A stretch of 34,298 nucleotides of DNA, taken from NCBI GenBank assembly GCA_016865935.1, contig VGOB01000030.1, forward strand, positions 1-34,298. The letters run 5' to 3'. Position numbers and translations under genes: made by a program. The stretch's first letter is position 1, and the number at the start of each line of letters is the position of its first letter. The notes under the pieces were generated by a model that was given only the letters and a program-made list of their open reading frames with translations, made no database searches and was not told the origin of the DNA. Source of the stretch: Chloroflexota bacterium. GTDB taxonomy: Bacteria; Chloroflexota; Anaerolineae; UBA4142. Positions 1 through 34,298 of the stretch are shown here, piece by piece.

Positions 1-215
1 ACTGAAAGTCCAACGGCTCACATAACAAATGCACTTCGTTCAACTCACGCTTTGCGGACATGCGGCGGTAGGACGATGACCGCCAGGGCGAAGGTTGTTT
101 CCCGCCGCACGTCGCAAAGTCTTAGTGTTCTCCGCCACGCCGCATCATTCCGCAGTCGGGCGCGGCAGTCAAAGACTAAAAGGCACCCTGAGATTCTAAT
201 TGAGGATTACCTCGT

Positions 216-491
216 ATGGGAACATTACCCGAGACCACAGTAAATCTTTTGCTGAGTGGCTTGATGGGGGCAATCAGTGGACTCTTCACCGTTCCCATCA
301 ATGCCTATATCTTGTGGATGCTGAAACGTGACGAACTGCATTACAAGCATAAACTCGATGTGATTGCCAAAGAACGCGAGTTATTCTTGGAACATAGATT
401 GGAGATGAAACGCAAAGAACAAAGCGAAAGTGAAATAGCCGAATTGAAAACACGAGTCAAACGGCTAGAACAGAGATTAGGCAATGTATAA
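216..491 (+). CDS. small membrane protein with C-terminal coiled-coil (one TM helix then KRKEQSESEIAELKTRVKRLEQ)
   Basis: 91-aa ORF with a hydrophobic N-terminal helix followed by a charged heptad-like segment. Its stop overlaps the start of the next gene, suggesting an operon. Confidence 0.35.
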   Translation: MGTLPETTVNLLLSGLMGAISGLFTVPINAYILWMLKRDELHYKHKLDVIAKERELFLEHRLEMKRKEQSESEIAELKTRVKRLEQRLGNV

Positions 492-1437
492 CACACTAAT
501 CTTGGTGACGTGGGCAATAGTGGTTTCCATCGTTTGCGCGATTAGCATTACTGCCACGTACCGAAAATTCAAGGGCGTCAAGACCGCACTACTGAACGAG
601 ATTGAGCAGGTAGAGCAGGAACTGTTCAGTGACTTTCAGGAAGTTGGTAGGGCGGAACTTGAACAGACGCACGCGGGCAGGGAGTTGTTGGAACTTATTT
701 CCAAAGAGCATCCTTCTTTCTTCGCTGGCAAGCAAGTCTTGACATCATCCGCAGACGCGCCATCTCAAATCAGACTTCCATTTGCACTTCGCTTTGTGTT
801 GCTGTTAGGGAATGCTACCATATTTTTGAGGTACGCCTTCGTCCCAGAAAGCAATCTTCAAGTCATTTATCGTTTTGGCAAATACTCGGCAGTTAAAGGT
901 CCTGGCATTATCAGTTACCAACGCTTGTTTGAAACGCTAGGACCGTTGGTATACATAGGCAGTCAATTTGCAGAATACACGTTCAACGAGATATTCTCTC
1001 GCGACGCTATGCCCATCAATGTTCGGCTGAGGATGGTTTATAAATTTGACCCACGCTCTACTAAAGATGAAATTGCTCGCGTCTTAGTTTCCCTACCTCG
1101 CGAAGCCCTCGTCAGCATCGTTGAAAAATATCTCCGCTGGGCGTTGATGACGGCTATCGGGAATTATGATACCGCCGAAGTTGTACGCCGTGAAGTAATC
1201 ACAAGTATTGAGGAACACCTAAACACCACCGTTTCAAAGGAGATAGGATTTCTCGGCATTCACTTGGGCAGTAAGCCAAACATATTATCAATCGAATTGC
1301 CTCGCCTTGCAATTGAATCCGCCGAGACCGACCTTCATCGTGCCACTGAACTTGTTGAGCAACTGAACCGATACAAAGCAGGCGAGTCATCAGTTCCTCT
1401 TGAAGAAGTGTTGAGGAACTACGTTTCGAGACGATAG
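484..1437 (+). CDS. SPFH/band-7 (stomatin/prohibitin-like) membrane protein
   Basis: N-terminal TM helix, then a beta-rich core (VIYRFGKYSAVKGPGII...) and a C-terminal helical region (YDTAEVVRREVITSIEEHL...GFLGIHL) with the SPFH pattern. The call is by pattern recognition only. Confidence 0.45.
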   Translation: MYNTLILVTWAIVVSIVCAISITATYRKFKGVKTALLNEIEQVEQELFSDFQEVGRAELEQTHAGRELLELISKEHPSFFAGKQVLTSSADAPSQIRLPFALRFVLLLGNATIFLRYAFVPESNLQVIYRFGKYSAVKGPGIISYQRLFETLGPLVYIGSQFAEYTFNEIFSRDAMPINVRLRMVYKFDPRSTKDEIARVLVSLPREALVSIVEKYLRWALMTAIGNYDTAEVVRREVITSIEEHLNTTVSKEIGFLGIHLGSKPNILSIELPRLAIESAETDLHRATELVEQLNRYKAGESSVPLEEVLRNYVSRR

Positions 1438-1463
1438 AAAGAAAAACGCGAGAATGCGCGAGC

Positions 1464-1552
1464 GGAGAACACACGCGCACCGACAACGGCGGGGCGGCTG
1501 GCAATAGGAAGATACTTTCGATTCGCCCGCCGTTGCGGTGCGCTACAGCGTT
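1464..1552 (+). repeat. copy 1 of a ~100-nt structured imperfect palindrome (GGAACACAC...CGACAACGG...CCGTTGCGG...GCTACAGCGTT)
   Basis: Long imperfect hairpin with a bulged A. It shares conserved flanks with copy 2 at 3495-3605, and the paired positions differ by compensatory changes (CGCACCG/CGGTGCG here versus CACGCCG/CGGCGTG in copy 2). Confidence 0.6.
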
Positions 1553-1588
1553 TGCAGACATTCCTTTTTATTAGCGAAAGGTACGCCT

Positions 1589-2221
1589 ATGCCGATAATG
1601 TCAAGACAATGCGCTTTTCAAGAATTGCCAACCAAAGTTGCCCGAGAATTACAAAGGTATATGGCAACTGACGACAAGGTAATTGCTTGTTTTGAGTCAC
1701 AACGAGAAATTGGAAATAAAGATTTTGGCATTTTCAAGAATTACGGTTTCACTGATTGCTACAATGCCTACGTCATCACCCAAAATCAAGTTGTGATTTA
1801 TATGCACTCTTCGAGCAATTCTTACCCCAATCAAGAATCGCTCTCATCAACGCGACTCATTGATATAGACAACGTCTCTGAGCAGGTAGCAGCCAAATTA
1901 GACTTTAGAGTTTACGCTACCAACAATAGCGGCGGTAACAATACGTATTGCTACTTTGTGTCCCAGCAAGCCGCTCGCCAATTCTCTGAAATATTGCGTC
2001 AGGCAATCAGAGAAGCAAAAACGTCATTGGCATCTACTTCTCAATCAACTCAAACTAATGCTAAACGATGTAACCAATGCGGCGCAAACAATCCACCTGA
2101 CAACGCATTTTGCGGAAAATGTGGCTCGGCACTCACAAAGAAATGCAGTCGTTGCGGAACTGTTAATGATTCTGGGTTCAAATTTTGTGGTGTTTGTGGT
2201 ACGCCACTTGGCAATCCGTGA
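1589..2221 (+). CDS. bacterial PH-like domain protein with C-terminal double zinc ribbon
   Basis: C-terminus has CNQCG..CGKCG and CSRCG..CGVCG motifs (two zinc ribbons). The N-terminal part resembles bPH_2/YokE-like domains. Start taken at ATG 1589, with aaagg 7 nt upstream. Confidence 0.5.
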   Translation: MPIMSRQCAFQELPTKVARELQRYMATDDKVIACFESQREIGNKDFGIFKNYGFTDCYNAYVITQNQVVIYMHSSSNSYPNQESLSSTRLIDIDNVSEQVAAKLDFRVYATNNSGGNNTYCYFVSQQAARQFSEILRQAIREAKTSLASTSQSTQTNAKRCNQCGANNPPDNAFCGKCGSALTKKCSRCGTVNDSGFKFCGVCGTPLGNP

Positions 2222-2460
2222 TACGGAGACACGAAAGAGAACGTCTGCAAACACCTGCCCGCCGATTCCGCCACCGTCGCGGCTTTTTGGCATTGTGACT
2301 TCGCGTTTGCAGCGTGCTTTCATTTCGTGGACACTTTGCGGCGGAATCGGCGGGCGGTAGCGTTCCCCGTCATGCCCTTGCAACTGGAGCATCGTACCAC
2401 TCGCAAGTTGACAAGTCGCGTAATCGAATAGACTCAAGAACATCGAAACCTGGGTGAGAC

Positions 2461-3444
2461 ATGAAAACATTCCTTAGTTCAACTTACATAGACCTCGTTG
2501 AACATCGCAAGGCGGCAACCGAAGCTTTAGAACGTCTCGGACAGCAAGTGGGACGTATGGAAATATTCGGCTCTCAGCCGCTAGAGCCGACACAGGTCGC
2601 TTTGGCGGAAATTGCAACATGTGATTTGTTTGTCGGAATATATGCCTACCGTTATGGTTGCATTCCCGCAGGGTCGCTCTCTTCGATAACAGAACAGGAA
2701 TTCGACTACGCCAAGAAACTCAACAAACCTCTTTTCTGCTTTCTCGTAGACGAAGAACATCCTTGGCCGCCCAAAATGATTGAGGACGAACCTGGCAAAA
2801 CAAAGTTACACTCTTTCAAGGCAAAAATTAGTAGCGGTCTAGTGAGGGATACCTTTACAACGCCCGAAGATTTGGCTTTCAAGGTTGCGGCATCCGTTGG
2901 CAGGTATTTGACGGAAGAACAGCCTTCCAAAGTGAGCCAAAATCCGTATGTTGCGCTATTGAGGCAATCAGATGATTTGGCTACCTTTCTAGAGAAAGCG
3001 GTTCGAGAACTTGAGAACATTACACAGACAGATTACAATCAAGTCTTCTTGATGACTTCATCTACATACTCACGTCAACTCGTTGCAGTAGCGGACGTAA
3101 TACCACCTCACAAACAACGCTATCGGATTGCGACGTTTGCGGGGCTACTTGGGTCGGCAGTATCCACAGGAAAGACACTAAACGTGCAAAAAGTACGAGA
3201 GAGACCAAACTACGTCCAAGCAGTTCTCGAAACAGAATCGGAACTCGTTGTTCCCATTTCAACTGCTGGTGCTGTATTCGGAGTCCTGAATTCGGAGAGC
3301 GAGGAAGCATCCCATTACAAAGAAGAAATACGACGCCAAGTAGAGAATCTGTCCGCAGCAATCGGTGAACTTCTACCTACCTTCGGTTGGTATCCAAGCA
3401 TGTCGGTAGACCATTTGCCGTGGATTCATAGATTACCGAAATAA
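2461..3444 (+). CDS. DUF4062-like (TIR-related Rossmannoid) N-terminal domain fused to a C-terminal GAF-like domain
   Basis: N-terminus FLSSTYIDLVEHRKAATEALERLG...DLFVGIYAYRYGCIP...EQEFDYAKKLNKPLFCFL matches the DUF4062 hallmark (STY.DL..ER......L, E.EY..A...P.L.F). C-terminus VVPISTAGAVFGVLNSESEE... is GAF-like. Confidence 0.5.
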   Translation: MKTFLSSTYIDLVEHRKAATEALERLGQQVGRMEIFGSQPLEPTQVALAEIATCDLFVGIYAYRYGCIPAGSLSSITEQEFDYAKKLNKPLFCFLVDEEHPWPPKMIEDEPGKTKLHSFKAKISSGLVRDTFTTPEDLAFKVAASVGRYLTEEQPSKVSQNPYVALLRQSDDLATFLEKAVRELENITQTDYNQVFLMTSSTYSRQLVAVADVIPPHKQRYRIATFAGLLGSAVSTGKTLNVQKVRERPNYVQAVLETESELVVPISTAGAVFGVLNSESEEASHYKEEIRRQVENLSAAIGELLPTFGWYPSMSVDHLPWIHRLPK

Positions 3445-3494
3445 TATGCTGTCAATCACCAACTGCATTCACAGAAAATGAATTTGCACGAACG

Positions 3495-3605
3495 GGGAAC
3501 ACACACACGCCGACAACGGGATGCGCGCGCTTTTCACGATTGTCGGTTGGCTAAAGAGCAAGTCACTTTCATTTCCTGCATCCCGTTGCGGCGTGCTACG
3601 GCGTT
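3495..3605 (+). repeat. copy 2 of the structured imperfect palindrome
   Basis: Outer stem CACGCCG(A)CAACGGGATGC pairs with GCATCCCGTTGCGGCGTG. Flanks are the same as copy 1. It lies 50 bp downstream of the stop of the 2461-3444 gene, as copy 1 lies downstream of the 484-1437 gene. Confidence 0.6.
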
Positions 3606-3861
3606 CCCGATGGCGCCCAAGACGGTCGAGCGAATTATCCAGGGTTACTCCAAGCGCGCGCTCGGTTTTGCGATCAGTTGGCACTCGCTCCGGACCACGT
3701 ACGTCTCGCGGAGTGTCGAGCTCGAGCAATCGCCAGTCGTTGTGATGGCAAACACCGGCGATAGCCCGGCGACGATCTTGAAATACTACGCCAAACTGCC
3801 CGAGGTCGTGATGCGCCGATTTGTAGATGGCAAGCCGGTGATTCCAGGGGAGAGGGTGTAA
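3598..3861 (+). pseudogene. 5'-truncated tyrosine recombinase (phage integrase family), C-terminal catalytic fragment only
   Basis: PKTVERIIQGYSKRALGFAISWHSLRTTYVSRS...ILKYYAKL has the H-x-x-R ... Y box II pattern of tyrosine integrases. The N-terminal SAM-like and core-binding domains are missing. The upstream reading frame runs through the repeat element. Confidence 0.5.
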
Positions 3862-3885
3862 GCACACAAGAGCAGGTAACAGCAC

Positions 3886-3930
3886 ACAAAAAACCTTCGA
3901 GGCGATGAACTGCCTCGAAGGTTTCGTTTA
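3886..3930. terminator. bidirectional rho-independent terminator
   Basis: Perfect 10-bp stem CCTTCGAGGC / GCCTCGAAGG, with an A-run upstream and a T-rich tract downstream. It sits between convergent genes. Confidence 0.55.
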
Positions 3931-4230
3931 TACAGCAATTGGCACGTAAAGATTGGGTTGGGCTTGACGCCAATGCGCTCTTTTGCTCGACTGGAGTCGC
4001 GCAAACACAATTGGTTTGTCGCGGCGGGCAAACGCATCCAGCAACCTCATATTGTAGAGTCGCATTTCGGGATCGTCGTCCGGTAGGATGACCAACTCAA
4101 AGTCACTGGGTAACGACGCCAGAACTTTCGGCTCTGCCAGCAAAAAGCGCATCAAATCGCCCAGCAGCGCGATGTTGCGCTCGACGACGCGTCGTGGTTT
4201 TCTGATCGGCGCAGTTACTTTTCTTTCCAT
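3928..4230 (-). CDS. hypothetical protein (downstream of the PIN gene)
   Basis: 100-aa ORF co-directional with the toxin-antitoxin pair. No recognisable domain. Confidence 0.3.
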   Translation of the reverse strand: MERKVTAPIRKPRRVVERNIALLGDLMRFLLAEPKVLASLPSDFELVILPDDDPEMRLYNMRLLDAFARRDKPIVFARLQSSKRAHWRQAQPNLYVPIAV

Positions 4231-4245
4231 TTGGGGTGTTCCCCA

Positions 4246-4704
4246 TTAGACTTGGGCAAGATACTCGGTGGGCGTGAGTATGCGCAAACTTGATTTGCCT
4301 TTGAAATGCCGTGCGTTCCATGTAACAAAACTCGTTACGCTCGGGGTTCGTTCCGCGAGATTCAGCGCAAGCGCATCCATGAACGCCATGCGGTGCATCC
4401 GCATTTTGGCAAACGGTTGATCCATGATTTCTGATTTGAAGTTGATCGTCGCAGTTGGATTGTCGAGTCCCACCGGCGCGAGCACACTCAGGTTATATAC
4501 TTCGATGAGCCATTCGCGCCAATTATCAAATTTTGCCGGAGCAAGGTTGAACGACAATTGTCCCAAAAGTTCCATCAAGTTGTACACGGTGATGGCGGGT
4601 TCCTCGGTCCGGACGCGCTCCAGAAATTCAGAATTGACTGTTTGACGCGCGTCACTCTGAAACGCGAATTCGAGCAAGAGAACGTCGGTGTCTATGACGA
4701 CCAT
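4246..4704 (-). CDS. vapC: PIN-domain ribonuclease toxin (VapC-like)
   Basis: MVVIDTDVLL start and conserved acidic residues (IDTD, LMELL, FMDAL, TWNARHF), typical of PIN/VapC. It overlaps the upstream small antitoxin ORF by 13 nt. Confidence 0.7.
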   Translation of the reverse strand: MVVIDTDVLLLEFAFQSDARQTVNSEFLERVRTEEPAITVYNLMELLGQLSFNLAPAKFDNWREWLIEVYNLSVLAPVGLDNPTATINFKSEIMDQPFAKMRMHRMAFMDALALNLAERTPSVTSFVTWNARHFKGKSSLRILTPTEYLAQV

Positions 4705-4964
4705 GAACGCCCTCGCAAGCGGATCATCGTTTCTTCGAGCGTGCCGGTTACTTTGCCTGCTAGTTCCTTGCGAATCTCAGCGGCGAGGCGACGCCCACGT
4801 CGAATCGCCACGGGCGAACCCGTCGGGCGCATGATGTACACGCGCGGCGTCCTGTCCAGTTCGGCGCGCAAGCGGTTTTGTTGAGCGAGTGGCAGTGCTC
4901 GAACATTCTCCAATATCTGGCGATAGGTTAGGCGCGGTTTGCGCCGAGTCATTACCATAGGCAC
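4692..4964 (-). CDS. putative antitoxin of the PIN toxin (VapB-like)
   Basis: 90-aa basic ORF immediately upstream of the PIN gene and overlapping it, the classic toxin-antitoxin arrangement. No strong domain signature. Confidence 0.4.
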   Translation of the reverse strand: MPMVMTRRKPRLTYRQILENVRALPLAQQNRLRAELDRTPRVYIMRPTGSPVAIRRGRRLAAEIRKELAGKVTGTLEETMIRLRGRSWSS

Positions 4965-5021
4965 CTCCGTACCAATTATACATCAATTTTGATTTTGGTG
5001 AAATTCGACGATCTGGTCACA

Positions 5022-5303
5022 TCATCCCTTCGCGCATTGATCGATCTCGTCTTGCTTGATCGTCCGCTTTTGATATTTCTCCGCAAACTCAATGATGCTT
5101 GACCGCGCGATTTTCACCGCCGCGTTTCGGTCTGGTCCCACGCGAAACCCCTTCAATTCCCCGCCCGCAAAGTAGCGCAGCACCTGTACCTTGGACAAAT
5201 ACAACACGCGCGCCGCGATGCTCGCCGACACGTACTTGGTCGGTGCTGGGTCAGCGCGTTTGAGTTGCAGCACGCCGAGTTGGAAATTCTTGCGCCGTTT
5301 CAT
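5022..5303 (-). CDS. excisionase/MerR-family HTH DNA-binding protein
   Basis: YVSASIAARVLYLSKVQVLRYFAGGELKGFRVGPDRNAAVKIARSSIIEF matches the excisionase-family DNA-binding domain (winged HTH: sv.EaA.lLgvs..tv.rl...G.l....vG). Confidence 0.5.
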   Translation of the reverse strand: MKRRKNFQLGVLQLKRADPAPTKYVSASIAARVLYLSKVQVLRYFAGGELKGFRVGPDRNAAVKIARSSIIEFAEKYQKRTIKQDEIDQCAKG

Positions 5304-5389
5304 ATCTCAAGTATATCATATCGTTTCAAATAGACCAAATGTTCGATTCGTTACATTCATTCGTTTCGTAACATCTTGCCGCCAAAGTC

Positions 5390-5419
5390 TTGACATTTGG
5401 CTTCGCGCGGGTGTATAGT
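5390..5419 (+). promoter_or_regulatory. sigma70-like promoter (TTGACA, 18-bp spacer, TATAGT)
   Basis: TTGACAtttggcttcgcgcgggtgTATAGT, immediately upstream of the first plus-strand gene of the phage-like module. Confidence 0.4.
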
Positions 5420-5443
5420 ATCAGCGTGGAAAGCAAAGCGTTC

Positions 5444-5605
5444 ATGAAAAATCTGCTGCTCCTCAAGCTGCACGAGTGGCTGGAGTCGATTGAACCTATG
5501 CTGGAGTGTTCTAGGTTTCGCGGTACGTTTCAGTTGGCTCTCGACGTTGACATGGAAAAACGTGATGTGAAGCTGAAGACCTACGTGCAGCAACCAACAA
5601 CTTGA
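5444..5605 (+). CDS. small hypothetical protein (53 aa)
   Basis: ATG preceded by GGAAAG. Lies between the promoter and a strong terminator. Confidence 0.35.
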   Translation: MKNLLLLKLHEWLESIEPMLECSRFRGTFQLALDVDMEKRDVKLKTYVQQPTT

Positions 5606-5625
5606 AATTGATTCGGCGCGCTGGA

Positions 5626-5670
5626 AAATGCAACCGAACCCGTTCCCTGGGTCGGTTGCATTTTTGTTTG
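5626..5670 (+). terminator. rho-independent terminator
   Basis: Stem TGCAACCGAACC / GGTCGGTTGCA followed by TTTTTGTTTG. Confidence 0.55.
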
Positions 5671-5737
5671 TTTCTGCCATCGTGGGGGATTGCCCCTCGA
5701 TCATTCCGCGCGAACGCGCAACCAAAGGAGAGTCTCT

Positions 5738-6025
5738 ATGTTAGTGCAAGGGTTAGTCGTCGGCGTCAAGGATGCGTCCTACGACTCCAAGCGTGAACCG
5801 GGCAAGAAAGTCGCCCAGTGGCAAATCGATCTGTACGACGACACGGCGGGCGTCCAGTCCTGCCAAATGGCGGGCGGCGCGAATGTGCTGCCCCCGGCGG
5901 TGCGGACGGACATCATCGCCGACGTCACCGCGATCCGGAAGCTGACGTTCGGCACCGGAATTCAATTGACGATTGCCAACGTCCGTCCGGCGAACGCGCC
6001 ACCGGCTGGCAAGCCGCCACGCTAG
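5738..6025 (+). CDS. hypothetical protein, possible ssDNA-binding (gV-like) by position
   Basis: RBS AAAGGAG 7 nt upstream of the ATG. ~95 aa, beta-rich, and located just before the small coat-like genes. No direct motif evidence. Confidence 0.4.
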   Translation: MLVQGLVVGVKDASYDSKREPGKKVAQWQIDLYDDTAGVQSCQMAGGANVLPPAVRTDIIADVTAIRKLTFGTGIQLTIANVRPANAPPAGKPPR

Positions 6026-6160
6026 AACAAACGAGGTCAAGGCGGCGGGAACGTGCGAGATTTGGGCGTATGCCTCGGGTAGGTAGTGCATCAAGCTGCT
6101 AGCGATCTCGCGGACCTCATTTGATTTAATCCTCTTACTTTTTCCCCTGGAGTACGTGAA

Positions 6161-6385
6161 ATGTGGGCAGGCTTTTGGTGTTCGAGTTGTAAAATCTTCG
6201 GGCTCGCTTGTCGTATTTGGGTCCCGCAGCATTGCTCGCTGGACAACAATCAATCCCTCATCGTGCAGTGGTTCAATTGGCAACCGGTTGTAATGACGAT
6301 CTCGATTGTCGTCGCGGTCTCTGTTGCTATTTTCCTCATCGCCTACTTTTCGAGTACCGTGCTCAATCTGCTTCATCAAAAGTAA
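6161..6385 (+). CDS. small membrane protein (74 aa), minor coat-like candidate
   Basis: GGAG RBS. C-terminal TM helix VVMTISIVVAVSVAIFLIAYF. Confidence 0.4.
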   Translation: MWAGFWCSSCKIFGLACRIWVPQHCSLDNNQSLIVQWFNWQPVVMTISIVVAVSVAIFLIAYFSSTVLNLLHQK

Positions 6386-6397
6386 ACGGGGTGTGTT

Positions 6398-6889
6398 ATG
6401 CAACAAGGTGCAATGTGGGGCGCGTTAGTCGGGACGTTGACTAATCAGCGTCTGACCCAGGACATCACGAAATATTTGGAGTGGTCTGTGATTGTCTTTG
6501 TCTTTGGCGTTCCGATCTGCATCATCGTCGCCAGTTACATCACGGAGGGCGTTTTCAAGTTGAGCAAGACGGTTGCGGGAATGGGTGCGGCGAAGATGCA
6601 GAACACTAACCGCAAAGTGGCGGACGATTGGAAAATGGCGACTGCGGGAGGTAGTTTTGCCGGTTCGTGGAGATCGGAAACGGGGCAGTACGGAGAGGTC
6701 AAGCAAGAGCTGGGCAAGTTGGGCTACGTGCGCGGAGGCAATCAGATGGATACGGAATACTGGGTTGCCTTGGAGCATAAACAAGGGCGTCCTGACGTGA
6801 TCAAGGTGCAAACCTTCAGCGATCAGGTTCAAGCGGCGCGCGCGCAAGGGTCTCGCCCCAAGCGCAAAGTTGGGCCGGTGAAGAAATGA
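6398..6889 (+). CDS. membrane protein (163 aa)
   Basis: TM helix WSVIVFVFGVPICIIVASYI followed by a soluble domain. Confidence 0.45.
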   Translation: MQQGAMWGALVGTLTNQRLTQDITKYLEWSVIVFVFGVPICIIVASYITEGVFKLSKTVAGMGAAKMQNTNRKVADDWKMATAGGSFAGSWRSETGQYGEVKQELGKLGYVRGGNQMDTEYWVALEHKQGRPDVIKVQTFSDQVQAARAQGSRPKRKVGPVKK

Positions 6890-6950
6890 TCGGGAAAATT
6901 TATTTCCGCGTTTGCCTTTTTGTGTGGGGCATCTTGTCAGGGGCGATCAA

Positions 6951-8579
6951 GTGAGAAAACCAGGAACATCGGATCGGCATCGTCTCGCGTTGGGCTTGGC
7001 TGCGCTTTTGTTTTCCTTAAGCGCGATCCTCGTCGTGCCGTTTCTTGCTTTTGGTCAAGGGACGATTCCAGCGAATGGGGCGTTTAGTGGTGGTCTCACG
7101 GGCTGGACTGTTCTCGGGTCTCAGGTGTGGCGCGGGGACATTGGACGGACCGCTAATGGCGCGGCGTGGTTTTATGGTAACGGCGGCGGTGCTTTGGTCA
7201 GTTCCGCATTTGTTCCGAGTGCGTCAACCGTCTTGACGATGTGGGTCGGTCGCTTAACTGGCTATGCCGCGATGCTGTACCTGCAAGTGTGGGATTACAC
7301 CACGGGGCAGATTCTGTTCGTCGGCAATCCGGTGAGTGCTTCGGGCTGGACTGAGCAGCAGTACGATTTATCCGGGTACGCGGGAAAAGTGATCGCGATT
7401 TCGTTCAACGCCAATTCTGGTAATGACGTGGTTGCGGTGGACGATATTTCGATTTCCAATGCGAGTTCATACACGGCATCGGAGAGCGAGGGAAATTGGT
7501 CGTTTCGCGCGTCGCTCAAGGGCTGGGTCCCGATGATGTCTTTTGCGTTTCAATCGTCGGTCAGTCAAGATGCGAATTCGGGATCGGTGGGCTTTTCCGG
7601 ATCAACCTGGGGCAATGTTTACAGTGTTCCGGTGTTGGTCTCAAGCGCGAATTGGTCGGGTTACTATCGTTGCACATCAACGCAGTATGTGCGGATTCAT
7701 TGGTACGATCAAACCCTGGGGACAAATGCGCTCATCACGCAACCTGCCGCAAATTGTGATGGCACCTGGAAACAGTTTTCCTGGTCAATGGGTCAGTACG
7801 TAGGTAACACGGGTCAATTGATGGGCACGATCTATGATGGCGGGACGAATTACCTGGACGCGCTTTGTCCTAGTTCCGGGTGCGGATCGGGCAACCTGGC
7901 AACGCCTACGCCGATCCCCAGTCCTACGGCAACCGGCGGCGGCGGTGGGGGCTATCCGACGCAATTACCCTATCCGACGCAATTACCTTATCCGACTTTC
8001 CCGCCATTTCCTACGTTCGCCCCATACCCGACTTTCCCGCCTTACCCGACTGTTGATTTCGGATGGAGTACGCCTTACGTGATTACGTTTGGCGGGACGC
8101 CTCAACCCGTGATCGTCACCAACACGGTGCAGATTACCGGTTCGGTCAACGTGCTGAACTGGCCGACGCCGATCTACGGACCGGGGACGCCGATGCCGGT
8201 TTATTATCCGACCAAGGAAATGACGCCCTTTGCAATTCCCACGGGCGCAGGTGGTGGGGGCGGCTTGGGGGTCACAATTGGCGGGGTGGTTGCAACCCAG
8301 CAAACGGGCAACATCTCGGGCGTGATGCCGTTCGCAACCCAGGGCGGTCAAACTTTCGAGACGCCAGGGGCGACGATCCAAGAACGTGTCCTGGGCTTTT
8401 GCTTTCCGGAACAAGTGACCAGGATTTTCGGGGGCGGTGCCGTGCCGGTCTGCTTCAACTTTACGATGTGGGAGGTCACGAAATTTTCGTACCTGGGCGT
8501 CAATCTGCTTGTGCCGCTCGGCGCGATTATGATCGTGTTCTTCTTTGTCTTCCTGGCGCGCCAGGTGCAGCAAAATTAG
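6951..8579 (+). CDS. pIII-like minor coat/adsorption protein: signal peptide, two beta-rich domains, Gly-rich and Pro/Thr/Tyr-rich linkers, C-terminal membrane anchor
   Basis: N-terminal signal/TM LALGLAALLFSLSAILVVPFLAFG and two similar domains (WTVLGSQVW... and WSFRAS...). Linker is PTPIPSPTATGGGGGGYPTQLPYPTQLPYPTFPPFPTFAPYPTFPPYPT, with a later GAGGGGGLG run. C-terminal anchor is LLVPLGAIMIVFFFVFLARQ. GTG start with AGGGG RBS chosen; TTG 6912 is an alternative. Confidence 0.5.
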   Translation: MRKPGTSDRHRLALGLAALLFSLSAILVVPFLAFGQGTIPANGAFSGGLTGWTVLGSQVWRGDIGRTANGAAWFYGNGGGALVSSAFVPSASTVLTMWVGRLTGYAAMLYLQVWDYTTGQILFVGNPVSASGWTEQQYDLSGYAGKVIAISFNANSGNDVVAVDDISISNASSYTASESEGNWSFRASLKGWVPMMSFAFQSSVSQDANSGSVGFSGSTWGNVYSVPVLVSSANWSGYYRCTSTQYVRIHWYDQTLGTNALITQPAANCDGTWKQFSWSMGQYVGNTGQLMGTIYDGGTNYLDALCPSSGCGSGNLATPTPIPSPTATGGGGGGYPTQLPYPTQLPYPTFPPFPTFAPYPTFPPYPTVDFGWSTPYVITFGGTPQPVIVTNTVQITGSVNVLNWPTPIYGPGTPMPVYYPTKEMTPFAIPTGAGGGGGLGVTIGGVVATQQTGNISGVMPFATQGGQTFETPGATIQERVLGFCFPEQVTRIFGGGAVPVCFNFTMWEVTKFSYLGVNLLVPLGAIMIVFFFVFLARQVQQN

Positions 8580-8589
8580 AGGTGATCGA

Positions 8590-8706
8590 ATGTTGATTTT
8601 TGGTACCGCTGGCTTGGCTCTCGTGGTGCTGATGTTTGTCCTGCTCGTCGTCTTTCTGATCGCCGATGCGATTAGATGGGTCGTCTCACTCTTTATGGGC
8701 GGCTAA
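8590..8706 (+). CDS. small hydrophobic protein (38 aa), pVI-like candidate; below the ORF-track size cutoff
   Basis: GAGGTGA RBS then ATG. MLIFGTAGLALVVLMFVLLVVFLIADAIRWVVSLFMGG. Confidence 0.35.
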   Translation: MLIFGTAGLALVVLMFVLLVVFLIADAIRWVVSLFMGG

Positions 8707-8710
8707 GCGA

Positions 8711-9559
8711 ATGGGGCTTTTGGCAAACGGCTTGCCGATGGCATCGGCGGCGCAAATGCGGCTCAAGCATTTGCTCTTTACCTATCTGCGCTATCTGTAC
8801 GGCGATAGTTTTGCAAAGGACCCGATCCTGGGTTTCTTTTTCGGCGATTGGTTGGAGGACGCCGGAGTGGAACCGGCGATTCCTCGATGCGTCGTCGAAT
8901 TGGAACAGAAGATCACCTATCCCAAACCGACGTTCTGGAATGCGGAGAATTTCCTTGAAGCACTCCTGGCTTATCGCTTGGTATGGCTGAAAGGTCGGCT
9001 TGGCGGCGGTAAGACCTCGCTCGCGTTCGGGCTTGCGAAATGGTTGTACGAAACGAAAGGCAAGGATGGGCATCGCCTGGTAGATGGCGTATTTACAAAT
9101 GTGCCTTCCGATCCGGATTTCATTCCACGCTTGGATCACTGTTATCGCGCCTGCGTGATTCTCGATGAAGGATGGGCGCACGGCGCCGATTCGCGTGACA
9201 GTGGTTTTCGATATTCGGGGTACGGCGCATACGCGCGCAAGTTGGATTGCTTTTGGTTGCAAGCGTCCAAGAATGAAATTGACAAGCGAATGACGGATGT
9301 CATTGCTAAGCGGCGCGGCGATCTCTGGATGTTCAAGGCGTGGCTGTACACCTGGACGGACGGCGAGGCGTCTGAAGGTTGGTTCTTGTGGCGTCGCTAT
9401 ACTGAAGTCTTTGGACGTTACTTGACCAAGTTCATTCCGGCGGACGATGGCGGAATTTTGGAAAGTCAAAAATATGAGATCGCCGGACGCGCGGGTAGCA
9501 CTCAATTGCTCGTGCCGACCGGATGGTACAACAAACCAAGGACAGGGGCGCACGCGTGA
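8711..9559 (+). CDS. P-loop NTPase, Zot/pI-like phage assembly ATPase candidate
   Basis: Walker A VWLKGRLGGGKTSLAFGLAKW and Walker B CVILDEGW. It follows the pIII-like and pVI-like genes as in inoviruses. Start could be 8666 instead. Confidence 0.45.
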   Translation: MGLLANGLPMASAAQMRLKHLLFTYLRYLYGDSFAKDPILGFFFGDWLEDAGVEPAIPRCVVELEQKITYPKPTFWNAENFLEALLAYRLVWLKGRLGGGKTSLAFGLAKWLYETKGKDGHRLVDGVFTNVPSDPDFIPRLDHCYRACVILDEGWAHGADSRDSGFRYSGYGAYARKLDCFWLQASKNEIDKRMTDVIAKRRGDLWMFKAWLYTWTDGEASEGWFLWRRYTEVFGRYLTKFIPADDGGILESQKYEIAGRAGSTQLLVPTGWYNKPRTGAHA

Positions 9560-10449
9560 GCGATCAACCTTTGACTTCTGCGCCTGATGCGCCGGAAAAA
9601 CTTGCCGCGCCAGGCGTGACGCCAAAAGACAATACGCGTCCGGAGTTGCATTTCCAAAATCGCCGGAAGTTGTTGACCTTGTTTTTCATCGTCCTGATCC
9701 TGGGCGTCTGCTGGTTTATGGGATCACGTTTCGCCAATCCGCTGCAAGGCGCGGATATGGCGTTGACCGGTGGGGCGACTGCGGCGAAAAAACGAGAAAC
9801 GGCGCAAGCATTGGAGCAGCAGCAGGGTCCCTTGCCGCCTGCGGTGAAAGGTTTGGCGTTGACTGCTACGCCTCCTGCGATTGGCGGCGGGATTATGGGG
9901 GCGTCTCAACCGAACGTGCCTGCGCCTCAGCAACAACAACCGGCAACCTCGGGTCGTTCGAGCGGCGTGATTGTTGCGGCGCCGAATGAGATAAACGCGG
10001 TGATGTGCCGCGTTGTGTCGAATTTTGAGGCCGAGAGCGTGAAACTGCTTCAAGGTTCTTTGGTTCGCGCTTCGGGCTTTTCATACGCAAAAAACGGAGT
10101 GGTGTACCTTTCGGATCCGAATGTTGGCTGGGTAGATTCGACCTGGTTGGGTTGTCCGCCGGAGATCGTTCGCATCGAGCGACCTTACTTTGTTTCTCCG
10201 ACTGTGACGCCGACCGGAAAAGCGAAAGGTCCGGAGGTTCTTCGTGTGGCAGTTCCTCAGACTGTTGTCGTTAGTGCTACGCCTTGCGTACTACCTAAAA
10301 CGCCTGCTGAGGTGAATGGGGTGGTGCTGGAGGGCGATTGCGTCATTTTTCAAATTACGGGCGTTCGCGCGATCTATGCCGATGGCAAACCTGTTTCCGG
10401 CGGTACAAAGATTTGCGGCGTCAATAATTTCAGTGTCACGATTCGATGA
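9523..10449 (+). CDS. bitopic membrane protein with extracytoplasmic domain (possible pI C-terminal/pXI-like partner)
   Basis: One TM (LLTLFFIVLILGVCWFMG) followed by a Pro/Ala/Gln-rich linker and a beta-rich domain. Overlaps the end of the NTPase gene. Confidence 0.4.
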   Translation: MVQQTKDRGARVSDQPLTSAPDAPEKLAAPGVTPKDNTRPELHFQNRRKLLTLFFIVLILGVCWFMGSRFANPLQGADMALTGGATAAKKRETAQALEQQQGPLPPAVKGLALTATPPAIGGGIMGASQPNVPAPQQQQPATSGRSSGVIVAAPNEINAVMCRVVSNFEAESVKLLQGSLVRASGFSYAKNGVVYLSDPNVGWVDSTWLGCPPEIVRIERPYFVSPTVTPTGKAKGPEVLRVAVPQTVVVSATPCVLPKTPAEVNGVVLEGDCVIFQITGVRAIYADGKPVSGGTKICGVNNFSVTIR

Positions 10450-10464
10450 AAGGGGGTGAGATCA

Positions 10465-10545
10465 ATGAGCGATCCGAATCCAAGGATTCCGGAGGACGAT
10501 GAAGAGGAATGGTTGGACGATGAGGACGACGACGAGGGCGAGTAG
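10465..10545 (+). CDS. tiny acidic peptide (26 aa; MSDPNPRIPEDDEEEWLDDEDDDEGE)
   Basis: Strong RBS AAGGGGGTGAG then ATG. Extremely acidic. Confidence 0.25.
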   Translation: MSDPNPRIPEDDEEEWLDDEDDDEGE

Positions 10546-10576
10546 TCTTACTCTCGTACACTAGGAAAGGAGAGGT

Positions 10577-11242
10577 ATGTTCGGGGATTTTGTTTCGTCT
10601 TTGCAGTTGTCCGCGTTGAGCGATGCCATTATGGGCGTGTTGTCTATTCCGTTGGTGCCAGCGTTGGGGCTGACTGTGATCGTGTTCTACCTTGTGCCGT
10701 TCGCGTTTCGCCGACTTTATGCTTTGGCTTCGAGTAATCGTCAATCGGATGAAATTCTTCGGGAGTTTGCGGCGGCGCGCGAGGTTGAATCGCGGATTCA
10801 GAGTTTCTTGTTGCGCCATCCTCCCCGTTCGGTCGAGGAACAAGCTGCGGCGGAGCTCGGCATTTCGGTCGAGGAGTTGATCGCGCCCGATCCTTGGGAT
10901 GAGTATAAAGTATTTTCGGCGGACGGTGGTCCTGAGATGGATCCGGTCGAGGCGCGCGAGATTTTGGAGGCGGAAAGACAGGGGGGCGATCCTCGTGGTC
11001 GGGTGGTATGGCTGTATGATGAAACGAGTGATGTGGGAAAGTCCATTCGGCGACAATCTGAGAAAAGGCGAAAACGCGGGGGTGATCAGCGGGTAGCCGA
11101 AGAACTCGGGATGTCGGTGGAGGAGTGTCGCGAGCTTATGGCGGCGGAAGAGTATCTTTACGATGAAACAAGTGGTGCGGCAAAGTCCCTTCGGCGACAA
11201 GCTGAGAAAAGGCGAAAACGCGGGGGCGATTTGCCCTTCTAG
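10577..11242 (+). CDS. coat-like N-terminal TM domain protein, paralog A (internal duplication; C-terminal RRKRGGDLPF tail)
   Basis: N-terminus MFGDFVSSLQLSALSDAIMGVLSIPLVPALG is shared with 11293, 12066, 12952 and 13740. The AEELG(I/M)SVEE...KS(I/L)RRQ(S/A)EKRRKRGGD module occurs twice. GGAG RBS. Confidence 0.6.
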   Translation: MFGDFVSSLQLSALSDAIMGVLSIPLVPALGLTVIVFYLVPFAFRRLYALASSNRQSDEILREFAAAREVESRIQSFLLRHPPRSVEEQAAAELGISVEELIAPDPWDEYKVFSADGGPEMDPVEAREILEAERQGGDPRGRVVWLYDETSDVGKSIRRQSEKRRKRGGDQRVAEELGMSVEECRELMAAEEYLYDETSGAAKSLRRQAEKRRKRGGDLPF

Positions 11243-11292
11243 TATTTTCGTGTCGCGCACGTGCTTGACACGAAATAATTCGGGGAGTTGAA

Positions 11293-12015
11293 ATGTTCAA
11301 TGATTTTGTTTTCTGGCTTGACCTGACGAGATTGGCGGACGCCATCGGCGCGGTATTACAAATTCCGCTCGTCCTGGCACTCGGCGTTAGCGTGTTTGCG
11401 CTGCCGCTCGTGGTTATCGTTTTCCGGCGTCTGTACGATTTGCTGGAGTTGCGTCACGTCATCGCGTTGTCAAAACGTGAAGCGACTCAGCAAGCGCAGT
11501 TTGAAATCGACCTGGCTCAATTTCTGTTGAAACGTCCGGATTTGAGTATCGAGCAGCGGGTAGCTGAAGAACTCGGGATGTCGGTGGGGGAATTGAACGC
11601 GCCTGGCGGGTGGAGTGATGATTCGGTTTATTCGGCGGATGGGGGTCCCGAAATGGATCCAGTTGAGGCGCGCGAGATTTTGGAGGCGGAAAGACAGGAC
11701 GGCGGACAGTACGGTCGTAGCCGCGCTATTTCTCTCGCCGATGGGTCCTATGCCTGTCCGGAATGCCTGAGCGGTCTGGATGAAGAGTACGTGCCCGATG
11801 GCTCGCTTGGCTGTTCTGTGTGCGGATGGCTTGAAATGGACGATGATCCTCAGCCGGTGGTGGGCTATGTGCCAAAGCGCGCCCAAAATCCGTCTGAGTT
11901 CGTGGATTCGCTTTATGATGCGGACGGCAATTTCGCCGCATTCACGCCGACGCAAAAGTCAATTCGACGACAAGCCGATAGAAGGCGAAAACGCGCGGGC
12001 GATTTGCCCTTCTAA
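11293..12015 (+). CDS. coat-like N-terminal TM domain protein, paralog B (zinc-ribbon CPEC...CSVCGW; same C-terminal tail)
   Basis: MFNDFVFWLDLTRLADAIGAVLQIPLVLALG. Shares ADGGPEMDPVEAREILEAERQ and the KSIRRQADRRRKRAGDLPF end with paralog A. Confidence 0.6.
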   Translation: MFNDFVFWLDLTRLADAIGAVLQIPLVLALGVSVFALPLVVIVFRRLYDLLELRHVIALSKREATQQAQFEIDLAQFLLKRPDLSIEQRVAEELGMSVGELNAPGGWSDDSVYSADGGPEMDPVEAREILEAERQDGGQYGRSRAISLADGSYACPECLSGLDEEYVPDGSLGCSVCGWLEMDDDPQPVVGYVPKRAQNPSEFVDSLYDADGNFAAFTPTQKSIRRQADRRRKRAGDLPF

Positions 12016-12065
12016 TATTTTCGTGTCGCGGTCGAGCGGGACACGTAATAATTCAAGGAGATGAA

Positions 12066-12659
12066 ATGTTCAATGAATTTGTTCTCTGGCTTGACTTGGC
12101 GGGTTTGGCTGCCGCGATCTCGGCGGTGTTTGCGATTCCGCTGGTTCAGGCACTTTTCGTAGGGCTGCTCGGCTTTACCATCGTGCTTTGGGGGCTGAAG
12201 ATGATTTCGCGATTGGCGGGGCTGTATTTCGCGTTGCCCGGAGATGTCCACGAGGCGACACCAGGCGCGATCAATGTGCCTGGAATGATGCTCCGCCAGG
12301 ACGATTACTTGAATGTGGACGTTGACGTGGCGGCAACGTTGCTTACAGGGCAACAAGCTCAATGGATGGTCGAGCGTTATGGCCCGGACGTCGATCCTGT
12401 CTTGAGCGAAGAGGGCAGCTGGATGCAAGTGCGCGTTGACCTGGGTTTGAATGCGCCGGAATTGTATTATGGCTTGACTGGGCCCGAAGCAATGGCTTTG
12501 CAGGATTACTCGTATCGTCGCGCGTTTCCTGAGGAGTTCTCGGGTGGGGGGGATGCCGAAATGATCGCCTCGCACAATCAAATGCGCGCGCGCCGTTCCG
12601 CGAACAATCGGGGGCAAAATCAGCACTATGACGATCTCGCCTTCGAGGGTGCGGTCTGA
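12066..12659 (+). CDS. coat-like N-terminal TM domain protein, paralog C (divergent C-terminal domain)
   Basis: MFNEFVLWLDLAGLAAAISAVFAIPLVQALF, with two TM helices. The 50-bp leader is nearly identical to that of paralog B. Confidence 0.55.
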   Translation: MFNEFVLWLDLAGLAAAISAVFAIPLVQALFVGLLGFTIVLWGLKMISRLAGLYFALPGDVHEATPGAINVPGMMLRQDDYLNVDVDVAATLLTGQQAQWMVERYGPDVDPVLSEEGSWMQVRVDLGLNAPELYYGLTGPEAMALQDYSYRRAFPEEFSGGGDAEMIASHNQMRARRSANNRGQNQHYDDLAFEGAV

Positions 12660-12943
12660 TGGATTCAACGCCGGTTGACGTTGTTGCGCTTTCACTGATC
12701 GCGGTGCAAGGCGCGGAGATAGTTGCCGCTTCGATTGCGGTCGGCTTTCTGTTTCTCTTGATCTCACTGCCAGGGCAAAATCAGATGAAGGTCCAAAACG
12801 CCTTCTTGCTGATCGAATTGTTCTGCCTGCCGGTCTGGTTTGTCTCGCTGATCTGGTGGGTTCTGCTGCACTATATCTTCGTCGTGATGTACGTGATGCT
12901 CAATGCCTTTGGGCGTCTCGTGCGGCAAAGGGTCAAAACGTAG
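12659..12943 (+). CDS. small polytopic membrane protein (94 aa)
   Basis: Start overlaps the previous stop (TGATG). Three hydrophobic helices. Confidence 0.4.
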   Translation: MDSTPVDVVALSLIAVQGAEIVAASIAVGFLFLLISLPGQNQMKVQNAFLLIELFCLPVWFVSLIWWVLLHYIFVVMYVMLNAFGRLVRQRVKT

Positions 12944-12951
12944 GAGGGGCA

Positions 12952-13113
12952 ATGTTGAATCTGCCGATTGAATGGACTGCCATCGCCGACGCAATGGTTG
13001 ACTTTGCCGCGATTCCGATTGTTCCCGCCATCGCTGCGGCGGTGATCGGCATCGGTCTCGTCGTGTTCTTGATCCAACAAATTCAAAAACTGTTTGGATC
13101 GGGAGGTGAGTGA
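12952..13113 (+). CDS. coat-like small protein (53 aa)
   Basis: AGGAGGGG RBS. IADAMVDFAAIPIVPAIAAAVIGIGLVVFLI matches the family motif (L/I)xDA(I/M)....IP(I/L)V.A. Confidence 0.45.
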   Translation: MLNLPIEWTAIADAMVDFAAIPIVPAIAAAVIGIGLVVFLIQQIQKLFGSGGE

Positions 13114-13274
13114 TGAATTTTGAAAACGTGGCAATGAGCGGCGATCTGATTTGGGAACAAATCCAACTGATCTTGGGCATCGGCTTTGTGATCGCGTTGA
13201 TGATCTTGCCGTTGTCGATCAAGTTCATCTTTCGCCTGGTCAAAGGGCTTGGGCGTTCCCTGGTGAGAATGTGA
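13113..13274 (+). CDS. small membrane protein (53 aa) with basic C-terminus, coat-like
   Basis: GGAGGTGAG RBS. The ATG overlaps the previous stop. LILGIGFVIALMILPLSIKFIFRLVKGLGRSLVRM. Confidence 0.35.
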   Translation: MNFENVAMSGDLIWEQIQLILGIGFVIALMILPLSIKFIFRLVKGLGRSLVRM

Positions 13275-13642
13275 CGATCAAGTGGCTTGCTGTCGCGCTG
13301 GCAATCGCGCTTTGTCTGTTCTTGCTTCTGCTTGGATCGGTTCAAGCGGAAACGATGCACCCTGGCGCGCTGGCAATGGTGTTGCAACAAGGGACGGGAA
13401 CTCCTCCGTCGACGGAAACGCCATCGGCAACTGAAACGCCCTCGCCGACGTCGACGCGGTTGCCGACCGCCACGCGTGTCAAGTGGACGCACGGGATCGA
13501 GGATGAAGCGACGGTCCCGAATGTGACTGATCTCATTGCCGGTTTCTTCTTGATTCCGGCGGTAACTGCGGCGATCCTGGGGGTGTTTGCGATCACTATC
13601 GTCGTGCTTGCTTTTCGGCACTTCCAGCGTTTGATCGAGTAG
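13271..13642 (+). CDS. secreted Thr/Pro-rich protein with C-terminal membrane anchor (minor coat-like)
   Basis: GTG start overlapping the previous stop. Signal peptide WLAVALAIALCLFLLLLGSVQA, then TPPSTETPSATETPSPTST, then a C-terminal TM plus basic RHFQRLIE. Confidence 0.45.
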   Translation: MTIKWLAVALAIALCLFLLLLGSVQAETMHPGALAMVLQQGTGTPPSTETPSATETPSPTSTRLPTATRVKWTHGIEDEATVPNVTDLIAGFFLIPAVTAAILGVFAITIVVLAFRHFQRLIE

Positions 13643-13739
13643 TACACCACACTTTATAAAATAGTTCGGCGCGTGACCTGGTCGAACGTTGACGTACTCG
13701 GGTCCGCTAATCCTATTAGAGAAGGGAGGTGAAAGCAAA

Positions 13740-13904
13740 ATGTGGAGCGATTTCAGCACCGTGTTGACTGAGGCCGCGTTGGGTGACGCCATCGGCGACG
13801 TGCTCGGGATTCCCATCGTCGTGGCAGTTGGTCTGGGCACGATGGCCCTGGGTTTGGTCGTCTTTGCGCTGCGCCGACTCAAACGCCTCGCGCCTCAATC
13901 TTAG
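13740..13904 (+). CDS. major coat protein-like (54 aa: acidic amphipathic N-terminus, hydrophobic core, basic C-terminus)
   Basis: Strong RBS GAAGGGAGGTGA. MWSDFSTVLTEAALGDAIGDVLGIPIVVAVGLGTMALGLVVFALRRLKRLAPQS has the g8p-like architecture and matches the paralog family. A GC-rich hairpin at 13921-13956 follows it. Confidence 0.5.
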   Translation: MWSDFSTVLTEAALGDAIGDVLGIPIVVAVGLGTMALGLVVFALRRLKRLAPQS

Positions 13905-13980
13905 GCATTATGCCTCAACCGTGTGGGGGACGCCGCACTGTGGGGTGTCCCCCCACCATCTTTGATCTGAAGGAGTTGCT

Positions 13981-14136
13981 ATGCCAACCTTGCCTGATTA
14001 CTGGACGACGATTTCAAGTCAAATGTCGTCCTTTATGAACTGGACTGCCGTTTCGACGCCCACCGCGATCATCGTTGGCGCGGCGGTCGTGTGCGTGATG
14101 CTGGCGATGTTCCTGTCCGTTTTCATGAAGCATTAG
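13981..14136 (+). CDS. small membrane protein (51 aa)
   Basis: GAAGGAG RBS. TM AIIVGAAVVCVMLAMFLSVF. Confidence 0.35.
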   Translation: MPTLPDYWTTISSQMSSFMNWTAVSTPTAIIVGAAVVCVMLAMFLSVFMKH

Positions 14137-14262
14137 CGGACACGTTACAATGCAGGGGGACAAAGAAGGAACGCCGGGGAGGGCGGGCGCGGACGCCTGG
14201 GTGCCCTCTGGGCTGGCGGACGCGTCCGCCTGCGGTAGCAGAAAACAAGGGAGAGTTAGAAA

Positions 14263-14460
14263 ATGTCGGTTTCAGATCGGCGAACAGTGTTATTTATCTT
14301 GCGCGTGATCTTGGTCTCGATCTTGCTTCAAGTCCTGATCGCTGCGCTCGACGTTCCGAATGTGGTGCTTGCGATAACCGCGCCGGTCGGGACATTGGTG
14401 ATTTTGGCGGTGCTTGATTGGGCCGACAAGCACGTCAAGTTGTCGTTTCGGATTGATTGA
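14263..14460 (+). CDS. small membrane protein (65 aa)
   Basis: AAGGGAGAG RBS. Two hydrophobic helices. Confidence 0.4.
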   Translation: MSVSDRRTVLFILRVILVSILLQVLIAALDVPNVVLAITAPVGTLVILAVLDWADKHVKLSFRID

Positions 14461-14650
14461 TGTCGCGCCTCGTTTCGCGCGTGGCGGGACACAATTCAAA
14501 GTATTGGCTCGTGATCCACATTCCGAATCGCTGTGCGGTGCGTTGTTCGGATTGTGGTCGTTATCATCGGGTTGGCGTCGTCATTTCAAAGCGGTACACT
14601 TGTAACCGCTCGCCTGGCGAACGCCGATTTATCCTAATTTGCCTGCGTTG

Positions 14651-14699
14651 TCTCAACCGATTCGGTTGGGACCTGACCCCCGTGTAGTAATACGGGGGT
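14651..14699 (+). promoter_or_regulatory. two perfect hairpins immediately upstream of rep (candidate plus-strand origin/nick site)
   Basis: CAACCGAtTCGGTTG is a palindrome. GACCCCCGTgtagtaatACGGGGGTC has a 9-bp perfect stem and an 8-nt AT-rich loop. Both lie 20-70 bp before the Rep start. Confidence 0.4.
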
Positions 14700-14720
14700 C
14701 GAAAATACGGTAGTACCATT

Positions 14721-15665
14721 ATGCACATAGACTGGATAGGTGTAACCCTTCAAGGCAATAGCCAACATGCTCTTGGGCTTGTGCGCTCGTGGGCTGGGTC
14801 GCTCGAGGAGATGAGCGGCGGAGGTATGGGCTACGATCGAAGTGCCAAGATATGGGACACGGGTCGAGTGTATTGGTCTACTATGCGATCCGATATGGGC
14901 GTTCACGTCCGCTTGCCTTCAAGCGCAATGCACACAAGCAAACAAGACTCAGTGGACCTACTGACGTGGCTTGTGAGGCACAACGGCAATACGACGCGGC
15001 TTGACGTGGCTTGTGATGACTTTGACTATCACTTGCTCGACCTCGCAGAGATTAGCCGCAAGGCGCAAGAGGATGAAGTATGCACGGACGCCCAGGTGAT
15101 TGATGAATGGCACGCGTTGCGGGGCGTAGGGCATACGATCTACTTTGGCTCGCGTTCGAGTGAGCGCCTGTTACGCATTTATGACAAAGCCGCGGAGCAA
15201 GTAAAAAAAGCGGGCGGCAATGCGGCGATGCCTGACGAATTCTGGGTTCGGGTGGAGTTGGAGTTGAAAGGGGATCGGGCAAAAGTCGCGGGGCAAATGA
15301 TCGTTGATCATCGTGAAACGTGGCAGATTCTAGGGGCTGGCTGGATTCGGGACTTTGTAGATTTCAAGGAACCCGAATTGGAGGATATTAACAAGGCGCG
15401 TTGGGAAACTTCTAGATGGTGGCTTGATTTTCTGGACAATGCTGCCAAGTGCAAAATTCCGATCAAGCGTGAGGAACAAACGATAGAACGGATCGTGGCG
15501 TGGGTGGACAAGCAAGTGGCGCCCAGTCTGTTTGTTTTGAGCGCGACGGTGGGACACGATCAGGTATTTGAACGGGTTGGCGCGGCGTCTGCGCGTTTGA
15601 GTGCGCGCCAGGTGCAGTTGATCAATGAGTGGAACACTGAAAACGAGGTTACCGATGTTCAATGA
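14721..15665 (+). CDS. rolling-circle replication initiator, Rep_trans family (phage replication initiation factor, RstA/gpII-like)
   Basis: Motifs HTIYFGSRSSERLLRIYDKAAE and FWVRVELELKGDRAK resemble the conserved (R)xYDK and vRvElel blocks of PF02486. Size 314 aa. Confidence 0.55.
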   Translation: MHIDWIGVTLQGNSQHALGLVRSWAGSLEEMSGGGMGYDRSAKIWDTGRVYWSTMRSDMGVHVRLPSSAMHTSKQDSVDLLTWLVRHNGNTTRLDVACDDFDYHLLDLAEISRKAQEDEVCTDAQVIDEWHALRGVGHTIYFGSRSSERLLRIYDKAAEQVKKAGGNAAMPDEFWVRVELELKGDRAKVAGQMIVDHRETWQILGAGWIRDFVDFKEPELEDINKARWETSRWWLDFLDNAAKCKIPIKREEQTIERIVAWVDKQVAPSLFVLSATVGHDQVFERVGAASARLSARQVQLINEWNTENEVTDVQ

Positions 15666-15801
15666 TCTGCTCAATCAAATCGCATTTCATTCGCCGTACC
15701 TCGCTTGGACGAATGAAGAACGCTGGTACTATTGTTTCCTCTTGAGCGCGTTGATGCTGTGTTTTTGGATCGCGTTTCCGCGCGGCGGCGGCAAGTCGTG
15801 A
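15655..15801 (+). CDS. small protein (48 aa) with an MFND N-terminus like the coat-domain family
   Basis: Overlaps the Rep stop. MFNDLLNQIAF... has a hydrophobic stretch and a GGGKS end. Weak. Confidence 0.25.
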   Translation: MFNDLLNQIAFHSPYLAWTNEERWYYCFLLSALMLCFWIAFPRGGGKS

Positions 15802-15859
15802 CGCCGGCGGGATCGCTTTGACCTGCAAATGTCCCGCATTTTGGGACACCGCGACCGCG

Positions 15860-16126
15860 CGTTGACACGAAAAAACGTTTTTTCCGCGGCGGATGACACG
15901 AAAAGCGACAAGCTTATCAGTAAGGGGCGTACTAATCGCTCCTGCCAGGCGGATGACACGAAAAAAGTCGAATTTTCCCCGCGCGCGTGATTTCCCGTAC
16001 AAAAAAAATCCCTGCCGCTCCGGAGAGCGACAGGGACTTTGTTTGTCCGGATGTTGACACGATTTCCGCGACCGCTGTTTTCGTGTCCTCGACGTGCCGG
16101 ACACGAAAAAAGGTTTCGTGTCACGC
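15860..16126. repeat. cluster of GACACGAAA(A) / TTTCGTGTC motifs (six or more copies, direct and inverted)
   Basis: ttGACACGAAAAAAcg, gcggatGACACGAAAAgcg and gcggatGACACGAAAAAAgtcg are direct copies. TTTTCGTGTCctcgacgtgccgGACACGAAAAAA is an inverted pair, and GGTTTCGTGTCACG also occurs. The motif also forms hairpins in the leaders at 11245-11276 and 12018-12046. Confidence 0.6.
16003..16050. terminator. bidirectional terminator in the convergent intergenic region
   Basis: AAAAAAAA-TCCCTGCCGCtccggagaGCGACAGGGA-CTTTGTTTGT. Confidence 0.45.
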
Positions 16127-16135
16127 TCGACCCTC

Positions 16136-16339
16136 TTATTTGCGTTTCTTCTTGAGGGCTTTTTCGAGCGGGGCGTAGGACGCCCACATCGCTGTGCGCG
16201 CGCGTTGTTGTCGCGCGCGCATCTTGCAGCGGTTGCTGCAATATTTCTTTCGACGCCCACCGCGATCCGATTGCTCGATGGGCTGGCTACACATCCGGCA
16301 CTTGTCCGGACCTGCGAACTTGTATGCCATTGCGATCAC
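16136..16339 (-). CDS. small basic zinc-ribbon protein
   Basis: CRMCSQPI...YCSNRCKMR with KR-rich tails. Confidence 0.4.
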   Translation of the reverse strand: MIAMAYKFAGPDKCRMCSQPIEQSDRGGRRKKYCSNRCKMRARQQRARTAMWASYAPLEKALKKKRK

Positions 16340-16650
16340 CTCCTTTCCTCGATTTTGACTTCTCTGACGATCTGCGCGAACGTGGTTGGATCCACGCGGA
16401 ACGTCAGCACTTTTGGTTGCCAGGTGCGATCAAAGTCAACAGGCGCGGACCAGTCGTTTTTGACGGAAGCTATGTACCACCCCGGGGGGGTTTTGACACG
16501 TCCTCGATGCATCTGCCAAATGCAGTACAAGGCGTGATTGTGCAAATGCAGTTCGTCGAATTCTTCGGCGAGGTTTGCGACGGTCGTGAGTGATAGTCCG
16601 ATTGCTTCGGTTAGCATTGTGAGCAGTTCGTTGTCAATCGTCTTCGTCAT
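16336..16650 (-). CDS. hypothetical protein
   Basis: 104-aa ORF packed tightly with its neighbours (start/stop overlaps). Typical protein-like composition. Confidence 0.4.
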   Translation of the reverse strand: MTKTIDNELLTMLTEAIGLSLTTVANLAEEFDELHLHNHALYCIWQMHRGRVKTPPGWYIASVKNDWSAPVDFDRTWQPKVLTFRVDPTTFAQIVREVKIEERR

Positions 16651-17263
16651 CGCGCATCCCTCGCATTTTCTCGACTTGTCGGCGCGCCATAACCCGCGCG
16701 TGATGCTGCTGGATGGGTATTAGGACTTGAGCGGCGATTTCGTGCGGAATGTCGTCCAGGTCGATCTTGACGTCCCGCAGCGTGATGTTGATGGTGCCAT
16801 AGACGCCATAGGACAAGGGTAAGTGCAAGCGCGTGGTTTCGCCTTCGCATTTTTCGGGCGGTTTGACGCCCAGCAGATCGGCGAACTTCTTTGTAAGCCG
16901 CATAACTGCTTCCACGTTTGCGTTGTACTCGGCGTGGCGGACTTTTGCTTCCGCAAGATCGGCGAGACATTTCGGGAGTAGCCGCCGGTGAATGTCTTTG
17001 ACGATCTGCTCGATGCTCTTGGCGACGCTTACGCCGATCTCGTGTCGTCCTTTCTCATTTCTTTGATTGTACGTGAGAAAGTCTCTCCACATACCGAAAC
17101 CGGCTGAGATTCGAATTCGTCCTCTTTCGTCGTGGACGTAGAGCATCAATTCTGACTTTGGATCGATGATTCTTGCGCTCCAGGATTGTTGTTCGTCGTC
17201 GAACTCCCATCCCATAATCGTGGCGATTTGCTTCGCCACAAAGTGAATGTCAATCTCACCCAT
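16634..17263 (-). CDS. hypothetical protein (209 aa)
   Basis: Long ORF, operon-packed. Confidence 0.45.
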   Translation of the reverse strand: MGEIDIHFVAKQIATIMGWEFDDEQQSWSARIIDPKSELMLYVHDERGRIRISAGFGMWRDFLTYNQRNEKGRHEIGVSVAKSIEQIVKDIHRRLLPKCLADLAEAKVRHAEYNANVEAVMRLTKKFADLLGVKPPEKCEGETTRLHLPLSYGVYGTINITLRDVKIDLDDIPHEIAAQVLIPIQQHHARVMARRQVEKMRGMRDDEDD

Positions 17264-17585
17264 CGGTCCTCCCTTTCCCCGGATTGCACAAGGGGCAATC
17301 CTTTTTGAGACCTCGCCACCGGCGTCCGCCGTTTCCGTCCTGCTGCATATGCAGGTGCGCGACGTGTACTTTTCCGTCGCGCGTGATGATGTACGATAGT
17401 TCTGCGCGTGCGTAGGACTCGTCTGCTCGATGCGTGATGTACTTGTGATCCCGATTCAAGGACGGATGATCCGGATACCAGGATACGCGCATCTCGTAGT
17501 CCTCTCGCTTGGCGCGTCGACGCGCCTCCCGGATTGCTTCAAGACTTGTCATAGTTTTTTCTCCTTTCTCAGAACCAGGACGCAA
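17256..17585 (-). CDS. hypothetical protein (start uncertain)
   Basis: ORF overlaps its neighbours. Cys pair CPLC near the C-terminus. Confidence 0.3.
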   Translation of the reverse strand: MRPGSEKGEKTMTSLEAIREARRRAKREDYEMRVSWYPDHPSLNRDHKYITHRADESYARAELSYIITRDGKVHVAHLHMQQDGNGGRRWRGLKKDCPLCNPGKGRTDG

Positions 17586-18192
17586 ACACAGGTTCGCGTT
17601 GGTTGTCGTTGGCTTCTTGCACGAGCGCGCGCGCCATCTTGAAACTGCTCATATATCCGTGATGCGATCTTCGTCCGCTTGGACTGATCGCGTACTGCAC
17701 CGGCTTGGTGGGATTGCCTTTGTAGCACGCGTCGATCCATTCGCAATAGTCCGGATCGCCGATGAGCGCATTTCGCAAGATGCTGGCGGCGTGGCTGGGT
17801 GTTGCATAGCCCAGGGATTCACAAATCACGTGCGCGACGATGTTGGGCCATCGGCGCATAATTTGTTCACGGGTCATTGTCTCGATCATCACGCGGCGAT
17901 CTTTGTCTTTGATCAGCGGCTTGACGTTGTACTCCAGGCGTCGCGCTTGTCGCCACATTCGGTTGTATCGTTCGTCCATCTGTTTTAGCAGTTGCTTGTT
18001 GCTGTAACAGGTGTTTGTCCACTTGAAACGCTCGATGTCGGCGATTGCGCGGTTCAGTTCGGGCAAGGTCATTGCCTCGATGTCCGGCTCGATGTTTGAG
18101 ATCGTTGCTACGACTGCCGGTTGTTCCTCTGCGTACTCGTCTAGGACGTACCACAGTGTTTCTGCCTCGCCGTGCCAAGTTGTCGCGATCAT
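17569..18192 (-). CDS. hypothetical protein (207 aa)
   Basis: Long ORF with protein-like composition. Confidence 0.45.
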   Translation of the reverse strand: MIATTWHGEAETLWYVLDEYAEEQPAVVATISNIEPDIEAMTLPELNRAIADIERFKWTNTCYSNKQLLKQMDERYNRMWRQARRLEYNVKPLIKDKDRRVMIETMTREQIMRRWPNIVAHVICESLGYATPSHAASILRNALIGDPDYCEWIDACYKGNPTKPVQYAISPSGRRSHHGYMSSFKMARALVQEANDNQREPVFASWF

Positions 18193-18746
18193 TCCTCATC
18201 CCCCCTTCCAATCAAGCGTGGTTGTTGTGTCTTTGATGGGCGCGGGTTTGCATTCACACGCACACTGCCGTAATTTTCCCGAATTTCGTCAATGGTGAAT
18301 TCCCGATGTCCACCGGCGGGAATTCCAGCGAAGTACCACAACTTCTTTTTCGCCGCCCATCGGAATTTTGCGGCTTTGAGTTGTTCGCGGTTCTCTTTCG
18401 TGTTGCCGCCCACCCAAACCCACAAGCCGCAAATCTCGATGTCGAGTCCCTCGATGCCGATGATTTGCTCGATGGCTTGGCGAATTCGCTCGTCAACTGC
18501 GGCGGCGTCTGTGAAGTCTTGCGCCGTTGGTTCGGGTTTGCCTTGCTGACGCGCTTTCTCGCGCATCTCGGCTTGCCGGAACATCGCGGACGCCTGGGCA
18601 TACTCGACGTTGATTTCTTGCATCGCGCGAGTACGCATTTCTTTTTCATCCGACGTGCCCAAGTCCGGATGAAACATTTTACACAACCGGCGATATTCGA
18701 TTTTCACATCTTCGGCGGTCGTGCAATTGTGAAAGTGCTTTAACAC
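18189..18746 (-). CDS. J-domain (DnaJ-like co-chaperone domain) protein
   Basis: EDVKIEYRRLCKMFHPDLG carries the HPD tripeptide in the helix II-III context of J-domains. Confidence 0.55.
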   Translation of the reverse strand: MLKHFHNCTTAEDVKIEYRRLCKMFHPDLGTSDEKEMRTRAMQEINVEYAQASAMFRQAEMREKARQQGKPEPTAQDFTDAAAVDERIRQAIEQIIGIEGLDIEICGLWVWVGGNTKENREQLKAAKFRWAAKKKLWYFAGIPAGGHREFTIDEIRENYGSVRVNANPRPSKTQQPRLIGRGDEE

Positions 18747-18801
18747 TCTGATTCTCCTTTTGGAGCGCCTTGATCATCGCACGATCAAGGTGCATTGGTT
18801 T

Positions 18802-19023
18802 TTAGTCATAACAGAAGTGTTTGATGTCGTTGTGCCAGGTGACGATCAATATTACGCTTTCGGCGCGAATCGAGCAGCACTCGCTCATATACGTTTCATA
18901 CGTGTAAATGTCGTAGTACTCTTTGCCTTTGTCGTCTCGATGGTCGAAGTAGACCACGAACGACTTGCCTGGGTTTCGTTTGGCTGATCGCTTGGCGAGT
19001 GCAATCGCGTTGCGCTTTGTCAT
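18802..19023 (-). CDS. hypothetical protein (74 aa; the longer ORF extension upstream is probably not coding)
   Basis: Start taken at MTKRNAIALAKR. The upstream extension is R/S-rich low-complexity. Confidence 0.3.
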   Translation of the reverse strand: MTKRNAIALAKRSAKRNPGKSFVVYFDHRDDKGKEYYDIYTYETYMSECCSIRAESVILIVTWHNDIKHFCYD

Positions 19024-19060
19024 TGGGCGGTCAAAGTTGTTCACAGTTGTTGAGTTCCTT

Positions 19061-19570
19061 TCATTCCAACCATCCCTCGTGCAATGCTTGTCTTGCGGCA
19101 TCTCGAAGAGCGGCGCGCGCATAGACCACGTTGATCCGAGCTTCTCCCAGCAGTTGCGTGAGGTGATCGGTGATGAGATATTCCGCCTGGCGCGTGCTGC
19201 GCTCGGTGCGGAATTGATTTTTCCATTCTTGGGCTTTGATCGGCGCGTCGTCGTACTCATCCACGCCGATCCCGTTGCCTAGGTTTGCGTTGATCCGCAA
19301 TTCGTTCAAGACGCGTCCGGCGATCACAAGGACCTTACGCCGTGCCTTGCGGTTCTTGCGGTCGCGCGGATCGTGCGACTGATCGAGAATCTCCTCGATG
19401 CGTTCGACGAACGCTTCGGGGATCGCCTCGACGAATCTTGGATCATCGCTGGCAAGCCGGTTGATCTCGCCGTTCTCGTCTTCGAGCTCGGAGAGCATTT
19501 CGACTTGACTCCATTTTCGGGCTTGCCATCGCGCGTAATTGAGCGCACAACGCGCGACGTACACCGGCAA
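19061..19570 (-). CDS. sigma-70 family factor (regions 2 and 4), phage-type; true start upstream and non-ATG or frameshifted
   Basis: Region 2.2-2.4-like EGLIAALRTYDPAKSSLPVYVARCALNYARW and region 4.2-like LGEARINVVYARAALRDAARQAL. Homology continues upstream of the TTG at 19570 to an in-frame stop at 19647-19649, with no ATG. Confidence 0.5.
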   Translation of the reverse strand: MPVYVARCALNYARWQARKWSQVEMLSELEDENGEINRLASDDPRFVEAIPEAFVERIEEILDQSHDPRDRKNRKARRKVLVIAGRVLNELRINANLGNGIGVDEYDDAPIKAQEWKNQFRTERSTRQAEYLITDHLTQLLGEARINVVYARAALRDAARQALHEGWLE

Positions 19571-19608
19571 ACTGCTTTTCGCCGGATCGTATGTCCGGAG
19601 TGCCGCGA

Positions 19609-19752
19609 TCAGCCCTTCGGAAAGGGCTTCTTCCAGCTGAAGGTTTCATCGTCCGAATCGTGTACAAAGAGGTCTTCGCTGTACGTGCGCTCGATGCACC
19701 ACGGAATGTTGGTGCATTTGTAGTCGAACGTTGCGATCCAGGATATTTTCAT
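19609..19752 (-). CDS. small ORF (47 aa) with GGAGGTGA RBS, overlapping the sigma reading frame in the +1 frame
   Basis: MKISWIATFDYKCTNIPWCIERTYSEDLFVHDSDDETFSWKKPFPKG. Its stop lies inside the sigma-homologous frame. Confidence 0.3.
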   Translation of the reverse strand: MKISWIATFDYKCTNIPWCIERTYSEDLFVHDSDDETFSWKKPFPKG

Positions 19753-19758
19753 CGTTTC

Positions 19759-20112
19759 TCACCTCCTTTCGCCCGTGACGTAGAACTCAATCGCTCGTTT
19801 GATAACAGATGCGTGGCACGGCAACGGATCGCACCAACAAACCAACACGATTGTTTTTTCCGCTTTGGCGATTTCAACGAGACGCATCAACTCATCTTTC
19901 ACCGCACTATGCTCACGTTGACACTCGCCCCACAACCACTTGCGATACTTTTCGATCACTTGCGTTCGCGTTCCATCGCGTCCGACTCGAAAAGGATTTC
20001 CCAAAATGCTCCCCTTCCGAATTTGTTCGCATCCCGATTTCATCGGACGCCCCACATACACGATTGAACTCACCCAATCGCGCACCTGCTTGACGTTTCC
20101 TACTTTGATCAT
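19759..20112 (-). CDS. DUF4326 family protein
   Basis: VYVGRP...GNPF...IEKYRKWL...LVCWCDPLPCHASVI matches the DUF4326 pattern common in phages. Confidence 0.55.
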   Translation of the reverse strand: MIKVGNVKQVRDWVSSIVYVGRPMKSGCEQIRKGSILGNPFRVGRDGTRTQVIEKYRKWLWGECQREHSAVKDELMRLVEIAKAEKTIVLVCWCDPLPCHASVIKRAIEFYVTGERR

Positions 20113-20216
20113 TTCGCCAACCCCTTTCGCAAAAAAGTGTATTCGATCTCGAAACCGCTGAGATCGCTTGCGACACACCGCAAGGCGGGCTGAGCATCAA
20201 GCCCGATGCGTTTTTT

Positions 20217-20242
20217 GTGGCGGTTTGTTTACAAACCGCCAC
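20217..20242. repeat. 26-bp perfect palindrome GTGGCGGTTTGTTTACAAACCGCCAC (copy 1) followed by a CGTAGTT motif
   Basis: Second copy at 20624-20650 (GTGGCGGTTTGTGAAACAAACCGCCAC). Both are preceded by GCGTTTTTT. CGTAGTT recurs at ~20232, 20559, 20572 and 20692. Confidence 0.55.
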
Positions 20243-20623
20243 GTAGTTCGCATCGCCAAGCACGAGGCGTTCTGACCCGTAGGGCGGCGCGTTTTTTGCG
20301 CCGTTTTTTAAGGTTAGCCGTTTTTTGGCGGTGCGTTTTAATCGGCGCGGGGTTTGCGCCAAGAAGAAAACGCAAACCTTAAAAAATCAGTAACGCGCTT
20401 TCCGTGCTGGCTTGATGCCAGCCCGTGCACAGAACGATGACAAACCCTCTAACTTGGAAACCGCGCACGTAGCAAATCACGTCTGTGCGGCGTCTCGCCC
20501 GTTCCTTTGGTTTGCGTGCGCCCCTCAGCTCGTTTTTTGTGAGGGCAACATCGGCGCGTAGTTTTGCCGCGTAGTTTGCGGCAATTGCGCCGACAAGCGG
20601 GAATGAATCGGCGTGCGTTTTTT

Positions 20624-20650
20624 GTGGCGGTTTGTGAAACAAACCGCCAC
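20624..20650. repeat. palindrome copy 2 (see 20217-20242)
   Basis: Same arms with a different central trinucleotide. Confidence 0.55.
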
Positions 20651-21366
20651 GCAGTTCGCACGTCCTTAGCCCCGCTTGGTTGCCCGAACGTAGTTCGAGC
20701 AGGAGGCGCACGCAAGGGCGAGTGGGACGCCGCGCGCTTACGTGATTTGCGCTTTTGCGGTTTCTCAAGGTGTCGAACATCAAAAAGTGTAGATCGGACG
20801 CAACCTTGCGGTATGATCGCGAGCGTTAGAATCGCTTTAGTCACGTCCTTACATTTTCCGATGGCACGATGCGCTTTTCGCGCGTAGTGTGCGCGCATTT
20901 TGCATCGGCACATCGGAAAATGCTCGATCAGCGTGACGACGTAGAGACGAAAGGGGGGTATGGGGGGACAATCGAAATGTCCCCCCATCCGTTCGCGTTT
21001 TTCGCGAACGGTTCCCGCGTTCATCTGCAAACAAGCAAACGAGCGTCAGTCTCGTTTGCCTTTCGACTCGGCGACGCGACACGGAAAAAAATCGACATTC
21101 CTCGCCTGATCAGAAAGAACAACACACACACGCATTAAAATTCTTGCGCGGTCGCCGCTTTTCGGCGGGTACCGCGCAAGTCCATAAAGGGGGGGGCGTT
21201 ACGGGGGGGCGCACAGTGGTCGCCGTGCTTTTTGCGGCGCATTTTGCCGCGCACGTCGCGGCGATCCACTGCCCCCCCGTTAGAAGGGGGTGCGTGAATC
21301 GCTTTTCGATGAACGCAGGGGGAAAACTTTCCCCCTATATCTTAAAAAAGAAACAAAAGGAAAGCA

Positions 21367-21609
21367 TCATTCTTTTATTTCTTTTTTCTTCTCCTTCTCC
21401 TTCTCCTTCTCCTTCTCCTTCTCTTTCTTCTTCTTCCGGTAGACGTACATATAGCAAGCCGCATTGCGGATTGCTTTTTTGTGGTACCATATTTCAACGC
21501 GCGCTAACCGGTAGCCCTGTTTTTTCATTTCTGCGTGGGCTTTGAAGAAGTCAAAGGCGGCTTCGTTTCTGATTTTGACGACGCAGGGTAAGATGATTTC
21601 TTTTTTCAT
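21367..21609 (-). CDS. small protein with C-terminal (EK)n tract encoded by a hexanucleotide microsatellite
   Basis: MKKEIILPCVVKIRNEAAFDFFKAHAEMKKQGYRLARVEIWYHKK..., then KKKKEKEKEKEKEKEKKKEIKE. GAGGGAAG RBS. Confidence 0.4.
   Translation of the reverse strand: MKKEIILPCVVKIRNEAAFDFFKAHAEMKKQGYRLARVEIWYHKKAIRNAACYMYVYRKKKKEKEKEKEKEKEKKKEIKE
21385..21437. repeat. (CTCCTT)6 hexanucleotide microsatellite with flanking CTT repeats
   Basis: cttCTCCTTCTCCTTCTCCTTCTCCTTCTCCTTCTCCTTctctttcttcttctt. Confidence 0.7.
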
Positions 21610-21612
21610 TTC

Positions 21613-21942
21613 CTATCTTCCCTCTAACTGTTTCATTGTCTCTTTGAGTTTGGCATATTGAATTGCCAAATTCAAATCGGCGTTAGAGCAAATGAGCGCT
21701 CCGTCCTTGTTGATGTGCCATTGATCTTTGGCAATGGCGGACATTCTGTCGCGCGCTTCGTCCGCTGTGCGGAATGGCGTCACCCTGAGTTTGGTCGTAG
21801 TCCAGCCGCCCCACTCTTCGCCATCAGTCCAGGCAATAACATTGCCGCCTGTCTCGATAACGTAAGTCGTGCGGTCATTCGCGTCCAAAGTGCCAAGAAC
21901 GGGTATTTGTCGTCCGCCCCAGTTGACTGTTTGTTGACTCAT
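21613..21942 (-). CDS. hypothetical protein (109 aa)
   Basis: AGGGGAGGA RBS. Confidence 0.5.
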   Translation of the reverse strand: MSQQTVNWGGRQIPVLGTLDANDRTTYVIETGGNVIAWTDGEEWGGWTTTKLRVTPFRTADEARDRMSAIAKDQWHINKDGALICSNADLNLAIQYAKLKETMKQLEGR

Positions 21943-22280
21943 TATCCTCCCCTTTGCTCGTAGAATCGTCGCTTTTCTTCCGCTTCCTCGTTGAACGGAT
22001 CTTCTTCCACGAGATCACTTGGATCAGGAATGGATAACTCGAACCCCTCTGCCTCTGCGTCTCTGATCGCTTTCTTGCAAATCTCGATCAGTAGTTTGAA
22101 AGCGGCTCGCATCTCGGCAATTTGCTTGTCGTCCAACATTCCTTGCAATGTCGGATTGACCATTGGTTCAAACGTGGTCTTTCGATTCCTGATTACTGCG
22201 CTGATGTTGCACAGCTGGATCACGTCTCGCACGTTCGGATCACTCAGCAGTCCTACGCTGAATGGCGTTTTTGTAGGCAT
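21942..22280 (-). CDS. hypothetical acidic protein (112 aa)
   Basis: ORF with start/stop overlap to its neighbour. Confidence 0.45.
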   Translation of the reverse strand: MPTKTPFSVGLLSDPNVRDVIQLCNISAVIRNRKTTFEPMVNPTLQGMLDDKQIAEMRAAFKLLIEICKKAIRDAEAEGFELSIPDPSDLVEEDPFNEEAEEKRRFYEQRGG

Positions 22281-22295
22281 TTAGTTGCCTCCTTT

Positions 22296-22691
22296 TTAGT
22301 TTGTCGTTGTCAAATAATTTGATGACTGTGGTTGCGTATGTCGTCGTGATCGTGATGGTCGCTTTTTTGCTCTTTCCTCGCGTTCTTTGACTACGCCAAG
22401 CCACTTGATCATCAAACGCAGTTTTTCGTCCTTTGCTTCATTTGACCATTCCTCTCCCCACCACCTTATGCGCGCGTTGATTGTGTCTTTGTACTGCTGA
22501 TCTAATCGCCGGTATATCTTGAGCAGTTCCCAGAATCCTTCTGAAATGCCCTCGTAGCGTCCATCGGGACACAGAGAAAAAGTAATTGGGGCCGGATTCC
22601 ATCGATCAAGCATCACGCAGAAATCAACGGCGTCCATTACTCCTTCATCGTCTTGGGGATTCAGTGCGAGATAGACCTGGTTTTTTCTCAT
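22296..22691 (-). CDS. hypothetical protein (start uncertain; 22790 is an alternative)
   Basis: Trp-rich protein (IRWWGEEW). Confidence 0.35.
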   Translation of the reverse strand: MRKNQVYLALNPQDDEGVMDAVDFCVMLDRWNPAPITFSLCPDGRYEGISEGFWELLKIYRRLDQQYKDTINARIRWWGEEWSNEAKDEKLRLMIKWLGVVKEREERAKKRPSRSRRHTQPQSSNYLTTTN

Positions 22692-22839
22692 CTGAATACC
22701 AATTCCAGTATCACCGGCACACCTAACGCGCAACCGATGATCGCGAAAATTCCGAACGGACCGTTTTTGATGCACGTCGGCACGAGCCAATAGATGCCCC
22801 AGGGGACGAGCCCTACCGATAGTAGCACAAGCCCTGGAA

Positions 22840-23298
22840 TTATGTCGTCCATAAGGACCTGAAGGACCTGATCGCGCGCTGGATTGCGATTATGACGCCC
22901 ACTGCTAACCAGGGCACGGTTAGCAGGGTCAATAGAAACGGCACCAGCGGTATTTGTTCCTCTTTCTGTTTCGGCACCACTTTTTCTTCCTCCACTTCTA
23001 CTTCCAGTTCGGATAGCGAAATAAGGATCGAATCAATCTCGTCGGCGCAAATCGCTAGTTCGCCTTTTTCCCCCAGGTTGATGACGTGCTCGATGGCGGT
23101 CGCGGCGGCTTCTTGCCAGGCAAGACTCAGATCGCGCACATCATCGCACCAGATTTTCAGTTCGCCGGCGGCCGTGATCGGTTTGCTTTCTTTGTATGGC
23201 GATACCTTCGCCGATACCCCAAATGTGAATTTCACCTGTCCTTGAAAGGTCGGATCGGGTTTGTTGTCGAATTTTTTGTCGAAAATGTTCGTGCTCAT
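22840..23298 (-). CDS. hypothetical protein with C-terminal TM helix
   Basis: AAGGAG RBS. C-terminus LVPFLLTLLTVPWLAVGVIIAI. Confidence 0.5.
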   Translation of the reverse strand: MSTNIFDKKFDNKPDPTFQGQVKFTFGVSAKVSPYKESKPITAAGELKIWCDDVRDLSLAWQEAAATAIEHVINLGEKGELAICADEIDSILISLSELEVEVEEEKVVPKQKEEQIPLVPFLLTLLTVPWLAVGVIIAIQRAIRSFRSLWTT

Positions 23299-23484
23299 TC
23301 TTTCTTTCTCCTTTTCGGATTTTGGATTTCTTTTATTCTTCGTCCTCGCCCCAGGATCGAACCGGCGAGGTCATTGCTCGATGTCTGATCCAGTTTCGGA
23401 TCGTGTCGTAGACGATGAAGATGCTGACTACACAACCGATCAGAGTGACCAGTACTTCGGGCAAATGGTCGAGCGCGTTGACAA

Positions 23485-23679
23485 TCATTCTGCTTTTTCC
23501 TCCTCCTCTTTTGGTTTTGGAACCGGTTTCAGCACCAGGGAAACAGTGTGGTAAAACGTGTACACGGTCCCGTCAATTTCGACCACACCCTGGATTGCCG
23601 CCGTGCCGAAAACAATCTTGTGTTGCCTGTGAAACGTGGGATGCACGATGATTTTTTCGTCCCTTACATCACCCTTCAT
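23485..23679 (-). CDS. hypothetical small protein
   Basis: 64-aa ORF. Confidence 0.3.
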   Translation of the reverse strand: MKGDVRDEKIIVHPTFHRQHKIVFGTAAIQGVVEIDGTVYTFYHTVSLVLKPVPKPKEEEEKAE

Positions 23680-23894
23680 TCGCTTACCTCGCTTTTGCAG
23701 TGGAGTTCAATGTATTCGACAATCGCCCCGCATAGTTGTTTGCTAGGCGATACGTCGCCCATTGGAAACTGGAATGGCGGATAGCCGCTTTTTTCGAGAC
23801 ACCAAAAAGACGGTCGACCTGGGAGGGTCGCTGTGTATCGTCGTGCTACCCATCCGCGCGTGATTTGGATTTCGTTGTTCGGGAGATGTTCCAT
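23676..23894 (-). CDS. hypothetical small protein
   Basis: 72-aa ORF. Confidence 0.3.
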   Translation of the reverse strand: MEHLPNNEIQITRGWVARRYTATLPGRPSFWCLEKSGYPPFQFPMGDVSPSKQLCGAIVEYIELHCKSEVSE

Positions 23895-24110
23895 TTACCC
23901 TTCTTTTTTCCTCGTGGTCGGTAGTATTTGCAGTGGTGCATCGCGCCGGATTTTGTCCAAACGCAGGGGTAGCGCGTTTTTTTGATGTAACTTGATTTGT
24001 GTCCGCAAATTTGCATTCCGCTGACTGAGACTGACGTATATGGCGCGATCGGCGAGGGAATGAATGTTTGCTCGGGGTAGCGTCCTGCTAAATGGATGCA
24101 GTTGTTTGTG

Positions 24111-24449
24111 TTATTTGATGTCATTCGGGATCAATTCTTTCTCGATGGCAATGTACTTGCTGCGGAGATTGCTCATCGCGTCAAGAGTGCTGACGATTGC
24201 AACATCAAACCACCACCGGCGCAAGAACGTCCAACGGGCTGGAATGAGTTCGAGTACGTCGAATCGCCATTTGGGAAATTGGTACTCGCTTTCATAGCAG
24301 AGTGGGCAGGGGCGAAAAATTTTTTTCCGCACTTCGGTTAGCTCGATAGAAAAATAGTTGGGTGTGACCAACCGACACCAGGGGCGGATTTTGTGATACA
24401 ACCGTCCCTGGTATCTAACCAGGACGAATTTATCGTTTTGCGGTTTCAT
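24111..24449 (-). CDS. hypothetical protein (Cys pair CPLC)
   Basis: ORF starting at the internal Met MKPQNDKF. Confidence 0.35.
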   Translation of the reverse strand: MKPQNDKFVLVRYQGRLYHKIRPWCRLVTPNYFSIELTEVRKKIFRPCPLCYESEYQFPKWRFDVLELIPARWTFLRRWWFDVAIVSTLDAMSNLRSKYIAIEKELIPNDIK

Positions 24450-24738
24450 CGGGTTTTTCCTTTCTGCCCAAGAAGAGAATGAGATAGCACAGGGCATAGA
24501 GCATTGCTGCGCTATCTGCGATTTGAAACGTCATTTCGACCGGAAAGGTAGGCGCACTGCCTTGACTGACCTGGGTCAGTTCGTCGTCCACGTCTCGCGG
24601 CTCGACCGGCGGGATTGCTTTTACCTTGGCAAAGATCGGACCGTAAGGCGTGGGGATTGGTGTAAATTCGATCATAATCCCCGCGCGCAAAAGTTCGGCG
24701 AGGGCATCGGAATGGGTTTTGATCATTGGCATGTCCAC
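24430..24738 (-). CDS. hypothetical protein with C-terminal TM
   Basis: 102-aa ORF. Confidence 0.4.
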   Translation of the reverse strand: MDMPMIKTHSDALAELLRAGIMIEFTPIPTPYGPIFAKVKAIPPVEPRDVDDELTQVSQGSAPTFPVEMTFQIADSAAMLYALCYLILFLGRKEKPDETAKR

Positions 24739-25559
24739 GCTCCATTTTCATCGTCGGTATGCGCGCGATTGCGTTTCATTTCCTTGTGTTGTTTCGGGGC
24801 GAACGGATTGGACGGATTACCGGCGCGGATATGTTGGACAAAAAAACCTGGTCCTAGTGCTTTGACCTTTTCCGGATTTTTTAGATGGGCGGCGCTGTTG
24901 TGATCGTTGTAGTTGTACCATCCCCGGAGATATTCTTCATTGACGTGCGGCATTTGGGCGAGTTGAATCGCGACATACGCGTCAATGCCTAATTCCATCA
25001 TCATCATTTGGGCGTTGCGTGAAACGTCATCGGGCAATGTGGAAAAATCGGGTTGCGCTGATGATGATGGTTCCTGACGGTTCTTATGACGGTTCAATGA
25101 TGGATCAGGATCGGGGGCAACCGATTGCCCCCTATGATTTACGCGATTTTGCCCCCCCTTGACGCTGGATTGCCCCCCCCCTGCATTTTTTTGCCCCCCT
25201 CGCGCGTTTTTTTGCAGGGGGGCAAACTTTGCACCCTGGGGGGCAAACTTTGCCCCTTTCGGTTTTAGGTCGATTTGATCGGGGTAGGTCCTTAGAAGTT
25301 TGACGTTGATCTGAAATGCGTTTGTGCCTCGGGGCCCGCCGCCAGGGACGGTGATAACTTCTTTGGATTCTTCTACCTTGCGGAGGAGATACCTGGCATT
25401 GCGTTCGCATTGGCGCGCGTAGCGGGTCAATCGGGCGATTGACGGATAAGCGCCGGTCCCGTCGTCGTGCGCGTGATCGGCAATGGCGAGTTCGATCAAC
25501 AGGACTGAACCGCTGTTTTTGGATCGTCGCCAAACCAGGGTCATCATTTCGATGCTCAT
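24723..25559 (-). CDS. replication initiator-like protein with N-terminal HTH_36 (PF13730-type) domain and internal Gly/Gln/Lys repeats
   Basis: SVLLIELAIADHAHDDGTGAYPSIARLTRYARQCERNARYLLRKVEESKEVI matches the HTH_36 pattern (v.l.lad.a...g.cfPS...LA......s.rtv.r.l..Le..g.I). The central part is encoded by an iteron cluster. Confidence 0.5.
   Translation of the reverse strand: MSIEMMTLVWRRSKNSGSVLLIELAIADHAHDDGTGAYPSIARLTRYARQCERNARYLLRKVEESKEVITVPGGGPRGTNAFQINVKLLRTYPDQIDLKPKGAKFAPQGAKFAPLQKNARGGQKNAGGGQSSVKGGQNRVNHRGQSVAPDPDPSLNRHKNRQEPSSSAQPDFSTLPDDVSRNAQMMMMELGIDAYVAIQLAQMPHVNEEYLRGWYNYNDHNSAAHLKNPEKVKALGPGFFVQHIRAGNPSNPFAPKQHKEMKRNRAHTDDENGAWTCQ
25145..25258. repeat. iteron cluster inside the initiator gene: TTTGCCCCCC x3 and inverted GGGGGGCAAACTTTGC x2
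   Basis: ttttGCCCCCCCttgacgctggattGCCCCCCCCCctgcatttttttGCCCCCCtcgcgcgtttttttgcaGGGGGGCAAACTTTGCaccctGGGGGGCAAACTTTGCccc. Confidence 0.6.
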
Positions 25560-25882
25560 TTTTTCTTCCTCATCTTGTCGGCAAGTTCCACGAGGATGAT
25601 TTCCGTCATTTCGGTGATTGTTGCGGGATCAGCATCGTCGAGATCGATGCCGACTTTTTTCAAACGCTGGCGTAACATTCGGTCAATGGTGTCCGCGCTG
25701 ACGATTCCTATTAACCGGCGCTGGTTGACTACCATTCTATTTCCTTGCCCCTGTTCACATTGCGCGACGAGGCGGTAGTTGTGTCCATCGTTGCAAATTG
25801 GATGATCGCCGGTGTCGCCGGCTTCCCAAAGGATTGCGACGTTATGACGCGCGTCGCGTTTTCCGCGGAATCCGTGTGGCAT
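25556..25882 (-). CDS. hypothetical protein
   Basis: 108-aa ORF. Confidence 0.4.
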   Translation of the reverse strand: MPHGFRGKRDARHNVAILWEAGDTGDHPICNDGHNYRLVAQCEQGQGNRMVVNQRRLIGIVSADTIDRMLRQRLKKVGIDLDDADPATITEMTEIILVELADKMRKKK

Positions 25883-26219
25883 AGTTGCTCCTTAGGTTGA
25901 AAAGTTGCGGCTGGGAGTACGCCGACCATTTGAAGACCACGCATTGACCATCCTCGCGCACGGGCTCGGATTGCGTGAAATCGTCCTTGGCGTCGAATGC
26001 CTTGAGAAAGAATTTTTCTTCTCCGGCAATGACGCCCCAAGGGTGCGCGAGTTCTAGGATGAATTTGCTGTCGCGTTCGGAAAAGTAGAATGTGATTTCA
26101 AGATCGCCATCCTTGCGCCGATAGCATTTGAGGGGGTTGCCCGGCTTCCAGGGATTGGCGATCGCGTACTCGCGCATTTGCTTGGTAAGTGCGGGAATGT
26201 CGCGCGATCTAGTCGTCAT
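25842..26219 (-). CDS. hypothetical protein
   Basis: 125-aa ORF. Confidence 0.4.
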   Translation of the reverse strand: MTTRSRDIPALTKQMREYAIANPWKPGNPLKCYRRKDGDLEITFYFSERDSKFILELAHPWGVIAGEEKFFLKAFDAKDDFTQSEPVREDGQCVVFKWSAYSQPQLFNLRSNYATRIPRKTRRAS

Positions 26220-26691
26220 CGGCTTTTTCCTTTCTGCCGCGTTGCTCGGCGCGGCGTTGCCGCTTGCGCCAAAGTTTGGCGCATTCGGCGCGCTGTTTTT
26301 TATTCGTCCCGCAATAGACCTGGTTCACGGTCATCACGGCTGGGCGATGGTGACCTCGACAATTGCGGGGACGAACGTATAGATAGACCTTGTCCGGAAT
26401 TTGATAACGGGAATAGATGATGACGCGCTTGAGGTGTTGCGGGGAATGAAACTGGGTCGTGGTCTCAAGTTCGTCTAGTCGCTTGATCAACCTGGTCGTC
26501 ATTGGGAATGGATTGCGCTTCCGTAAAAGTTTTTTGATGTAACTGCGGGATACTCCAAACTCGTGCGCGAGTCCTTTCAATGACCAACGGGATTTGGTTT
26601 TTTCCCGAAACTGCCGCAATCGGTCAGTTGGGGTGCAAGTGGCTAGAAGGGCGTGTACGGACTTGCCCTCTTTTTTTGACCTGCGGATCAT
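26209..26691 (-). CDS. HTH DNA-binding protein (phage regulator-like)
   Basis: WSLKGLAHEFGVSRSYIKKLL is a helix-turn-helix motif. Confidence 0.45.
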   Translation of the reverse strand: MIRRSKKEGKSVHALLATCTPTDRLRQFREKTKSRWSLKGLAHEFGVSRSYIKKLLRKRNPFPMTTRLIKRLDELETTTQFHSPQHLKRVIIYSRYQIPDKVYLYVRPRNCRGHHRPAVMTVNQVYCGTNKKQRAECAKLWRKRQRRAEQRGRKEKADDD

Positions 26692-26985
26692 TTTGCCCCT
26701 TTTACGCGCCTCTCAGGCGTTATTCCCCTAGTTCCTCCCCTAGTTTTTTTTGCGGTTTTCGCGGTCGGTCGGTCGCGTAAAATCGGGGCTCGCTTGCTTG
26801 GGGCAGGGGTGATGTCGGGATACTTTGCGATGGAAAAGATGGGCGCGGATGTTCGGCTTGGGAAAGCTGGGCGCATTGTGAAAAAAGATTTTTCGGCTTC
26901 CACGGTGATATACCAGTTGAAAGTGGGTGAGTGAAAAATTGAGATCCGCGCGGGGTTGTCTTTTCGATTTCGCCGCGCGTCGAAA

Positions 26986-27014
26986 TTGACACAGAACGTA
27001 TGTTCGGATACAAT
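26986..27014 (+). promoter_or_regulatory. consensus sigma70 promoter (TTGACA, 17-bp spacer, TACAAT) giving a near-leaderless transcript
   Basis: TTGACAcagaacgtatgttcggaTACAAT, with the GTG start 7 nt downstream. Confidence 0.5.
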
Positions 27015-27020
27015 CACGGC

Positions 27021-27377
27021 GTGTCCGATTTGCAACTGGCTGCGTTGATCGTCGTCGCCGGAGTGGCGCTTGCGCTTGCGCTCTGGCTCCGACGCCGGAC
27101 GCGGCGCACACAATCCAAACGCCTGACCGTCCAAGTGATCCCGCCGGCGCCCGCGCCTTCCGAACGGCGCTGGTTGTGGGATTCGCTGACTGCGCGCGAA
27201 ATGCAGGTCGCGCATCTGGTCGTGCAAGGCAAGCGCAACGCGGAAATCGCAGAGGAATTGACCATTAGCGTCCATACCGTCGAATCGCACCTCAAACACA
27301 TCTACGCCAAACTCGGCGTGCATTCGCGCGGTGAATTGACGCGCGTCCTGCGCGATCTACTTGACGCCCTGGCTTGA
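27021..27377 (+). CDS. membrane-anchored LuxR/GerE-family transcriptional regulator
   Basis: N-terminal TM LAALIVVAGVALALALWL, then LTAREMQVAHLVVQGKRNAEIAEELTISVHTVESHLKHIYAKLGV (LuxR-type HTH). Confidence 0.6.
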   Translation: MSDLQLAALIVVAGVALALALWLRRRTRRTQSKRLTVQVIPPAPAPSERRWLWDSLTAREMQVAHLVVQGKRNAEIAEELTISVHTVESHLKHIYAKLGVHSRGELTRVLRDLLDALA

Positions 27378-27629
27378 CGCGCCATGCCAACGCCACTCGC
27401 CCCCCACGATGCAAATGCAGCGCGCTTGCTTGGCGCCCGTGAAGGCGATCAACCCAAGTCGCCGCATGCGTTCCAGTTGATTGCGTGCGACGCTCTTGCT
27501 TGAAATGCAGCAGGCGCGCATCATCTCCGCCAGCGACGGCGAGTTGCCGTCGTGCCGGATTTTGTATTCGACGAGCCAGCCGAAGATTTGCTGAAGGTCA
27601 TATACGGCTCTCTCGCTCGTTTGTTTCAT
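27357..27629 (-). CDS. LexA-N-terminal-like winged-HTH regulator (CI/repressor candidate)
   Basis: QQIFGWLVEYKIRHDGNSPSLAEMMRACCISSKSVARNQLERMRRLGLI resembles the LexA DNA-binding domain. Divergent from the integrase gene. Confidence 0.5.
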   Translation of the reverse strand: MKQTSERAVYDLQQIFGWLVEYKIRHDGNSPSLAEMMRACCISSKSVARNQLERMRRLGLIAFTGAKQARCICIVGGEWRWHGASSQGVK

Positions 27630-27762
27630 TGCGTTGTTTCCCCTTTTGTGGTAAAGTGTCGGTGGAGAGCGGGACGCTTCGCGGGCTAACCCCGCTCCCC
27701 ACCGTTGTTTCGTGCGCGGCATCCTTTTGCCGCGCATTTTTTGTTGGTAACGGAAATCCGTG

Positions 27763-27815
27763 ATACGAAAATCACGGAAAAATCACTACTTTCCGTGATA
27801 GCACAAACGTTCGCT
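27763..27815. promoter_or_regulatory. operator-like TCCGTGAT / ATCACGGA repeats in the regulator-integrase intergenic region
   Basis: aaaTCCGTGATacgaaaATCACGGAaaaatcactacttTCCGTGATagc. The same 8-mer recurs six times in 29302-29490. Confidence 0.5.
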
Positions 27816-27848
27816 TTGTGCTATGCTGGGACTCACAAGGAGTCAGGA

Positions 27849-28766
27849 ATGGAACTTGCCCGCGCGATACAAGCGTTTCTCAACGACGCGGTTGCCCGCG
27901 ACCTCAGCCCGAAAACGAATCAACGGTATCAGTCCGATTTGGCGGATTTGACCCGTTTTCTTGAGCCGCATTCCATCACTTTGCTTGAGCAAGTGACGGC
28001 CGATCTGTTGCGCCTCTACATGACCGATCTCCAAACGCGGAGCAATCAGAGCCGCCCGGATGAAAAACTCTCCCCGTTCACGATCGAGGGGCGGTATCGC
28101 TCGATCAAAACCTTCTTCCGCTGGTGTGAGTGGCAAGAGTACCTGCCCGCCAACCCCATGCGCCGCGTTCGCCGCAACAGACTGCCGGTCCACATCGTGC
28201 CGCGTCTGTCCGAGATGCAAGTTAGGACACTGCTCAATGAAGTCGAGCAAACGATGATGCCGCAACGCAATCTGGCGTTGATCCTGCTGATGGTGGATAG
28301 TGGGCTGCGGCGCGGTGAAGTGCTCGGTCTGAAGATGGCGGACGTCTTCTTGGCGGAACGGCGGGTCCGAGTCTTTGGCAAAGGGCGGAAGGATCGGGAT
28401 GTTCCACTCGGCGATGCTTCCGCTCGTGCACTTGAAGAATGGCTTGCCCTGCGTCCGGTCTGCCTTTGGAATCAGGTATTCCTTAACGATGAGGGGACAC
28501 CCTTTCAGGCGGCCGGAGTGCAGTCATTGTTTGCGCGGTTGCAAGCCCGCGTGGGGGTGCCGCGACTGTATCCCCACTTGCTACGCCATACCTTTGCGGA
28601 GATGTATCTCAAGCAGGTGCGGGATGTGAAGAGTCTGCAACAAATCTTGGGGCATTCCAAAGCCAGCACGACGCTCGACCTCTACGTGGAGCACGATTTC
28701 GACGTTCTGTTGCGGATGCACCAGATCGGCTCGCCGGTGGATGCAATAAAAAAAGCGCACCTATGA
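27849..28766 (+). CDS. int: tyrosine site-specific integrase (XerC/XerD-like phage integrase family)
   Basis: N-terminal SAM-like domain (LSPKTNQRYQSDLADLTRF, YRSIKTFFRW) and catalytic domain (RRGEVLGLKMADV, HLLRHTFA, ILGHSKASTTLDLYVEHD) covering the R..H..R..Y motifs. GGAG RBS. Confidence 0.85.
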   Translation: MELARAIQAFLNDAVARDLSPKTNQRYQSDLADLTRFLEPHSITLLEQVTADLLRLYMTDLQTRSNQSRPDEKLSPFTIEGRYRSIKTFFRWCEWQEYLPANPMRRVRRNRLPVHIVPRLSEMQVRTLLNEVEQTMMPQRNLALILLMVDSGLRRGEVLGLKMADVFLAERRVRVFGKGRKDRDVPLGDASARALEEWLALRPVCLWNQVFLNDEGTPFQAAGVQSLFARLQARVGVPRLYPHLLRHTFAEMYLKQVRDVKSLQQILGHSKASTTLDLYVEHDFDVLLRMHQIGSPVDAIKKAHL

Positions 28767-28782
28767 TTAGGTGCGCTTTGGA
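28749..28782 (+). terminator. rho-independent terminator after int
   Basis: AAAAAAAGCGCACCTatgattAGGTGCGCTTTGG. Confidence 0.5.
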
Positions 28783-28903
28783 TATCCCCAGTTTGCGTGT
28801 GGAAGAATCTATGAACTCGCGTTGCTCTAGGAGAAGCCCTCTTCTCCTGATTCAATAGTGAACGCCTTTGTCTTGGACAGTTTCAGTTTCTCAAATACAA
28901 AGA

Positions 28904-29023
28904 GTTGTGCGATAATGAGAGCGTTCTAGAAGGATAGAGCATCTCCTAGAATGGGGGAATTTCGCAAACACATGGAATTGTGGTATAATGAGGGTGTTCT
29001 AGGAGGATAGGGCATCTCCTAAA
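28904..29023 (+). repeat. two 48-bp direct repeats, each with an extended -10-like box and a GGAGG-sequestering hairpin
   Basis: ttgtgcGATAATgagagcgTTCTAGAAGGATAGAGCATCTCCTAGAa and ttgtggTATAATgagggtgTTCTAGGAGGATAGGGCATCTCCTAAAt, immediately upstream of the tRNA-Gly fragment. Confidence 0.5.
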
Positions 29024-29038
29024 TCAATTGAATGCGTG

Positions 29039-29085
29039 TCTCCTTGCCAAGGAGAAGGTCGCGGGTTCAAATCCCGTCTTCCGCT
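29039..29085 (+). tRNA. partial tRNA-Gly(GCC), 3' half only (anticodon arm to discriminator; no 5' half, no CCA): att-core duplicate
   Basis: TCTCC-TTGCCAA-GGAGA is the anticodon arm, with U33, anticodon GCC and A37. AGGTC is the variable loop. GCGGG-TTCAAAT-CCCGT is the T-arm. CTTCCGC-T is the acceptor 3' strand plus U73. This is near-identical to the 3' half of Firmicutes tRNA-Gly-GCC. The upstream 25 nt cannot form a D-arm or acceptor stem. Confidence 0.6.
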
Positions 29086-29301
29086 CTTCGCCGAAAGGCG
29101 AATGCACAAACTAACTCTATGTAGGTCACCGAAACTGGCTCAGGTAATGAGCTACCGAAAATGGCTCGCTGTGAGTTGGTAAAGTGCGCGACCACCGACA
29201 ACAAAGCACGGTGGTAATTTGTCGAATGGGATCGCGTTCATACTCCTGCCAGGGAAGCGGACGCGATCCTATTCTTATTTAACCACATTCAGGTTCAAAA
29301 A

Positions 29302-29490
29302 GCAATCACGGAAACTAGGTATTTTGACGTGATCTTCGTATCACGGATTTCCGTGACACGGAAAAATTAGAGAGGCATTCGCCTCGCGCAACTGAAAAGT
29401 AATCACGGAAACCAGGTATTTTTCCGTGATATTCGTATGACGGATTTCCGTGATATGGCAAAATCCAGAGACATTCACCTTGTGCAATTC
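29302..29490. repeat. two ~95-bp tandem direct repeats (~80% identical), each carrying three TCCGTGAT-type motifs
   Basis: aATCACGGAaac.aggtatttt...gtgat.ttcgtat.acggatTTCCGTGA... occurs twice. Same motif as 27763-27815. Confidence 0.6.
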
Positions 29491-29545
29491 AATGAGGCAC
29501 GGCACACGGTAGGGCAGGGGGGCGCAGCACTGTCATAATGGCGCG

Positions 29546-29782
29546 TTAGTTGGACGACAAATGACGCGTCCTTTTTTTGTCTGCCTTCACGTAGGTGATC
29601 TGCACTTGGCGGCGCAATCCAAGAACCTTCAAAATAGCGGGACCTGGATCGCGCTTGCCGTGCAAAACATCGCCAATATAAGCCCCTGTGACGCCAATTT
29701 CCTTTGCAAAGGCGCTCTGCGATCCCGCACGGTCTACCATCTTTTGTAGCAACATAACCACTTCATCGCGAGTCATCGCCAA
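29546..29782 (-). CDS. XRE/Cro-C1-type HTH regulator
   Basis: SQSAFAKEIGVTGAYIGDVLHGKRDP is a helix-turn-helix. Confidence 0.5.
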   Translation of the reverse strand: MAMTRDEVVMLLQKMVDRAGSQSAFAKEIGVTGAYIGDVLHGKRDPGPAILKVLGLRRQVQITYVKADKKRTRHLSSN

Positions 29783-30093
29783 GCATTGTAAGCACAGAAG
29801 GTTGATTTGTCAAGTACGATCTTTCGAGTGCTGAATCGTCGCTGTGTAGCGGCGACTCAACGTGCAATCAGGAGACTGCTGAAGTGTTTGAATGCGTTTG
29901 TTCTGACATGTACGTGACTCGGCAACTGCATTACGATTTCCTGCGACAAGGTAAGAAACTGTCGTACACGTTTTGGCGTGTATCGGCAGTTTTTTGTTGG
30001 ACATGCTCGACTGAAAACTGACGCGTGAGTTGGAAATATATTTTCCAACGGGCGGGTACTCTCAAGATAGAACCCGATCTTGGGAGGTACCCG

Positions 30094-30297
30094 ATGGCGC
30101 GATTGTTTGCAGGCGAAAAGGATTGCAAGTCGGACAATATTTTGCGCGTGCTGCAATCTCACGACTTTGGACTACGCGAGAGTGAATTGGCAGATTTTTT
30201 GAAATGGGATCGGCGGACGGTCAACAACTATCTGCGTGATTTGCAAGCGCAAGAACAGGTTCACAAAGAGGGACGACTGTGGTTTGCCGAAGAATAG
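30094..30297 (+). CDS. small winged-HTH protein, paralogous to the N-terminal HTH of the WYL-Cas3 fusion
   Basis: GGGAGG RBS. ILRVLQSHDFGLRESELADFLKWDRRTVNNYLRDLQAQEQVHKEGRLW aligns with VFLTLRRYPNGLTEADLEQDTGLNRRTLNNYLRALETEGKIYKDGLTW. Confidence 0.5.
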   Translation: MARLFAGEKDCKSDNILRVLQSHDFGLRESELADFLKWDRRTVNNYLRDLQAQEQVHKEGRLWFAEE

Positions 30298-30362
30298 CGC
30301 GTGGAAAAACTCATTGCACTAATTTTCCAACTGCAGAATAGAATAAGAATAGAGGAATCACG

Positions 30363-33300
30363 ATGCCCAAAATAGATCAAGCCACCTACGAAGATCGCAA
30401 GATGCGCGTGTTTTTGACGTTGCGCCGTTATCCGAACGGGTTGACTGAAGCCGACCTGGAACAAGACACTGGCTTGAATCGTCGCACGCTCAACAACTAT
30501 TTGCGCGCGTTAGAGACGGAAGGCAAGATTTACAAGGACGGCTTGACCTGGGCAGCCTTACCCTTCGATGAACTGCGCCTACGCCAATTTGAACTCTCGC
30601 CCGAAGAAGCGATGACGTTGTATCTGGCGACGCGCTTGCTCGCCAAGCAGCACGACAAGCGGAACGAACCTGCCGAAACTGCGCTGATGAAACTCGCAGC
30701 GGCGTTGAAGACGAACAAGATCGCAGGGGATGAAATCCATCAAGCCGCGCAAGAACTGGCGCAACGTCCGCAACAAGGCGAGTACGATCTGGTTTTTCGC
30801 GCGGTGATGCAAGCGTACATCTATCGCCGCATGCTCCGCATCACGTACGAGCCGCTGAATCGGAAAGCATTCGAGACGGATTTTTCGCCGTACCTCATCG
30901 AGCCGTCGGCGATTGGATTCACGACGTACGCGATCGGTCACAGCAGTATTGTCAACGCGACGCGAACGTACAAACTGGAACGCATCAAAGCGGCGGCGCT
31001 GACGCGGCAAGAGTACGTCATCCCGCGCGAGTTTCGCGGCTTGGATGTGCTGAAAAGCGCGTGGTCGGTGATCTACGGCGAGAACTTGCTCACGGTTGTC
31101 TTACGTTTCAGCCCGAACGTTCGCAAGCGCGTCGAGGAAACGCGCTGGCATTTTTCCGAAGCGAAGCGCGACGACCCCGCCAAGCCAGGTTATTTGCTGT
31201 GGCAAGCGCAAGTCGCAGACACGACGGATATGCTGCCGTGGGTGCGCGGCTGGGGCGCGGATTGTGAGGTGGTGGAGCCGAGGGAGTTGCGGAACGCGCT
31301 TACGCGTGAGGCGCGGGAGTTGGCGGAGATGTATAAGGTGATGGAGGCGGGGAAAAATCAGATTCAATATTATGCCCATTCCAAAAAAGGAAAAGACAAA
31401 TCCGAATGGCAACCATTGATCGCACATTTGACGAACTCGGCAAATTTAGCCGAGAAGTTTGGCGCAGATGCAGGAATCTCCGAACTGGCGCGCACGGCGG
31501 CTTTGATACACGATCTTGGTAAATATTCCAAAGCATTTCAAGCGCGGTTGGATGGTTCGCCGCGCAAGGTAGATCATGCCACGGCGGGAGCGAGGGAAGC
31601 CACAAGTCTATTCAACCAAAATCAAAATCAAAGATGGCTTGCCACAATGCTGGCTTATTGTGTTGCAGGACATCACACGGGACTGCCAGATTTCGGCAGC
31701 GCGATTGATGTAGAAACCGATGCCACGTTGTCGACTCGGCTTGACCCAAACAAAAAGACACTGGAAGATTTCAGCGCGTACAAAACTGAATTAGACCTTG
31801 CCACATTGACTCTGCCTCCCAACTTGAAAATCCGTCCCGACAAAGAGCGCCCAGGATTTTCGCTCGCCTTTTTCACGCGGATGTTGTACTCCACATTGGT
31901 AGACGCGGACTTTCAAGAAACTGAAACCTACATGAACGACGGCGAAAAGCCGCGCGGTGAATATCCAAGCATTGAAGAATTGTGCCAGAAATTCAATACC
32001 CATTTACGGAAATTCGACAACCCCGAAGGCGACATCAACAGAAAGCGGACAGAGACCCTGAAAACTTGTATCGCGAAAGCCGATTCTGAACAAGGATTCT
32101 TCACGCTCACCGTTCCAACGGGCGGCGGCAAGACGCTGGCTTCGATGGCGTTTGCGTTGAATCACGCGGTCAAGCATGGACTGAAACGGATCATCTACGT
32201 CATTCCGTTTACTACCATCATCGAGCAAAACGCGGGTGTGTTTAAAGAATGTTTGGGCGAGCAAAATGTCCTTGAACATCATTCCAACTTCGATTGGAAT
32301 CCGATGCGGGAAGCTAGTCCAGAGTCCGCCGACAATGAGACAAACGATGTCTTGAGTAAACTAAAATTGGCTTCGGAGAATTGGGATATTCCGATTGTAG
32401 TCACGACCAACGTGCAATTCTTCGAGTCGTTGTTTGCCAACAAATCCTCGCGGTGCCGCAAACTGCACAACCTTGCCAAAAGCGTCATCATTTTTGACGA
32501 AGCGCAAATGTTGCCGCGTGAATATCTAGATCCTTGTATGTTAGCAGTGAAAGAGTTGGTTCAGAACTACGGCGCGAGCACGGTCTTTTGTACGGCGACA
32601 CAACCCGCGTTGGACAAGCGTCTGCCTGGCGTGAAATTCATAGACCTGGTTCCCGATTCGCAAGCGTTGTTCGATTTCTACAAACGAGTGCAGATCAAGA
32701 ATCTTGGCAAGGTCCCAGACGCTGAGTTGATTGAAAAGATGAATGCTCATCCGCAGGTACTGTGCATTGTCAACACGCGCCGACATGCCAAGGGGCTATT
32801 TGACGGTCTTACGGGTGAAGGTAGTTTCCATCTTTCCACGCTGATGTGCCCCGCGCATCGCAAAGAAAAATTACTGGAGATTCGGAAACGACTCAAAACA
32901 GCGCAAGCTTGCCGCGTGATTTCTACCCAGGTGATGGAAGCGGGCATTGATGTTGATTTTCCTGTTGGCTTTCGCGCTCTCGCTGGATTGGACTCTATCG
33001 TCCAGGCGGCAGGACGTGTCAACCGAAACAAGAATAATCCGATGGGAGATGTGTTCGTCTTCGCGCCTGAAACACCGTTCATCAAAAAAACACCCGCGTT
33101 CATCAAGCAAGGCGCGAGCGTGGCGGAGAGCATCCTGCGGGATTACGCTGACAACCCTGATTCCATTCAGGCAATCAACGCATATTTCTCAATGCTCTAC
33201 AATCTTCAAGATAGCGGAGCATTCGACGCGAAAAAGATTCTTTCGTTTTTCGACAAGCAGACAGGCGAATTGGATTTCGATTTCAAAACAGCGGCAGAGA

Positions 33301-33602
33301 ATTTCAGGTTGATTGAAAACAATCAGGTCGCCGTTGTCATTCCTTATAAGGACGAGGCGAGAGAAATCCTTGAACAGGCGCGTTATCATCCCTACCCATT
33401 CAAGTTCGCGAGACAGTTGCAAACATACACCGTCAACATTTATCAAAACGAATTTGAAAAATTACAAAGCAAAGGAGTGATTGAAACATGTAACGAAACC
33501 TATCAAGTCCTTACTGTGGCTGGCATGAAAGAGTTTTACAATGAGAACACGGGGCTCGTCCTTCCTGCCGATGTCGGCGGTGAGGCGGTGTTCTTCGACT
33601 AG
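30363..33602 (+). CDS. cas3: Cas3 (HD nuclease + SF2 helicase) translationally fused to an N-terminal HTH-WYL-WCTD regulator module (type I-C locus)
   Basis: Residues ~1-320 hold a winged HTH, a WYL domain (YLIEPSAIGFTTYAIGHSSIVNATRTYKLERIKAAAL) and a WCTD-like region, with no stop codon before MEAGKNQIQYYAHS. After that come the HD motif (HDLGKYS), helicase motif I (TVPTGGGKTLASM) and motif II (IIFDEAQML), and a Cas3 C-terminal domain. Confidence 0.8.
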   Translation: MPKIDQATYEDRKMRVFLTLRRYPNGLTEADLEQDTGLNRRTLNNYLRALETEGKIYKDGLTWAALPFDELRLRQFELSPEEAMTLYLATRLLAKQHDKRNEPAETALMKLAAALKTNKIAGDEIHQAAQELAQRPQQGEYDLVFRAVMQAYIYRRMLRITYEPLNRKAFETDFSPYLIEPSAIGFTTYAIGHSSIVNATRTYKLERIKAAALTRQEYVIPREFRGLDVLKSAWSVIYGENLLTVVLRFSPNVRKRVEETRWHFSEAKRDDPAKPGYLLWQAQVADTTDMLPWVRGWGADCEVVEPRELRNALTREARELAEMYKVMEAGKNQIQYYAHSKKGKDKSEWQPLIAHLTNSANLAEKFGADAGISELARTAALIHDLGKYSKAFQARLDGSPRKVDHATAGAREATSLFNQNQNQRWLATMLAYCVAGHHTGLPDFGSAIDVETDATLSTRLDPNKKTLEDFSAYKTELDLATLTLPPNLKIRPDKERPGFSLAFFTRMLYSTLVDADFQETETYMNDGEKPRGEYPSIEELCQKFNTHLRKFDNPEGDINRKRTETLKTCIAKADSEQGFFTLTVPTGGGKTLASMAFALNHAVKHGLKRIIYVIPFTTIIEQNAGVFKECLGEQNVLEHHSNFDWNPMREASPESADNETNDVLSKLKLASENWDIPIVVTTNVQFFESLFANKSSRCRKLHNLAKSVIIFDEAQMLPREYLDPCMLAVKELVQNYGASTVFCTATQPALDKRLPGVKFIDLVPDSQALFDFYKRVQIKNLGKVPDAELIEKMNAHPQVLCIVNTRRHAKGLFDGLTGEGSFHLSTLMCPAHRKEKLLEIRKRLKTAQACRVISTQVMEAGIDVDFPVGFRALAGLDSIVQAAGRVNRNKNNPMGDVFVFAPETPFIKKTPAFIKQGASVAESILRDYADNPDSIQAINAYFSMLYNLQDSGAFDAKKILSFFDKQTGELDFDFKTAAENFRLIENNQVAVVIPYKDEAREILEQARYHPYPFKFARQLQTYTVNIYQNEFEKLQSKGVIETCNETYQVLTVAGMKEFYNENTGLVLPADVGGEAVFFD

Positions 33603-33619
33603 AAAGGAGGTTCACCCTA

Positions 33620-34209
33620 TGGGCTACGGAATCAAAATCCGAGTGCGTGGCGAGTATGCCCTGTTTACCCGCCCTGAAATGAAAGTGGAGCGTGTGAGTT
33701 ACGACATCATCACGCCTTCGGCGGCACGTGGAATCATCGAAGCGGTGTACTGGAAGCCAGCCATCCGCTGGGTGATAGATAAAATCCACGTGTTGAACGG
33801 AATCGAGTTCACTAACATTCGGCGCAATGAGGTAAGCGAGAAGGCGTCCGAAAGTGAAGCACGGCGGCGGATGAACGGCGCAACTGATCCATTTTATTTG
33901 TCCGCAACAGACGCCCGCCAACAACGCGCCGCGCTCGTGCTGAAAAACGTGGATTACATCATCGAAGCGCACTTCAAATTGACCGACAAGGCAGGCGCGG
34001 AGGACACAGTTGAAAAGCACTACAACATTATCCTGCGCCGCTTGCGCAAGGGACAGCATTTCCACGCGCCTTGTTTGGGAACGCGCGAGTTTGGCGCAAA
34101 GGTGGAATTGATCGAAGATGATGCGCCAATGCCGCCAAGCCCGCTTGGAAATCTGGAGTTGGGTTGGATGTTAGACATTATTAAAAATAGGGATAAAATG
34201 TATGCATGA
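33620..34209 (+). CDS. cas5c: Cas5c (Cas5d, type I-C pre-crRNA endoribonuclease subunit)
   Basis: MGYGIKIRVRGEYALFTRPEMKVERVSYDIITPSAARGIIEAVYWKPAI is the characteristic Cas5d N-terminus. AGGAGG RBS. Confidence 0.8.
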
Positions 34210-34298
34210 CCAAATACACCGAGTTGAAACGAGACCGCCGCAAGTTTCTTGCGCTGACCGGATTAACCCTCAAAGAGTTCCAAGCACTATTGCCCGCA
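34205..34298 (+). CDS. partial ORF at window edge; N-terminus resembles a transposase HTH (LTGLT..EF..LLP type) rather than Cas8c
   Basis: MTKYTELKRDRRKFLALTGLTLKEFQALLPA... overlaps the cas5c stop (ATGA). Only 31 aa are visible. Confidence 0.3.

Follow-up and report, generated by a model that had tools for sequence, protein, structure and literature searches.

The window analysed here (the whole stretch of DNA, 34,298 nt) carries near its left end two copies of a palindromic element of about 100 nt, one of them beside what looks like a broken integrase gene. What are these hairpins, and which process placed them there? The preliminary description left four roles open: a REP/MITE-like mobile hairpin, an attC-like recombination site, a 3′-UTR stabiliser or a small ncRNA. 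Our analysis strongly supports the second. We conclude with high confidence that the two noted hairpins, together with two more in the window, are attC recombination sites, and that positions 1-3605 are the distal end of an integron-type cassette array in a probable Chloroflexota chromosome. Elements of this kind (attC sites, cassette arrays) are already known; the variant found here is probably undescribed.

Comparison of the two copies upheld their positions and shared blocks, with 83% identity over the 35-nt 5′ block and 87% over the 23-nt 3′ block. The bulged A is real (A1483 and A3513), and so are the paired substitutions that distinguish the stems (GCGCACCG/CGGTGCGC versus CACGCCG/CGGCGTG). 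Folded as single-stranded DNA, both copies form long hairpins that are better than 200 of 200 dinucleotide shuffles (z -3.3 to -3.9). The count of two copies did not stand: covariance models brought out two more sites, one of them in a second sequence class, giving four co-oriented hairpin elements at about 35-136, 1461-1559, 2243-2371 and 3491-3612. The location given for the elements was right, but the functional unit is slightly longer, running from a box that ends in AAC to a box that starts with GTT. These triplets lie at 42-44/127-129, 1468-1470/1550-1552, 2250-2252/2362-2364 and 3498-3500/3603-3605, and are present in 47 family sites. Likewise, the elements do lie downstream of a stop codon on the coding strand, at distances of 24 and 47 nt and not the 30-50 bp first proposed. 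The four sites enclose three complete cassettes, whose ORFs are all on the attC strand, one or two per unit; GC content is 0.47 in the array versus 0.55 outside. From left to right, the features are:

35-136, + strand: attC0, closing a cassette truncated at the contig end; R″ TTCGTTCAAC 35-44 (AAC 42-44), spacer TCAC 45-48, L″ 49-68 (including the extra G57), loop 69-101, L′ 102-120, spacer 121-126, R′ GTTCTCCGCC 127-136, crossover G127|T128.
128-1550, + strand: cassette 1 (1423 bp), bounded by G|TT positions; ORFs 216-491 (91 aa) and 484-1437 (317 aa, SPFH/Band 7; Pfam Band_7, E 8e-9); GC 0.47-0.49 versus about 0.55 past position 3500.
1461-1559, + strand: attC1 (copy 1 of the preliminary description), identified by sequence and arm alignment; R″ AGCGGAGAAC 1461-1470, spacer ACAC 1471-1474, L″ 1475-1497 (A1483 bulged; an additional G within 1491-1494), loop 1498-1524, L′ 1525-1543, spacer TACAGC 1544-1549, R′ GTTTGCAGAC 1550-1559, crossover G1550|T1551.
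1551-2362, + strand: cassette 2 (812 bp); ORF 1589-2221 (210 aa, double zinc ribbon; Pfam DZR/Zn_Ribbon).
2243-2371, + strand: attC2, of a second sequence class; R″ GTCTGCAAAC 2243-2252, spacer ACCT 2253-2256, perfect 16-bp stem formed by 2257-2272 with 2340-2355, loop 2273-2339, spacer GGTAGC 2356-2361, R′ GTTCCCCGTC 2362-2371, crossover G2362|T2363.
2363-3603, + strand: cassette 3 (1241 bp); ORF 2461-3444 (327 aa, DUF4062 plus GAF; Pfam DUF4062, 1e-18).
3491-3605, + strand: attC3 (copy 2), the last site of the array, identified by sequence and arm alignment; R″ AACGGGGAAC 3491-3500, spacer ACACA 3501-3505, L″ 3506-3524 (A3513 bulged), loop 3525-3577, L′ 3578-3595, spacer CTACGGC 3596-3602, GTT 3603-3605, crossover G3603|T3604.
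3604-3861, + strand: 3′ remnant of a tyrosine-recombinase gene (85 codons), fused to attC3 at G|TT.

The individual sites are supported by folding and by model scores. attC1 reaches a fold z of -3.9 on the top and -3.25 on the bottom strand and 97 bits with covariance model R1; attC3 has a z of -3.3 on both strands and a covariance score of 107 bits. R1 also recognized attC2, whose sequence class was absent from its training (35.9 bits, E 1.5e-6, match 2242-2372); this site folds with z -2.8, its inverted repeat is 100% complementary with no bulged base in the first 16 bp, and its class recurs in L022 and L034. R1, our first model, missed attC0. The broader model R2, run with filters off, matched it at 34-137 (28.8 bits, E 7e-5) with the site absent from training; its bottom strand folds with z -2.0 and its arm alignment follows the family architecture. 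In the other 30 kb of the window, the broad model found nothing above 9.2 bits. The array stands at a contig end, where chance palindromes or an assembly artefact come to mind; this explanation is negligible in our judgement, given that none of 200 shuffles fold as well, that the array region is reproduced at 100% identity in independent assemblies, and that the family recurs in many samples.

The preliminary description had read covariation between the copies as selection on structure, and this holds across the wider family. Over 55 aligned family sites, an alignment fitted to the model and so biased toward pairing, pairing holds in 94.8% of cells, and compensatory changes occur at 15 of 18 pairs. 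Sliding the registers by 1-3 columns leaves at most 49% pairing, and 0 of 500 shuffles match the observed covariation values. Every site shares one architecture. AAC is followed by a spacer of 4-5 nt and by a stem of at least 7-8 bp, whose 5′ arm usually holds one extra base; beyond the variable loop come the complementary arm, a second spacer of 5-7 nt and GTT. The central spacer between the R and L boxes is unpaired in all four window sites and across the family. From AAC to GTT the window sites measure 85-115 nt and those of the family 58-164 nt, next to roughly 57-141 nt for integron attC sites in general, and their loops vary in length and sequence.

We then considered what lies between the sites. 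In an array of circularly excised units, the 7 nt past the GTT of one site should be the reverse complement of the 7 nt preceding the AAC of the next. Adjacent pairs in related arrays score a mean of 5.48/7 by this rule, with at least 6/7 in 19 of 27 pairs; the controls average 3.2-3.4, with at least 6/7 in 128 of 2247 (5.7%). The rule fails in 8 of the 27 pairs, and some of these are probably missed sites, the L011/L035 case apart. All three window junctions match at 6-7 of 7 positions: GTTCTCCGC of attC0 pairs with R″ of attC1, the start of cassette 2 (GTTTGCAGAC, 1550-1559) and the R″ of that cassette (GTCTGCAAAC, 2243-2252) are exact reverse complements (7/7 variable bases), and the start of cassette 3 (GTTCCCCGTC) and its R″ (AACGGGGAAC, 3491-3500) are complementary in the same way at 6/7. 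Such complementarity is what circular cassettes leave behind when they recombine at G|TT. Comparison of related loci points the same way. L042 corresponds to L041 without cassettes 1 and 2, the difference falling precisely at G|TT, and one cassette is common to two different arrays at 84% identity; the L048 and L049 loci are 97% identical.

These observations bear directly on the remaining candidate roles. As GC-rich imperfect palindromes of about 100 nt that are intergenic and present in many copies, the elements resemble REP/MITE-like hairpins, which a transposase would spread independently of neighbouring genes. Such hairpins would not be expected to sit strictly co-oriented in arrays, directly past the 3′ ends of ORFs, with flanks that obey cassette closure and with whole gene-plus-hairpin units gained or lost at G|TT. 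No copy was found in the window's other 30 kb, nor were terminal inverted repeats with target duplications seen, and we consider this origin extremely improbable. Action at the RNA level, as an intrinsic terminator, 3′-UTR stabiliser or small ncRNA, would suit a stable, covarying hairpin placed 24-47 nt past stop codons on the coding strand. However, no T-run follows the hairpins (their tails are GCAGACATT, CCCCGTCAT and CCCGATGGC), a terminator scan misses the main stems, and the whole window has no Rfam match at the gathering score. The AAC/GTT boxes and the complementarity to the next unit are explained by DNA recombination alone; the conserved pattern extends across DNA junctions to which no function of a transcript would give rise. 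An RNA role is thus very unlikely, and any folding of the hairpins in mRNA may be a side effect.

How far, then, do the elements agree with known attC sites? The likeness to canonical attC (the VCR of the Vibrio cholerae superintegron, attCaadA7) covers the imperfect inverted repeats with outer AAC/GTT, the unpaired central spacer between the R and L boxes, in part the extra base(s) in the L″ arm, a variable loop, a length of around 60-140 nt, the placement behind promoterless ORFs, at their 3′ ends, within arrays of one orientation, the G|TT crossover, and an R′ tail that is part of the next cassette. Here the loop is TTTC-rich on the top strand and hence GAA-rich on the bottom strand, as is the bottom-strand loop of canonical attC sites (PMC5027507). 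A scan of positions 1-5000 gave promoter-like matches that were not above shuffles. The sites also differ from canonical attC in several respects. Their R box lacks GTTRRRY/RYYYAAC: the window R′ boxes read GTTCTCC, GTTTGCA, GTTCCCC and GTTCCCG, departing from the extended consensus RYYYAAC/GTTRRRY, with the triplet alone conserved, and the triplet is the sole stretch conserved in all attC sites (PMC5027507). In the closed cassette, R-box pairing extends over about 10 bp. The first stem past the spacer is 8 bp, and bulged bases number one or none, versus two or three. A single bulged base occupies the same position in attC0 (G57), attC1 (A1483, plus the extra G) and attC3 (A3513), and is missing from attC2. 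It recurs in about two-thirds of family sites; on the bottom strand it falls in the 3′ arm and is a T or C. In the fold comparison of the window sites, the bottom strand was not consistently more stable than the top. Finally, the L box is highly conserved in sequence (CCGACAACGG/CCGTTGCGG), as is a leader past R′ (ATKCCnTTnCAA); both family features set these sites apart from the canonical pattern.

The right-hand end of the array raised a separate question, since the truncated integrase abuts copy 2, as had been noted, exactly to the base. The complete gene of this remnant encodes a small tyrosine recombinase of about 185 aa, with the full N-terminus in L051/L052. The 85-codon piece itself weakly matches the C-terminal part of XerS (E 2e-4). 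Longer copies share DNA homology with the window from position 3603/3604 onward (83% with L053/L054, 78% with L055, 73% with L052), the protein alignment of the remnant begins at FPMA, and L055 and L052 carry a native GTTCCC at the fusion point. The junction is 100% identical in contigs from separate sequencing runs. attC3 recombined at G|TT with a GTT inside the neighbouring gene and deleted the 5′ part of that gene, and the "truncated integrase" is the scar of this site-specific deletion. Comparable attC x GTT junctions are known from attG/GWT secondary-site recombination (bioRxiv 10.1101/2022.09.11.507474), which the distal end of the array resembles in being an attC x GTT junction inside another gene. 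We had also entertained that all homologues of the remnant are relics of at most 145 aa; this was rejected, as the upstream DNA of L051/L052 reveals a gene of about 185 aa, the 145-aa lengths resulting from miscalled start codons.

Which enzyme moves these cassettes? Within the window the array has neither an integrase nor attI beside it, since the contig breaks off inside the array, 8 nt to the left. With four attC sites (at least two are needed), no IntI found in the 30 kb on its right and a contig end on the left, the window copy is operationally a CALIN (cluster of attC sites lacking an integron integrase). The only complete integrase in those 30 kb (27705-28766) is Xer-like; we rejected it as the array's enzyme, as it lies 24 kb off, is XerC-like (TIGR02249, 61 bits) and is unrelated to the fragment at 3604-3861. 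A phage origin was likewise rejected: PHROGs and Pfam on the rest of the contig gave only a Rep_trans/MobT-like gene, the Xer-like integrase and Cas3/Cas5. Scans for tRNAs and tandem repeats showed no tRNA target and no CRISPR array. PADLOC found nothing in the cassette and neighbouring proteins, and a defence role for the cassettes is therefore not supported.

We consequently turned to related loci. Had only the two described copies existed, the reading of a structured family would have failed; dozens of family members occur elsewhere, in Chloroflexi MAGs and in freshwater or groundwater metagenomes. A scan of a genome collection found three MAG contigs (Chloroflexi bacterium, Chloroflexus sp. 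and an uncultured bacterium), and a metagenome scan found 21 true members, in which flanks left unspecified are conserved too. Family arrays are co-oriented and hold up to 6 sites. In ten related loci an IntI-related recombinase lies upstream of the attC array on the same strand. In nine of them (the count leaves out L047, the tenth locus with the recombinase), an attI junction matching the reverse complement of the first cassette's R″ is found 96-162 bp past the recombinase stop. Several of these attI regions share CGACACAAA/TTTGTGTCG repeats.

At about 380 aa, the recombinase has no I2 "additional domain" and shows an extra domain at its N-terminus. IntI is its best NCBIfam family, its best PDB sequence match (VchIntIA, 2a3v) and its best Foldseek match. 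Like the IntI integrases (TIGR02249, VchIntIA), it has a SAM-like core-binding domain, the catalytic R, H-x-x-R, H and Y, and a C-terminal SPLD. It differs from them in the N-terminal domain, in a score below the family cutoff (200-218 bits against 265, in two stretches that skip model positions of about 178-234) and in the missing I2 segment, VchIntIA residues 181-239, including I2, being replaced by 17 residues. As a simple tyrosine recombinase without I2 it also resembles the Xer/XerA resolvases, and the XerA model scores almost the same as the IntI model (217.6 versus 218.4 bits). Unlike Xer genes, however, these genes adjoin cassette arrays and a conserved attI, not dif, and occupy varied chromosomal positions, often degraded; their placement and frequent decay follow an accessory-gene pattern and not a housekeeping one. 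Integrons with a co-oriented intI offer a closer parallel in layout (archaeal, with attI directly downstream of intI; PMC9668308), as there too the recombinase is upstream on the same strand with attI just past its stop, but those IntIs have the additional domain, whereas the Chloroflexota recombinase lacks it and has the N-terminal extension.

The likely acting enzyme is this IntI-related, I2-less recombinase, co-oriented upstream of the family arrays. The main competing explanation is that the sites are genuine attC sites but are served by a canonical, I2-bearing IntI whose gene lies elsewhere in the genome, the I2-less neighbour being a decaying or unrelated gene. Canonical integrons have been reported in Chloroflexi (PMC4889954, PMC2426708), and I2 has been reported as necessary for attC recombination and cassette capture, and as the step that created integrons (PMC7790495). 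Moreover, 7 of the 10 array-adjacent recombinase genes inspected are damaged pseudogenes, and the L041/L042 cassette difference occurs at a locus where the recombinase is N-terminally truncated, so some activity there must come in trans. Against this, nine of the ten loci keep a conserved attI-like region and the first-cassette junction at a constant spacing past the 3′ end of the I2-less gene, and attI sites are described as normally specific to their own integrase (PMC2095811). An I2-bearing intI beside the array was found neither in the window nor as the adjacent gene in related loci, and tblastn with an IntI1 query detected no canonical IntI in any fetched locus. The sites are also poor in bulged bases, the feature that I2 docks. 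A search with a 148-aa fragment had made all array-adjacent recombinases appear dead; this was overturned when a reconstructed full-length query found many intact copies of 375-395 aa with conserved catalytic residues. We therefore regard action in trans by a canonical IntI as unlikely.

Taken together, the data lead us to propose, tentatively and at a little under even chance, a Chloroflexota integron lineage in which an I2-less, IntI-related recombinase with a novel N-terminal domain captures and excises cassettes via folded attC-type sites at G|TT. For the array as such, we model the mechanism on established integron recombination (PMC5027507): one attC strand, the bottom one by analogy, would extrude as a hairpin; the tyrosine recombinase would bind the paired R and L boxes and cut within the AAC triplet opposite the top-strand G|TT. 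Recombination of attC with attC would then excise a circular cassette, and recombination of attC with attI would insert it beside the integrase gene. We infer both the single-stranded substrate and the strand used from this analogy.

If the proposal is correct, I2 is not required for structure-specific cassette recombination, and the lineage is either a pre-I2 relative of IntI or one in which another domain took over the role of I2. An ancestor inferred by phylogeny is noted to be unavailable (PMC7790495); a natural, widespread, catalytically intact I2-less relative placed at a conserved attI with attC arrays would offer a direct experimental handle on the origin of single-strand attC recombination. 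For the locus itself, the first 3.6 kb of the window can now be read as the end of a mobile cassette array with exact boundaries. Integron detection tools define integrons via an I2-bearing IntI, and such arrays would therefore be filed as orphan attC clusters; I2-less recombinases could account for some of the many attC clusters without a recognisable integrase. As for the domain that sets the recombinase apart, a HARP-domain lead fell below threshold (17.5 bits versus 25), and the extension, about 100 aa long, has the order beta-beta-alpha-beta-beta-alpha.

The two palindromic copies reported in the preliminary description lie where it had placed them, and the blocks that they share were recovered as direct repeats D1 and D4 (5′ block, 35 nt, 83% identity; 3′ block, 23 nt, 87% identity). 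Its bulged A (A1483, A3513) and its paired stem substitutions are also visible in the sequence. Folded as single-stranded DNA, either strand of both copies forms a long hairpin, better than 200 of 200 dinucleotide-preserving shuffles (z −3.3 to −3.9). Both copies are thus real, but the window total is four elements of the same build rather than two. Inspection of the flanking sequence revealed a third at about 35-136, and the fourth, at 2243-2371, carries an inverted repeat (I5) that is perfect over 16 bp. A covariance model made only from relatives of the two original copies matched 2242-2372 (35.9 bits, E 1.5e-6), while a broader model not trained on the site matched 34-137 with filters off (28.8 bits, E 7e-5). 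The broader model found no further site in the other 30 kb of the window, where the next score was 9.2 bits. We are highly confident that these elements are attC-type cassette recombination sites, here named attC0 to attC3, and they delimit three cassettes.

Cassettes of the window
128-1550, + strand, cassette with a 91-aa ORF and an SPFH/Band 7 protein
1551-2362, + strand, cassette with a double zinc-ribbon protein
2363-3603, + strand, cassette with a DUF4062-GAF protein

Each cassette carries one or two ORFs, all on the same strand, and GC content is about 0.47 in the cassettes versus about 0.55 past position 3500. The GC-rich attC sites are also crossed by long antisense ORFs (1199-1561, 2045-2470 and 3469-3885, all on the minus strand), one of which JGI annotates as a 132-aa gene (2045-2443); these ORFs are probably artefacts of the palindromes.

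The features that define attC sites are R and L boxes, an AAC triplet, extrahelical bases, an unpaired central spacer and a variable terminal structure, and recombination takes place on the folded bottom strand (PMC5027507). All four window sites follow a common plan, consisting of a box that ends in AAC, a spacer of 4-5 nt (ACAC, TCAC, ACCT or ACACA), a stem at least 7-8 bp long, a further stem, a variable loop, the complementary arm, a spacer of 5-7 nt (such as CTACRGC) and GTT. Three of the four have an extra base in the 5′ arm, which on the bottom strand is a T or C bulge in the 3′ arm.

What follows GTT is the decisive feature, and it matches the appearance of integron cassettes. GTTCTCCGC (127-135) is the reverse complement of GCGGAGAAC (1462-1470), as is GTTTGCAGAC (1550-1559) of GTCTGCAAAC (2243-2252; inverted repeat I7) and GTTCCCCGT (2362-2370) of ACGGGGAAC (3492-3500). 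Hence the partner of the bases after each GTT is the next element's outer box, not their own. Opening of a circular cassette at G|TT leaves the tail of the R′ box, which starts with GTT, as part of the following cassette. In 27 adjacent pairs from 13 arrays, we set the 7 nt that follow GTT in one site against the reverse complement of those 7 nt that precede AAC in the next. Adjacent sites matched at a mean of 5.48 of 7 positions, with at least 6 of 7 in 19 of the 27 pairs, against means of 3.43 for a site compared with itself and 3.18 for sites of different loci (at least 6 of 7 in 128 of 2247 pairs). Most failures are probably places where an intermediate site was missed. One exception is the same cassette found in two different arrays of related loci (L011 1215-1874 and L035 4138-4800, 84% identity). 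The two copies have different 7-nt sequences after GTT, and neither fits the cassette's own R″, the box with terminal AAC; a simple crossover at G|TT leaves this unexplained.

Of the roles proposed in the preliminary description, the attC-like one fits both this anatomy and the closure complementarity. A REP/MITE-like hairpin and an ncRNA, as well as a terminator, were rejected in view of closure in these 19 pairs; against the first also stands a remaining 30 kb devoid of other sites, against an ncRNA the lack of any Rfam match in the window, and against a terminator a scan that placed none at the main stems. As a separate observation, many cassettes have a conserved leader, approximately ATKCCnTTnCAA, directly after the R′ box (window 1560-1575 and 2372-2387; related loci L041 3376-3392, L056 11299 and L058 11327), and in the window the cassette start pairs with DNA upstream of its R″ over up to 19 nt (I7). 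Either an extended R box or a 5′ leader common to the cassettes may explain this.

Scanning metagenome contigs with a sequence pattern yielded 26 loci, 21 of which kept the flanks AACACAC and GCTACnnCGTT; since these lie outside the search pattern, we regard the 21 as true family members, whereas the other five look like chance matches. With a looser pattern and one genome per species, three MAG contigs were found (Chloroflexi bacterium, Chloroflexus sp. and uncultured bacterium). Relatives form co-oriented arrays of 2-6 sites. The consensus stem from 19 unique copies has 18 pairs, six of them with compensatory changes; in the set of 55 model-aligned sites, pairing holds in 94.8% of cells and compensatory changes occur at 15 of the 18 pairs, in an alignment that is fitted to the model and so favours pairing. 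None of 500 shuffles matched the observed values, and slid registers reached at most 49% pairing.

With an IntI1 sequence used solely as a tblastn probe, three loci (L028, L007 and L030) proved to have an IntI-like C-terminus encoded upstream of the array and on its strand. Homologues form a family of about 380 aa (some 70 of the top 120 matches measure 375-395 aa) with conserved catalytic R, H-x-x-R, H and Y, and the named ones are from Chloroflexi, Chloroflexota or Anaerolineae. Among NCBIfam models, TIGR02249 ('integron integrase') scores best, with 200-218 bits, below its cutoff of 265, and is matched in two stretches that skip model positions ~178-234. Residues 181-239 of VchIntIA (PDB 2a3v) correspond to 17 residues, and the I2 'additional domain' falls within the missing segment. 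The AlphaFold model (pLDDT 82) has no extra helix at the I2 position and a separate N-terminal beta-beta-alpha-beta-beta-alpha domain; Foldseek ranked VchIntIA first, then XerA.

This recombinase lies upstream of, and co-oriented with, cassettes or sites of the family in ten loci. The gene is intact in three and damaged in seven (L036, L041, L047, L048, L007, L030 and L028) in various ways, through an in-frame stop, a frameshift, an internal deletion in the core-binding domain, small insertions, an IS element or truncation at the N-terminus. Sedentary integrons, too, are known to contain degraded intI genes (PMC2426708). In nine loci, all but L047, the sequence predicted from R″ of the first cassette occurs 96-162 bp after the recombinase stop codon, preceded by a semi-conserved region with CGACACAAA / TTTGTGTCG repeats that we read as a putative attI. 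The co-located I2-less recombinase is a plausible, rather probable candidate for the enzyme acting on these sites.

Integrons are on record in Chloroflexi (PMC4889954, PMC2426708), and intI co-oriented with the cassettes, with attI just downstream, has been reported in Archaea (PMC9668308); thus, neither the kind of element nor its layout is new. Unlike canonical attC sites, this family has an R box that departs from GTTRRRY outside the triplet and one bulged base or none, and, unlike canonical integrons, its associated recombinase has no I2. Published work considers I2 a requirement for cassette capture and the innovation enabling single-strand recombination (PMC7790495), and one survey calls the insertion 'not fully conserved' in its integron-like subgroup (PMC8138268). 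Our literature search, of incomplete coverage, found no report tying I2-less integron-like proteins to attC arrays, which is therefore weak evidence of novelty.

The full layout of L041 is recombinase, attI and six cassettes. Of the six, one has an NYN gene, one a SIR2 gene, two have a gene that Pfam does not match, and two each have an XisH/XisI pair. The same locus in another sample, L042, is otherwise identical but lacks cassettes 1 and 2 (NYN and SIR2) exactly at G|TT (L041 3366-5996 versus the attI G|TT junction at L042 3693), a cassette gain or loss caught within a population. IS elements accompany arrays (L037 7833 versus L036 9422; L028 2975-4738; L058 17284-18456). Just past AAC-A in the R″ box of an attC, L037 ceases to match L036 and enters an ORF of 585 aa, close in size to the IS1182-family transposase (587 aa) that adjoins the cut recombinase in L028. 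In L058, an IS110-family transposase separates attC sites.

The array in the window is an end fragment without an integrase. Nearly all of JGI metagenome contig Ga0194113_10001298 is represented by the window, and the contig stops 8 nt to the left, inside the array. The junctions are not chimeric, as Logan contigs from separate sequencing runs are 100% identical to the window over 106-3683 and 1767-10978. At the other end, DNA homology of the truncated recombinase gene (3604-3861) to longer copies starts at 3603/3604, the G|TT of attC3, where two longer copies have a native GTTCCC; the protein alignment starts at FPMA. The intact relative, read from upstream DNA of L051 and L052, is a short recombinase of about 185 aa with the catalytic domain only, and about 100 codons are therefore missing from the window copy. 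Integron integrases recombine secondary sites with a GWT consensus, and excision can reach beyond the insertion point (bioRxiv 10.1101/2022.09.11.507474). The junction is the product expected from recombination of an attC with a secondary GTT site, and we take it as direct evidence that attC3 has served as a recombination site, with its crossover at G|TT.

Members of this short tyrosine recombinase family (window 3604-3861; L051 9600-10400; L052 9690-10440) have inverted TGTCCTATT / AATAGGACA repeats upstream. Database gene calls are all at most 145 aa, a result of how start codons were chosen and of truncations that vary. The family possibly acts as an invertase or as a small integrative module.

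Most genes in the long stretch at 3900-28800 are ORFans; among its features are TA-like pairs encoded on the minus strand (4246-4964), a Rep_trans/MobT-like relaxase gene (14721-15665) and an Xer-like integrase gene that is complete (27705-28766). The stretch, situated between the cassette array and the cas genes, is probably an integrated mobilisable element and has no tRNA gene at either end. At 30363-34209 lie a gene for a 1079-aa fusion of a WYL domain with Cas3 (HD + helicase) and, after it, Cas5d; the window has no CRISPR array. Repeats of 81-92% identity at 10915-12162, between adjacent genes 10577-11242 and 11293-12015, suggest a tandem paralogue pair. Finally, 25170-25257 contains a C10 tract and a G6 tract within short tandem or inverted units (TTGCCCCCCCCCCGCATTTTT / GGGGGGCAAACTTTGCACCCT).

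Follow-up and report, generated by a model that had tools for sequence, protein, structure and literature searches.

An inovirus-like gene module in an integrated element of a Chloroflexota bacterium

The hallmark of filamentous phages is a hydrophobic coat protein together with an FtsK-like ATPase, and their commonest replication initiator is of the Rep_trans type (PMC13595969). Roux et al. (2019) detected cryptic inoviruses, in six proposed families, by a pI-like ATPase, single-transmembrane (TM) proteins of 30-90 aa, short genes and replication initiators; genuine pI has Zot as its closest Pfam domain and carries one or two TM segments (PMC6813254). The IME1 elements of Dehalococcoides, 21-28 kb in size, encode a serine resolvase as well as an archaeal primase-helicase and, as has been proposed, may be filamentous or budding viruses that package dsDNA (bioRxiv 10.64898/2026.09.15.751708).

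Here, we describe a locus in a window of 34,298 nucleotides from a Chloroflexota bacterium (GCA_016865935.1, VGOB01000030.1:1-34298; the whole stretch of DNA that was analysed). Positions 5390-16135, extended by flanks to 3604-16650, are probably the integrated genome of a filamentous-phage-like (inovirus-like, Tubulavirales/Efunaviria-type) Chloroflexi virus, or the replication-and-virion half of one. Direct support comes from the identity of the Rep_trans protein, the remote pI homology of the ATPase, the gene architecture, the synteny with end-overlapping 6-kb relatives and the absence of tailed-phage genes. An initial annotation had proposed an inovirus-like module here, a reading supported by the pI/Zot homology and by the Ff-like gene order of small relatives, and each feature that it listed was found at or near the position given.

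The plus-strand gene block

About 20 plus-strand ORFs occupy positions 5738-15801, in agreement with the single-strand block described initially, with GC3 values of 0.56-0.78 and a positive GC skew of +0.07 to +0.21 over 6-16 kb. The features are as follows (L numbers designate relatives).

5390-5419, plus: promoter-like site that heads the block, TTGACA-18-TATAGT, 11/12 positions (consensus match only)
5738-6025, plus: 95-aa candidate ssDNA-binding protein in the g5p position, first gene of the block
6161-6385, plus: 74-aa single-TM protein (TM residues 43-61), short match in L001
6398-6889, plus: 163-aa membrane-anchored protein with one N-terminal TM, no Pfam or PHROG family match
6951-8579, plus: 542-aa pIII-like adsorption or cap protein
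8590-8706, plus: 38-aa single-TM protein (TM prediction) in the position of pVI, 57% identical in L002
8711-9559, plus: 282-aa pI/Zot-like morphogenesis ATPase without membrane segment
9523-10449, plus: 308-aa membrane partner, N-terminal TM (residues 50-68) and extracytoplasmic domain
10577-12659, plus: three paralogous genes of 221, 240 and 197 aa, seen as direct DNA repeats and in translations
11245-11275, plus: hairpin TTTCGTGTC-N12-GACACGAAA, directly 3' of a paralogue stop codon
12018-12048: imperfect second copy of this hairpin
12659-12943, plus: 94-aa protein with three TM, 55% identical in L002
12952-13274, plus: two 53-aa single-TM proteins, both conserved in L002
13355-13642, plus: 95-aa protein, Thr/Pro-rich N-terminal part and coat-like C-terminal TM
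13740-13904, plus: best major-coat candidate, 54 aa, 56% identical in L002
about 13921-13957, plus: GC-rich hairpin, -35.7 kcal/mol, z = -4.0, terminator-like in a scan
13981-14460, plus: 51-aa single-TM and 65-aa two-TM proteins
14721-15665, plus: Rep_trans rolling-circle replication initiator
15655-15801, plus: 48-aa small hydrophobic protein with one TM
15802-16135: intergenic region; contains GACACGAAA six times, a terminator-like hairpin of 16 pairs (16005-16040) and overlapping hairpins (16075-16129)
14051-16267: segment bracketed by a 20-nt exact direct repeat, spanning the intergenic region together with the genes for Rep and the 65-aa and 48-aa proteins

At the head of the block, an ORF called earlier at 5390-5605 is doubtful, its place being taken by the promoter-like site. 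Small genes said to have been missed by the ORF track were already in the public gene calls of the same contig. Homologues of the first gene occupy the same position in L001 (31%) and L017 (47%), and an AF2 model of its product is all-beta at low confidence (pLDDT 48).

The large secreted protein with Gly- and Pro/Thr/Tyr-rich linkers and a C-terminal anchor, described initially as pIII-like, was recovered with an N-terminal hydrophobic signal or TM segment, GGGGGG and PT/PY-rich linkers, two CBM-like modules and a predicted C-terminal TM at residues 530-548. Its homologue in L002 is full-length (36%), whereas matches in L001, L017, L018 and L019 cover the C-terminal 85-171 aa only; the N-terminal domains vary while the C-terminal domain is conserved. 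As for the adjacent 38-aa gene, a TM gene of 35-57 aa lies 5' of the ATPase gene in L002, L012, L013, L017, L019, L026 and L027.

Where at least eight small single-helix genes had been claimed, TM prediction yielded about nine small membrane proteins, in addition to the 95-aa protein with the coat-like C-terminus. Seven are single-TM (74, 38, 53, 53, 54, 51 and 48 aa), and those of 65 and 94 aa have two and three TM, respectively. Six small ORFs are conserved at the protein level in L002, and the 51-aa protein has conserved counterparts in L002, L017 and L019. The 54-aa candidate has the g8p-like layout of acidic N-terminus, hydrophobic core and basic C-terminus attributed to it, with charges of -4 and +4 on the two sides of the TM as compared with -3 and +4 in mature M13 g8p, and the hairpin reported behind it is present. 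The coat candidates showed no homology to known coat families. The 54-aa protein belongs to a coat-like family with six copies in the window, including the first of the two 53-aa proteins. Each of the three paralogues joins a coat-like N-terminal TM domain, which aligns with the short coat candidates, to a long tail; in the first two, this tail contains an HTH-like motif, AEELG(M/I)SVEE, and ends in the basic sequence RRKRGGDLPF, and the paralogues gave a weak match to Sigma70_r3 (E 0.0057). Capsid, terminase and tail genes, claimed from the outset to be absent, had no match by Pfam or PHROG, and no ORF of the island other than the pIII-like one exceeds 353 aa.

Replication initiator, morphogenesis ATPase and their relatives

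Profile searches bore out the Rep_trans assignment made from the RIYDK and VRVELELK motifs. The protein matched PF02486 (6e-40; 137 bits against a Pfam cut-off of 29.6), phrog_453 (1.1e-24) and PDB 4CIJ (3.9e-22), with both motifs aligning to the 4CIJ sequence, and is 46% and 23% identical to the Rep proteins of L017 and of the 6.2-kb L012. The region that follows is repeat-rich, as annotated: GACACGAAA occurs six times here and ten times in the window as against 0.55 expected, and folding as ssDNA gave z = -5.6. This region, within which convergent transcription units terminate, is a candidate plus-strand origin or packaging region. Other Rep types take the place of the Rep cassette in relatives, and the segment within the 20-nt repeat is possibly an exchangeable Rep-plus-origin cassette.

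The Walker NTPase had been called Zot/pI-like, and this was upheld by its Walker A (GRLGGGKT) and Walker B (VILDE) motifs and by remote pI homology, but not by Pfam Zot: PF05707 matched neither the protein nor its relatives (0/105 family members), literally the outcome that the initial annotation had held to count against its reading. With no Pfam Zot match, the link depends on profile-profile and fold comparisons. Using hhalign, the family matched true pI proteins at 96.9% (E 1.5e-10), in an alignment spanning Walker A, Walker B and the RK and YDT motifs, and M13 pI alone at 92.7%, versus 1.7% for the FtsK motor as a control. The best viral fold matches were Inoviridae Zot proteins, while tblastn against 50,697 phage records gave no match and an HMM search of PDB gave generic Walker A matches only. 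Judged by these comparisons of sequence profiles, the protein is a remote but specific pI/Zot homologue. A gene of 247-308 aa with an N-terminal TM is always located directly 3' of the ATPase gene in relatives, with sequence homologues of the partner in L001, L002, L017 and L018, and the partner may stand in for the TM and periplasmic part of pI/pXI.

These data also bear on the very improbable explanation that the locus is an integrative conjugative or mobilizable element or an integrated rolling-circle plasmid, in which the Rep_trans protein would be a MOBT-type relaxase or plasmid initiator, the ATPase a TraB/FtsK-like DNA translocase and the small membrane proteins Spd-like spread proteins of the sort found in actinomycete AICEs and in plasmids of the pIJ101 type. 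Rep_trans proteins do also act as MOBT relaxases. The host phylum is of filamentous type, the inovirus reading is based on genes rather than virions, and plasmids widely carry Rep_trans proteins (PMC13595969). Against this stand the contrasting hhalign values for FtsK and pI, the finding that no member of the ATPase family matches the FtsK_SpoIIIE, VirB4 or coupling-protein Pfam families, and the size of the ORFs, all of which are too small for VirB4 or a coupling protein. Moreover, such elements lack a pIII-like secreted anchored protein, g8p-like 50-aa proteins and an Ff-like gene order.

The ATPase family comprises 752 clusters at 50% identity. It has members on contigs of 5.8-6.4 kb, of which three of six have terminal overlaps (L026, 5820 bp, 30 nt; L011, 6076 bp, 77 nt; L012, 6212 bp, 20 nt), suggesting from the assembled sequence that they are circular molecules. 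Nearly all genes in these three share one strand, in the order Rep_trans or G2P-type Rep, small TM proteins, secreted anchored protein of 375-382 aa, 38-aa TM protein, ATPase and TM partner, so that the gene-order comparison proposed initially, made here with M13, yielded an Ff-like order. Compact integrated relatives of 8-13 kb adjoin small integrases and host genes, and the ATPase studied here shares 48% identity with that of L001 and 60% with that of L002, both diverged relatives. Taken together, the ATPase seems to mark a large group of similar small circular elements in metagenomes, most of which have not been catalogued. In IMG/VR, two pattern scans retrieved no relatives, and hence no independent pipeline there has called the lineage viral.

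From this gene content we infer a filamentous-phage type of life cycle. Transcription of the block would start from the promoter near 5390, and the Rep_trans protein would nick the plus strand at a hairpin in 15802-16135, giving rolling-circle synthesis of ssDNA to be coated by the 95-aa product of the first gene. The coat proteins (about 50 aa), acidic at the N-terminus, basic at the C-terminus and lacking signal peptides, would enter the membrane, where the soluble ATPase and its membrane partner would act as a complex that threads the DNA through during coat assembly. The filaments would be capped by the 542-aa and 38-aa proteins, with the CBM-like domains mediating adsorption, and particles would be released chronically, without lysis; none of the genes was recognised as encoding a secretin.

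Flanking genes and the extent of the element

The block is surrounded by the following features.

3604-3861, plus: 3' remnant of a small tyrosine recombinase, C-terminal 85 aa (about 117 N-terminal aa missing)
5022-5303, minus: small HTH protein divergent from the module (weak HTH_17, E 0.0056, below cut-off)
16136-16650, minus: 67-aa zinc-ribbon-like and 104-aa proteins, with homologues likewise placed and oriented in L002
16634-27737, minus: block of about 25 small genes, including ones for a DnaJ-like and a DUF4326 protein
20180-21610: hairpin-rich 1.4-kb stretch without convincing ORFs
24723-25559, minus: O-like replication initiator (phrog_1032, 5.9e-11)
26209-26691, minus: HTH_31 regulator
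27357-27737, minus: LexA-type DNA-binding protein
27705-28766, plus: full-length tyrosine integrase, at the island's right end (Phage_integrase, 5.3e-32)
29040-29090, plus: tRNA/tmRNA-like 3' fragment (variable arm, T-arm and acceptor strand)

The module limits of 5390-16135 proposed initially are too narrow, given the integrase remnant on the left and the genes at 16136-16650 that co-travel with the module in L002. The remnant is 89% identical in amino acids and 78% in nucleotides to a 202-aa integrase found leftmost in the L019 element, and the N-terminal part of that integrase had no match anywhere in the window. By its position, the divergent HTH protein is possibly an excisionase or regulator. 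The tRNA-like fragment is probably an attachment-site remnant; the window contains no complete tRNA, and att repeats, an episomal junction or a circular form were not found for this element.

The truncation of the adjacent integrase means that the prophage may be immobile, and we consider it unlikely, but worth weighing, that the module is a defective or domesticated remnant, with inovirus-type genes but with excision or infectious particles lost. Consistent with such decay are the missing att repeats and the integrated context of all ten public contigs that carry the ATPase (10/10, none episomal). However, the core ORFs are all intact, the Rep active-site and Walker motifs are kept, and the right-end integrase is full-length. 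Inoviruses can also replicate from the integrated copy without excision, as established for CTXphi, and episomal forms could be missed since short-read assemblies break at the paralogue repeats.

The placement of the module as embedded in an island may also be wrong, since several minus-strand genes recur beside it in diverged relatives, so that the entire island (about 3.6-29.1 kb, some 25 kb in all) may be one composite temperate element rather than an inovirus inside an unrelated island. This is a serious possibility, which we hold tentatively. The minus-strand 'early' arm would then consist of repressor-type regulators, the O-like theta-type initiator and the integrase, and the other arm of the virion genes and Rep. 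Homologues of the genes at 16136-16339 and 16336-16650, and of five genes of the 16634-27737 block (19061-19570, 19759-20178, 24430-24738, 24723-25559 and 26209-26691), adjoin the module in L001 or L002, one strong hairpin terminator is located where the arms converge, the right-end integrase shares 42% identity with the one flanking a compact 10-kb relative in L018, and the O-like initiator has its phrog_1032 match. On the other hand, other relatives are compact, as terminal-overlap contigs of 5.8-6.4 kb or prophages of 8-13 kb without such an arm, and the second, truncated integrase of inovirus-associated type on the left side of the module is compatible with two adjacent elements.

Comparison with known systems

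The Rep protein of the module matches the pT181 RepC/RepD family and the Geobacillus Rep (PDB 4CIJ) over the full-length domain with conserved motifs but, unlike the pT181-type Rep of small resistance plasmids, sits in a virus-like gene block.

IME1 offers a parallel for the island as a whole and for its composite interpretation: a Chloroflexota host, a size of 20-28 kb in the integrated state, a tyrosine recombinase at one of the ends, a three-module plan with a central block in which a pI-like ATPase precedes several small TM proteins, a separate regulation and replication arm, and no tailed-phage genes; the ATPases are likened by layout. IME1 differs in having no Rep_trans, whereas the island has a Rep_trans gene with an iteron region plus an O-like initiator, and the IME1 markers (serine resolvase and archaeal primase-helicase) were not found in the island, nor were CARDB or PEP-CTERM proteins by profile searches.

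The preferred filamentous-phage reading was compared across the Tubulavirales, namely Inoviridae (M13/Ff), Paulinoviridae (Propionibacterium phage B5) and Plectroviridae. The module differs from these phages in that its ATPase is missed by Pfam Zot and by BLAST of phage records and has no membrane segment, the TM and ectodomain being encoded by a separate gene downstream; in that no secretin was recognised; in a coat family of six copies, three of them long-tailed and two of these tails with HTH-like motifs; and in that 10.4 kb are joined to a further 12 kb, possibly co-inherited. Two features of pI according to Roux et al., Zot as closest Pfam domain and a TM segment, are thus missing from the ATPase family, although the module has the set of features used for detection of the cryptic inoviruses. 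Among the inovirus genomes from metagenomes in GenBank, some likewise encode short Zot proteins (204-245 aa) that lack an evident TM. Shared with filamentous phages are Rep_trans, the g8p charge layout, a structured intergenic region, the absence of capsid, terminase and tail genes and, with M13, a one-strand order of Rep, small protein, small hydrophobic coat proteins, large secreted anchored adsorption protein, small TM protein and P-loop morphogenesis ATPase. The comparison points to a divergent inovirus-like lineage in which pI is without a membrane segment.

Organization of the module and its replication gene

The region is an inovirus-like prophage module of a divergent lineage, with a predicted pI ATPase that has no membrane segment and is missed by the standard Zot profile; virions and an ssDNA form are putative. 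The initial annotation had described such a module, and both the observation and, in essence, the reading stand. The window covers essentially all of a 34.3-kb contig from a Chloroflexi metagenome-assembled genome. The integrated context of the module recurs in JGI and Logan assemblies, and the NTPase sequence was identical to that of NCBI protein FJ009_06100 (Chloroflexi bacterium). The island between the host-like flanks has a higher G+C content. About 20 ORFs are located between positions 5738 and 15801, all on the plus strand, with high GC3 values and a positive GC skew. The module is small (10.4 kb) and has all its genes on one strand, as had been noted. The reported lack of genes for capsid, terminase and tail proteins in the window was borne out by Pfam and PHROG searches, in which no portal gene was found either.

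Host-like flanks and main features of the module
1-3444: host-like genes for a Band_7 protein, a zinc-ribbon protein and a DUF4062-GAF protein
6951-8579 (+): pIII-like protein, 542 aa
8711-9559 (+): NTPase (ATPase), 282 aa
9523-10449 (+): putative membrane partner of the ATPase, 308 aa
10577-12659: three paralogous genes in tandem whose N-terminal TM segment is coat-like, the first two with internal repeats LYDETS..KS.RRQ.EKRRKRGGD
13740-13904 (+): major coat candidate, 54 aa
14721-15665 (+): Rep
16005-16040: hairpin terminator of 16 pairs, on which the plus and minus arms converge
30363-33602: host-like gene for WYL-Cas3
from 33541: host-like gene for Cas5

The Rep protein matched the Rep_trans domain (PF02486) at 6e-40 and 137.4 bits, well above the curated cut-off of 29.6, as well as a PHROG replication initiator (1.1e-24) and the solved Rep of Geobacillus, PDB 4CIJ (3.9e-22). 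The motifs RIYDK and VRVELELK, from which a Rep_trans-type initiator had been proposed, lie in the segments LRIYDK and WVRVELELK, which align to VRFYEK and WNRTEIQLR of 4CIJ, so that both the RxYxK and the E-x-E motifs are conserved. The tyrosine of the RxYxK motif is the catalytic residue. With the Rep_trans and 4CIJ matches, the module carries the rolling-circle initiator expected of a filamentous phage. The intergenic region that closes the module (15802-16135) is rich in repeats, as annotated: it contains six copies of GACACGAAA, for which 10 occurrences were counted across the window against 0.55 expected, and as ssDNA it folds far better than shuffled controls (z -5.6).

The type of Rep found at the same position varies among the relatives and includes Rep_trans, REP_ORF2-G2P and weak Phage_CRI-like matches. 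This fits the published view of filamentous phages, in which replication modules are exchanged freely and the group is marked by its coat protein and ATPase (PMC13595969). We also observed an exact 20-nt direct repeat with sharp edges, TTTCGACGCCCACCGCGATC, at 14051-14070 within a plus-strand gene and at 16248-16267 within a gene on the minus strand; the chance expectation is about 5e-4 pairs of this kind. The bracketed segment (2,197 bp) comprises exactly the Rep_trans gene, two small genes and the iteron region, and because relatives have other Rep types at that place, it may be a Rep-plus-origin cassette.

A remote pI homologue and its putative membrane partner

The NTPase had been called Zot/pI-like, a claim that failed in the Pfam search and held in profile-profile comparison. 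The window protein gave no match to Pfam Zot (PF05707) at E <= 0.1, none in PHROGs and none by tblastn against 50,697 phage records. When 1.84 billion cluster representatives were searched with a profile, 752 relatives emerged, 513 of which had E-values below 1e-10, so the family comprises at least 752 clusters at 50% identity, from which 105 members were sampled for the family tests. None of these 105 matched Pfam Zot at E <= 0.01, and their Pfam matches were to generic P-loop families only. The best PHROG E-value among them was to "Zot-like toxin" (5.5e-7, two members), and one member matched the PHROG "morphogenesis protein I of M13". In the PDB, HMMs built from 23 and from 105 sequences gave nothing beyond Walker A-level matches. 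None of the 22 close homologues is annotated, and a few are labelled Chloroflexi or Anaerolineae. Pattern scans for the close family found no loci in genome contigs or IMG/VR, and scans with a 20-sequence alignment of more distant members found none in IMG/VR and, among species-representative genomes, only three loci, of which two are Anaerolineae MAG contigs.

For the profile-profile comparison, we aligned the 105-member family to seven pI/Zot proteins drawn from annotated phage records (M13, IKe, VFJ, two bajarodino viruses, Dulem virus 51 and Inovirus D_HF1_11) using hhalign. The match had a probability of 96.9% (E 1.5e-10) over 144 columns and was not limited to Walker A and B but also took in the RK motif and the C-terminal YDT motif. 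With M13 pI alone hhalign gave a probability of 92.7%, whereas the control, the motor domain of E. coli FtsK, gave 1.7%. Sensitive comparison thereby places the family with pI, in the FtsK-HerA superfamily. We conclude that the NTPase is homologous to the ATPase domain of pI, remotely but specifically.

A Rep_trans relaxase together with an FtsK-like translocase could also denote a conjugative or mobilizable element, but this interpretation is disfavoured by the low score of the FtsK motor control. Moreover, no type IV secretion or coupling protein was identified, and neither FtsK_SpoIIIE nor VirB4 or coupling-protein Pfam families occurred among the 105 members. No ORF had the size of an FtsK_SpoIIIE-type translocase, a VirB4 or a coupling protein, and the pIII-like and g8p-like proteins fit such an element poorly.

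The predicted pI homologue has no hydrophobic stretch in the window protein, and about 90 of the 105 family members likewise lack a hydrophobic segment in a crude hydropathy test, in which the true M13 TM segment also scores low. Roux et al. 2019 used one or two transmembrane segments as a criterion for pI (PMC6813254); the window NTPase has none and the next gene encodes a TM partner. Whereas pI of classical inoviruses includes its own membrane segment, the ATPase is here followed by a separate membrane protein. The gene after the NTPase encoded a protein of 247-308 aa with one N-terminal TM segment and an extracytoplasmic domain in every locus examined except L027, a small contig. We infer that this partner does the job of the TM and periplasmic part of pI/pXI, in which case the split represents a natural dissection of pI function. 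A programmed frameshift that fuses the two genes was considered and rejected, since their relative frames differ among loci (+1 in L001, L011 and L012, -1 in the window and L002), which makes a conserved frameshift unlikely. For the partners encoded by the 6-kb relatives, a peptidoglycan-hydrolase "3D" domain was suspected but found no support in Pfam. No secretin was recognised.

Gene order in relatives and the coat-like proteins

The strongest evidence for the inovirus-like reading is the context of the NTPase in relatives. Many members of the wider family are located on contigs of 5-10 kb. We checked six small contigs (5.8-7.6 kb) for terminal overlaps and found them in L026 (5820 bp, overlap of 30 nt), L011 (6076 bp, 77 nt) and L012 (6212 bp, 20 nt), and not in L013 (6379 bp), L014 and L027. 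The overlaps suggest that the first three are circular molecules. All genes of L012 are on a single strand, in the order 66-aa protein, Rep_trans, 96-aa tailed coat paralogue, 87-aa protein, hydrophobic proteins of 43 and 46 aa, 382-aa secreted anchored protein, 38-aa TM protein, NTPase and 306-aa TM protein. This is the gene order of M13 except for the last gene. L011, L026 and L027 follow the same plan with a Rep of the G2P type. Three integrated relatives (L017, L018 and L019) are 8-13 kb in size, lie between host genes and adjoin small integrases. An apparent cargo gene for a GNAT acetyltransferase was observed at 3930-4484 in L011, which is binned with a Magnetococcus MAG; this assignment to a host outside the Chloroflexi may or may not be correct.

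The small single-helix proteins noted earlier were recovered by TM prediction: seven proteins of 38-74 aa have a single TM segment, and there is one two-TM protein of 65 aa and one three-TM protein of 94 aa. Six of the small membrane proteins are conserved at the protein level in one relative (L002). The 54-aa candidate has the charge layout attributed to it, with -4 in the N-terminal part, a TM segment and +4 in the C-terminal part, compared to -3 and +4 for mature M13 g8p in the same computation. It corresponds to the small (30-90 aa) hydrophobic, alpha-helical major coat proteins by these features alone, the coat candidates having no PHROG match and no homology to known coat proteins. The hairpin described behind this gene is present and strong (z -4.0).

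A coat-like domain with the consensus M...L.DAI..v..IP.V.A...lVv.a.R.L.rL is present in six copies in the window, the 54-aa candidate among them, and in five in L002, and also occurs in the 6-kb genomes. Three copies have tails of about 140-185 aa, two of which contain an HTH-like motif, AEELG(M/I)SVEE, and basic ends. The hairpin TTTCGTGTC-N12-GACACGAAA follows two of the tailed genes and recurs in the intergenic region. Public short-read assemblies of this locus break in the region of the three tandem paralogues (contigs of 3,379, 3,965, 9,212 and 12,617 bp). For a candidate ssDNA-binding protein, a word-indexed search gave no homologues and the single-sequence AF2 model was poor (pLDDT 48). 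The pIII-like protein is, as annotated, a large secreted and anchored protein, with an N-terminal hydrophobic segment, Gly runs, Pro/Thr/Tyr-rich repeats and a C-terminal TM segment. Its C-terminal part is conserved across relatives and its N-terminal domains are variable, which is the pattern expected for an adsorption protein.

Extent of the element and possible relationship to IME1

The limits originally set for the module (5390-16135) are too narrow, since an integrase remnant lies to the left and the genes of the right flank are retained in L002.

Features beyond the module
3604-3861: C-terminal 85 aa of a small tyrosine recombinase, with 89% identity to the 202-aa integrase that forms the left end of the related L019 element
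16136-16650: genes whose L002 homologues match them in position and orientation
27705-28766: full tyrosine integrase at the right end of the island (Phage_integrase, 5.3e-32)
29040-29090 (+): tRNA/tmRNA-like 3' fragment with variable arm, T-arm and acceptor 3' strand

The N-terminal 117 aa of the left integrase are missing; an SSV-type split integrase was rejected because the N-terminal half is absent from the window. Between this remnant and the module (3928-4964, minus strand) we observed a DUF5647 gene and overlapping small genes for proteins of 152 and 90 aa, which look like a toxin-antitoxin pair and have no Pfam match. At the right end, the window contains no complete tRNA, and the tRNA-like fragment beside the integrase is probably the remnant of an attachment site. 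The segment between them (28880-29030) consists of two tandem units of about 70 nt, each with a TATAAT-like box and a CTAGnAGGATAGnGCATCTCCTA hairpin. A defective prophage could be proposed, since no convincing att-type direct repeats were found around the module or the island and no episomal forms were seen in public assemblies, but the core ORFs are all intact and we consider this improbable.

For other minus-strand genes, too, homologues adjoin the module in L001 or L002; among these genes are those for an O-like replication initiator (phrog_1032, 5.9e-11), an HTH_31 regulator and a DUF4326 protein. Given these homologues and the convergence of both arms on the hairpin terminator, the whole island, about 25 kb, may be a single composite element and not an inovirus within an unrelated island. 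There are also compact relatives that lack the extra arm, and the truncation of the integrase points to two elements or to a rearrangement; a single composite seems quite possible but short of probable.

Several further observations were made in and next to the island. The minus-strand block includes about 1.4 kb without convincing ORFs (20180-21610) that is dense in hairpins. This stretch holds two copies of a 50-nt palindrome (20204-20255 and 20612-20662), together with an inverted repeat whose arms measure 32 nt (20852-20922) and a CT-rich tract (21377-21437), and is a candidate for an origin or a regulatory region. A well-supported LuxR/GerE regulator gene (27000-27377, plus strand; 1.3e-20) overlaps a 211-aa ORF on the minus strand (26688-27323); this ORF has no family match and is probably either spurious or shorter than called. 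A pair of 70-nt repeats with 87% identity at 29298-29464 is rich in CACGGAAA / TTCCGTGA half-sites and lies upstream of a small regulator gene and the WYL-Cas3 and Cas5 genes, and may be an operator array for the cas genes.

Only tentatively do we combine these features into a joint reading: a family-level group of filamentous-virus-like elements with at least 752 ATPase clusters, missed by Zot-based detection, with a split pI, HTH-tailed coats and a fusion of about 25 kb in Chloroflexota. A soluble ATPase and a membrane partner with a gene of its own would divide the function of pI between them. The coat paralogues could have gained cytoplasmic, HTH-like basic tails that tether the viral DNA at the assembly site, perhaps via the repeated TTTCGTGTC-N12-GACACGAAA hairpin. 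In Chloroflexota, the 6-kb core would have fused with a theta-type replication and lysogeny arm, and the resulting elements could be intermediate between the classical ssDNA inoviruses and larger viruses of the IME1 type from Dehalococcoides.

Filamentous phages are detected by a single marker, the pI/Zot ATPase. The present family evades Pfam Zot, BLAST against the phage records and the IMG/VR pattern scans, yet is found in genomes laid out like those of classic filamentous phages. Should these be real viruses, the known diversity and host range of such phages would still be under-counted, and their hosts would include Chloroflexota, which are abundant in sediments, lakes and bioreactors.

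The IME1 elements are 21-28 kb in size; besides an integrase they have a pI-like ATPase accompanied by small TM genes, and their replication genes form a separate arm. Their core consists of a tyrosine recombinase, the ATPase followed by TM proteins, a serine resolvase and an archaeal primase-helicase (bioRxiv 10.64898/2026.09.15.751708). They are abundant in viral fractions rich in filamentous particles, with the genome unlinked to a particular particle type (bioRxiv 10.64898/2026.09.15.751708). Compared by description, the island resembles IME1 in its size of about 25 kb, its recombinase and its pI-like ATPase with TM genes. Neither the serine resolvase nor the primase-helicase was found here by Pfam and PHROG searches, and IME1 has no Rep_trans gene whereas the present element does. 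The apparent 25-kb composite link bears on the origin of these recently proposed viruses.

Follow-up and report, generated by a model that had tools for sequence, protein, structure and literature searches.

Tandem paralogs with a coat-type helix and long C-terminal extensions in an inovirus-like element of Chloroflexota

RESULTS

An integrated inovirus-like module

The window, 34,298 nucleotides of contig VGOB01000030.1, contains a module that resembles a filamentous phage (inovirus-like) and is integrated in the genome of a Chloroflexota host; NCBI lists the MAG as a Chloroflexi bacterium. Its inovirus-like hallmarks are a Rep_trans initiator, a P-loop ATPase, and many single-TM proteins of ~50 aa (Table 1). 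The genes for the latter form an array on a single strand and are each preceded by an SD, an arrangement that agrees with the inovirus criteria of Roux et al. (PMC6813254). Relatives come from MAGs of Chloroflexi and Anaerolineales, and the contig of one measures 342 kb.

The AF2 model of the ATPase (pLDDT 77) had Inoviridae Zot as its top BFVD matches (E = 3e-6, probability 1.0), with TM-scores of only 0.38 to 0.54, and the protein gave no match to Pfam Zot; these scores and the failed Pfam match count against an inovirus-type assignment. The 308-aa protein encoded next is likely the membrane half of a split pI. An integrase gene is located at 27705-28766, ~12 kb away from rep. The genes between the two carry no cellular annotations, and the element may therefore be ~25 kb long. 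A 555-aa protein with hydrophobic segments at its N and C termini has a spike-like look, and a conserved 76-aa Zn-finger-like protein is encoded upstream of rep.

Table 1. Features of the inovirus-like module (positions within the window)
Feature	Position	Strand	Remark
P-loop ATPase, TM-less	8711..9559	+	context: morphogenesis ATPase
308-aa single-TM protein	9523..10449	+	overlaps ATPase gene
Paralog A, 221 aa	10577..11242	+	coat-type N-module aa 1-52; C-terminal DLPF
A: two AEELG(I/M)SVEE units	10847-10876 and 11096-11125	+	
A: GGPEMDPVEAREILEAERQ	10925-10981	+	
A: two basic units KS(I/L)RRQ(S/A)EKRRKRGGD	11039-11086 and 11183-11230	+	
Junction cassette copy 1	11182..11381	+	A tail codons, stop, H1, SD, first B codons
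Palindrome H1	11245..11276	.	TTTTCGTGTC-N12-GACACGAAAT
Paralog B, 240 aa	11293..12015	+	coat-type N-module
B: AEELGMSVGE	11563-11592	+	
B: GGPEMDPVEAREILEAERQ	11641-11697	+	
B: CPEC-x17-CSVC	11755-11823	+	aa 155-177
Junction cassette copy 2	11955..12154	+	B tail codons, stop, H2, SD, first C codons
B: basic tail KSIRRQADRRRKRAGDLPF	11956-12012	+	
Palindrome H2	12018..12049	.	TTTTCGTGTC-N12-GACACGTAAT
Paralog C, 197 aa	12066..12659	+	N-module, divergent extension with RARRSANNRGQ
C: GPDVDPV	12381-12401	+	
D, 53 aa	12952..13113	+	coat-like module protein without basic C-terminus
G, 123 aa	13271..13642	+	read from GTG overlapping stop of F
G: signal peptide	13271-13348	+	
G: T/P-rich linker	13391-13477	+	
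G: coat module	13523-13639	+	C-terminal anchor
E, 54 aa	13740..13904	+	acidic N-terminus, TM helix, RRLKRL
GC-rich hairpin	13921..13957	+	directly 3' of E; terminator-like, weak T tract
Rep_trans rolling-circle replication initiator	14721..15665	+	E = 6e-40
Non-coding region after rep	15862..16122	.	six exact GACACGAAA copies

A six-member family from a coat-type helix

Six proteins (A, B, C, D, E, and G) form a family that arose by duplication of a coat-type helix. The module they share, ~50 aa long, opens with an acidic amphipathic N terminus; the motif IP(L/I)V, the TM helix, and a juxtamembrane RR follow. The earlier note had listed six ORFs as starting with this module. All the ORFs listed were found at the positions given and six carry the module, but only A, B, C, D, and E start with it, whereas in G it is C-terminal. 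Of two coat-like proteins both put at 54 aa, E has this length and D is one residue shorter.

The 54-aa modules were compared by composition-preserving shuffles (n = 500). All pairs among A, B, C, D, E, and the C terminus of G reached z = 5.6 to 20, and 0/500 shuffles matched the observed score; the small TM proteins F, H, I, and J of the same operon gave background scores, except for the D-H pair. An HMM built with D and G left out and searched against 1,542 ORFs recovered D at E = 1.9e-10 and G at 7.4e-9, with F at E = 3.8 and H at E = 8.6. Matches of an A+B+C profile among 1.84 billion proteins (E = 1.5e-8) were confined to long homologs and 54-aa E-like proteins; therefore, the similarity is not one of generic TM composition. 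The proposed kinship of the modules thus withstood formal testing, and the proteins belong, as suggested, to a true paralogous family from a coat-type helix within a filamentous-phage-like morphogenesis operon. No sequence match to the coat-module proteins was found among Pfam coat families and deposited phages.

E, probably the major coat protein, has an SD stronger than any other (GGGAGGTG). Conservation within the family is highest for this member, with a dN/dS of ~0.10 relative to L005. D is kept in the relatives L004, L005, L007, L012, and L013. The ectodomain of G varies among relatives, where total lengths are 55, 118, and 198 aa. Because it combines a signal peptide, this variable ectodomain, a T/P linker, and a coat module, G would fit an adsorption or display role.

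Three long paralogs with mosaic extensions

Full-length BLASTP gave E values of 8e-40 for A versus B and 4e-13 for B versus C. Every family gene has its own SD, and the stop of C overlaps the ATG of gene I, which encodes a 94-aa multi-TM protein that is a better pVI analogue within the operon than A-C. An independent assembly, made from a second sample, reproduces A-C and matches at 100% identity over 11.4 kb. Synonymous sites are saturated between the paralogs, the reading frames are unbroken, and pN is well below pS (0.40 and 0.73 for A versus B, hence a dN/dS of ~0.2); the range for A-C is 0.2 to 0.4, as opposed to 0.10 in coat E. Purifying selection thus acts on the three tandem paralogs.

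A GPEMDP-acidic helix is common to the three extensions, and a basic patch ending in DLPF to most of them; in C, a DDLAF sits 4 residues short of the C-terminal end. An HTH-like unit occurs twice in A, once in B, and not in C. It matches Sigma70_r3 and MerR below the Pfam threshold (E = 0.006 to 0.02), and its putative recognition helix is short and acidic. The internal duplication reported for A is borne out by two 75-nt units (11012-11086 and 11156-11230) that are 88% identical, and the AEELG units of A (11084-11124) and B (11551-11591) are 93% identical. A and B do share the tail KS(I/L)RRQA(E/D)(K/R)RRKR(G/A)GDLPF. The zinc ribbon proposed for B is present as a CxxC...CxxC motif but lacks family support (best Pfam match, E = 0.11). 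The C-terminal domains are swapped, as had been noticed: they form a mosaic in which modules were gained, lost, and exchanged between paralogs. Pfam, PHROG, PDB, and PADLOC yielded no function-assigning match for any part of A-C.

Ff capsid proteins are all N-out/C-in (PMC10175506). A-C have the charge layout of these proteins and of the short, coat-like E, with a negative N-flank and RR after the TM helix, and are therefore predicted to be N-out/C-in as well, which places the 145- to 188-aa extensions on the cytoplasmic or lumen side. The extensions are hydrophilic and net acidic (pI 4.3 to 5.0, 21 to 39% charged residues, GRAVY -0.44 to -0.95), which argues against simple DNA binding. In the AF2 model of B, pLDDT exceeded 60 only in helices 2-8, 11-22, and 25-79; as the alignment comprised only 3 sequences, the low confidence is not proof of disorder. 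The models suggest extensions that are mostly unstructured. The idea that A-C are adsorption variants is not supported by the charge layout, which puts the extensions on the interior side, not outside. An alternative coat acting as bulk filament subunit is unlikely, since such extensions could not line the narrow lumen. To our knowledge, long C-terminal, interior-side tails on a coat helix are absent from the well-studied filamentous phages.

Junction cassettes and palindromes

The two junction cassettes are 82% identical over 200 nt. The leaders of B and C, described earlier as near-identical over 50 bp and containing a hairpin, are indeed so, but the conserved block measures ~150 to 200 nt and spans tail codons, stop, hairpin, SD, and the first ~10 to 30 codons. 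Both hairpins were found, the second being imperfect (GACACGTAA). An iteron-type palindrome is present in three copies, and the leader hairpin represents one of these. Palindrome H3 (16078-16109) comprises two of the six GACACGAAA copies after rep, and a variant half-site, GACACGAT, occurs near 16056 in the same non-coding region, which looks like an iteron, operator, or origin region. Palindromes and half-sites are confined to the A|B junction, the B|C junction, and this region, with 10 copies of the motif observed versus 0.55 expected.

A lineage-specific slot

In every relative, the slot of A-C lies directly downstream of the gene for the 308-aa protein. L007 has two adjacent short module proteins there (56 and 87 aa), and L008, L009, L011, L012, and L013 have no module genes in the slot. 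With three long genes here and none or two short ones in relatives, the anticipated copy-number variation was found, and A-C are therefore a lineage-specific accessory expansion between assembly genes and coat genes. A scan of 1.84 billion representative proteins yielded one other long homolog. A homolog from another metagenome is 184 aa long and matches in architecture and position; the gene after it also encodes a protein starting with MFGD.... The independent homolog P0003 keeps three motifs, namely the GPEMD-acidic helix, VAEELG, and the LPF end. The relative L003 has an HTH-like unit and no palindrome after its gene.

DISCUSSION

Our preferred reading, held tentatively, is that A-C may be accessory proteins, minor components of the virion or assembly factors, that dock by means of the coat helix. 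They would insert N-out/C-in without a signal peptide, as Pf3-type coats do, and the shared helix would let them pair laterally with E at the assembly site and serve there in virion or assembly. The extension would fit only at the membrane-proximal, terminating end of the filament or would stay outside the particle. Its GPEMDP-acidic helix, basic RRKR patch, HTH-like or CxxC units, and DLPF end might engage phage DNA and/or a cytoplasmic partner, candidates being the TM-less assembly ATPase and a host protein. The array may evolve by recombination, with gene conversion, at the conserved junction cassette. The junction palindrome is a copy of an iteron-type sequence found in the ori-like region downstream of rep, so a DNA-binding protein of the phage-like element itself is probably involved when the array is expressed or rearranged. 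The small hydrophobic proteins I, D, F, and H suffice to take the parts of pVI, pVII, and pIX, which makes a structural function of A-C dispensable. Release would also require a trailing hydrophilic domain of 170 aa to pass through the membrane, which speaks against a virion role.

A-C could instead act outside the virion, in superinfection exclusion, a role raised in the earlier note, or in immunity, as mimics of the coat helix that remain in the lysogen membrane. There they would poison disassembly or DNA entry of related phages, restrain premature polymerization of E, or intercept incoming DNA with the cytoplasmic domain. Three diverged, shuffled paralogs that have a higher dN/dS than the coat (0.2 to 0.4 versus 0.10), are accessory and lineage specific, vary in copy number and length among close relatives, and are anchored by the same helix as the coat would suit a conflict-type gene. 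The genes, however, lie within the morphogenesis operon and not near the regulatory or integrase end, PADLOC returned no match for A-C, and inovirus exclusion is known to us only through periplasmic pIII-type domains or small proteins, not cytoplasmic domains; we consider this possible but unlikely. A membrane-containing budding virion, as in pleolipoviruses, plasmaviruses, or the proposed IME1 viruses of Chloroflexota, seems quite unlikely, although it would remove the steric problem: A-C would be matrix-like membrane proteins of the virion interior, lining the envelope and holding the genome with their C-terminal domains, a role to which N-out/C-in anchors, large interior domains, and basic patches are naturally suited. 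The spike-like 555-aa protein is compatible with this, as is an element of perhaps ~25 kb, given the distance from rep to integrase; IME1 spans 21 to 28 kb, has a pI-like ATPase and small TM proteins, and is proposed to bud. IME1 replicates with a primase-helicase, as opposed to Rep_trans here. Moreover, the coat layout of E and D is of the classical Pf3/Pf1 type, the ATPase model is closest in fold to Inoviridae Zot, and A-C are absent from distant relatives with the same core and so cannot be an essential matrix protein.

The restriction of the overrepresented palindromes to the two junctions and the region after rep raises the question of whether A-C are membrane-tethered regulators whose HTH-like, CxxC, and basic units bind TTTTCGTGTC-N12-GACACG and thereby link the site of assembly at the membrane with replication, packaging, or expression. 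The extension is predicted on the cytoplasmic face, and A and B have two and one HTH-like units, respectively, with weak Sigma70_r3/MerR matches. These matches, however, are far under the Pfam thresholds and the recognition helix is short and acidic; the unit is missing from C, L003 has it without the palindrome, and Rep or the 76-aa Zn-finger-like protein would be more conventional iteron binders. We regard such a role as very doubtful. That A-C are decaying or functionless products of a recent tandem duplication of a coat gene, fused to junk sequence, is highly improbable. The extensions are nearly orphan, with a single long homolog among 1.84 billion representatives, they are modeled by AF2 with low confidence, and the genes are missing in more distant relatives; yet the paralogs keep open frames and a pN far smaller than pS although their synonymous sites are saturated, every gene has its own SD, P0003 keeps the three extension motifs, and two assemblies are identical.

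Among known systems, IME1 of Dehalococcoidia/Chloroflexota (bioRxiv 10.64898/2026.09.15.751708) resembles this element in being integrated and restricted to Chloroflexota. Both encode a pI-like ATPase and, after it, several small TM proteins, both have a tyrosine recombinase nearby, and both show filamentous-virus-like features without tailed-phage hallmarks. Compared by description only, IME1 differs in its replication genes, which include a serine resolvase beside the primase-helicase, and the sections consulted describe no tandem coat-helix protein array.

Bacterial SSB has a linker and a C-terminal tip (PMC5531588). The ends of A and B (GDLPF-COOH) and of P0003 (DLLPF-COOH) resemble this tip (DDDIPF/DDDLPF-COOH), a likeness of form only, and similarly follow a long low-confidence segment in the AlphaFold models. 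The SSB tip is an acidic run, whereas A and B have the basic patch RRKRGG and no OB fold, and C differs by its internal DDLAF.

The first 54 residues of Ff pVI form a helix, which at the terminating tip packs against the lattice of pVIII (PMC10175506); the predicted continuous helix of B (aa 25-79) may be compared with it. Like A-C, pVI has no signal sequence and its N terminus is out, but it is almost wholly hydrophobic, with a U-fold and a buried C terminus, whereas A-C have acidic, hydrophilic extensions of far greater length. In sequence, A-C showed no similarity to Ff pVI, pVII, or pIX. The two short slot proteins of L007 recall the gVII/gIX pair.

G is like pIII and N-terminal pVIII display fusions in its signal peptide, variable ectodomain, low-complexity T/P linker, and C-terminal anchor. 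In pIII the anchor is a separate C-domain, whereas in G it is a true paralog of the coat helix (hold-out HMM, E = 7e-9). The added domain of A-C is at the other end of the module, the C-terminal or interior one. E and the N-modules of A-C resemble Pf3/Pf1-type inovirus coats: ~50 aa, an acidic amphipathic N terminus, one hydrophobic helix, basic residues just after it, no signal peptide, a predicted N-out/C-in topology, and a gene in an operon on one strand that also encodes a Zot-like ATPase and an RCR Rep. Known major coats end at the basic juxtamembrane residues, whereas A-C add 145 to 188 residues.

The shared helix module defines a gene family

All of the ORFs named in the earlier note were found where it had placed them. 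Five begin with the module that it had assigned to the start of all six: the tandem long paralogs A, B, and C and the short proteins D and E, the latter being the probable major coat protein. The sixth, G, ends with it instead. E has the 54 aa claimed for both short proteins, whereas D has 53 aa.

When the 54-aa modules were shuffled 500 times with composition held fixed, every pair among A, B, C, D, E, and the C terminus of G gave z = 5.6 to 20, and no shuffle reached the observed value. F, H, I, and J, other small transmembrane (TM) proteins of the same operon, served as an internal control and stayed at background, except for the D-H pair. A hold-out HMM from which D and G had been left out, run on 1,542 ORFs, scored D at 1.9e-10 and G at 7.4e-9, with F at 3.8 and H at 8.6. 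A HMMER search of 1.84 billion representative proteins with the A/B/C profile returned six proteins: A, B, one 184-aa long homolog (3e-28), two 54-aa E-like proteins (1.5e-8), and one truncated 41-aa copy. Full-length alignments gave 8e-40 for A-B and 4e-13 for B-C. Thus, generic TM-helix composition, which the earlier note had named as the alternative cause of the likeness, is ruled out by the shuffles, the operon controls, the hold-out HMM, and the library profile. A to E and G form a real, well-delimited gene family.

E has the layout of a coat protein (~45 to 55 aa, acidic N terminus, hydrophobic helix, basic C terminus), with an N-flank charge of -2 and the C terminus RRLKRL. The RR after the helix is kept in A, B, and the 184-aa homolog; D has no basic end. 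No coat family in Pfam or PHROG matched E or the shared module at E up to 5. The family is an unusual variant of filamentous-phage structural genes from an uncharacterised lineage of Chloroflexota.

An inovirus-like block and its limits

The contig (JGI Ga0194119_10002142; NCBI MAG "Chloroflexi bacterium"; locus tags FJ009_06100-06115) looks cellular at both ends, with Band_7, DZR, and DUF4062/GAF genes on the left and a tyrosine integrase, a WYL-Cas3 fusion, and Cas5d on the right. The one-strand block encodes, in order, a 555-aa protein, a P-loop ATPase, an overlapping 308-aa single-TM protein, A to C, small hydrophobic proteins (51 to 94 aa), a 76-aa Cys-rich protein, and a Rep_trans initiator of rolling-circle replication (PF02486, 6e-40; phrog_453, 1e-24).

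Features of the window (handles A to G and H1 to H3 as in the text; L005 and L007 are related loci)
Feature	Position	Remarks
Promoter-like site TTGACA-18-TATAGT	5390-5419	near consensus; start of one-strand block
One-strand gene block	~5.4-16.1 kb	
555-aa protein	6912-8579 (L007 11-1678)	upstream of ATPase; N-terminal hydrophobic segment, C-terminal TM helix
P-loop ATPase	8711-9559	no TM segment
308-aa single-TM protein	9523-10449	overlaps ATPase by 37 nt (4 nt in L007)
26-aa hyperacidic ORF (MSDPNPRIPEDDEEEWLDDEDDDEGE)	10465-10545	between 308-aa gene and A; gene call by JGI pipeline
A	10577-11242	long paralog
H1	11245-11276	A|B junction palindrome; carries GACACGAAA
B	11293-12015	long paralog
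H2	12018-12049	B|C junction palindrome; carries GACACGAAA
C	12066-12659	long paralog
D	12952-13113	short module protein
G	13271-13642	C-terminal module
E	13740-13904	short module protein
GC-rich hairpin	13921-13957	strong; directly after E; RNA fold ~-36 kcal/mol for 13900-13985
Cys-rich protein, CSxCG...CLxCLN	14457-14687 (L005 1680-1916)	76-78 aa; just upstream of rep; conserved in one relative
Small-gene run, minus strand	15800-27400	rep to integrase
Post-rep non-coding region	15862-16122	six exact GACACGAAA copies, two of them forming H3
Terminator, 16-bp stem	16005-16040	of converging operon; opposite the block's end
H3	16078-16109	palindrome, non-coding
Tyrosine integrase	27705-28766	
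Cas3 with N-terminal WYL and WCX domains	30363-33602	one 1079-aa ORF; starts ~1.6 kb past integrase
Cas5d	33541-34209	after Cas3 ORF; type I-C-like

D, F, E, H, and J (51 to 65 aa) lie on a single strand, each with one hydrophobic segment and its own Shine-Dalgarno sequence, and are of the short structural type described by Roux et al. (PMC6813254), whose criteria for inovirus-like elements include several structural-type proteins of 30 to 90 aa with one TM domain. Together, the Rep, the ATPase, and numerous 30- to 90-aa single-TM proteins place the block within those working criteria.

Pfam Zot matched neither the ATPase nor any of 15 homologs. When an AF2 model built from these homologs (pLDDT 77) was compared with BFVD, the two top-ranking entries were both named "Zonular occludens toxin [Inoviridae sp.]" (probability 1.0; E = 3e-6 and 6e-6), with modest TM-scores of 0.38 to 0.54. 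We treat the block as a putative filamentous-phage-like prophage module, with the ATPase assigned by fold only. The ATPase and the 308-aa protein, a pair kept in all relatives, look like the cytoplasmic part and the membrane/extracellular part of a split pI/Zot. A word-indexed protein search with the 308-aa protein returned only itself and its counterpart in L007, one of the nearer related loci. The 26-aa hyperacidic ORF is absent from this position in L003 and L006. No family match was found for the 555-aa protein, a candidate pIII-like or spike-like receptor-binding protein; its L007 homolog has a T/P-rich region.

The integrase lies ~12 kb past rep. The intervening run of small genes is nearly Pfam-free (DUF4326 and two HTH proteins), and comparable minus-strand blocks occur in L007 and L009 (RadC, RNase_H, RNase_T), so the mobile element may span ~25 kb rather than ~10 kb. 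No att-type direct repeats of at least 15 nt were shared by the left flank and the rep-to-integrase region, and no tRNA genes were found in the window. All relatives were in Chloroflexota bins, one of them within a 342-kb Anaerolineales contig; among 50,697 phage records, tblastn with E or the ATPase as query gave nothing relevant.

Topology and anatomy of the long paralogs

A contig assembled from another sample matches without a difference for 11,379 nt, a stretch that runs across the whole array to the end of C, and this rules out a repeat assembly artefact. A GGAG-type Shine-Dalgarno sequence precedes each of the three genes. Synonymous divergence between A and B has reached saturation (pS 0.73; pN 0.40), and dN/dS is ~0.2; it is 0.3 to 0.4 for the other pairs and 0.10 for E and its L005 ortholog. 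The independent 184-aa homolog (P0003) occupies the equivalent site, immediately past the counterpart of the 308-aa protein, and retains the VAEELG unit, the GPEMD-acidic helix, the basic stretch, and the LPF end. Another gene, starting MFGDLISLL, follows 11 nt past it.

A, B, and C have no signal peptide. Their module has a negative N-flank and an RR directly after the hydrophobic helix, which is the arrangement of signal-peptide-less coat proteins. [quoted passage not shown] From this charge layout, the extensions of A to C should lie on the cytoplasmic side in the cell that makes the phage and, in any particle, inside it or at its membrane-proximal end.

The extensions share a juxtamembrane helix, a (V/A)AEELG(I/M)S unit, a GPEMDP-acidic helix, a basic patch, and a terminal DL(P/A)F. 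They are net acidic (pI 4.3 to 5.0, net charge -8 to -14) with local basic patches near the end, 21 to 39% charged residues, and a GRAVY of -0.44 to -0.95. The internal duplication in A, the common basic tail ending in DLPF, and the near-identical junctions with a hairpin are as the earlier note described them. The CPEC-x17-CSVC motif that it read as a zinc ribbon in B is present but has no family support. An AF2 model of B from a very shallow, 3-sequence alignment had a mean pLDDT of 52.8, too low for a fold search; confidence was usable only in helices 2-8 and 11-22 and in a continuous helix at aa 25-79 (pLDDT 61 to 82), with the rest below 50.

Searches of Pfam, PHROGs, and PADLOC with A to C and their neighbours gave nothing above threshold. 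The B extension drew from the PDB sequences only a chance RING-like CxxC match (E = 0.75), and a word-indexed protein search with B retrieved nothing beyond A and B. Neither B nor the ATPase had relatives in IMG/VR scans, and a scan of JGI metagenome contigs with the A/B/C/P0003 alignment gave no confirmed ones.

Recombination and palindromes in the array

A and B are for the most part anciently diverged, with 54% nucleotide identity in the N-module, yet their last 19 codons are 88% identical (pS 0.20). The second AEELG unit of A and the AEELG unit of B share 93% DNA identity. Around the start codon (-90 to +30), the A|B and B|C junctions are 80 to 93% identical; over 200 nt the figure is 82%. 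Such a pattern is what gene conversion or unequal exchange at a junction cassette leaves behind, and it accounts for the modules that the earlier note saw as swapped.

The junction palindrome is no private leader. The window has three copies of TTTTCGTGTC-N12-GACACG: one at each of the two junctions and one after rep, where further GACACGAAA half-sites also lie. With 0.55 copies of this 9-mer expected, the window has 10, of which 9 are in the post-rep non-coding region and the junction palindromes. These palindromes and half-sites look like an iteron, operator, or origin element. The Cys-rich protein encoded next to rep may be a zinc-finger DNA-binding protein and is a candidate iteron binder. 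As intrinsic terminators the junction hairpins are ruled out, neither being called by a terminator scan nor trailed by a T tract. The hairpin after E stands just past the probable coat gene, the usual site of termination or attenuation in inoviruses.

A variable slot in a conserved gene order

Every relative examined has the same core order: ATPase, TM protein of 250 to 308 aa, I-like (91 to 97 aa), D-like, G-like, E-like, and H-like genes. The variable part is the slot after the TM protein. It holds three long genes in the window, at least two in L003 (the first of 184 aa), and two short module proteins of 56 and 87 aa in L007 (ATPase 62% identical), and no genes in L008, L009, L011, L012, and L013 (31 to 53% identical). 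The closest relative (ATPase 75% identical; sample 3300060601) is split: contig L010 stops within its homolog of the 308-aa protein, and contig L004 begins with the I-like gene. Contig breaks on either side of the slot suggest a repeat-rich or polymorphic array that short-read assembly did not cross. G-like proteins measure 55, 118, 123, and 198 aa, with the ectodomain alone varying. Thus, the single helix of this lineage anchors variable additions on either side of the membrane, of which the interior-side ones, A to C, are a recent accessory innovation.

Possible roles of the long paralogs

Three observations suggest that these proteins associate with the coat where particles are assembled: the common helix, the location within a morphogenesis operon, and the short forms present in L007. 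Our leading, still tentative, reading is that A to C are accessory minor-virion or assembly proteins; on the interior side, their arm would touch DNA or a partner in the cytoplasm, for instance the TM-less ATPase. The adsorption variants proposed in the earlier note do not suit them; that idea fits G instead. The same helix would also serve coat-mimicking exclusion factors, a rival reading; PADLOC defence models matched none of the three proteins, nor their neighbours, at E up to 0.1. As a further rival, A to C may be membrane-tethered regulators of the palindromes, two of which lie between their genes; A and B themselves could bind these sites, as could Rep or the conserved Cys-rich protein. 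Another rival casts them as matrix-like components of a budding virion, the particle type proposed for the Chloroflexota IME1 elements (bioRxiv 10.64898/2026.09.15.751708). By their published description, those elements have a primase-helicase and a serine resolvase, whereas this one has Rep_trans.

A more elaborate reading, in which A to C are virion-borne "pilot" proteins, is in our judgement a long shot. By their coat helix, the proteins would sit at the filament end that touches the membrane of the new host, and on entry they would dissolve into it N-out/C-in, as coat does. A basic DNA-binding patch and an SSB-tip-like DLPF-COOH, carried on flexible cytoplasmic arms, would then be displayed where the ssDNA emerges. 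Host SSB-client proteins (primosome, polymerase, or helicase) would thus be recruited and complementary-strand synthesis would start, with the three paralogs carrying different effector modules (HTH-like repeats, CxxC, or neither).

If A to C are in the particle, they show that cargo or effector domains can travel at the end of a filamentous virion, with consequences for entry into monoderm-type hosts, for assembly in them, and for phage-display engineering through C-terminal fusions to a coat-type helix. If they are outside it, they would be a new kind of coat-mimicking membrane factor. The lineage, without kin among deposited phages, extends the thin record of filamentous-type viruses of Chloroflexota.

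Comparison with known systems

The terminal GDLPF may be a lead in its resemblance to the SSB tip DDDLPF. A and B end in GGDLPF, the last four residues of which match D-D-D-(I/L)-P-F-COOH, a tip that in SSB comes behind a disordered linker (PMC5531588), but the acidic run is absent from both and the preceding residues are basic. The minor coat protein pVI, at the terminating tip, has no signal peptide, and its long N-terminal helix carries on the coat lattice; it is a mostly hydrophobic, three-helix U with a buried C terminus, whereas the extensions of A to C are hydrophilic and the AF2 model of B has no hydrophobic return helix. To our knowledge, the capsid proteins of well-studied filamentous phages have almost nothing interior (C-terminal) of the membrane helix; additional domains sit on the outer side, as in pIII and display fusions. 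Here, the single coat helix is a universal anchor, with a variable ectodomain outside (G) and long orphan domains inside (A to C), and it is the inside-facing genes that have been amplified in tandem and recombined.

Follow-up and report, generated by a model that had tools for sequence, protein, structure and literature searches.

A nine-base word, GACACGAAA, recurs in a tight cluster between the 3′ ends of two convergent gene blocks of an inovirus-like element, and its sites are real and clustered, keep their sequence in related elements and are independent of which Rep family is found beside them. Going by these sequence comparisons, we regard the word family as a real, conserved cis-element of a barely known virus lineage. 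In kind, it appears to be an ordinary repeated protein-recognition word; what seems unusual is where it is placed and which protein may bind it. Our preferred reading, which we put forward tentatively, is that the word forms a binding-site array of the operator or roadblock type, which a protein encoded by the element, probably the small zinc-ribbon protein whose gene lies beside the cluster, recognizes on duplex DNA. That this protein is the binder, that its target is DNA rather than RNA and that the outcome is regulatory is what we infer from the arrangement of the sites and from gene content.

The window, by which we mean the entire 34,298-bp stretch of DNA that was analyzed, is a complete JGI metagenome contig and has a gene content made up of a plus-strand block, a minus-strand block, a tyrosine integrase and host-like flanks, and we therefore take the element to be an integrated inovirus-like prophage of roughly 23 kb in a Chloroflexi MAG. 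Its prophage-like gene set includes a Rep_trans protein, a P-loop morphogenesis ATPase, many small membrane proteins and an integrase. The plus block is preceded by a near-consensus promoter (5390-5419), and its first protein, of 95 aa (5738-6025), has no family match. Also encoded in the block are a 542-aa protein whose N-terminus is signal-like and which combines Gly/Pro-rich linkers with a C-terminal anchor, the 282-aa Walker-A protein (GGGKTS), the paralogs A, B and C, and about ten small membrane proteins. The minus block (16136-27737) is mostly unannotated and contains a DnaJ-domain protein, DUF4326, several HTH proteins and a LexA-like winged helix; the tyrosine integrase comes after it, and Cas3-WYL and other host-like genes flank the element. 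The integrase region has a separate repeat family of its own, TCACGGAAA. The inovirus-like context is supported only indirectly, through Rep_trans, the Walker-A ATPase, the small membrane proteins and a G2P-type Rep in relatives, the relatives of the Walker-A protein lying in similar blocks that end in Rep_trans or G2P-type Rep genes. No element protein gave a Pfam or PHROG match to Zot/pI.

To quantify the enrichment of the word, we counted exact matches to GACACGAAA on both strands of the window and in 100 dinucleotide shuffles of it. The window holds 10 copies, while 0.55 were expected (sd 0.77, maximum 3) and 0/100 shuffles reached 10, which rules out a chance origin of the enrichment; the word is also the top over-represented 9-mer of the entire window. 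Six exact copies (15864+, 15895+, 15955+, 16079-, 16100+ and 16114-) and one degenerate copy fall within 259 bp (15864-16122), flanking on both sides a terminator that divides the cluster in two, and the 10-base form of the word, GACACGAAAA, is present at the block junction in both orientations. The original prediction, made from the sequence of this region, had described at least six copies of the 9-mer in 270 bp, two of them inside longer direct repeats, a pair forming a hairpin, the same hairpin ahead of paralogs B and C, and a bidirectional terminator in the middle of the cluster; all of these features are present, as follows (coordinates are those of the window).

11245-11276, no strand assigned: inverted repeat TTTTCGTGTC-N12-GACACGAAAT, between paralog A, whose stop is at 11242, and paralog B, which starts at 11293
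12018-12049, no strand assigned: inverted repeat TTTTCGTGTC-N12-GACACGTAAT, between paralog B, whose stop is at 12015, and paralog C, which starts at 12066; the repeat has one mismatch, GACACGTAA
14676-14699, plus strand: hairpin ACCCCCG-TGTAGTAATA-CGGGGGT, candidate plus-strand origin, 22 nt upstream of rep
14721-15665, plus strand: Rep_trans (E = 6e-40), a rolling-circle initiator; the plus module has no large gene after it
15849-15885, plus strand: first site, CCGCGACCGC-N5-GACACGAAAAAACGTTTTTT, with a conserved left flank; the site itself is 15864-15873
15888-15904, plus strand: copy 1 of the 17-nt direct repeat GGCGGATGACACGAAAA, with its site at 15895-15904
15948-15964, plus strand: copy 2 of the direct repeat GGCGGATGACACGAAAA, 60 nt from copy 1, with its site at 15955-15964
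16005-16040, no strand assigned: strong bidirectional intrinsic terminator, a 16-bp stem preceded by an A8 run and followed by a T-rich tail
16056-16064, plus strand: degenerate seventh site, GACACGATT; locus L169 has the same variant ahead of its zinc-ribbon gene
16066-16109, no strand assigned: tail-to-tail inverted repeat CCGCGACCGC-TG-TTTTCGTGTCC-N10-GGACACGAAAA, with the centers of its 9-nt half-sites 21 bp apart; the hairpin TTTTCGTGTCC-N10-GGACACGAAAA spans 16078-16109
16100-16122, no strand assigned: head-to-head pair GACACGAAAAAAGGTTTCGTGTC, whose left site is the right arm of the 16078-16109 inverted repeat
16136-16330, minus strand: 64-aa zinc-ribbon protein, the last gene of the minus module, beside the cluster; candidate binder
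21078-21087, plus strand: lone variant site GACACGGAAA, in a long non-coding region where the related locus L009 has a full cluster

The direct copies are spaced 31, 60 and 101 nt from start to start, with only loose helical phasing, and those at 15864, 15895 and 15955 are unpaired, no local hairpin being possible there. Two small ORFs inside the cluster (15829-15990 and 15893-16057) were treated as spurious, with no conservation in the related locus L162. Another exact copy, at 2228, falls outside the element; it is probably a chance occurrence and is the only one in the host DNA, roughly 10 kb, that flanks the element in the window.

We also examined transcription signals at the junction. 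Among the features tested, only 16005-16040 fits the definition of a GC-rich stem followed by a U tract; the GACACGAAA hairpins fail it, having the T run before the stem and the A run after it on both strands. A promoter scan of 15500-16500 found no sigma-70-like promoter. Promoters within the cluster itself were considered and rejected: TTGACA is contained in three sites, but no -10 element follows.

The two copies in the paralog leaders begin 2-3 nt past the stops of A and B and end ~16 nt ahead of the starts of B and C. Since the A/B and B/C junctions are homologous DNA produced by tandem duplication, the copies at 11245 and 12018 were counted as one event. Between these duplicates the arms differ at 1/20 positions and the spacer at 6/12.

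We then asked whether the word is kept in related inovirus-like elements, as the original prediction had proposed, and found it unchanged in L162, L137 and L009, which come from other samples (L002, also from another sample, is identical to the window). L162, whose Walker-A morphogenesis ATPase is 60-62% identical to that of the window, carries GACACGAAA at 7941+, 7968- and 7991- and GACACGGAAA at 8011+, all in the interval that separates the junction terminator from the 3′ end of the zinc-ribbon gene, i.e., at the same convergent-junction position as in the window; the bidirectional terminator at 7864-7907 is homologous too. L009, with a Rep_trans protein of 46% identity, has GACACGAAA at 4802+, 4839- and 4861+, with the same CCGCGACCGC flank and with both head-to-head and tail-to-tail layouts, the stretch 4802-4826 reproducing the head-to-head layout of GACACGAAAAAAGGTTTCGTGTC and 4786-4819 matching the first site of the window at ~89% identity over 35 nt. 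The L009 cluster is inside a long non-coding region homologous to 20113-21366, in which the window keeps one variant site. Relative to L009, the window is without a 67-nt motif-bearing segment at the homologous place, and a very similar segment is found at the window's junction.

The third relative was reached through the motif itself. A scan of 185,579 species genomes (596 Gb) for the pattern TTTTCGTGTC-N10-14-GACACGAAAA returned 20 exact matches in many phyla, never more than two per genome, and by this pattern alone led to L137, a Chloroflexi MAG locus with homologues of four window proteins: the 95-aa plus-block protein, a coat-like protein, the Walker-A protein and the zinc-ribbon protein. 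Its hairpin stands just upstream of an HUH-type Rep gene, i.e., beside an unrelated Rep, which makes the motif independent of the Rep family. Across the window, L162, L137 and L009, the 9-mer is invariant in 20 exact copies, usually accompanied by a tenth base, A, and set in GC-rich flanks.

The other fetched loci (889 kb) contain 25 copies, 7 of them in L009 and L162, the only two in which copies cluster, and there is no GACACGAAA copy anywhere in L006 or L007. L163, L164, L166 and L167 have similar morphogenesis genes and no motif, the junctions of the first three having terminators only. Similar annotated DNA was not found in 50,697 phage records or 72,556 plasmid records (0 matches), and in IMG/VR the hairpin pattern gave 0 matches and then 5 unrelated ones, while the Rep protein and the ATPase profile found no close relatives.

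To distinguish whether sequence or structure is under constraint, we aligned the six inverted repeats in transcript-sense. Eight of the 10 stem pairs are constant and the other two vary by breaking the pair, with 0 compensatory changes; the spacers (11-13 nt) vary, sharing a loose GTCGAG/CACGTG core. When a covariance model was built from the six hairpins and run against 345 kb of related loci, it detected no copies that had diverged or been compensated. Since the arms are invariant, the spacers have diverged, compensation is absent and unpaired direct copies exist, the word is therefore best taken as read as sequence, and the combination of invariant arms with varying spacers points to sequence-specific recognition rather than to a hairpin acting by structure alone. 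As in an operator or binding-site array, a short word is kept as sequence, in direct and inverted copies, far above chance.

The original prediction had allowed for a set of sites for a regulator that also controls the paralog genes. An invariant word in 20 copies and four elements favors this part of it, while the HTH proteins that had been proposed as the regulators do not track the motif: their homologues are equally common in motif-free elements, and we rejected them as binders. We compared the gene content of the motif-bearing window, L162, L137 and L009 with that of the motif-free L163, L164, L166 and L167, and the zinc-ribbon protein was the sole protein to track the motif in more than one further locus, with homologues in L162 and L137 and none found in the four motif-free loci. 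The ATPases of these motif-free loci are 44-53% identical to that of the window and thus nearer to it than that of L137 (30%), the most distant of the Walker-A proteins, yet L137 has kept both the motif and the zinc-ribbon protein. This co-occurrence is a sample of three positive and four negative loci, and it was the motif that led to one of the positives, L137. Where the gene adjoins the sites, as it does in the window and L162, co-inheritance would be expected anyway; a neighboring 104-aa gene (16336-16650) is common only to these two. L009 has the motif and shows no zinc-ribbon gene within the 9.3 kb seen, and L170 and L171, with zinc-ribbon proteins 42-47% identical, have no cluster within 2-3 kb. 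In L169, where the protein is 58% identical, a GACACGG ... AAATCGTGTC pair lies directly upstream of its gene.

The zinc-ribbon protein has the pattern CxxC-x16-CxxxC and a nearly invariant QSG..GR.K.YCSNRCKMRA, followed by a long basic helix. The module is rare, with 42 representatives among 1.8 billion proteins in an exhaustive search, and a word-indexed search with the protein returned only itself. Its copies stand alone, form tandem arrays of as many as about 11 or are fused to HTH domains (P0154), and in PHROG the module matches the zinc-ribbon segments of HNH-endonuclease families (E about 1e-3). These fusions, arrays and HNH zinc-ribbon matches are weakly consistent with nucleic-acid binding. 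The best Pfam match was DUF2116, at E = 0.005 and below its cut-off, and the AF2 model (pLDDT 80.6) had no significant match in the PDB, the best Foldseek E being 0.6.

If such a protein binds the word on duplex DNA, the layout of the sites offers a plausible mode of action. In the tail-to-tail pairs, TTTCGTGTC-N11-13-GACACGAAA, the half-site centers are 20-22 bp apart, about two helical turns, which would suit a protein dimer, and the at least seven mixed-orientation sites of the junction cluster could support a larger complex. The bound protein would then serve as an operator-type regulator or a roadblock inside the long plus operon, which would extend from the promoter around 5390-5419 as far as the 16005-16040 terminator. 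By occupying the leaders of paralogs B and C, it might throttle the downstream morphogenesis and Rep genes; the junction complex might strengthen the bidirectional terminator that separates the convergent blocks, with possible feedback on the zinc-ribbon protein's own operon. A convergent 3′ junction is an odd location for an operator.

An alternative is recognition at the RNA level, in which an RNA-binding protein would recognize both the hairpins in polycistronic mRNAs and the single-stranded GACACGAAAA, with effects on translation, stability or terminator read-through; the arginine-rich helix of the zinc-ribbon protein would again make it a candidate. Phage Mu Com and lambda N/boxB are the systems to compare. 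Every copy does lie in a transcribed region: the hairpins before B and C stop ahead of the RBS, the L137 hairpin is 15-80 nt before the Rep start, and the sites of the window and L162 are between the zinc-ribbon stop codon and the terminator. Moreover, the four unpaired exact copies at the junction (15864, 15895, 15955 and 16114) are all sense-oriented, and GTCGAG loops are shared in transcript-sense by the W2, L137 and W3 hairpins and loosely by that of L009, which hints at strand-specific (RNA) reading and runs counter to a DNA target. However, this agreement in orientation comes from about four independent cases only (p about 0.1), the stems lack compensatory change, and the hairpins have long loops (10-13 nt) and moderate stability (-8 to -11.5 kcal/mol with DNA parameters). 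A search for known RNA families in Rfam gave no match at the gathering score and two matches only, with E values of 0.5-1, and the head-to-head and tail-to-tail layouts are equally natural for DNA sites. We consider RNA-level recognition unlikely.

Less likely still would be a motif of host origin, either the operator of a conserved Anaerolineae/Chloroflexi transcription factor or a REP-like palindrome picked up by prophages. That the word is letter-perfect in elements sharing just 30-60% protein identity would be in keeping with a conserved host factor; the copy at 2228 is outside the element; and the Anaerolineae MAG Zod_Metabat.1307 carries the exact inverted repeat twice in chromosomal intergenic DNA. 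One of these two repeats is just upstream of a xanthine-dehydrogenase-like operon. Against this, the scan of species genomes yielded so few matches per genome that there is therefore no abundant REP family in the genomes represented, the host DNA flanking the element has just the one copy, and clustering in the other loci is confined to L009 and L162.

The original prediction had also suggested that the cluster could serve as the intergenic region of a phage and contain a minus-strand origin or packaging signal. This reading of the hairpins as an ssDNA signal of a filamentous phage, i.e., a packaging signal and/or a minus-strand (lagging-strand) origin, has been weakened, and we think it very unlikely. 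It has in its favor that the element combines a rolling-circle Rep_trans with an inovirus-like morphogenesis block, and that the hairpin travels with morphogenesis genes despite the different Rep family of L137, as would fit a packaging signal or a host-recognized minus-strand origin. Folding as ssDNA, another check that had been proposed, showed that the 296-nt region folds better than shuffles on both strands (z = -3.7 and -4.7), but the terminator stem accounts for much of this signal. Such a signal would be one extended hairpin in a fixed orientation, whereas each genome has three hairpin loci, two of which lie in the morphogenesis operon, and in addition unpaired direct copies that would have no hairpin role. 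W3 is inverted relative to W1 and W2, where one orientation would be expected on the packaged strand, and L163, L164, L166 and L167 share the morphogenesis genes without the motif.

Origin functions have a separate place available to them, the 260-nt non-coding stretch upstream of Rep (14461-14720). Rolling-circle nick sites typically take the form of a hairpin with the nick sequence conserved in the loop and a stem that may covary. The hairpin at 14676-14699, within this stretch, has a conserved AGTAATA loop and a stem that covaries among L004, L008/L009, L032 and L167, as in such a nick site, and because of this we regard it as a better candidate for the plus origin than the cluster; likewise, the stretch as a whole is a better candidate for an intergenic region in the Ff sense. 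The GACACGAAA hairpins, unlike a nick-site hairpin, have variable loops and invariant stems, with no stem covariation. The cluster as a Rep-binding double-strand origin was rejected, since close relatives of the Rep protein lack it (L003 and L006, with Rep proteins of 76-78% identity, have only a terminator downstream of rep) and it is the 14676-14699 hairpin that covaries instead.

Multimer-resolution (res/cer-like) sites and centromere-like partition sites are mixed-orientation arrays of short repeats bound by a small protein encoded alongside, and the half-sites of variable spacing and orientation within ~260 bp beside a small basic protein gene, together with the shift of the 67-nt segment between L009 and the window and therefore rearrangement at or near the sites, recall a DNA-handling site of an episomal form; we nevertheless hold this to be the least probable reading, as the element showed no serine recombinase, nor any ParA-like ATPase or ParB-like protein, the repeats in the tyrosine integrase region belong to a different family and copies within the morphogenesis operon would be hard to account for.

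The preferred reading thus remains a DNA-bound operator or roadblock array, and it matters chiefly for what it might say about the control of such viruses. Filamentous-type viruses of Chloroflexota are only now being recognized, and we know of nothing about their cis-acting signals. The motif provides a concrete and conserved handle, one 10-nt word and one 64-aa candidate protein, and could reveal how virion genes are controlled and how two convergent blocks are insulated in such elements. It is conceivable, though doubtful, that the ~64-aa, treble-clef-like zinc-ribbon family (YCSNRCKMRA), previously undescribed, acts as a sequence-specific master regulator of the Chloroflexota filamentous-type virus lineage, reading GACACGAAAA in operons and around the terminator and so gating virion genes and convergent read-through. 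Were this true, it would be a regulatory logic not described for inoviruses. Telling the probable origin, the hairpin upstream of Rep, apart from the repeat cluster also aids the annotation of related prophages, and if the sites are a mere ordinary operator array, that annotation is the only gain.

Finally, we compared the cluster with known systems. In the intergenic region of the Ff phages (M13/f1), a terminator is accompanied by a packaging-signal hairpin and minus-strand origin hairpins. The cluster is likewise a post-operon non-coding stretch of an inovirus-like element with a terminator and hairpins, but its hairpins are short (10-bp stems), with an invariant stem, and occur at several loci, in both orientations and alongside unpaired copies, and sister elements do without the motif. 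Rolling-circle replicons can carry iterons or "bind" repeats, exemplified by the direct repeats bound by RepB of pMV158. Here too, repeats of 10-11 nt are clustered in non-coding DNA beside a rolling-circle Rep gene; unlike iterons, however, the motif accompanies either Rep_trans (the window and L009) or an HUH Rep (L137) and is absent downstream of the closest Rep_trans relatives. Com of phage Mu, a zinc-finger protein of ~62 aa, binds mom mRNA and activates translation. The zinc-ribbon protein would resemble it as a small, zinc-binding, basic phage protein with a putative target near a hairpin just upstream of the RBS, although here the sites are many and include 3′ UTRs and non-coding DNA, and the likeness is one of description.

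The closest known analogy is with Ogr of P2. Together with Delta of P4 and B of 186, Ogr belongs to a group of zinc-finger activators of ~70 aa, phage proteins with four zinc-binding cysteines that act at TGT-N12-ACA dyads; the dyad, with its long 12-bp spacer, is repeated at several morphogenesis-gene operons (PMC3931495). Our putative binder is likewise a small four-cysteine protein paired with a long-spacer dyad, here TGT-N14-ACA within TTTCGTGTC-N12-GACACGAAA. The features that define the Ogr family differ: the cysteine spacing is CX2CX16CX3C instead of CX2CX22CX4C, the zinc-ribbon protein has no detectable homology, family or fold match, and the sites lie 16-33 nt from start codons and at a convergent 3′ junction, not at -55 of late promoters. 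At the level of the whole element, the nearest comparison is with the IME1 elements of Dehalococcoides, which are integrated, 21-28 kb long, encode a pI-like ATPase, small membrane proteins and a tyrosine integrase, and have been proposed to be filamentous or budding viruses; the paper describing them makes no mention of repeats, intergenic regions or zinc-binding proteins (bioRxiv 10.64898/2026.09.15.751708). IME1 has a primase-helicase and a serine resolvase where the window element has Rep_trans instead, but compared by gene content the two resemble each other in outline and would be the same general kind of host element.

The rolling-circle initiator gene Rep_trans (14721-15665, plus strand) is preceded by a hairpin, which is listed here with the other elements considered.

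10577-11242, plus strand: paralog A
11293-12015, plus strand: paralog B
12066-12659, plus strand: paralog C
14676-14699: hairpin ACCCCCG-TGTAGTAATA-CGGGGGT, inside the non-coding stretch 14461-14720 and 22 nt before Rep_trans begins
20113-21366: 1.25-kb non-coding region with many hairpins and G-runs, upstream of the DUF4326 operon
27750-27800 and 29298-29464: seven exact copies of (A)TCACGGAAA, with one inverted repeat (9-nt spacer) separating the divergent genes for the LexA-like repressor and the integrase, and the remaining copies in two tandem units of 97 nt that lie upstream of an XRE-type gene

The loop of the hairpin at 14676-14699, AGTAATA, is kept in relatives, and its stem covaries, reading CCGCCG/CGGCGG in two related loci (L008 and L009) and CTCCCG/CGGGAG in a third (L167). 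The hairpin is a candidate plus-strand origin (nick site).

The long non-coding region at 20113-21366 has conserved counterparts in L006 and L009; in the related locus L003 a similar stretch, AAGGTTAG...AACCTTAA, was spotted by eye. No Rfam match was found for the region. The GACACGAAA cluster of L009 sits in the counterpart of this region, as a 67-nt segment that is absent from the window. An exact inverted repeat of the same word, TTTTCGTGTCC...GGACACGAAAA, is present in two chromosomal intergenic regions of one Anaerolineae MAG (L144 1695-1727 and L152 4491-4523), and one of the two copies stands immediately 5' of a xanthine-dehydrogenase-like operon.

The (A)TCACGGAAA copies constitute a second repeat family. 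Its CACG(G)AAA core is similar to the GACACGAAAA word, and the two families are spatially apart. Downstream of the integrase gene, the sequence at ~29040-29090 resembles a 3' tRNA fragment (GGTCGCGGGTTCAAATCCCGTCTTCCGCTC) and may be an attachment-site remnant; ARAGORN called no tRNA genes in the window. A tRNA fragment is also found in L003, where it lies beside the Rep gene.

The three paralogs and a 54-aa ORF (13740-13904) have in common an N-terminal membrane segment (MF[GN][DE]F...), of which a 48-aa ORF overlapping the end of rep (15655-15801) carries only the MFND start. Repeated AEELGMSVEE segments occur in paralogs A and B, together with a weak Sigma70_r3 match in A. Host-side genes of possible defense interest lie at 30363-33602 and 2461-3444, comprising a 1079-aa fusion (WYL/WCX, Cas3 HD domain and helicase) and a DUF4062-GAF protein. 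In a Chloroflexi MAG (L163 1-800), a CRISPR-like array of ~12 repeats with a period of ~67 nt was seen a few kilobases from a related prophage.

An exact 20-nt repeat, TTTCGACGCCCACCGCGATC, is found at 14051-14070, within the coat-like gene (plus strand), and at 16248-16267, within the zinc-ribbon gene (minus strand). Since these genes are oppositely oriented, their mRNAs would be complementary over 20 nt; neither L162 nor L137 conserves the repeat. Among the proteins recovered by a search with the zinc-ribbon protein, P0145, P0146, P0152 and P0159, which are otherwise unannotated, carry the zinc-ribbon module (C..C...RRYCSD.CR.RA) in tandem arrays of 3 to ~11 copies, an arrangement similar to poly-zinc-finger arrays.

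What the first reader, a model, noticed from the sequence alone, without database searches (positions are those of the whole stretch)
28767..29100. Integrase-adjacent 3' half of tRNA-Gly(GCC): att junction of an integrated element
Bases 29039-29085 reproduce a tRNA-Gly(GCC) from the anticodon stem through the discriminator. The anticodon loop is TTGCCAA, the T-arm is GCGGGTTCAAATCCCGT and the acceptor 3' strand is CTTCCGC-T. The preceding sequence cannot form the D-arm or 5' acceptor strand. An intact tyrosine integrase ends 270 bp upstream. This is the signature of an element integrated at the anticodon-loop sublocation of a tRNA-Gly gene. The intact tRNA is expected at the other end of the element, possibly outside this window.
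Basis: partly seen in the sequence, partly recalled or inferred. Interest (0 to 1): 0.55.

Follow-up and report, generated by a model that had tools for sequence, protein, structure and literature searches.

The report
Element-borne tRNA-Gly attachment site (attP)
The 47-base piece of a glycine tRNA gene beside the integrase is real, but the DNA on both sides of it belongs to the mobile element, so it is the element's own docking site (attP) and not the border between an inserted element and its host; this is a textbook arrangement, seen here in an undescribed Chloroflexota element that carries CRISPR-Cas genes.

Summary
Window 29039-29085 is an exact copy of the 3' part of tRNA-Gly(GCC), from the anticodon stem to the discriminator. 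It is identical to 109 intact Chloroflexota tRNA-Gly genes. The window holds no complete tRNA, and an intact 305-aa tyrosine integrase ends 272 nt upstream.

Relatives supply all four attachment-site forms:
- empty attB: L078
- attL: L143, an intact tRNA-Gly followed directly by a homologue of window 29086-29776
- attR: L132 and L151, an integrase and tRNA fragment followed by the native Anaerolineae tRNA-Gly flank and host genes
- attP-type: window, L130, L134

The window's right flank matches the element arm seen at attL, not the host flank. It also carries the same ATCACGGA/TCCGTGAT repeat block as the integrase promoter. The fragment is therefore an attP-type site with the order P arm, core, P' arm.

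The molecule sampled is either a free circular form or a head-to-tail tandem junction. The element encodes a rolling-circle Rep, and L143 shows that tandem arrays occur in this family. I could not tell the two apart.

This is a new member of a well-known kind, the anticodon-centred tDNA attachment site. Interest is modest. The side interest is a variable defence cargo slot next to attP.

The parts
27738..27802 (.). Block of ATCACGGA/TCCGTGAT inverted repeats between the divergent LexA-like gene and int. Presumed operator region of the int promoter.
   Evidence: It forms inverted repeats I1 and I2 with 29302-29366 and 29402-29451 (82-88%). The 8-mers occur almost only here and at 29305-29455 in the window. 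The block is conserved upstream of int in L130, L132 and L134.
27849..28766 (+). Tyrosine integrase, 305 aa, built like XerC/D: a SAM-like core-binding domain plus the catalytic domain. There is no room for an N-terminal arm-binding domain.
   Evidence: Pfam PF00589 5e-32 and PF02899; PHROG integrase 3e-42. Gene as called on the source contig. About 30% identity to XerC/D and to every phage or plasmid record searched.
28745..28779 (.). Hairpin overlapping the int stop codon, with an A-run before it and T after it. Terminator of int.
   Evidence: Sequence; terminator-like hit.
28826..29022 (+). P arm. It holds three palindromes of the form TAGGAG..TCTCCT (28826-28848, 28925-28950, 28998-29022) that repeat the half-site AGGAGAAG of the anticodon stem. 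Two of them lie in a 73-nt tandem duplication (28887-28948 and 28960-29021). Each duplicated copy has a promoter-like TGnTATAAT pointing at the core.
   Evidence: Repeats D2, D6 and I4. This palindrome pattern occurs only at these three places in the window. The half-site occurs 5 times in 271 nt against 0.2 expected (post hoc). One such palindrome about 50 nt upstream of the core is conserved in L130, L132 and L134, and in weaker form in L136. Promoter-like sites.
29038..29088 (+). Core, the block of identity with the host tRNA-Gly(GCC) gene. 29039-29085 runs from the anticodon stem to the discriminator, and 29086-29088 (CTT) matches the first bases after the gene in Anaerolineae-type hosts.
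29044..29050 (+). Anticodon loop TTGCCAA, the predicted strand-exchange (overlap) region, flanked by the inverted stem strands TCTCC and GGAGA as core-type half-sites.
   Evidence: Inference. At the attR sites of L132 and L151, and at the internal junction of L143, identity with the tRNA starts at loop position 32 or 33. The class is the anticodon-centred attP of Islander.
29087..29102 (+). Hairpin TTCGCC-GAAA-GGCGAA directly after the tRNA end. First feature of the P' arm.
   Evidence: Sequence; predicted in the fold. Present in L130 and L143. A different stem sequence sits at the same place in L137 and in the second L143 copy.
29224..29285 (+). Conserved hairpin followed by a T-rich tract in the P' arm. 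Presumed terminator that replaces the native tRNA-Gly terminator after integration.
   Evidence: Inverted repeat I13. RNAalifold on 6 arms from 5 loci gives 20 pairs, 5 with compensatory double changes. Function is inferred.
29298..29464 (.). Two tandem 97-nt units carrying the same ATCACGGA/TCCGTGAT repeats as the int promoter, in inverted orientation.
   Evidence: D1, I1-I3. One to three such units are present in the arms of L130, L134, L137 and L143. They are absent from the host flank of L132.
29546..29776 (-). Small XRE/Cro-like HTH gene, the last conserved gene of the P' side. Variable cargo starts beyond it.
   Evidence: 14 proteins (13 homologues plus the query's own cluster P0121), some with PF01381. 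It has the same position in L130, L137 and L143. Its promoter TTGACA-17-TACAAT lies at 29813-29785.
27000..27629 (.). LuxR/GerE-type regulator (27000-27377, +) and LexA-DNA-binding-domain protein (27357-27629, -), the conserved regulatory pair next to int.
   Evidence: Pfam hits. The same pair lies next to int in L130, L132 and L151. L150 and L136 have the LexA-like gene next to int.
14721..15665 (+). Rep_trans rolling-circle replication initiator. With the O-like replication initiator at 24723-25559 (-), it shows that the element can replicate on its own.
   Evidence: PF02486 6e-40; PHROG replication initiators.
30363..34209 (+). Cargo beside the attachment site: a WYL/WCX-Cas3 fusion (30363-33602) and Cas5c (33619-34209) of a type I-C CRISPR-Cas system. 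The start of a transposase-like ORF follows at 34206.
   Evidence: Pfam hits; gene calls; window end sequence.

Best explanation
Window 29038-29088 is the core of an attP-type attachment site of an integrative, self-replicating mobile element of Chloroflexota, probably with Anaerolineae-type hosts. The element carries its own copy of the 3' two-thirds of the host tRNA-Gly(GCC) gene, directly downstream of its integrase.

Proposed mechanism (inferred from the anatomy and from the known behaviour of tDNA-integrating tyrosine recombinases):
1. The XerC/D-like integrase binds the inverted anticodon-stem strands TCTCC and GGAGA, and exchanges strands across the 7-nt anticodon loop of attP and of the chromosomal gene.
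2. Integration splits the host gene. The element's copy (29044-29085) then completes it, so the tRNA stays intact at attL.
3. The element's P' arm supplies a post-tRNA hairpin and a terminator, followed by a repeat block and the XRE gene.
4. The original 3' part of the gene, with its native terminator, is displaced to the far end next to int (attR).

In the window, both the int/P-arm side and the P' arm are joined to the core. This copy is therefore not a host-element border. It is either the free or excised circular form, or the internal junction of two head-to-tail copies.

Shown here: the identity of the core, the element origin of both flanks, and the existence of attB, attL, attR and attP-type forms among relatives.
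Inferred: the exact cut sites, the roles of the P-arm palindromes, of the terminator and of the repeat block, and the physical state of the molecule.
For: 1. The core is exact and far beyond chance. It equals 109 intact tRNA-Gly genes, and the window has no complete tRNA.
2. attL: L143 has rpsA, tRNA-Phe and an intact tRNA-Gly(GCC). Directly after the tRNA comes a homologue of window 29086-29776 with the hairpin, the terminator hairpin, an ATCACGGA repeat unit and the XRE gene, at 75-88% identity.
3. Empty site: L078 is syntenic with L143 from rpsA to the tRNA-Gly. Homology stops one base after the tRNA, and a different native flank follows.
4. attR: L132 (int 66% identical) and L151 (74%) have int, a P-arm-side sequence and the tRNA fragment. 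After that comes the native Anaerolineae flank shared with the intact genes of L053, L099, L047, L018 and L073, followed in L132 by housekeeping genes. The window's flank does not align with that native flank.
5. The same arm follows a different tRNA, tRNA-Gln(CTG), in L137, so it travels with the element and not with the tRNA-Gly locus.
6. The repeat block of the right arm is the same as that in the int promoter. It is missing from the host flank of L132.
7. The same int, core, arm and XRE order is found in L130 and L134.
8. Every assembled contig that carries the identical integrase and crosses the core has this arrangement, and none shows a host flank. Six of these were fetched or aligned: L111, L115, L116 and L117, plus L118 and shorter Logan unitigs that stop inside the core. 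One search counts 4 records in the 20-50 kb class and 5 in the 5-10 kb class. The samples are several Ga01941xx datasets.
9. The element has a Rep_trans initiator and a second replication initiator, so a free replicating form is plausible.
Against: - No circular junction was found. All long contigs stop at the same two ends, inside apparent repeats, and the ends share no overlap or terminal inverted repeat.
- Tandem arrays exist in this family (L143). The same local anatomy could therefore be the junction of two integrated copies.
- L130 is binned in a chromosomal MAG.
- Nothing here shows recombination activity.
- The evidence for attL, attR and attB comes from relatives with 57-80% (XRE) or 66-75% (Int) protein identity, not from the window's own population.
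Confidence: 0.8

Rival explanations
1. Tandem-array junction. This is a sub-case of the anatomy above, but with an integrated state. A newer copy (window about 1-29037, ending with int) has integrated into the tRNA-Gly upstream of an older resident element of the same family (29089 onward: XRE, Cas3, Cas5). The fragment would then be the right-end repeat of the left element, and the intact tRNA-Gly would lie beyond the left end of the window.
For: - L143 shows exactly such an array: an intact tRNA-Gly, then arm, XRE and a 3-kb unit without int, then a tRNA fragment, then a second arm and XRE.
- Islander lists 125 tandem arrays among 3919 islands.
- The contigs are not shown to be circular.
Against: - The window's 29 kb to the left of the fragment holds no second arm or XRE copy and no tRNA.
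- A block of 100% identity (26437-34298) spans the core in a variant that differs only to the left of 26437. The two sides therefore behave as one linked unit.
- The element encodes its own replication.
Confidence: 0.3
2. Simple attR. The element lies entirely to the left, and everything to the right of 29085 (XRE, CRISPR-Cas) is host chromosome downstream of the original tRNA-Gly gene.
For: - The order int, fragment, flank is that of the true attR sites in L132 and L151.
- CRISPR-Cas loci are usually chromosomal.
Against: - The flank is unlike the native flank at true attR sites and at intact genes.
- It is homologous to the arm found after the intact tRNA at attL (L143) and after a different tRNA (L137).
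- It shares the int-promoter repeat block.
- The cargo after XRE differs between relatives, being Cas, type III R-M or TIR.
Confidence: 0.06
3. Assembly artefact. The 51-nt core is a repeat shared with tRNA-Gly genes of many Chloroflexota in the sample, and the assembler joined an attR left side to an attL right side.
For: - Logan unitigs all break at 29067, inside the core. This shows a branch in the assembly graph there.
- L134 has a scaffold gap flanked by duplicated core sequence.
Against: - The same join was assembled independently in at least five JGI samples and in a related MAG (L130).
- The core (51 nt) is shorter than a read. Even a chimeric join of attR and attL would still mean that both flanks are element DNA.
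Confidence: 0.04

Closest known systems
Genomic islands and prophages integrated in tRNA or tmRNA genes with an anticodon-centred attP (Williams 2002 sublocation classes; Islander database, PMC4383910)
   Same: A tyrosine integrase lies next to a copy of the tRNA gene running from the anticodon region to the 3' end. Integration splits the gene, the element's copy restores it, and the displaced 3' fragment marks the far end. Islander counts 3760 of 3919 islands with a 3' fragment and 2083 with an anticodon-centred site, and tandem arrays are known.
   Different: The copy in the window is flanked by element DNA on both sides (attP-type), not by host DNA. The integrase is only about 30% identical to any phage or plasmid recombinase searched. 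The hosts are uncultured Chloroflexota.
Actinomycete integrative and conjugative elements such as pSAM2 and SLP1 (from my own knowledge, not checked in a paper here)
   Same: These are integrative elements of monoderm bacteria that also replicate as free circles, often with a rolling-circle Rep. They have int next to attP, and an attP-attB identity block running from the anticodon loop to the 3' end of a tRNA gene. The relative L134 carries an FtsK/SpoIIIE-type protein and a Prim-Pol, which is a typical AICE gene set.
   Different: No FtsK/SpoIIIE-type transfer protein was found in the window among the proteins scanned. The phylum is different. The Rep here is Rep_trans. Membership was not established.
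Mycobacteriophage L5-type integration into tRNA-Gly (from my own knowledge)
   Same: A tyrosine integrase and an attP whose common core overlaps a tRNA-Gly gene and restores it.
   Different: L5 Int is heterobivalent, with an N-terminal arm-binding domain and arm-type sites. The integrase here starts directly with the SAM-like core-binding domain, and the P arm carries palindromes that resemble the core half-site.
tRNA-dependent lysogeny (Guerrero-Bustamante and Hatfull 2024, PMC10865867)
   Same: This applies only to the relative L136, where int is followed by a 13-nt core (CTTGCCAAGGAGA) and then by a complete tRNA-Gly(GCC) gene. That resembles a short common core plus an element-encoded replacement tRNA.
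   Different: The window itself uses the ordinary solution, a 47-51-nt block that rebuilds the host gene. The L136 reading is untested.

Membership tests
tDNA-integrating element with anticodon-centred attachment site (Williams/Islander class A) | Tyrosine integrase gene adjacent to the tDNA-derived sequence | tested here: met
   Int at 27849-28766, PF00589 5e-32, catalytic residues present. It ends 272 nt from the fragment.
tDNA-integrating element with anticodon-centred attachment site (Williams/Islander class A) | The element-borne sequence is identical to the target tRNA gene from the anticodon stem or loop through the 3' end | tested here: met
   29038-29088 is identical to intact tRNA-Gly(GCC) genes in 109 genomes.
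tDNA-integrating element with anticodon-centred attachment site (Williams/Islander class A) | Crossover within the anticodon loop | tested here: inconclusive
   In the attR sites of L132 and L151 and at the internal junction of L143, identity starts at loop position 32 or 33. This fits the class, but the cut sites cannot be read from sequence alone.
Integrated island as defined by Islander (intact tDNA plus displaced fragment in the same replicon and orientation, with host DNA outside) | An intact cognate tDNA in the same orientation on the same replicon | tested here: not met
   No tRNA in the 34.3-kb window and no second copy of the core. The rest of the replicon is not available.
Integrated island as defined by Islander (intact tDNA plus displaced fragment in the same replicon and orientation, with host DNA outside) | The displaced fragment is followed by the native downstream flank of the tRNA gene | tested here: not met
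   The window flank does not align with the native flank, whereas those of L132 and L151 do. It matches the element arm of L143, L137, L130 and L134.
attP (attachment site on the element itself) | Both arms are element DNA, found separately at attL and attR of integrated relatives | tested here: met
   The P' arm is found at attL in L143 and L137. The int/P-arm side is found at attR in L132 and L151. Both are joined in the window, L130 and L134.
attP (attachment site on the element itself) | Lies on a free circular (excised or replicating) molecule | not testable with these tools
   Contig ends show no overlap or inverted repeat. No reads or coverage are available.
attP (attachment site on the element itself) | Recombines with attB under the cognate integrase | not testable with these tools
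   This needs an experiment.
Actinomycete-type integrative conjugative element (AICE) | FtsK/SpoIIIE-type double-strand DNA translocase for transfer | tested here: inconclusive
   None was found among about 28 window proteins scanned, but many ORFs have no family hit. It is present in the relative L134.

The most novel reading that the evidence does not exclude
The window samples a previously undescribed family of Chloroflexota integrative and replicative elements with three unusual traits.
1. A short XerC/D-like integrase without an arm-binding domain works on an attP whose P arm carries palindromic copies of the core half-site in place of classical arm-type sites.
2. The conserved P' arm (tRNA-end hairpin, terminator, operator repeats, XRE) can be attached to different tRNA cores, Gly(GCC) and Gln(CTG).
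3. The slot directly after XRE is a defence-gene hotspot. It holds type I-C CRISPR-Cas with a WYL-Cas3 fusion in the window, type III R-M with AAA/DUF4276 and PIN in L130, and a TIR protein in L137.

Such elements would shuttle immune systems between uncultured freshwater and subsurface Chloroflexota.
Probability: 0.4. Interest if true: 0.45.

Novelty: new member of a known kind. Interest (0 to 1): 0.3.

Why it matters
For annotation, a tRNA fragment next to an integrase is normally used as an island boundary. Here that rule would place the boundary wrongly and would assign a CRISPR-Cas locus to the host chromosome when it is probably mobile cargo.

For biology, the finding gives a sequence-defined set of attB, attL, attR and attP forms for an integrase family of uncultured Chloroflexota, a phylum with almost no genetic tools. 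It also points to a mobile-element slot that carries different defence systems.

The attachment site itself follows a textbook principle and would not surprise a specialist.

Tried and rejected
1. A complete tRNA at the site was looked for and rejected (ARAGORN and Rfam). An RNA fold of 28990-29110 gives no cloverleaf.
2. A second copy of the core or of the arm within the window would have marked the other end of the element. None was found.
3. Exact-pattern scans found nothing: the junction and the arm hairpin in IMG/VR, and the arm hairpin in JGI metagenome contigs. That collection evidently does not hold the window's own source contigs, so the negative result means little.
4. Circular closure was tested three ways: end overlap, terminal inverted repeats of a putative IS spanning both ends, and contigs running past cas5. 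All were negative or uninformative.
5. attL was sought among the 109 intact tRNA-Gly loci by counting repeat motifs downstream. None was found. attL was found only through the XRE-profile scan.
6. Contigs carrying XRE homologues are mostly under 2.5 kb, because the tandem repeats break assemblies.
7. Phage identity: PHROG hits are limited to the integrase, replication initiators and one family of unknown function. No capsid, portal, terminase or tail proteins were found among the ORFs scanned. I do not call the element a prophage.
8. Reading the P-arm promoter-like sites as drivers of a functional tRNA-half RNA was rejected. They are not conserved in L130, L132 or L134.
Full report
**1. The observation**

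- Window 29039-29085 (+) reads TCTCC TTGCCAA GGAGA AGGTC GCGGG TTCAAAT CCCGT CTTCCGC T. This is a tRNA-Gly(GCC) from the 5' strand of the anticodon stem to the discriminator.
- It occurs once in the window, and none of 100 shuffles gave a match.
- An exact scan of one genome per GTDB species found the 47-mer in 110 loci, all but one labelled Chloroflexota (Dehalococcoidia, Anaerolineae, SAR202; L075 is labelled Patescibacteria). In 109 of them it is preceded by a normal 5' half (GCGGAAGTGGCKCAGYGGTAGMGCG), so it belongs to an intact gene.
- In genes without an encoded CCA (L018, L047, L053, L076, L099), identity with the window runs from 29038 to 29088.
- ARAGORN finds no tRNA anywhere in the window. 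Rfam finds none at gathering threshold, and at E<=10 reports only an 18-nt T-arm match.
- The bases before 29038 do not align with a tRNA 5' half.
- The integrase is a 305-aa protein (27849-28766 as called on the source contig). It has a SAM-like core-binding domain, a full catalytic domain and all catalytic residues. It ends 272 nt upstream.

**2. Source and surroundings**

- The window is a metagenome contig that was assembled to nearly the same length (34,298 to 34,306 nt) in several JGI samples of the Ga01941xx series.
- To the left of int lie a LexA-domain protein, a LuxR-type regulator, HTH proteins, an O-like replication initiator (24723-25559) and a Rep_trans rolling-circle initiator (14721-15665, 6e-40). 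Many further ORFs have no family hit. No virion proteins were recognised.
- To the right lie a small XRE gene (29546-29776, minus strand), an HTH gene, a WYL/WCX-Cas3 fusion, Cas5c and the start of a transposase-like ORF at the contig end.

**3. The one non-tRNA hit and the family**

- The 110th locus, L093 (the same contig as L130, a MAG labelled Candidatus Aquidulcis), carries the same fragment without a 5' half. It is homologous to the window on both sides: int at 73-75% DNA identity, and 28980-29819 at about 74-75%.
- Beyond XRE it carries a type III restriction-modification set, an AAA/DUF4276 pair and a PIN protein where the window has Cas genes.
- Integrase homologues were then collected and their contigs fetched. 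XRE homologues were collected as well.

**4. Four attachment-site forms among relatives**

| Form | Locus | What is seen |
|---|---|---|
| attR | L132 (Chloroflexi MAG, Int 66%) | int, one TAGGAG..CTCC palindrome, TCTTA\|TTGCCAAGGAGAAGGTCGCGAGTTCAAATCTCGTCTTCCGCT, then a native flank, then lacZ-, RuBisCO-like and other housekeeping genes |
| attR | L151 (Int 74%) | the same order, with a flank nearly identical to that of L053 |
| attL | L143 | rpsA, tRNA-Phe, an intact tRNA-Gly(GCC) with the identical 47 nt, then directly a homologue of the window's right flank |
| attB | L078 (Anaerolineae MAG) | syntenic with L143 from rpsA to the tRNA-Gly; homology stops one base after the tRNA and a different native terminator follows |
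| attP-type | window, L130, L134 | int side and arm joined to one core |

- The native flank in L132 (TTTTTTGTAGATCAGGGGTTTGTGCCCCACAAACCAGTC...GGACTGGTTTTT) aligns with the flank downstream of intact tRNA-Gly genes in L053, L099, L047, L018 and L073.
- The homologous arm in L143 contains the CGCCGAAAGGCG hairpin, the GAATGGGATCGCGTT...ACGCGATCC terminator hairpin, an ATCACGGAAAC repeat unit and the XRE gene. Identity to the window is 75-79%, and 88% for a second copy.

**5. Why the right flank is element DNA**

Besides point 4, three further results agree.
- In L137 the same arm and XRE (80% identical) follow an intact tRNA-Gln(CTG) that has its own promoter. The arm therefore moves with the element and not with the tRNA-Gly locus.
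- The arm contains two 97-nt units (29298-29464) built from ATCACGGA/TCCGTGAT repeats. These recur, inverted, in the int promoter region (27738-27802) and almost nowhere else in the window. The block is conserved upstream of int in L130, L132 and L134 and in the arms of L130, L134, L137 and L143. It is absent from the host flank of L132.
- The window's flank does not align with the native flank.

The fragment in the window is therefore an attP-type site and not a host-element junction.

**6. Anatomy and likely mechanism**

- Int starts directly with the core-binding domain. There is no room for a lambda-type arm-binding domain.
- The inverted stem strands TCTCC and GGAGA around the 7-nt anticodon loop are the natural core-type sites. 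In the attR sites of L132 and L151, and at the internal junction of L143, identity with the tRNA begins at loop position 32 or 33. This fits the anticodon-centred class, which accounts for 2083 of 3919 Islander islands.
- The P arm carries three palindromes TAGGAG..TCTCCT (28826-28848, 28925-28950, 28998-29022) that repeat the half-site AGGAGAAG of the core. There are 5 half-sites in 271 nt against 0.2 expected (a post hoc test). One such palindrome about 50 nt upstream of the core is conserved in relatives. I infer that these are accessory integrase sites.
- The P' arm starts with a hairpin directly after the tRNA end. It also contains a hairpin plus T-tract supported by compensatory changes in 5 of 20 pairs across six arms. 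I infer that after integration this hairpin terminates transcription of the rebuilt tRNA gene, whose native terminator has been displaced to attR.
- These functional roles are inferences. The anatomy and the homologies are shown.

**7. What state is the window in?**

In favour of a free circular form:
- The element has its own replication genes.
- There is no second arm, XRE or tRNA in the 29 kb to the left.
- Every fetched contig that carries the identical integrase and crosses the core has the attP-type order.
- A 100%-identical block (26437-34298) spans the core in a variant that differs only to the left of 26437.

In favour of a tandem array:
- L143 is one. It has an intact tRNA-Gly, an arm, XRE and a 3-kb unit without int, then a tRNA fragment, a second arm and XRE.
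- Circular closure could not be shown. The contig ends lie in apparent repeats and share no overlap or inverted repeat, and no contig extends past cas5.

I put about 0.5 on the free or excised form and 0.3 on a tandem junction. The remainder goes to a simple attR (contradicted by the evidence above) or to an assembly chimera. Logan unitigs all break at 29067, as expected for a 51-nt repeat at k=31. That does not tell the cases apart.

**8. Comparison with known systems**

- The principle is the classical one: the target tRNA gene is split, restored by the element's copy, and a displaced 3' fragment is left behind (PMC4383910).
- The closest functional analogues are anticodon-centred tDNA islands. 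From my own knowledge, so are the replicative integrative elements of actinomycetes (pSAM2, SLP1). The relative L134 has an FtsK/SpoIIIE protein and a Prim-Pol.
- The integrase is only about 30% identical to XerC/D and to anything in the phage and plasmid collections. I found no paper on such elements in Chloroflexota.
- It is a new member of a known kind.

**9. Verdict**

It is the right kind of site and the right sublocation, but the wrong state: attP-type instead of a host junction. The site itself is ordinary. The surrounding element family, with its variable defence slot, adds modest interest.

Noticed in passing
window 30363-34298: Cas3 is fused to an N-terminal WYL/WCX regulator module (1079 aa) and is followed by Cas5c. 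A transposase-like ORF (MTKYTELKRDRRKFLALTGLTLKEFQALLPA) starts 4 nt before the cas5 stop. All assemblies end there, so cas8c, cas7, the adaptation genes and any array are missing or displaced. No CRISPR array is present in the window.
   Followed up: partly
window 29800-34209; L130 9645-18249; L137 341-1468: The slot just beyond the conserved XRE gene holds different defence-type cargo in relatives: type I-C Cas in the window; ResIII, AAA_15/DUF4276, N6_N4 methylase and PIN in L130; a TIR-domain protein in L137. It looks like a defence hotspot beside attP.
   Followed up: partly
window 27738-27802 and 29298-29464: An ATCACGGA/TCCGTGAT repeat block is shared by the int promoter and the P' arm. 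The arm has two tandem 97-nt units in the window, three in L130 and one or two in L143 and L137. The binding protein is unknown (XRE, the LexA-like protein or a directionality factor). These repeats also break short-read assemblies, for example at 29495.
   Followed up: partly
window 28888-28916 and 28961-28989: Two promoter-like sites with an extended -10 (TGnGATAAT and TGGTATAAT) sit in a 73-nt tandem duplication of the P arm and point at the tRNA fragment. They are not conserved in L130, L132 or L134, and their purpose is unknown.
   Followed up: partly
L136 6120-6300: In a relative (Int 64%), int is followed by only a 13-nt core (CTTGCCAAGGAGA) and then by a complete, different tRNA-Gly(GCC) gene, with phage-like genes beyond. 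This resembles tRNA-dependent lysogeny (PMC10865867).
   Followed up: partly
L137 2130-2415 (minus strand): The same P' arm and XRE are attached to an intact tRNA-Gln(CTG). This suggests that the family has switched tRNA targets while keeping the arm. The cognate integrase was not recovered.
   Followed up: no
L143 1-3613: A tandem array sits at tRNA-Gly. The first unit is about 3 kb, has an arm, XRE and a 384-aa protein without family hits, and has no integrase. A second core fragment, arm and XRE follow. The first unit may be a satellite or a decayed copy.
   Followed up: partly
window 26437 (L116, L117 positions 1-98): Contigs from two other samples are 100% identical to the window from 26437 to the right end but are unrelated to the left of it, inside the 160-aa HTH gene. 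This is a mosaic breakpoint between element variants.
   Followed up: partly
L150 1980-2100: The closest integrase relative with a useful contig (81%) has the P-arm palindrome TTAGGAGGATAGGACATCTCCTAAATCAA but no tRNA-Gly segment after it. A 486-aa protein and a shikimate dehydrogenase-like gene follow. This could be another target or a deletion.
   Followed up: no
window 1-136 and 34170-34298: Independent assemblies all stop at the same two ends, and Logan unitigs start at 106 and end at 34172 or 34200. Both ends therefore abut repeats. The left end (1-215) is non-coding and has a GC-rich hairpin (GCGGCGG...CCGCCGC).
   Followed up: partly
window 484-3444: The left end of the window encodes an SPFH/Band 7 protein, a double zinc-ribbon protein and a DUF4062-GAF protein at lower G+C (46-48%) than the rest of the element. 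This may be further accessory or defence cargo.
   Followed up: no
L134 11045-11145: A scaffold gap (a run of N) is flanked on both sides by the same core-plus-flank sequence. This is an assembly duplication caused by the tRNA repeat.
   Followed up: no

Follow-up and report, generated by a model that had tools for sequence, protein, structure and literature searches.

A predicted DriD/PafBC-type WYL sensor-regulator fused to a type I-C Cas3 in Chloroflexota, with putative operator-promoters and a small winged-HTH partner gene

INTRODUCTION

Little is understood of how type I CRISPR-Cas systems are turned on in the course of an infection. [quoted passage not shown] The defense-linked WYL regulators studied so far, namely BrxR, CapW and Sll7009 (a repressor of a type I-D CRISPR system), are repressors (PMC9122601, PMC11662680), and CapW senses ssDNA, which releases repression (PMC11662680). 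In PIF1, WYL is an accessory domain that binds ssDNA (bioRxiv 10.1101/163188; PMC9122601).

Makarova et al. 2014 (PMC4012209) reported that in some type I systems WYL is joined to a Cas3 with HD and SF2 parts, and in PADLOC the Cas3c profile PDLC01766 matches residues 23–1076 of the protein described here to model positions 21–1007. The WYL-Cas3 architecture is therefore already catalogued and not new, our 1079-aa protein is a member of it, and the value of the present case lies in mechanism, not in the discovery of a fusion. In the literature searched we found no functional study of a WYL-Cas3 fusion, and no mention of the wHTH and WCX that make the regulator complete, of an operator-promoter, of a small wHTH partner or of shuffling across subtypes.

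RESULTS

A single reading frame joins a complete regulator to Cas3

In the window, by which we mean the whole 34,298-nt stretch of Chloroflexota DNA that was analyzed, one open reading frame of 1079 aa with zero internal stops encodes, in order, a wHTH, a three-helix bundle, WYL, WCX, a flexible linker of ∼13 residues and a type I-C Cas3. It is directly followed by cas5c.

30363..33602, plus strand: fusion ORF wHTH-3HB-WYL-WCX-linker-Cas3(I-C), 1079 aa; ORF, Pfam, NCBIfam, homologs, PADLOC, AF2
30363..30572, plus strand: winged HTH, residues 1–70, recognition helix 40-RRTLNNYLR-48; AF2 models, DriD wHTH alignment
30600..30824, plus strand: helical bundle linker, residues 80–154; four helices in AF2, aligns to the three-helix-bundle region of DriD/PafBC
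30828..31013, plus strand: WYL domain, residues 156–217; Pfam PF13280
31089..31331, plus strand: WCX domain, residues 243–323; Pfam PF25583
31332..31370, plus strand: flexible linker, residues 324–336, variable in length and sequence; AF2 full-length model, homolog comparison
31371..33599, plus strand: canonical I-C Cas3, with HD at ∼337–525, SF2 helicase at ∼560–905 and a C-terminal domain; NCBIfam cas3_HD, cas3_core
33620..34209, plus strand: cas5c (type I-C); TIGR01876, 150 bits; start ATG at 33620, SD AAAGGAGG at 33604–33611

Pfam detects WYL (PF13280, residues 144–211, 27.4 bits, cutoff 21.8) and WCX (PF25583, residues 243–321, 57.1 bits versus a cutoff of 23.9, E 2e-15) and, in the Cas3 part, Cas3_HD (342–490), DEAD (581–748) and Cas3-like_C_2 (798–890); the PADLOC WYL model matches with E 4e-25. 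For the HTH of this protein there is no Pfam match at E<=0.01. Its homologs match HTH_24/HTH_11, and in the fusion itself the domain is seen by profile alignment to DriD, starting at residue 4–5, and in the AF2 model, as helices 9–22, 29–36 and 40–52 with a beta-wing at 56–65. HMM, profile and AF2 results agree that the N-terminus is HTH-WYL, so that the preliminary description of this DNA, which had proposed a full HTH-WYL-WCX regulator in frame with an intact I-C Cas3, is borne out by the ORF, Pfam/NCBIfam, AF2 and the alignment to DriD.

The profile alignment covers residues 4–318 (E ∼6e-21) and shows the regulator module to be homologous to DriD over its full length. Its AF2 model has a pLDDT of 89, and Foldseek ranks DriD bound to ssDNA and operator first (E 2e-15, TM 0.58), followed by PafBC and then BrxR/CapW. 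BrxR/CapW were considered as the closest kin and rejected, DriD being far better by this ranking; a lone accessory WYL of the PIF1 type was rejected too, as the whole N-terminal regulator (wHTH, bundle, WYL, WCX) is present. In the recognition helix, R36 R37 T38 ... E40 R41 of DriD align with R40 R41 T42 ... N44 N45 of the fusion (PMC10853764). WYL residues matching ssDNA contacts of DriD are well kept among 115 fused homologs (Y162, Tyr in 104; Y189, Tyr in 104; K204 in 111; R207 in 115), while R256, E259, W262, R295 and W297 of WCX are invariant or nearly so among homologs. Equivalents of DriD Y168, Y192, R204, W206 and R207 are conserved in the aligned fusion module; S172, R178, R189, Y240 and R288, about half of the DriD ssDNA-contact set, are not conserved in the alignment, and the ligand of the fusion module could therefore differ. 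Taken together, sequence and models identify the fused module as a complete DriD/PafBC-type regulator.

The Cas3 half is canonical, with its motifs intact. The HD nuclease scores 99.9 bits with TIGR01596 (cutoff 43.45) and the SF2 helicase core 119 bits with TIGR01587 (cutoff 102.45). The HD metal-binding residues H339, H383, D384, H405, H437 and H438 are invariant in 59 homologs, as are the helicase motifs GGGKT (587–591), DEAQ (712–715) and motif VI QxxGRxxR (881–888); HDLGKYS, GGGKT and DEAQ, all claimed earlier, are thus present and invariant. Its closest solved relatives are 8zns_A (E 6e-119) and 8g9u_P (E 1.5e-114), aligned from their residues 2–5, and PADLOC Cas3c models are the best matches for subtype. 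The window stops before cas8c. No CRISPR array lies within the window, whose end falls at cas5c.

The fusion recurs and is under selection

A further 119 clusters, drawn from NCBI, JGI, ENA and Logan assemblies, have the same architecture (56–79% identical, ∼1060–1100 aa), the identical fusion protein occurs on 6 contigs, and ∼40 genome loci share the fusion junction. Values of dN/dS (0.07–0.23 for the regulator module, 0.06–0.07 for Cas3) place both halves under purifying selection. A survey of orthologous I-C loci, proposed with the preliminary description, showed the fusion recurring with full I-C operons, in which cas5c is followed by cas8c-cas7-cas4-cas1-cas2 and an array of 39–50+ repeats, the 33-nt repeat ending ATTGAAAC. 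By sequence comparison, the WYL-Cas3 fusion is real and common in Chloroflexota.

Fusions of the regulator cassette were found with I-E Cas3 as well as with two lineages of I-C Cas3, all fusion types being joined at the same point; in loci L008 and L009 it is unfused and runs by a stop/start overlap onto a helicase-first Cas3, the modules being 78% identical. Gene fusion after duplication, as had been suggested, is disfavored by these overlapping unfused modules and the shared junction, which favor loss of a stop codon. In this comparison the small wHTH gene upstream points to a separate conserved partner and not to the donor of the fused HTH. A plausible origin is that the cas operon once began with a regulator gene directly before cas3 and that this gene lost its stop codon, the cassette having later been exchanged among differing type I loci of Chloroflexota.

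One polypeptide or two

A lost stop or a frameshift introduced by sequencing or assembly might have joined two genes, and the sequence is indeed a single MAG contig. No stop or frameshift was found between the modules, however, and the stop codon is absent from more than 100 independent sequences; the identical proteins on 6 contigs, the clusters reaching down to 56% identity and the ∼40 loci refute an artefact, which we regard as practically impossible. Alternatively, the fusion could be only genetic, two proteins arising because translation also starts at the junction or because a protease cleaves the linker. The linker is predicted to be disordered (pLDDT <50 at residues 327–332 in the full-length model), unfused and translationally coupled versions exist, and in the window GGAG precedes GTG-ATG (codons 326–327), an arrangement that a few relatives share and that might yield some separate Cas3 in the window's own sub-lineage. 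The internal ATG had indeed been taken for the classic Cas3 N-terminus, a proposal that does not survive comparison: among 115 homologs the Met327 position of MEAGKNQIQYYAHS is M in 41, V in 41, I in 10, G in 7, A in 4 and L in 4. An in-frame ATG, GTG or TTG is absent from the linker in 12/39 fused loci, and ATG with an SD-like sequence is found in only 6/39. The GGAG derives from conserved Ala-Glu codons of the WCX helix; linker length varies from 5 to 15 residues across homologs, and conservation is confined to 'YY[AG]HS', with which the HD domain starts. With the stop codon also missing in all those independent sequences, two separate products seem improbable. We conclude from the comparative sequence evidence that bases 30363–33602 encode a genuine single polypeptide, a predicted DriD/PafBC-type sensor-regulator tethered to the N-terminus of a catalytically intact Cas3.

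A small wHTH gene and two putative operator-promoters

Upstream of the fusion lie a small gene and two similar candidate promoters, P1 and P2:

30030..30048, no strand assigned: P1 putative operator, perfect palindrome TTGGAAATATATTTTCCAA (TTGGAA-N7-TTCCAA); pattern search, conservation
30057..30062, plus strand: P1 –10-like hexamer TACTCT, 8 nt past the palindrome
30094..30297, plus strand: small stand-alone wHTH protein, 67 aa; SD GGGAGG at 30083–30088
30320..30333, plus strand: P2 element TAATTTTCCAACTG, 14 nt, right half-site of the palindrome with flanks, before the fusion gene
30339..30344, plus strand: P2 –10-like hexamer TAGAAT (P2 consensus TAATTTTCCAACTG-N5-TAnAAT); SD AGAGGA at 30351–30356

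The small protein was earlier called a paralog of the fused HTH, which holds (36% identity with fusion residues 16–65 over 50 aa, E 8e-11). In 29 non-redundant loci, irrespective of Cas3 type, its gene precedes the regulator or fusion by 60–110 nt, with the recognition helix RRTxNNYLR in 27/29 and a dN/dS of 0.21–0.28; its 53 database clusters carry no specific name. The same recognition helix and a conserved site of its own are compatible with the suggested regulator pair or anti-regulator.

The P1 palindrome is the sole match in the window (0.09 expected by chance). When up to 2 mismatches are allowed, 40/46 class-A loci have it in their upstream zone, a density of 2.2 per kb compared with 0.06 per kb elsewhere; in L018 and L037 it sits slightly farther upstream, which brings the total to 42/46. 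Its gap is strictly 7 nt (38 matches versus 0 for gaps of 4–6 and 8–12). P1 has no –35 consensus, and its –10 sequences in 42 loci give the consensus TAtnCT, in which A2 and T6 never vary (42/42; TAnnnT). The combination TTTTCCAAC-N7-TAnnnT has 2 matches in the window, P1 and P2, versus 0.01 expected. The P2 core TAATTTTCCAAC is present in 29/29 intergenic regions, in every case ∼20–25 nt past the small-gene stop codon, also in loci whose regulator is 0.3–1 kb away; the 14-mer matches without change in the window and in 24 of 28 non-redundant small-gene loci fetched (27 loci if three duplicates are included), the other four differing at one base. It should be noted that –10-like hexamers are easily found and that the putative promoters described here rest on sequence of uncultured bacteria.

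The putative operator covaries with the HTH class of the module: where the recognition helix is NRSTIxRYL, another element, TGTTGCGGAAT(..GCAACA), adjoins TGnTATAAT. I-E fusion loci that have no small gene (L024, L026, L031, L032) keep the palindrome, which leaves the fused HTH as their sole HTH encoded in cis, and L033 and L035 have extra copies before Cascade genes. Conservation of this kind supports a fused HTH that still serves a predicted operator-promoter, i.e. transcriptional autoregulation. A direct coupling of ligand sensing to interference or priming, as earlier suggested, would be a further possibility.

DISCUSSION

The explanation that we favor, with a probability of roughly 0.55 as a whole, combines a single polypeptide, loss of a stop codon, a regulator half acting as a transcription factor, modulation by the small wHTH and an ordinary Cas3. 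DNA binding, ligand, dimerization and the sign of regulation we infer from homology and comparative genomics. Most likely, the fusion would autoregulate the cas operon in response to ssDNA: the regulator half, probably dimerizing through WCX and the bundle as DriD does, would bind TTGGAA-N7-TTCCAA at the –35 position of a promoter with a good –10 and no –35, and control its own expression and that of the cas operon according to whether the WYL/WCX pocket is occupied by a nucleic-acid ligand, which is most likely ssDNA. The small wHTH shares the recognition helix but has no sensor or dimerization domains; it may bind the invariant half-site before the fusion gene and modulate, probably damp, that promoter. 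The Cas3 half would work with Cascade as an ordinary I-C Cas3, and since Cas3 engaged with Cascade cannot also occupy its promoter, a regulator role implies partition of the protein pool.

A more elaborate version, which we consider rather unlikely, makes Cas3 its own ssDNA-responsive transcription activator. Here ssDNA from target shredding by Cas3, from phage replication or from DNA damage would be captured in the WYL/WCX pocket, 13 residues from HD, and would switch the dimeric wHTH onto the promoter, so that interference boosts expression of cas3 and Cascade (and adaptation). The sensor-less small wHTH would be a decoy or anti-activator that sets the threshold, and promoter, small wHTH and sensor-regulator would form a portable induction module swapped among I-C, I-E and I-G-like systems.

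It is possible, with lower probability than our favored explanation, that the module is a repressor of the BrxR/CapW/Sll7009 type, which occludes the promoter core and is released by ssDNA on infection or DNA damage. The characterized defense-linked WYL regulators repress and CapW is released in this way (PMC11662680; PMC9122601), an operator overlapping the –35/spacer region is a classic repressor position as well, and negative autoregulation would limit a potentially toxic nuclease. However, in sequence and fold the module clearly resembles the activators DriD and PafBC more than BrxR/CapW (profile E 1e-21 versus 4e-3; Foldseek E 1e-15 versus 1e-7), the helical bundle, with which DriD contacts RNA polymerase (PMC13004042), is part of the module, and the promoters have no –35 at all, like activator-dependent DriD promoters. 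From this promoter anatomy and these relatives we lean towards activation over repression. A different and rather doubtful reading is that the module was exapted as an accessory of Cas3, in which WYL/WCX binds ssDNA or dimerizes and so loads or gates the helicase-nuclease, in the manner of the WYL of Thermotoga PIF1, with the HTH giving non-specific DNA affinity and transcription control left to the small wHTH or host factors. The PIF1 domain is such an ssDNA-binding module (bioRxiv 10.1101/163188; PMC9122601), retention of the fusion in three Cas3 lineages suggests that covalent linkage is beneficial, the short tether would put the WYL pocket near the HD nuclease in the model, and it is the small wHTH that has the more invariant recognition helix and DNA element. 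Against this, the whole regulator including the wHTH recognition helix is under purifying selection, a change in the HTH class of the module goes with a change in the putative operator, which also persists in fused loci without the small gene, and near-identical modules function unfused. The accessory and regulator roles are not mutually exclusive.

The effector nuclease-helicase described here brings along its own complete DriD-like sensor and DNA-binding module, and the locus supplies the rest of a testable circuit, that is, a sharply defined putative operator-promoter and a small competitor or partner wHTH. A module that senses ssDNA and autoregulates would make cas expression respond directly to DNA damage or to what Cas3 activity produces, and would amount to a compact, portable induction cassette. 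Shuffling of the cassette among I-C, I-E and helicase-first Cas3 loci shows that cas operons have regulatory 'heads' that evolve as modules open to exchange.

Among known systems, Makarova 2014 (PMC4012209) and PDLC01766 give this architecture as a domain listing or profile only. The Cas3 chains 8zns_A and 8g9u_P begin at the HD domain without an N-terminal extension, while the fusion Cas3 has all catalytic motifs. In Thermotoga elfii PIF1 and in the WYL1 accessory of Cas13d, as here, WYL serves a nucleic-acid enzyme of defense or repair, but the PIF1 WYL is single, C-terminal and without HTH or WCX; WYL1 (6oaw), a separate RNA-binding protein, is a distant fold match. BrxR/CapW and Sll7009 are, like the fusion module, WYL-family regulators at the head of defense operons, but they are stand-alone repressors, and the likeness of BrxR/CapW is weaker (Foldseek E ∼1e-7, TM ∼0.3; BrxR 7qfz profile E 4e-3). 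With DriD and PafBC the module shares the full-length domain order and the conserved core of the WYL pocket, and with DriD also the promoter geometry, a putative palindromic operator that covers the position of the missing –35, has an AT-rich gap of 7 nt and keeps a constant spacing to the –10. It differs from them in being covalently joined to a 750-aa nuclease-helicase, with sequence identity of only ∼18%, and from DriD in its base-reading residues (N44 N45 in place of E40 R41) and half-site (GGAA in place of CGxC). While DriD and PafBC control DNA-damage genes, the fusion module presumably controls a CRISPR operon.

The fusion gene and its conservation

Our data show that a full regulator and Cas3 lie in one ORF, as claimed in the preliminary description. 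The frame of 1079 aa is uninterrupted, HMM searches of its translation returned WYL, WCX, Cas3_HD and helicase matches in Pfam, and cas3_HD and cas3_core both score above the NCBIfam cutoffs.

30363-33602, forward strand: fusion ORF
residues 144-211 of the fusion: WYL (Pfam)
residues 243-321 of the fusion: WCX (Pfam)
residues 342-490 of the fusion: Cas3_HD (Pfam)
residues 562-748 of the fusion: DEAD/ResIII (Pfam)
residues 798-890 of the fusion: Cas3-like_C_2 (Pfam)
33620: start ATG of cas5c, directly after the fusion; the window ends soon afterwards

Six contigs carry an identical protein, and the fused architecture of ∼1060–1100 aa is kept in 119 further clusters at identities down to 56%, with source records from Chloroflexi/Anaerolineales MAGs in which the protein is named just 'Cas3'. 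Purifying selection acts on both halves (dN/dS 0.07–0.23 for the regulator module and 0.06–0.07 for the Cas3 half). The HD and helicase motifs are invariant throughout, and alignments of the Cas3 half to two solved Cas3 chains, 8zns and 8g9u, begin at residues 2–5 of those chains (E ∼1e-115 to 1e-119). At orthologous loci the gene order after fused cas3 is cas5c-cas8c-cas7-cas4-cas1-cas2, together with CRISPR arrays counting at least 39 and at least 50 copies of the repeat GTCGCTCCCTTCATTGGGAGCGTGGATTGAAAC; searches of the window itself found no tRNA gene, no CRISPR array and no Rfam family. In one orthologous fused-Cas3 I-C operon (L003) a GIY-YIG domain gene of 98 aa is found between cas4 and cas1 (17688-17984).

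Conserved putative operator-promoter elements

The main new result is a set of conserved cis elements around the fusion gene. In 42 of 46 class-A loci, defined by the recognition helix RRTxNNYL of the module, the palindrome TTGGAA-N7-TTCCAA is located upstream of the cassette, at a density of 2.2 per kb versus 0.06 per kb elsewhere. Its gap is strictly 7 nt (38 matches; none for gaps of 4–6 and 8–12 nt). The hexamer TAtnCT follows 8 nt downstream, with A2 and T6 invariant (42/42), and no −35 consensus was found at the palindrome promoters of these 42 loci. Loci with a small wHTH gene ahead of the regulator contain a second element, TAATTTTCCAACTG-N5-TAnAAT. The core of TAATTTTCCAACTG is present in 29/29 intergenic regions. 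Of the 28 fetched, non-redundant loci with the small gene, 24 have the full 14-mer without mismatch, as does the window. The element lies ∼20–25 nt past the small-gene stop and usually 39–42 nt ahead of the initiation codon for the regulator or fusion. In the window the two putative promoters, P1 and P2, consist of:

30030-30048: P1 palindrome before the small gene, sole copy in 34 kb (0.09 expected)
30057-30062: P1 −10-like hexamer TACTCT before the small gene
30320-30333: P2 element, 14-mer, before the fusion gene
30339-30344: P2 −10-like hexamer TAGAAT

A consensus promoter scan found only the promoter of a divergent Cro-like gene and missed both P1 and P2, since neither has a −35 element. 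The putative link between palindrome and module is supported by three features of the compared loci, and by the anatomy shared with DriD-dependent promoters (below). Where the small gene is absent, including the I-E fusions L024, L026, L031 and L032, the full palindrome immediately precedes the gene for the regulator or fusion; two unfused loci carry an additional copy ahead of the Cascade genes; and modules of another HTH class (NRSTIxRYL) go with a different conserved element, TGTTGCGGAAT(..GCAACA), beside TGnTATAAT.

Just upstream of the P1 palindrome, at 29953-30023, are three AAACTG[T/C/A]CG copies in alternating orientation. These AAACTG[ATC]CG inverted repeats looked operator-like at first, but cross-locus k-mer analysis pointed instead to TTGGAA/TTCCAA.

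The small wHTH gene

The small 67-aa ORF at 30094-30297 is indeed a free-standing paralog of the fused HTH, as had been described (36% identity over 50 residues, in the same register). The gene encodes 65–70 aa, is conserved (dN/dS 0.21–0.28) and has RRTxNNYLR in 27 of 29 copies, without sensor or dimerisation domain. No specific name for it was found in any source (53 clusters), and it appears to be confined to Chloroflexota, to judge by those few sources in which an organism is given. It is a frequent but optional partner, since it stands beside 29 of ∼45 class-A modules, with any Cas3 type, fused or unfused. Because it coexists with unfused and fused regulators alike, an origin of the fusion by duplication of this gene is rejected. 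The small wHTH might compete or co-regulate at the half-site element of P2.

In L013 (7003-8001), L041 (8241-8501) and L042 (619-1280), an insertion of 0.3–1 kb separates the fusion gene from the small gene and its 14-nt element; L042 encodes the small wHTH twice in tandem. In L009, a gene at 7399-7779 beginning MILLNYSHPLTPAQL directly precedes the small gene and is similar to one of the CARF-associated families aligned in Makarova 2014 (Supplementary File 7).

The region upstream of the cas cassette

Several further features were noticed ahead of the cassette:

17500-27300: ORF run, mainly on the minus strand, Pfam-blank except one HTH_31
27705-28766: tyrosine recombinase gene (Phage_integrase, E 5e-32)
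27738-27802 and 29302-29366: 65-nt inverted repeats composed of sub-motifs CACGGAAA/TTTCCGTG, right arm tandemly duplicated at 29395-29464
28887-29021: 62-nt direct repeat in tandem, 82% identical
29040-29095: GGTCGCGGGTTCAAATCCCGTCTTCCGCTC, resembling a tRNA 3′ half (T-arm and acceptor strand)
29546-29782, reverse strand: divergent Cro/CI-like HTH_3 gene, 78 aa
29813-29785: promoter of this gene, TTGACA-17-TACAAT, the best sigma-70-like promoter of the region

The ORF run may be an integrated mobile element adjoining the CRISPR locus. The recombinase gene is associated with the inverted repeats, and together they may form an invertible or mobile recombinase cassette (27705-29464) ∼0.6 kb ahead of the cas regulatory region. 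ARAGORN and Rfam found no gene at 29040-29095, which may be left over from an att site of the adjacent integrase. Each 62-nt copy contains a TGnTATAAT-like box (GTGCGATAAT / GTGGTATAAT) followed by the hairpin CTAGrAGGATAGrGCATCTCCTA, and the pair may represent two small-RNA promoters or transcripts.

The regulator module belongs with DriD and PafBC

The module profile matches DriD over its full length (residues 4-318, E 6e-21) and PafBC (E 4e-23), while its match to BrxR is marginal. An AF2 model of the module (pLDDT 89) consists of a wHTH (9-65), helical bundle (80-154), WYL barrel (156-217) and WCX (243-323). Its top Foldseek match is DriD with ssDNA and operator (E 2e-15, TM 0.58); the other best matches are DriD-RNA polymerase complexes and PafBC, followed by BrxR, CapW and WYL1. 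Both rankings rule out BrxR/CapW as the closest family. Compared with the ssDNA-pocket residues of DriD (PMC10853764), the pocket core is conserved in 115 fused proteins (DriD/fusion pairs Y168/Y162, Y192/Y189, R204/R201, W206/Y203 and R207/K204, plus R207), whereas equivalents of the peripheral ssDNA contacts are not. By per-residue confidence and secondary structure, the full-length AF2 prediction folds well in both halves, with the final WCX helix reaching to residue 323 and pLDDT below 50 at 327-332, so that the predicted connection to Cas3 is a short flexible tether.

Distribution and evolution of the cassette

An exhaustive search with residues 1-326 found 3359 relatives, of which 194 reach E≤1e-30. 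Nearest to the module (48–62% identical) are proteins of ∼1210–1270 aa that end in an I-E-type Cas3 with just ∼22% identity to that of the window; stand-alone regulators of ∼320–350 aa appear from ∼41% identity downwards. With one genome sampled per species, at least 596 genomes have a relative of the module, and the best 80 are nearly all Chloroflexota. Two relatives, P0145 (894 aa) and P0155 (676 aa), have the wHTH-WYL-WCX module followed by an HD domain without a recognisable helicase; the module may be joined there to a stand-alone HD nuclease (Cas3'') or to other HD proteins, and P0155 could also be a truncated gene call.

Table. Settings of the module, with identities to the window
Setting i: fused to orthologous I-C Cas3; L001: module 40%, Cas3 72%
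Setting ii: fused to a second I-C Cas3 lineage, cas5c and cas8c next; L007: module 80%, Cas3 38%
Setting iii: fused to I-E Cas3, cse1, cas7e and cas5e next; L013: module 63%, Cas3 28%
Setting iv: unfused, stop overlapping the start of a ∼800-aa helicase-first Cas3 with C-terminal HD; L008, L009, L012, L033

By these identities, Cas3 lineage does not predict module similarity. All fusions have a common junction: after the last WCX helix, which ends '..LAELYxV', come 5–15 variable residues and then the canonical start of the Cas3 in question. Regulators that are not fused have a ∼20-residue C-terminal tail. The simplest reading of these alignments would be that a promoter-proximal regulator gene beside cas3 lost its stop codon and that the cassette was then swapped among type I loci.

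A putative bifunctional regulator-nuclease

WYL-Cas3 fusions were already noted by Makarova et al. in 2014, as WYL joined to an HD and SF2 Cas3 in certain type I systems (PMC4012209). The PADLOC Cas3c model PDLC01766 (1009 positions) matches the fusion from residue 23 to 1076, and the N-terminal 326 residues alone match its first 318 positions (E 1e-76). We found no functional work on the fusion in the literature, only the 2014 paper and its citations; searches for WYL+Cas3+Chloroflexi or the phrase 'WYL-Cas3' gave no matches, and reviews treat WYL solely as accessory. The architecture is of a catalogued yet uncharacterised kind.

Judging from sequence comparison, we give a probability of about 55% to a bifunctional fusion, whose N-terminal half would still bind the operator and regulate its own operon in response to a ligand, probably ssDNA, and whose C-terminal half would act as an ordinary I-C Cas3. 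That the module is instead an enzymatic accessory of Cas3 seems rather unlikely, and such a role would be compatible with the regulatory one. Still less probable is the production of regulator and Cas3 as separate proteins via internal initiation or cleavage, as the internal start is not conserved among homologs. MEAGKNQIQYYAHS had been described as the classic Cas3 N-terminus, but among 115 homologs the position of its internal Met is M in 41, V in 41 and other residues in the rest; conservation there is limited to YY[AG]HS, where the HD domain starts, and a conserved internal Cas3 start is ruled out. The chance of a sequencing or assembly artefact is negligible: a stop or frameshift at the junction, named earlier as a refutation, is contradicted by the fusion being kept in more than 100 clusters and ∼40 genome loci. 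The preliminary observation is confirmed and its interpretation supported in part: it holds for the regulator-Cas3 fusion and the HTH paralog, but not for the duplication origin or for the internal ATG as Cas3 start.

For the bifunctional fusion, we lean slightly to activation over repression because of the kinship with DriD/PafBC and the promoters without −35. The conserved putative operator-promoter, partner wHTH and cassette shuffling together make this a well-defined, testable system. DriD binds CGxC-N7-GxCG as a dimer, and in promoters that depend on it the −35 element is missing and its place is taken by the DriD site, at constant spacing from the −10 (PMC10853764, PMC13004042). The putative promoters of the fusion share this anatomy, namely the 7-nt gap, the site replacing the −35 and the fixed spacing to the −10.
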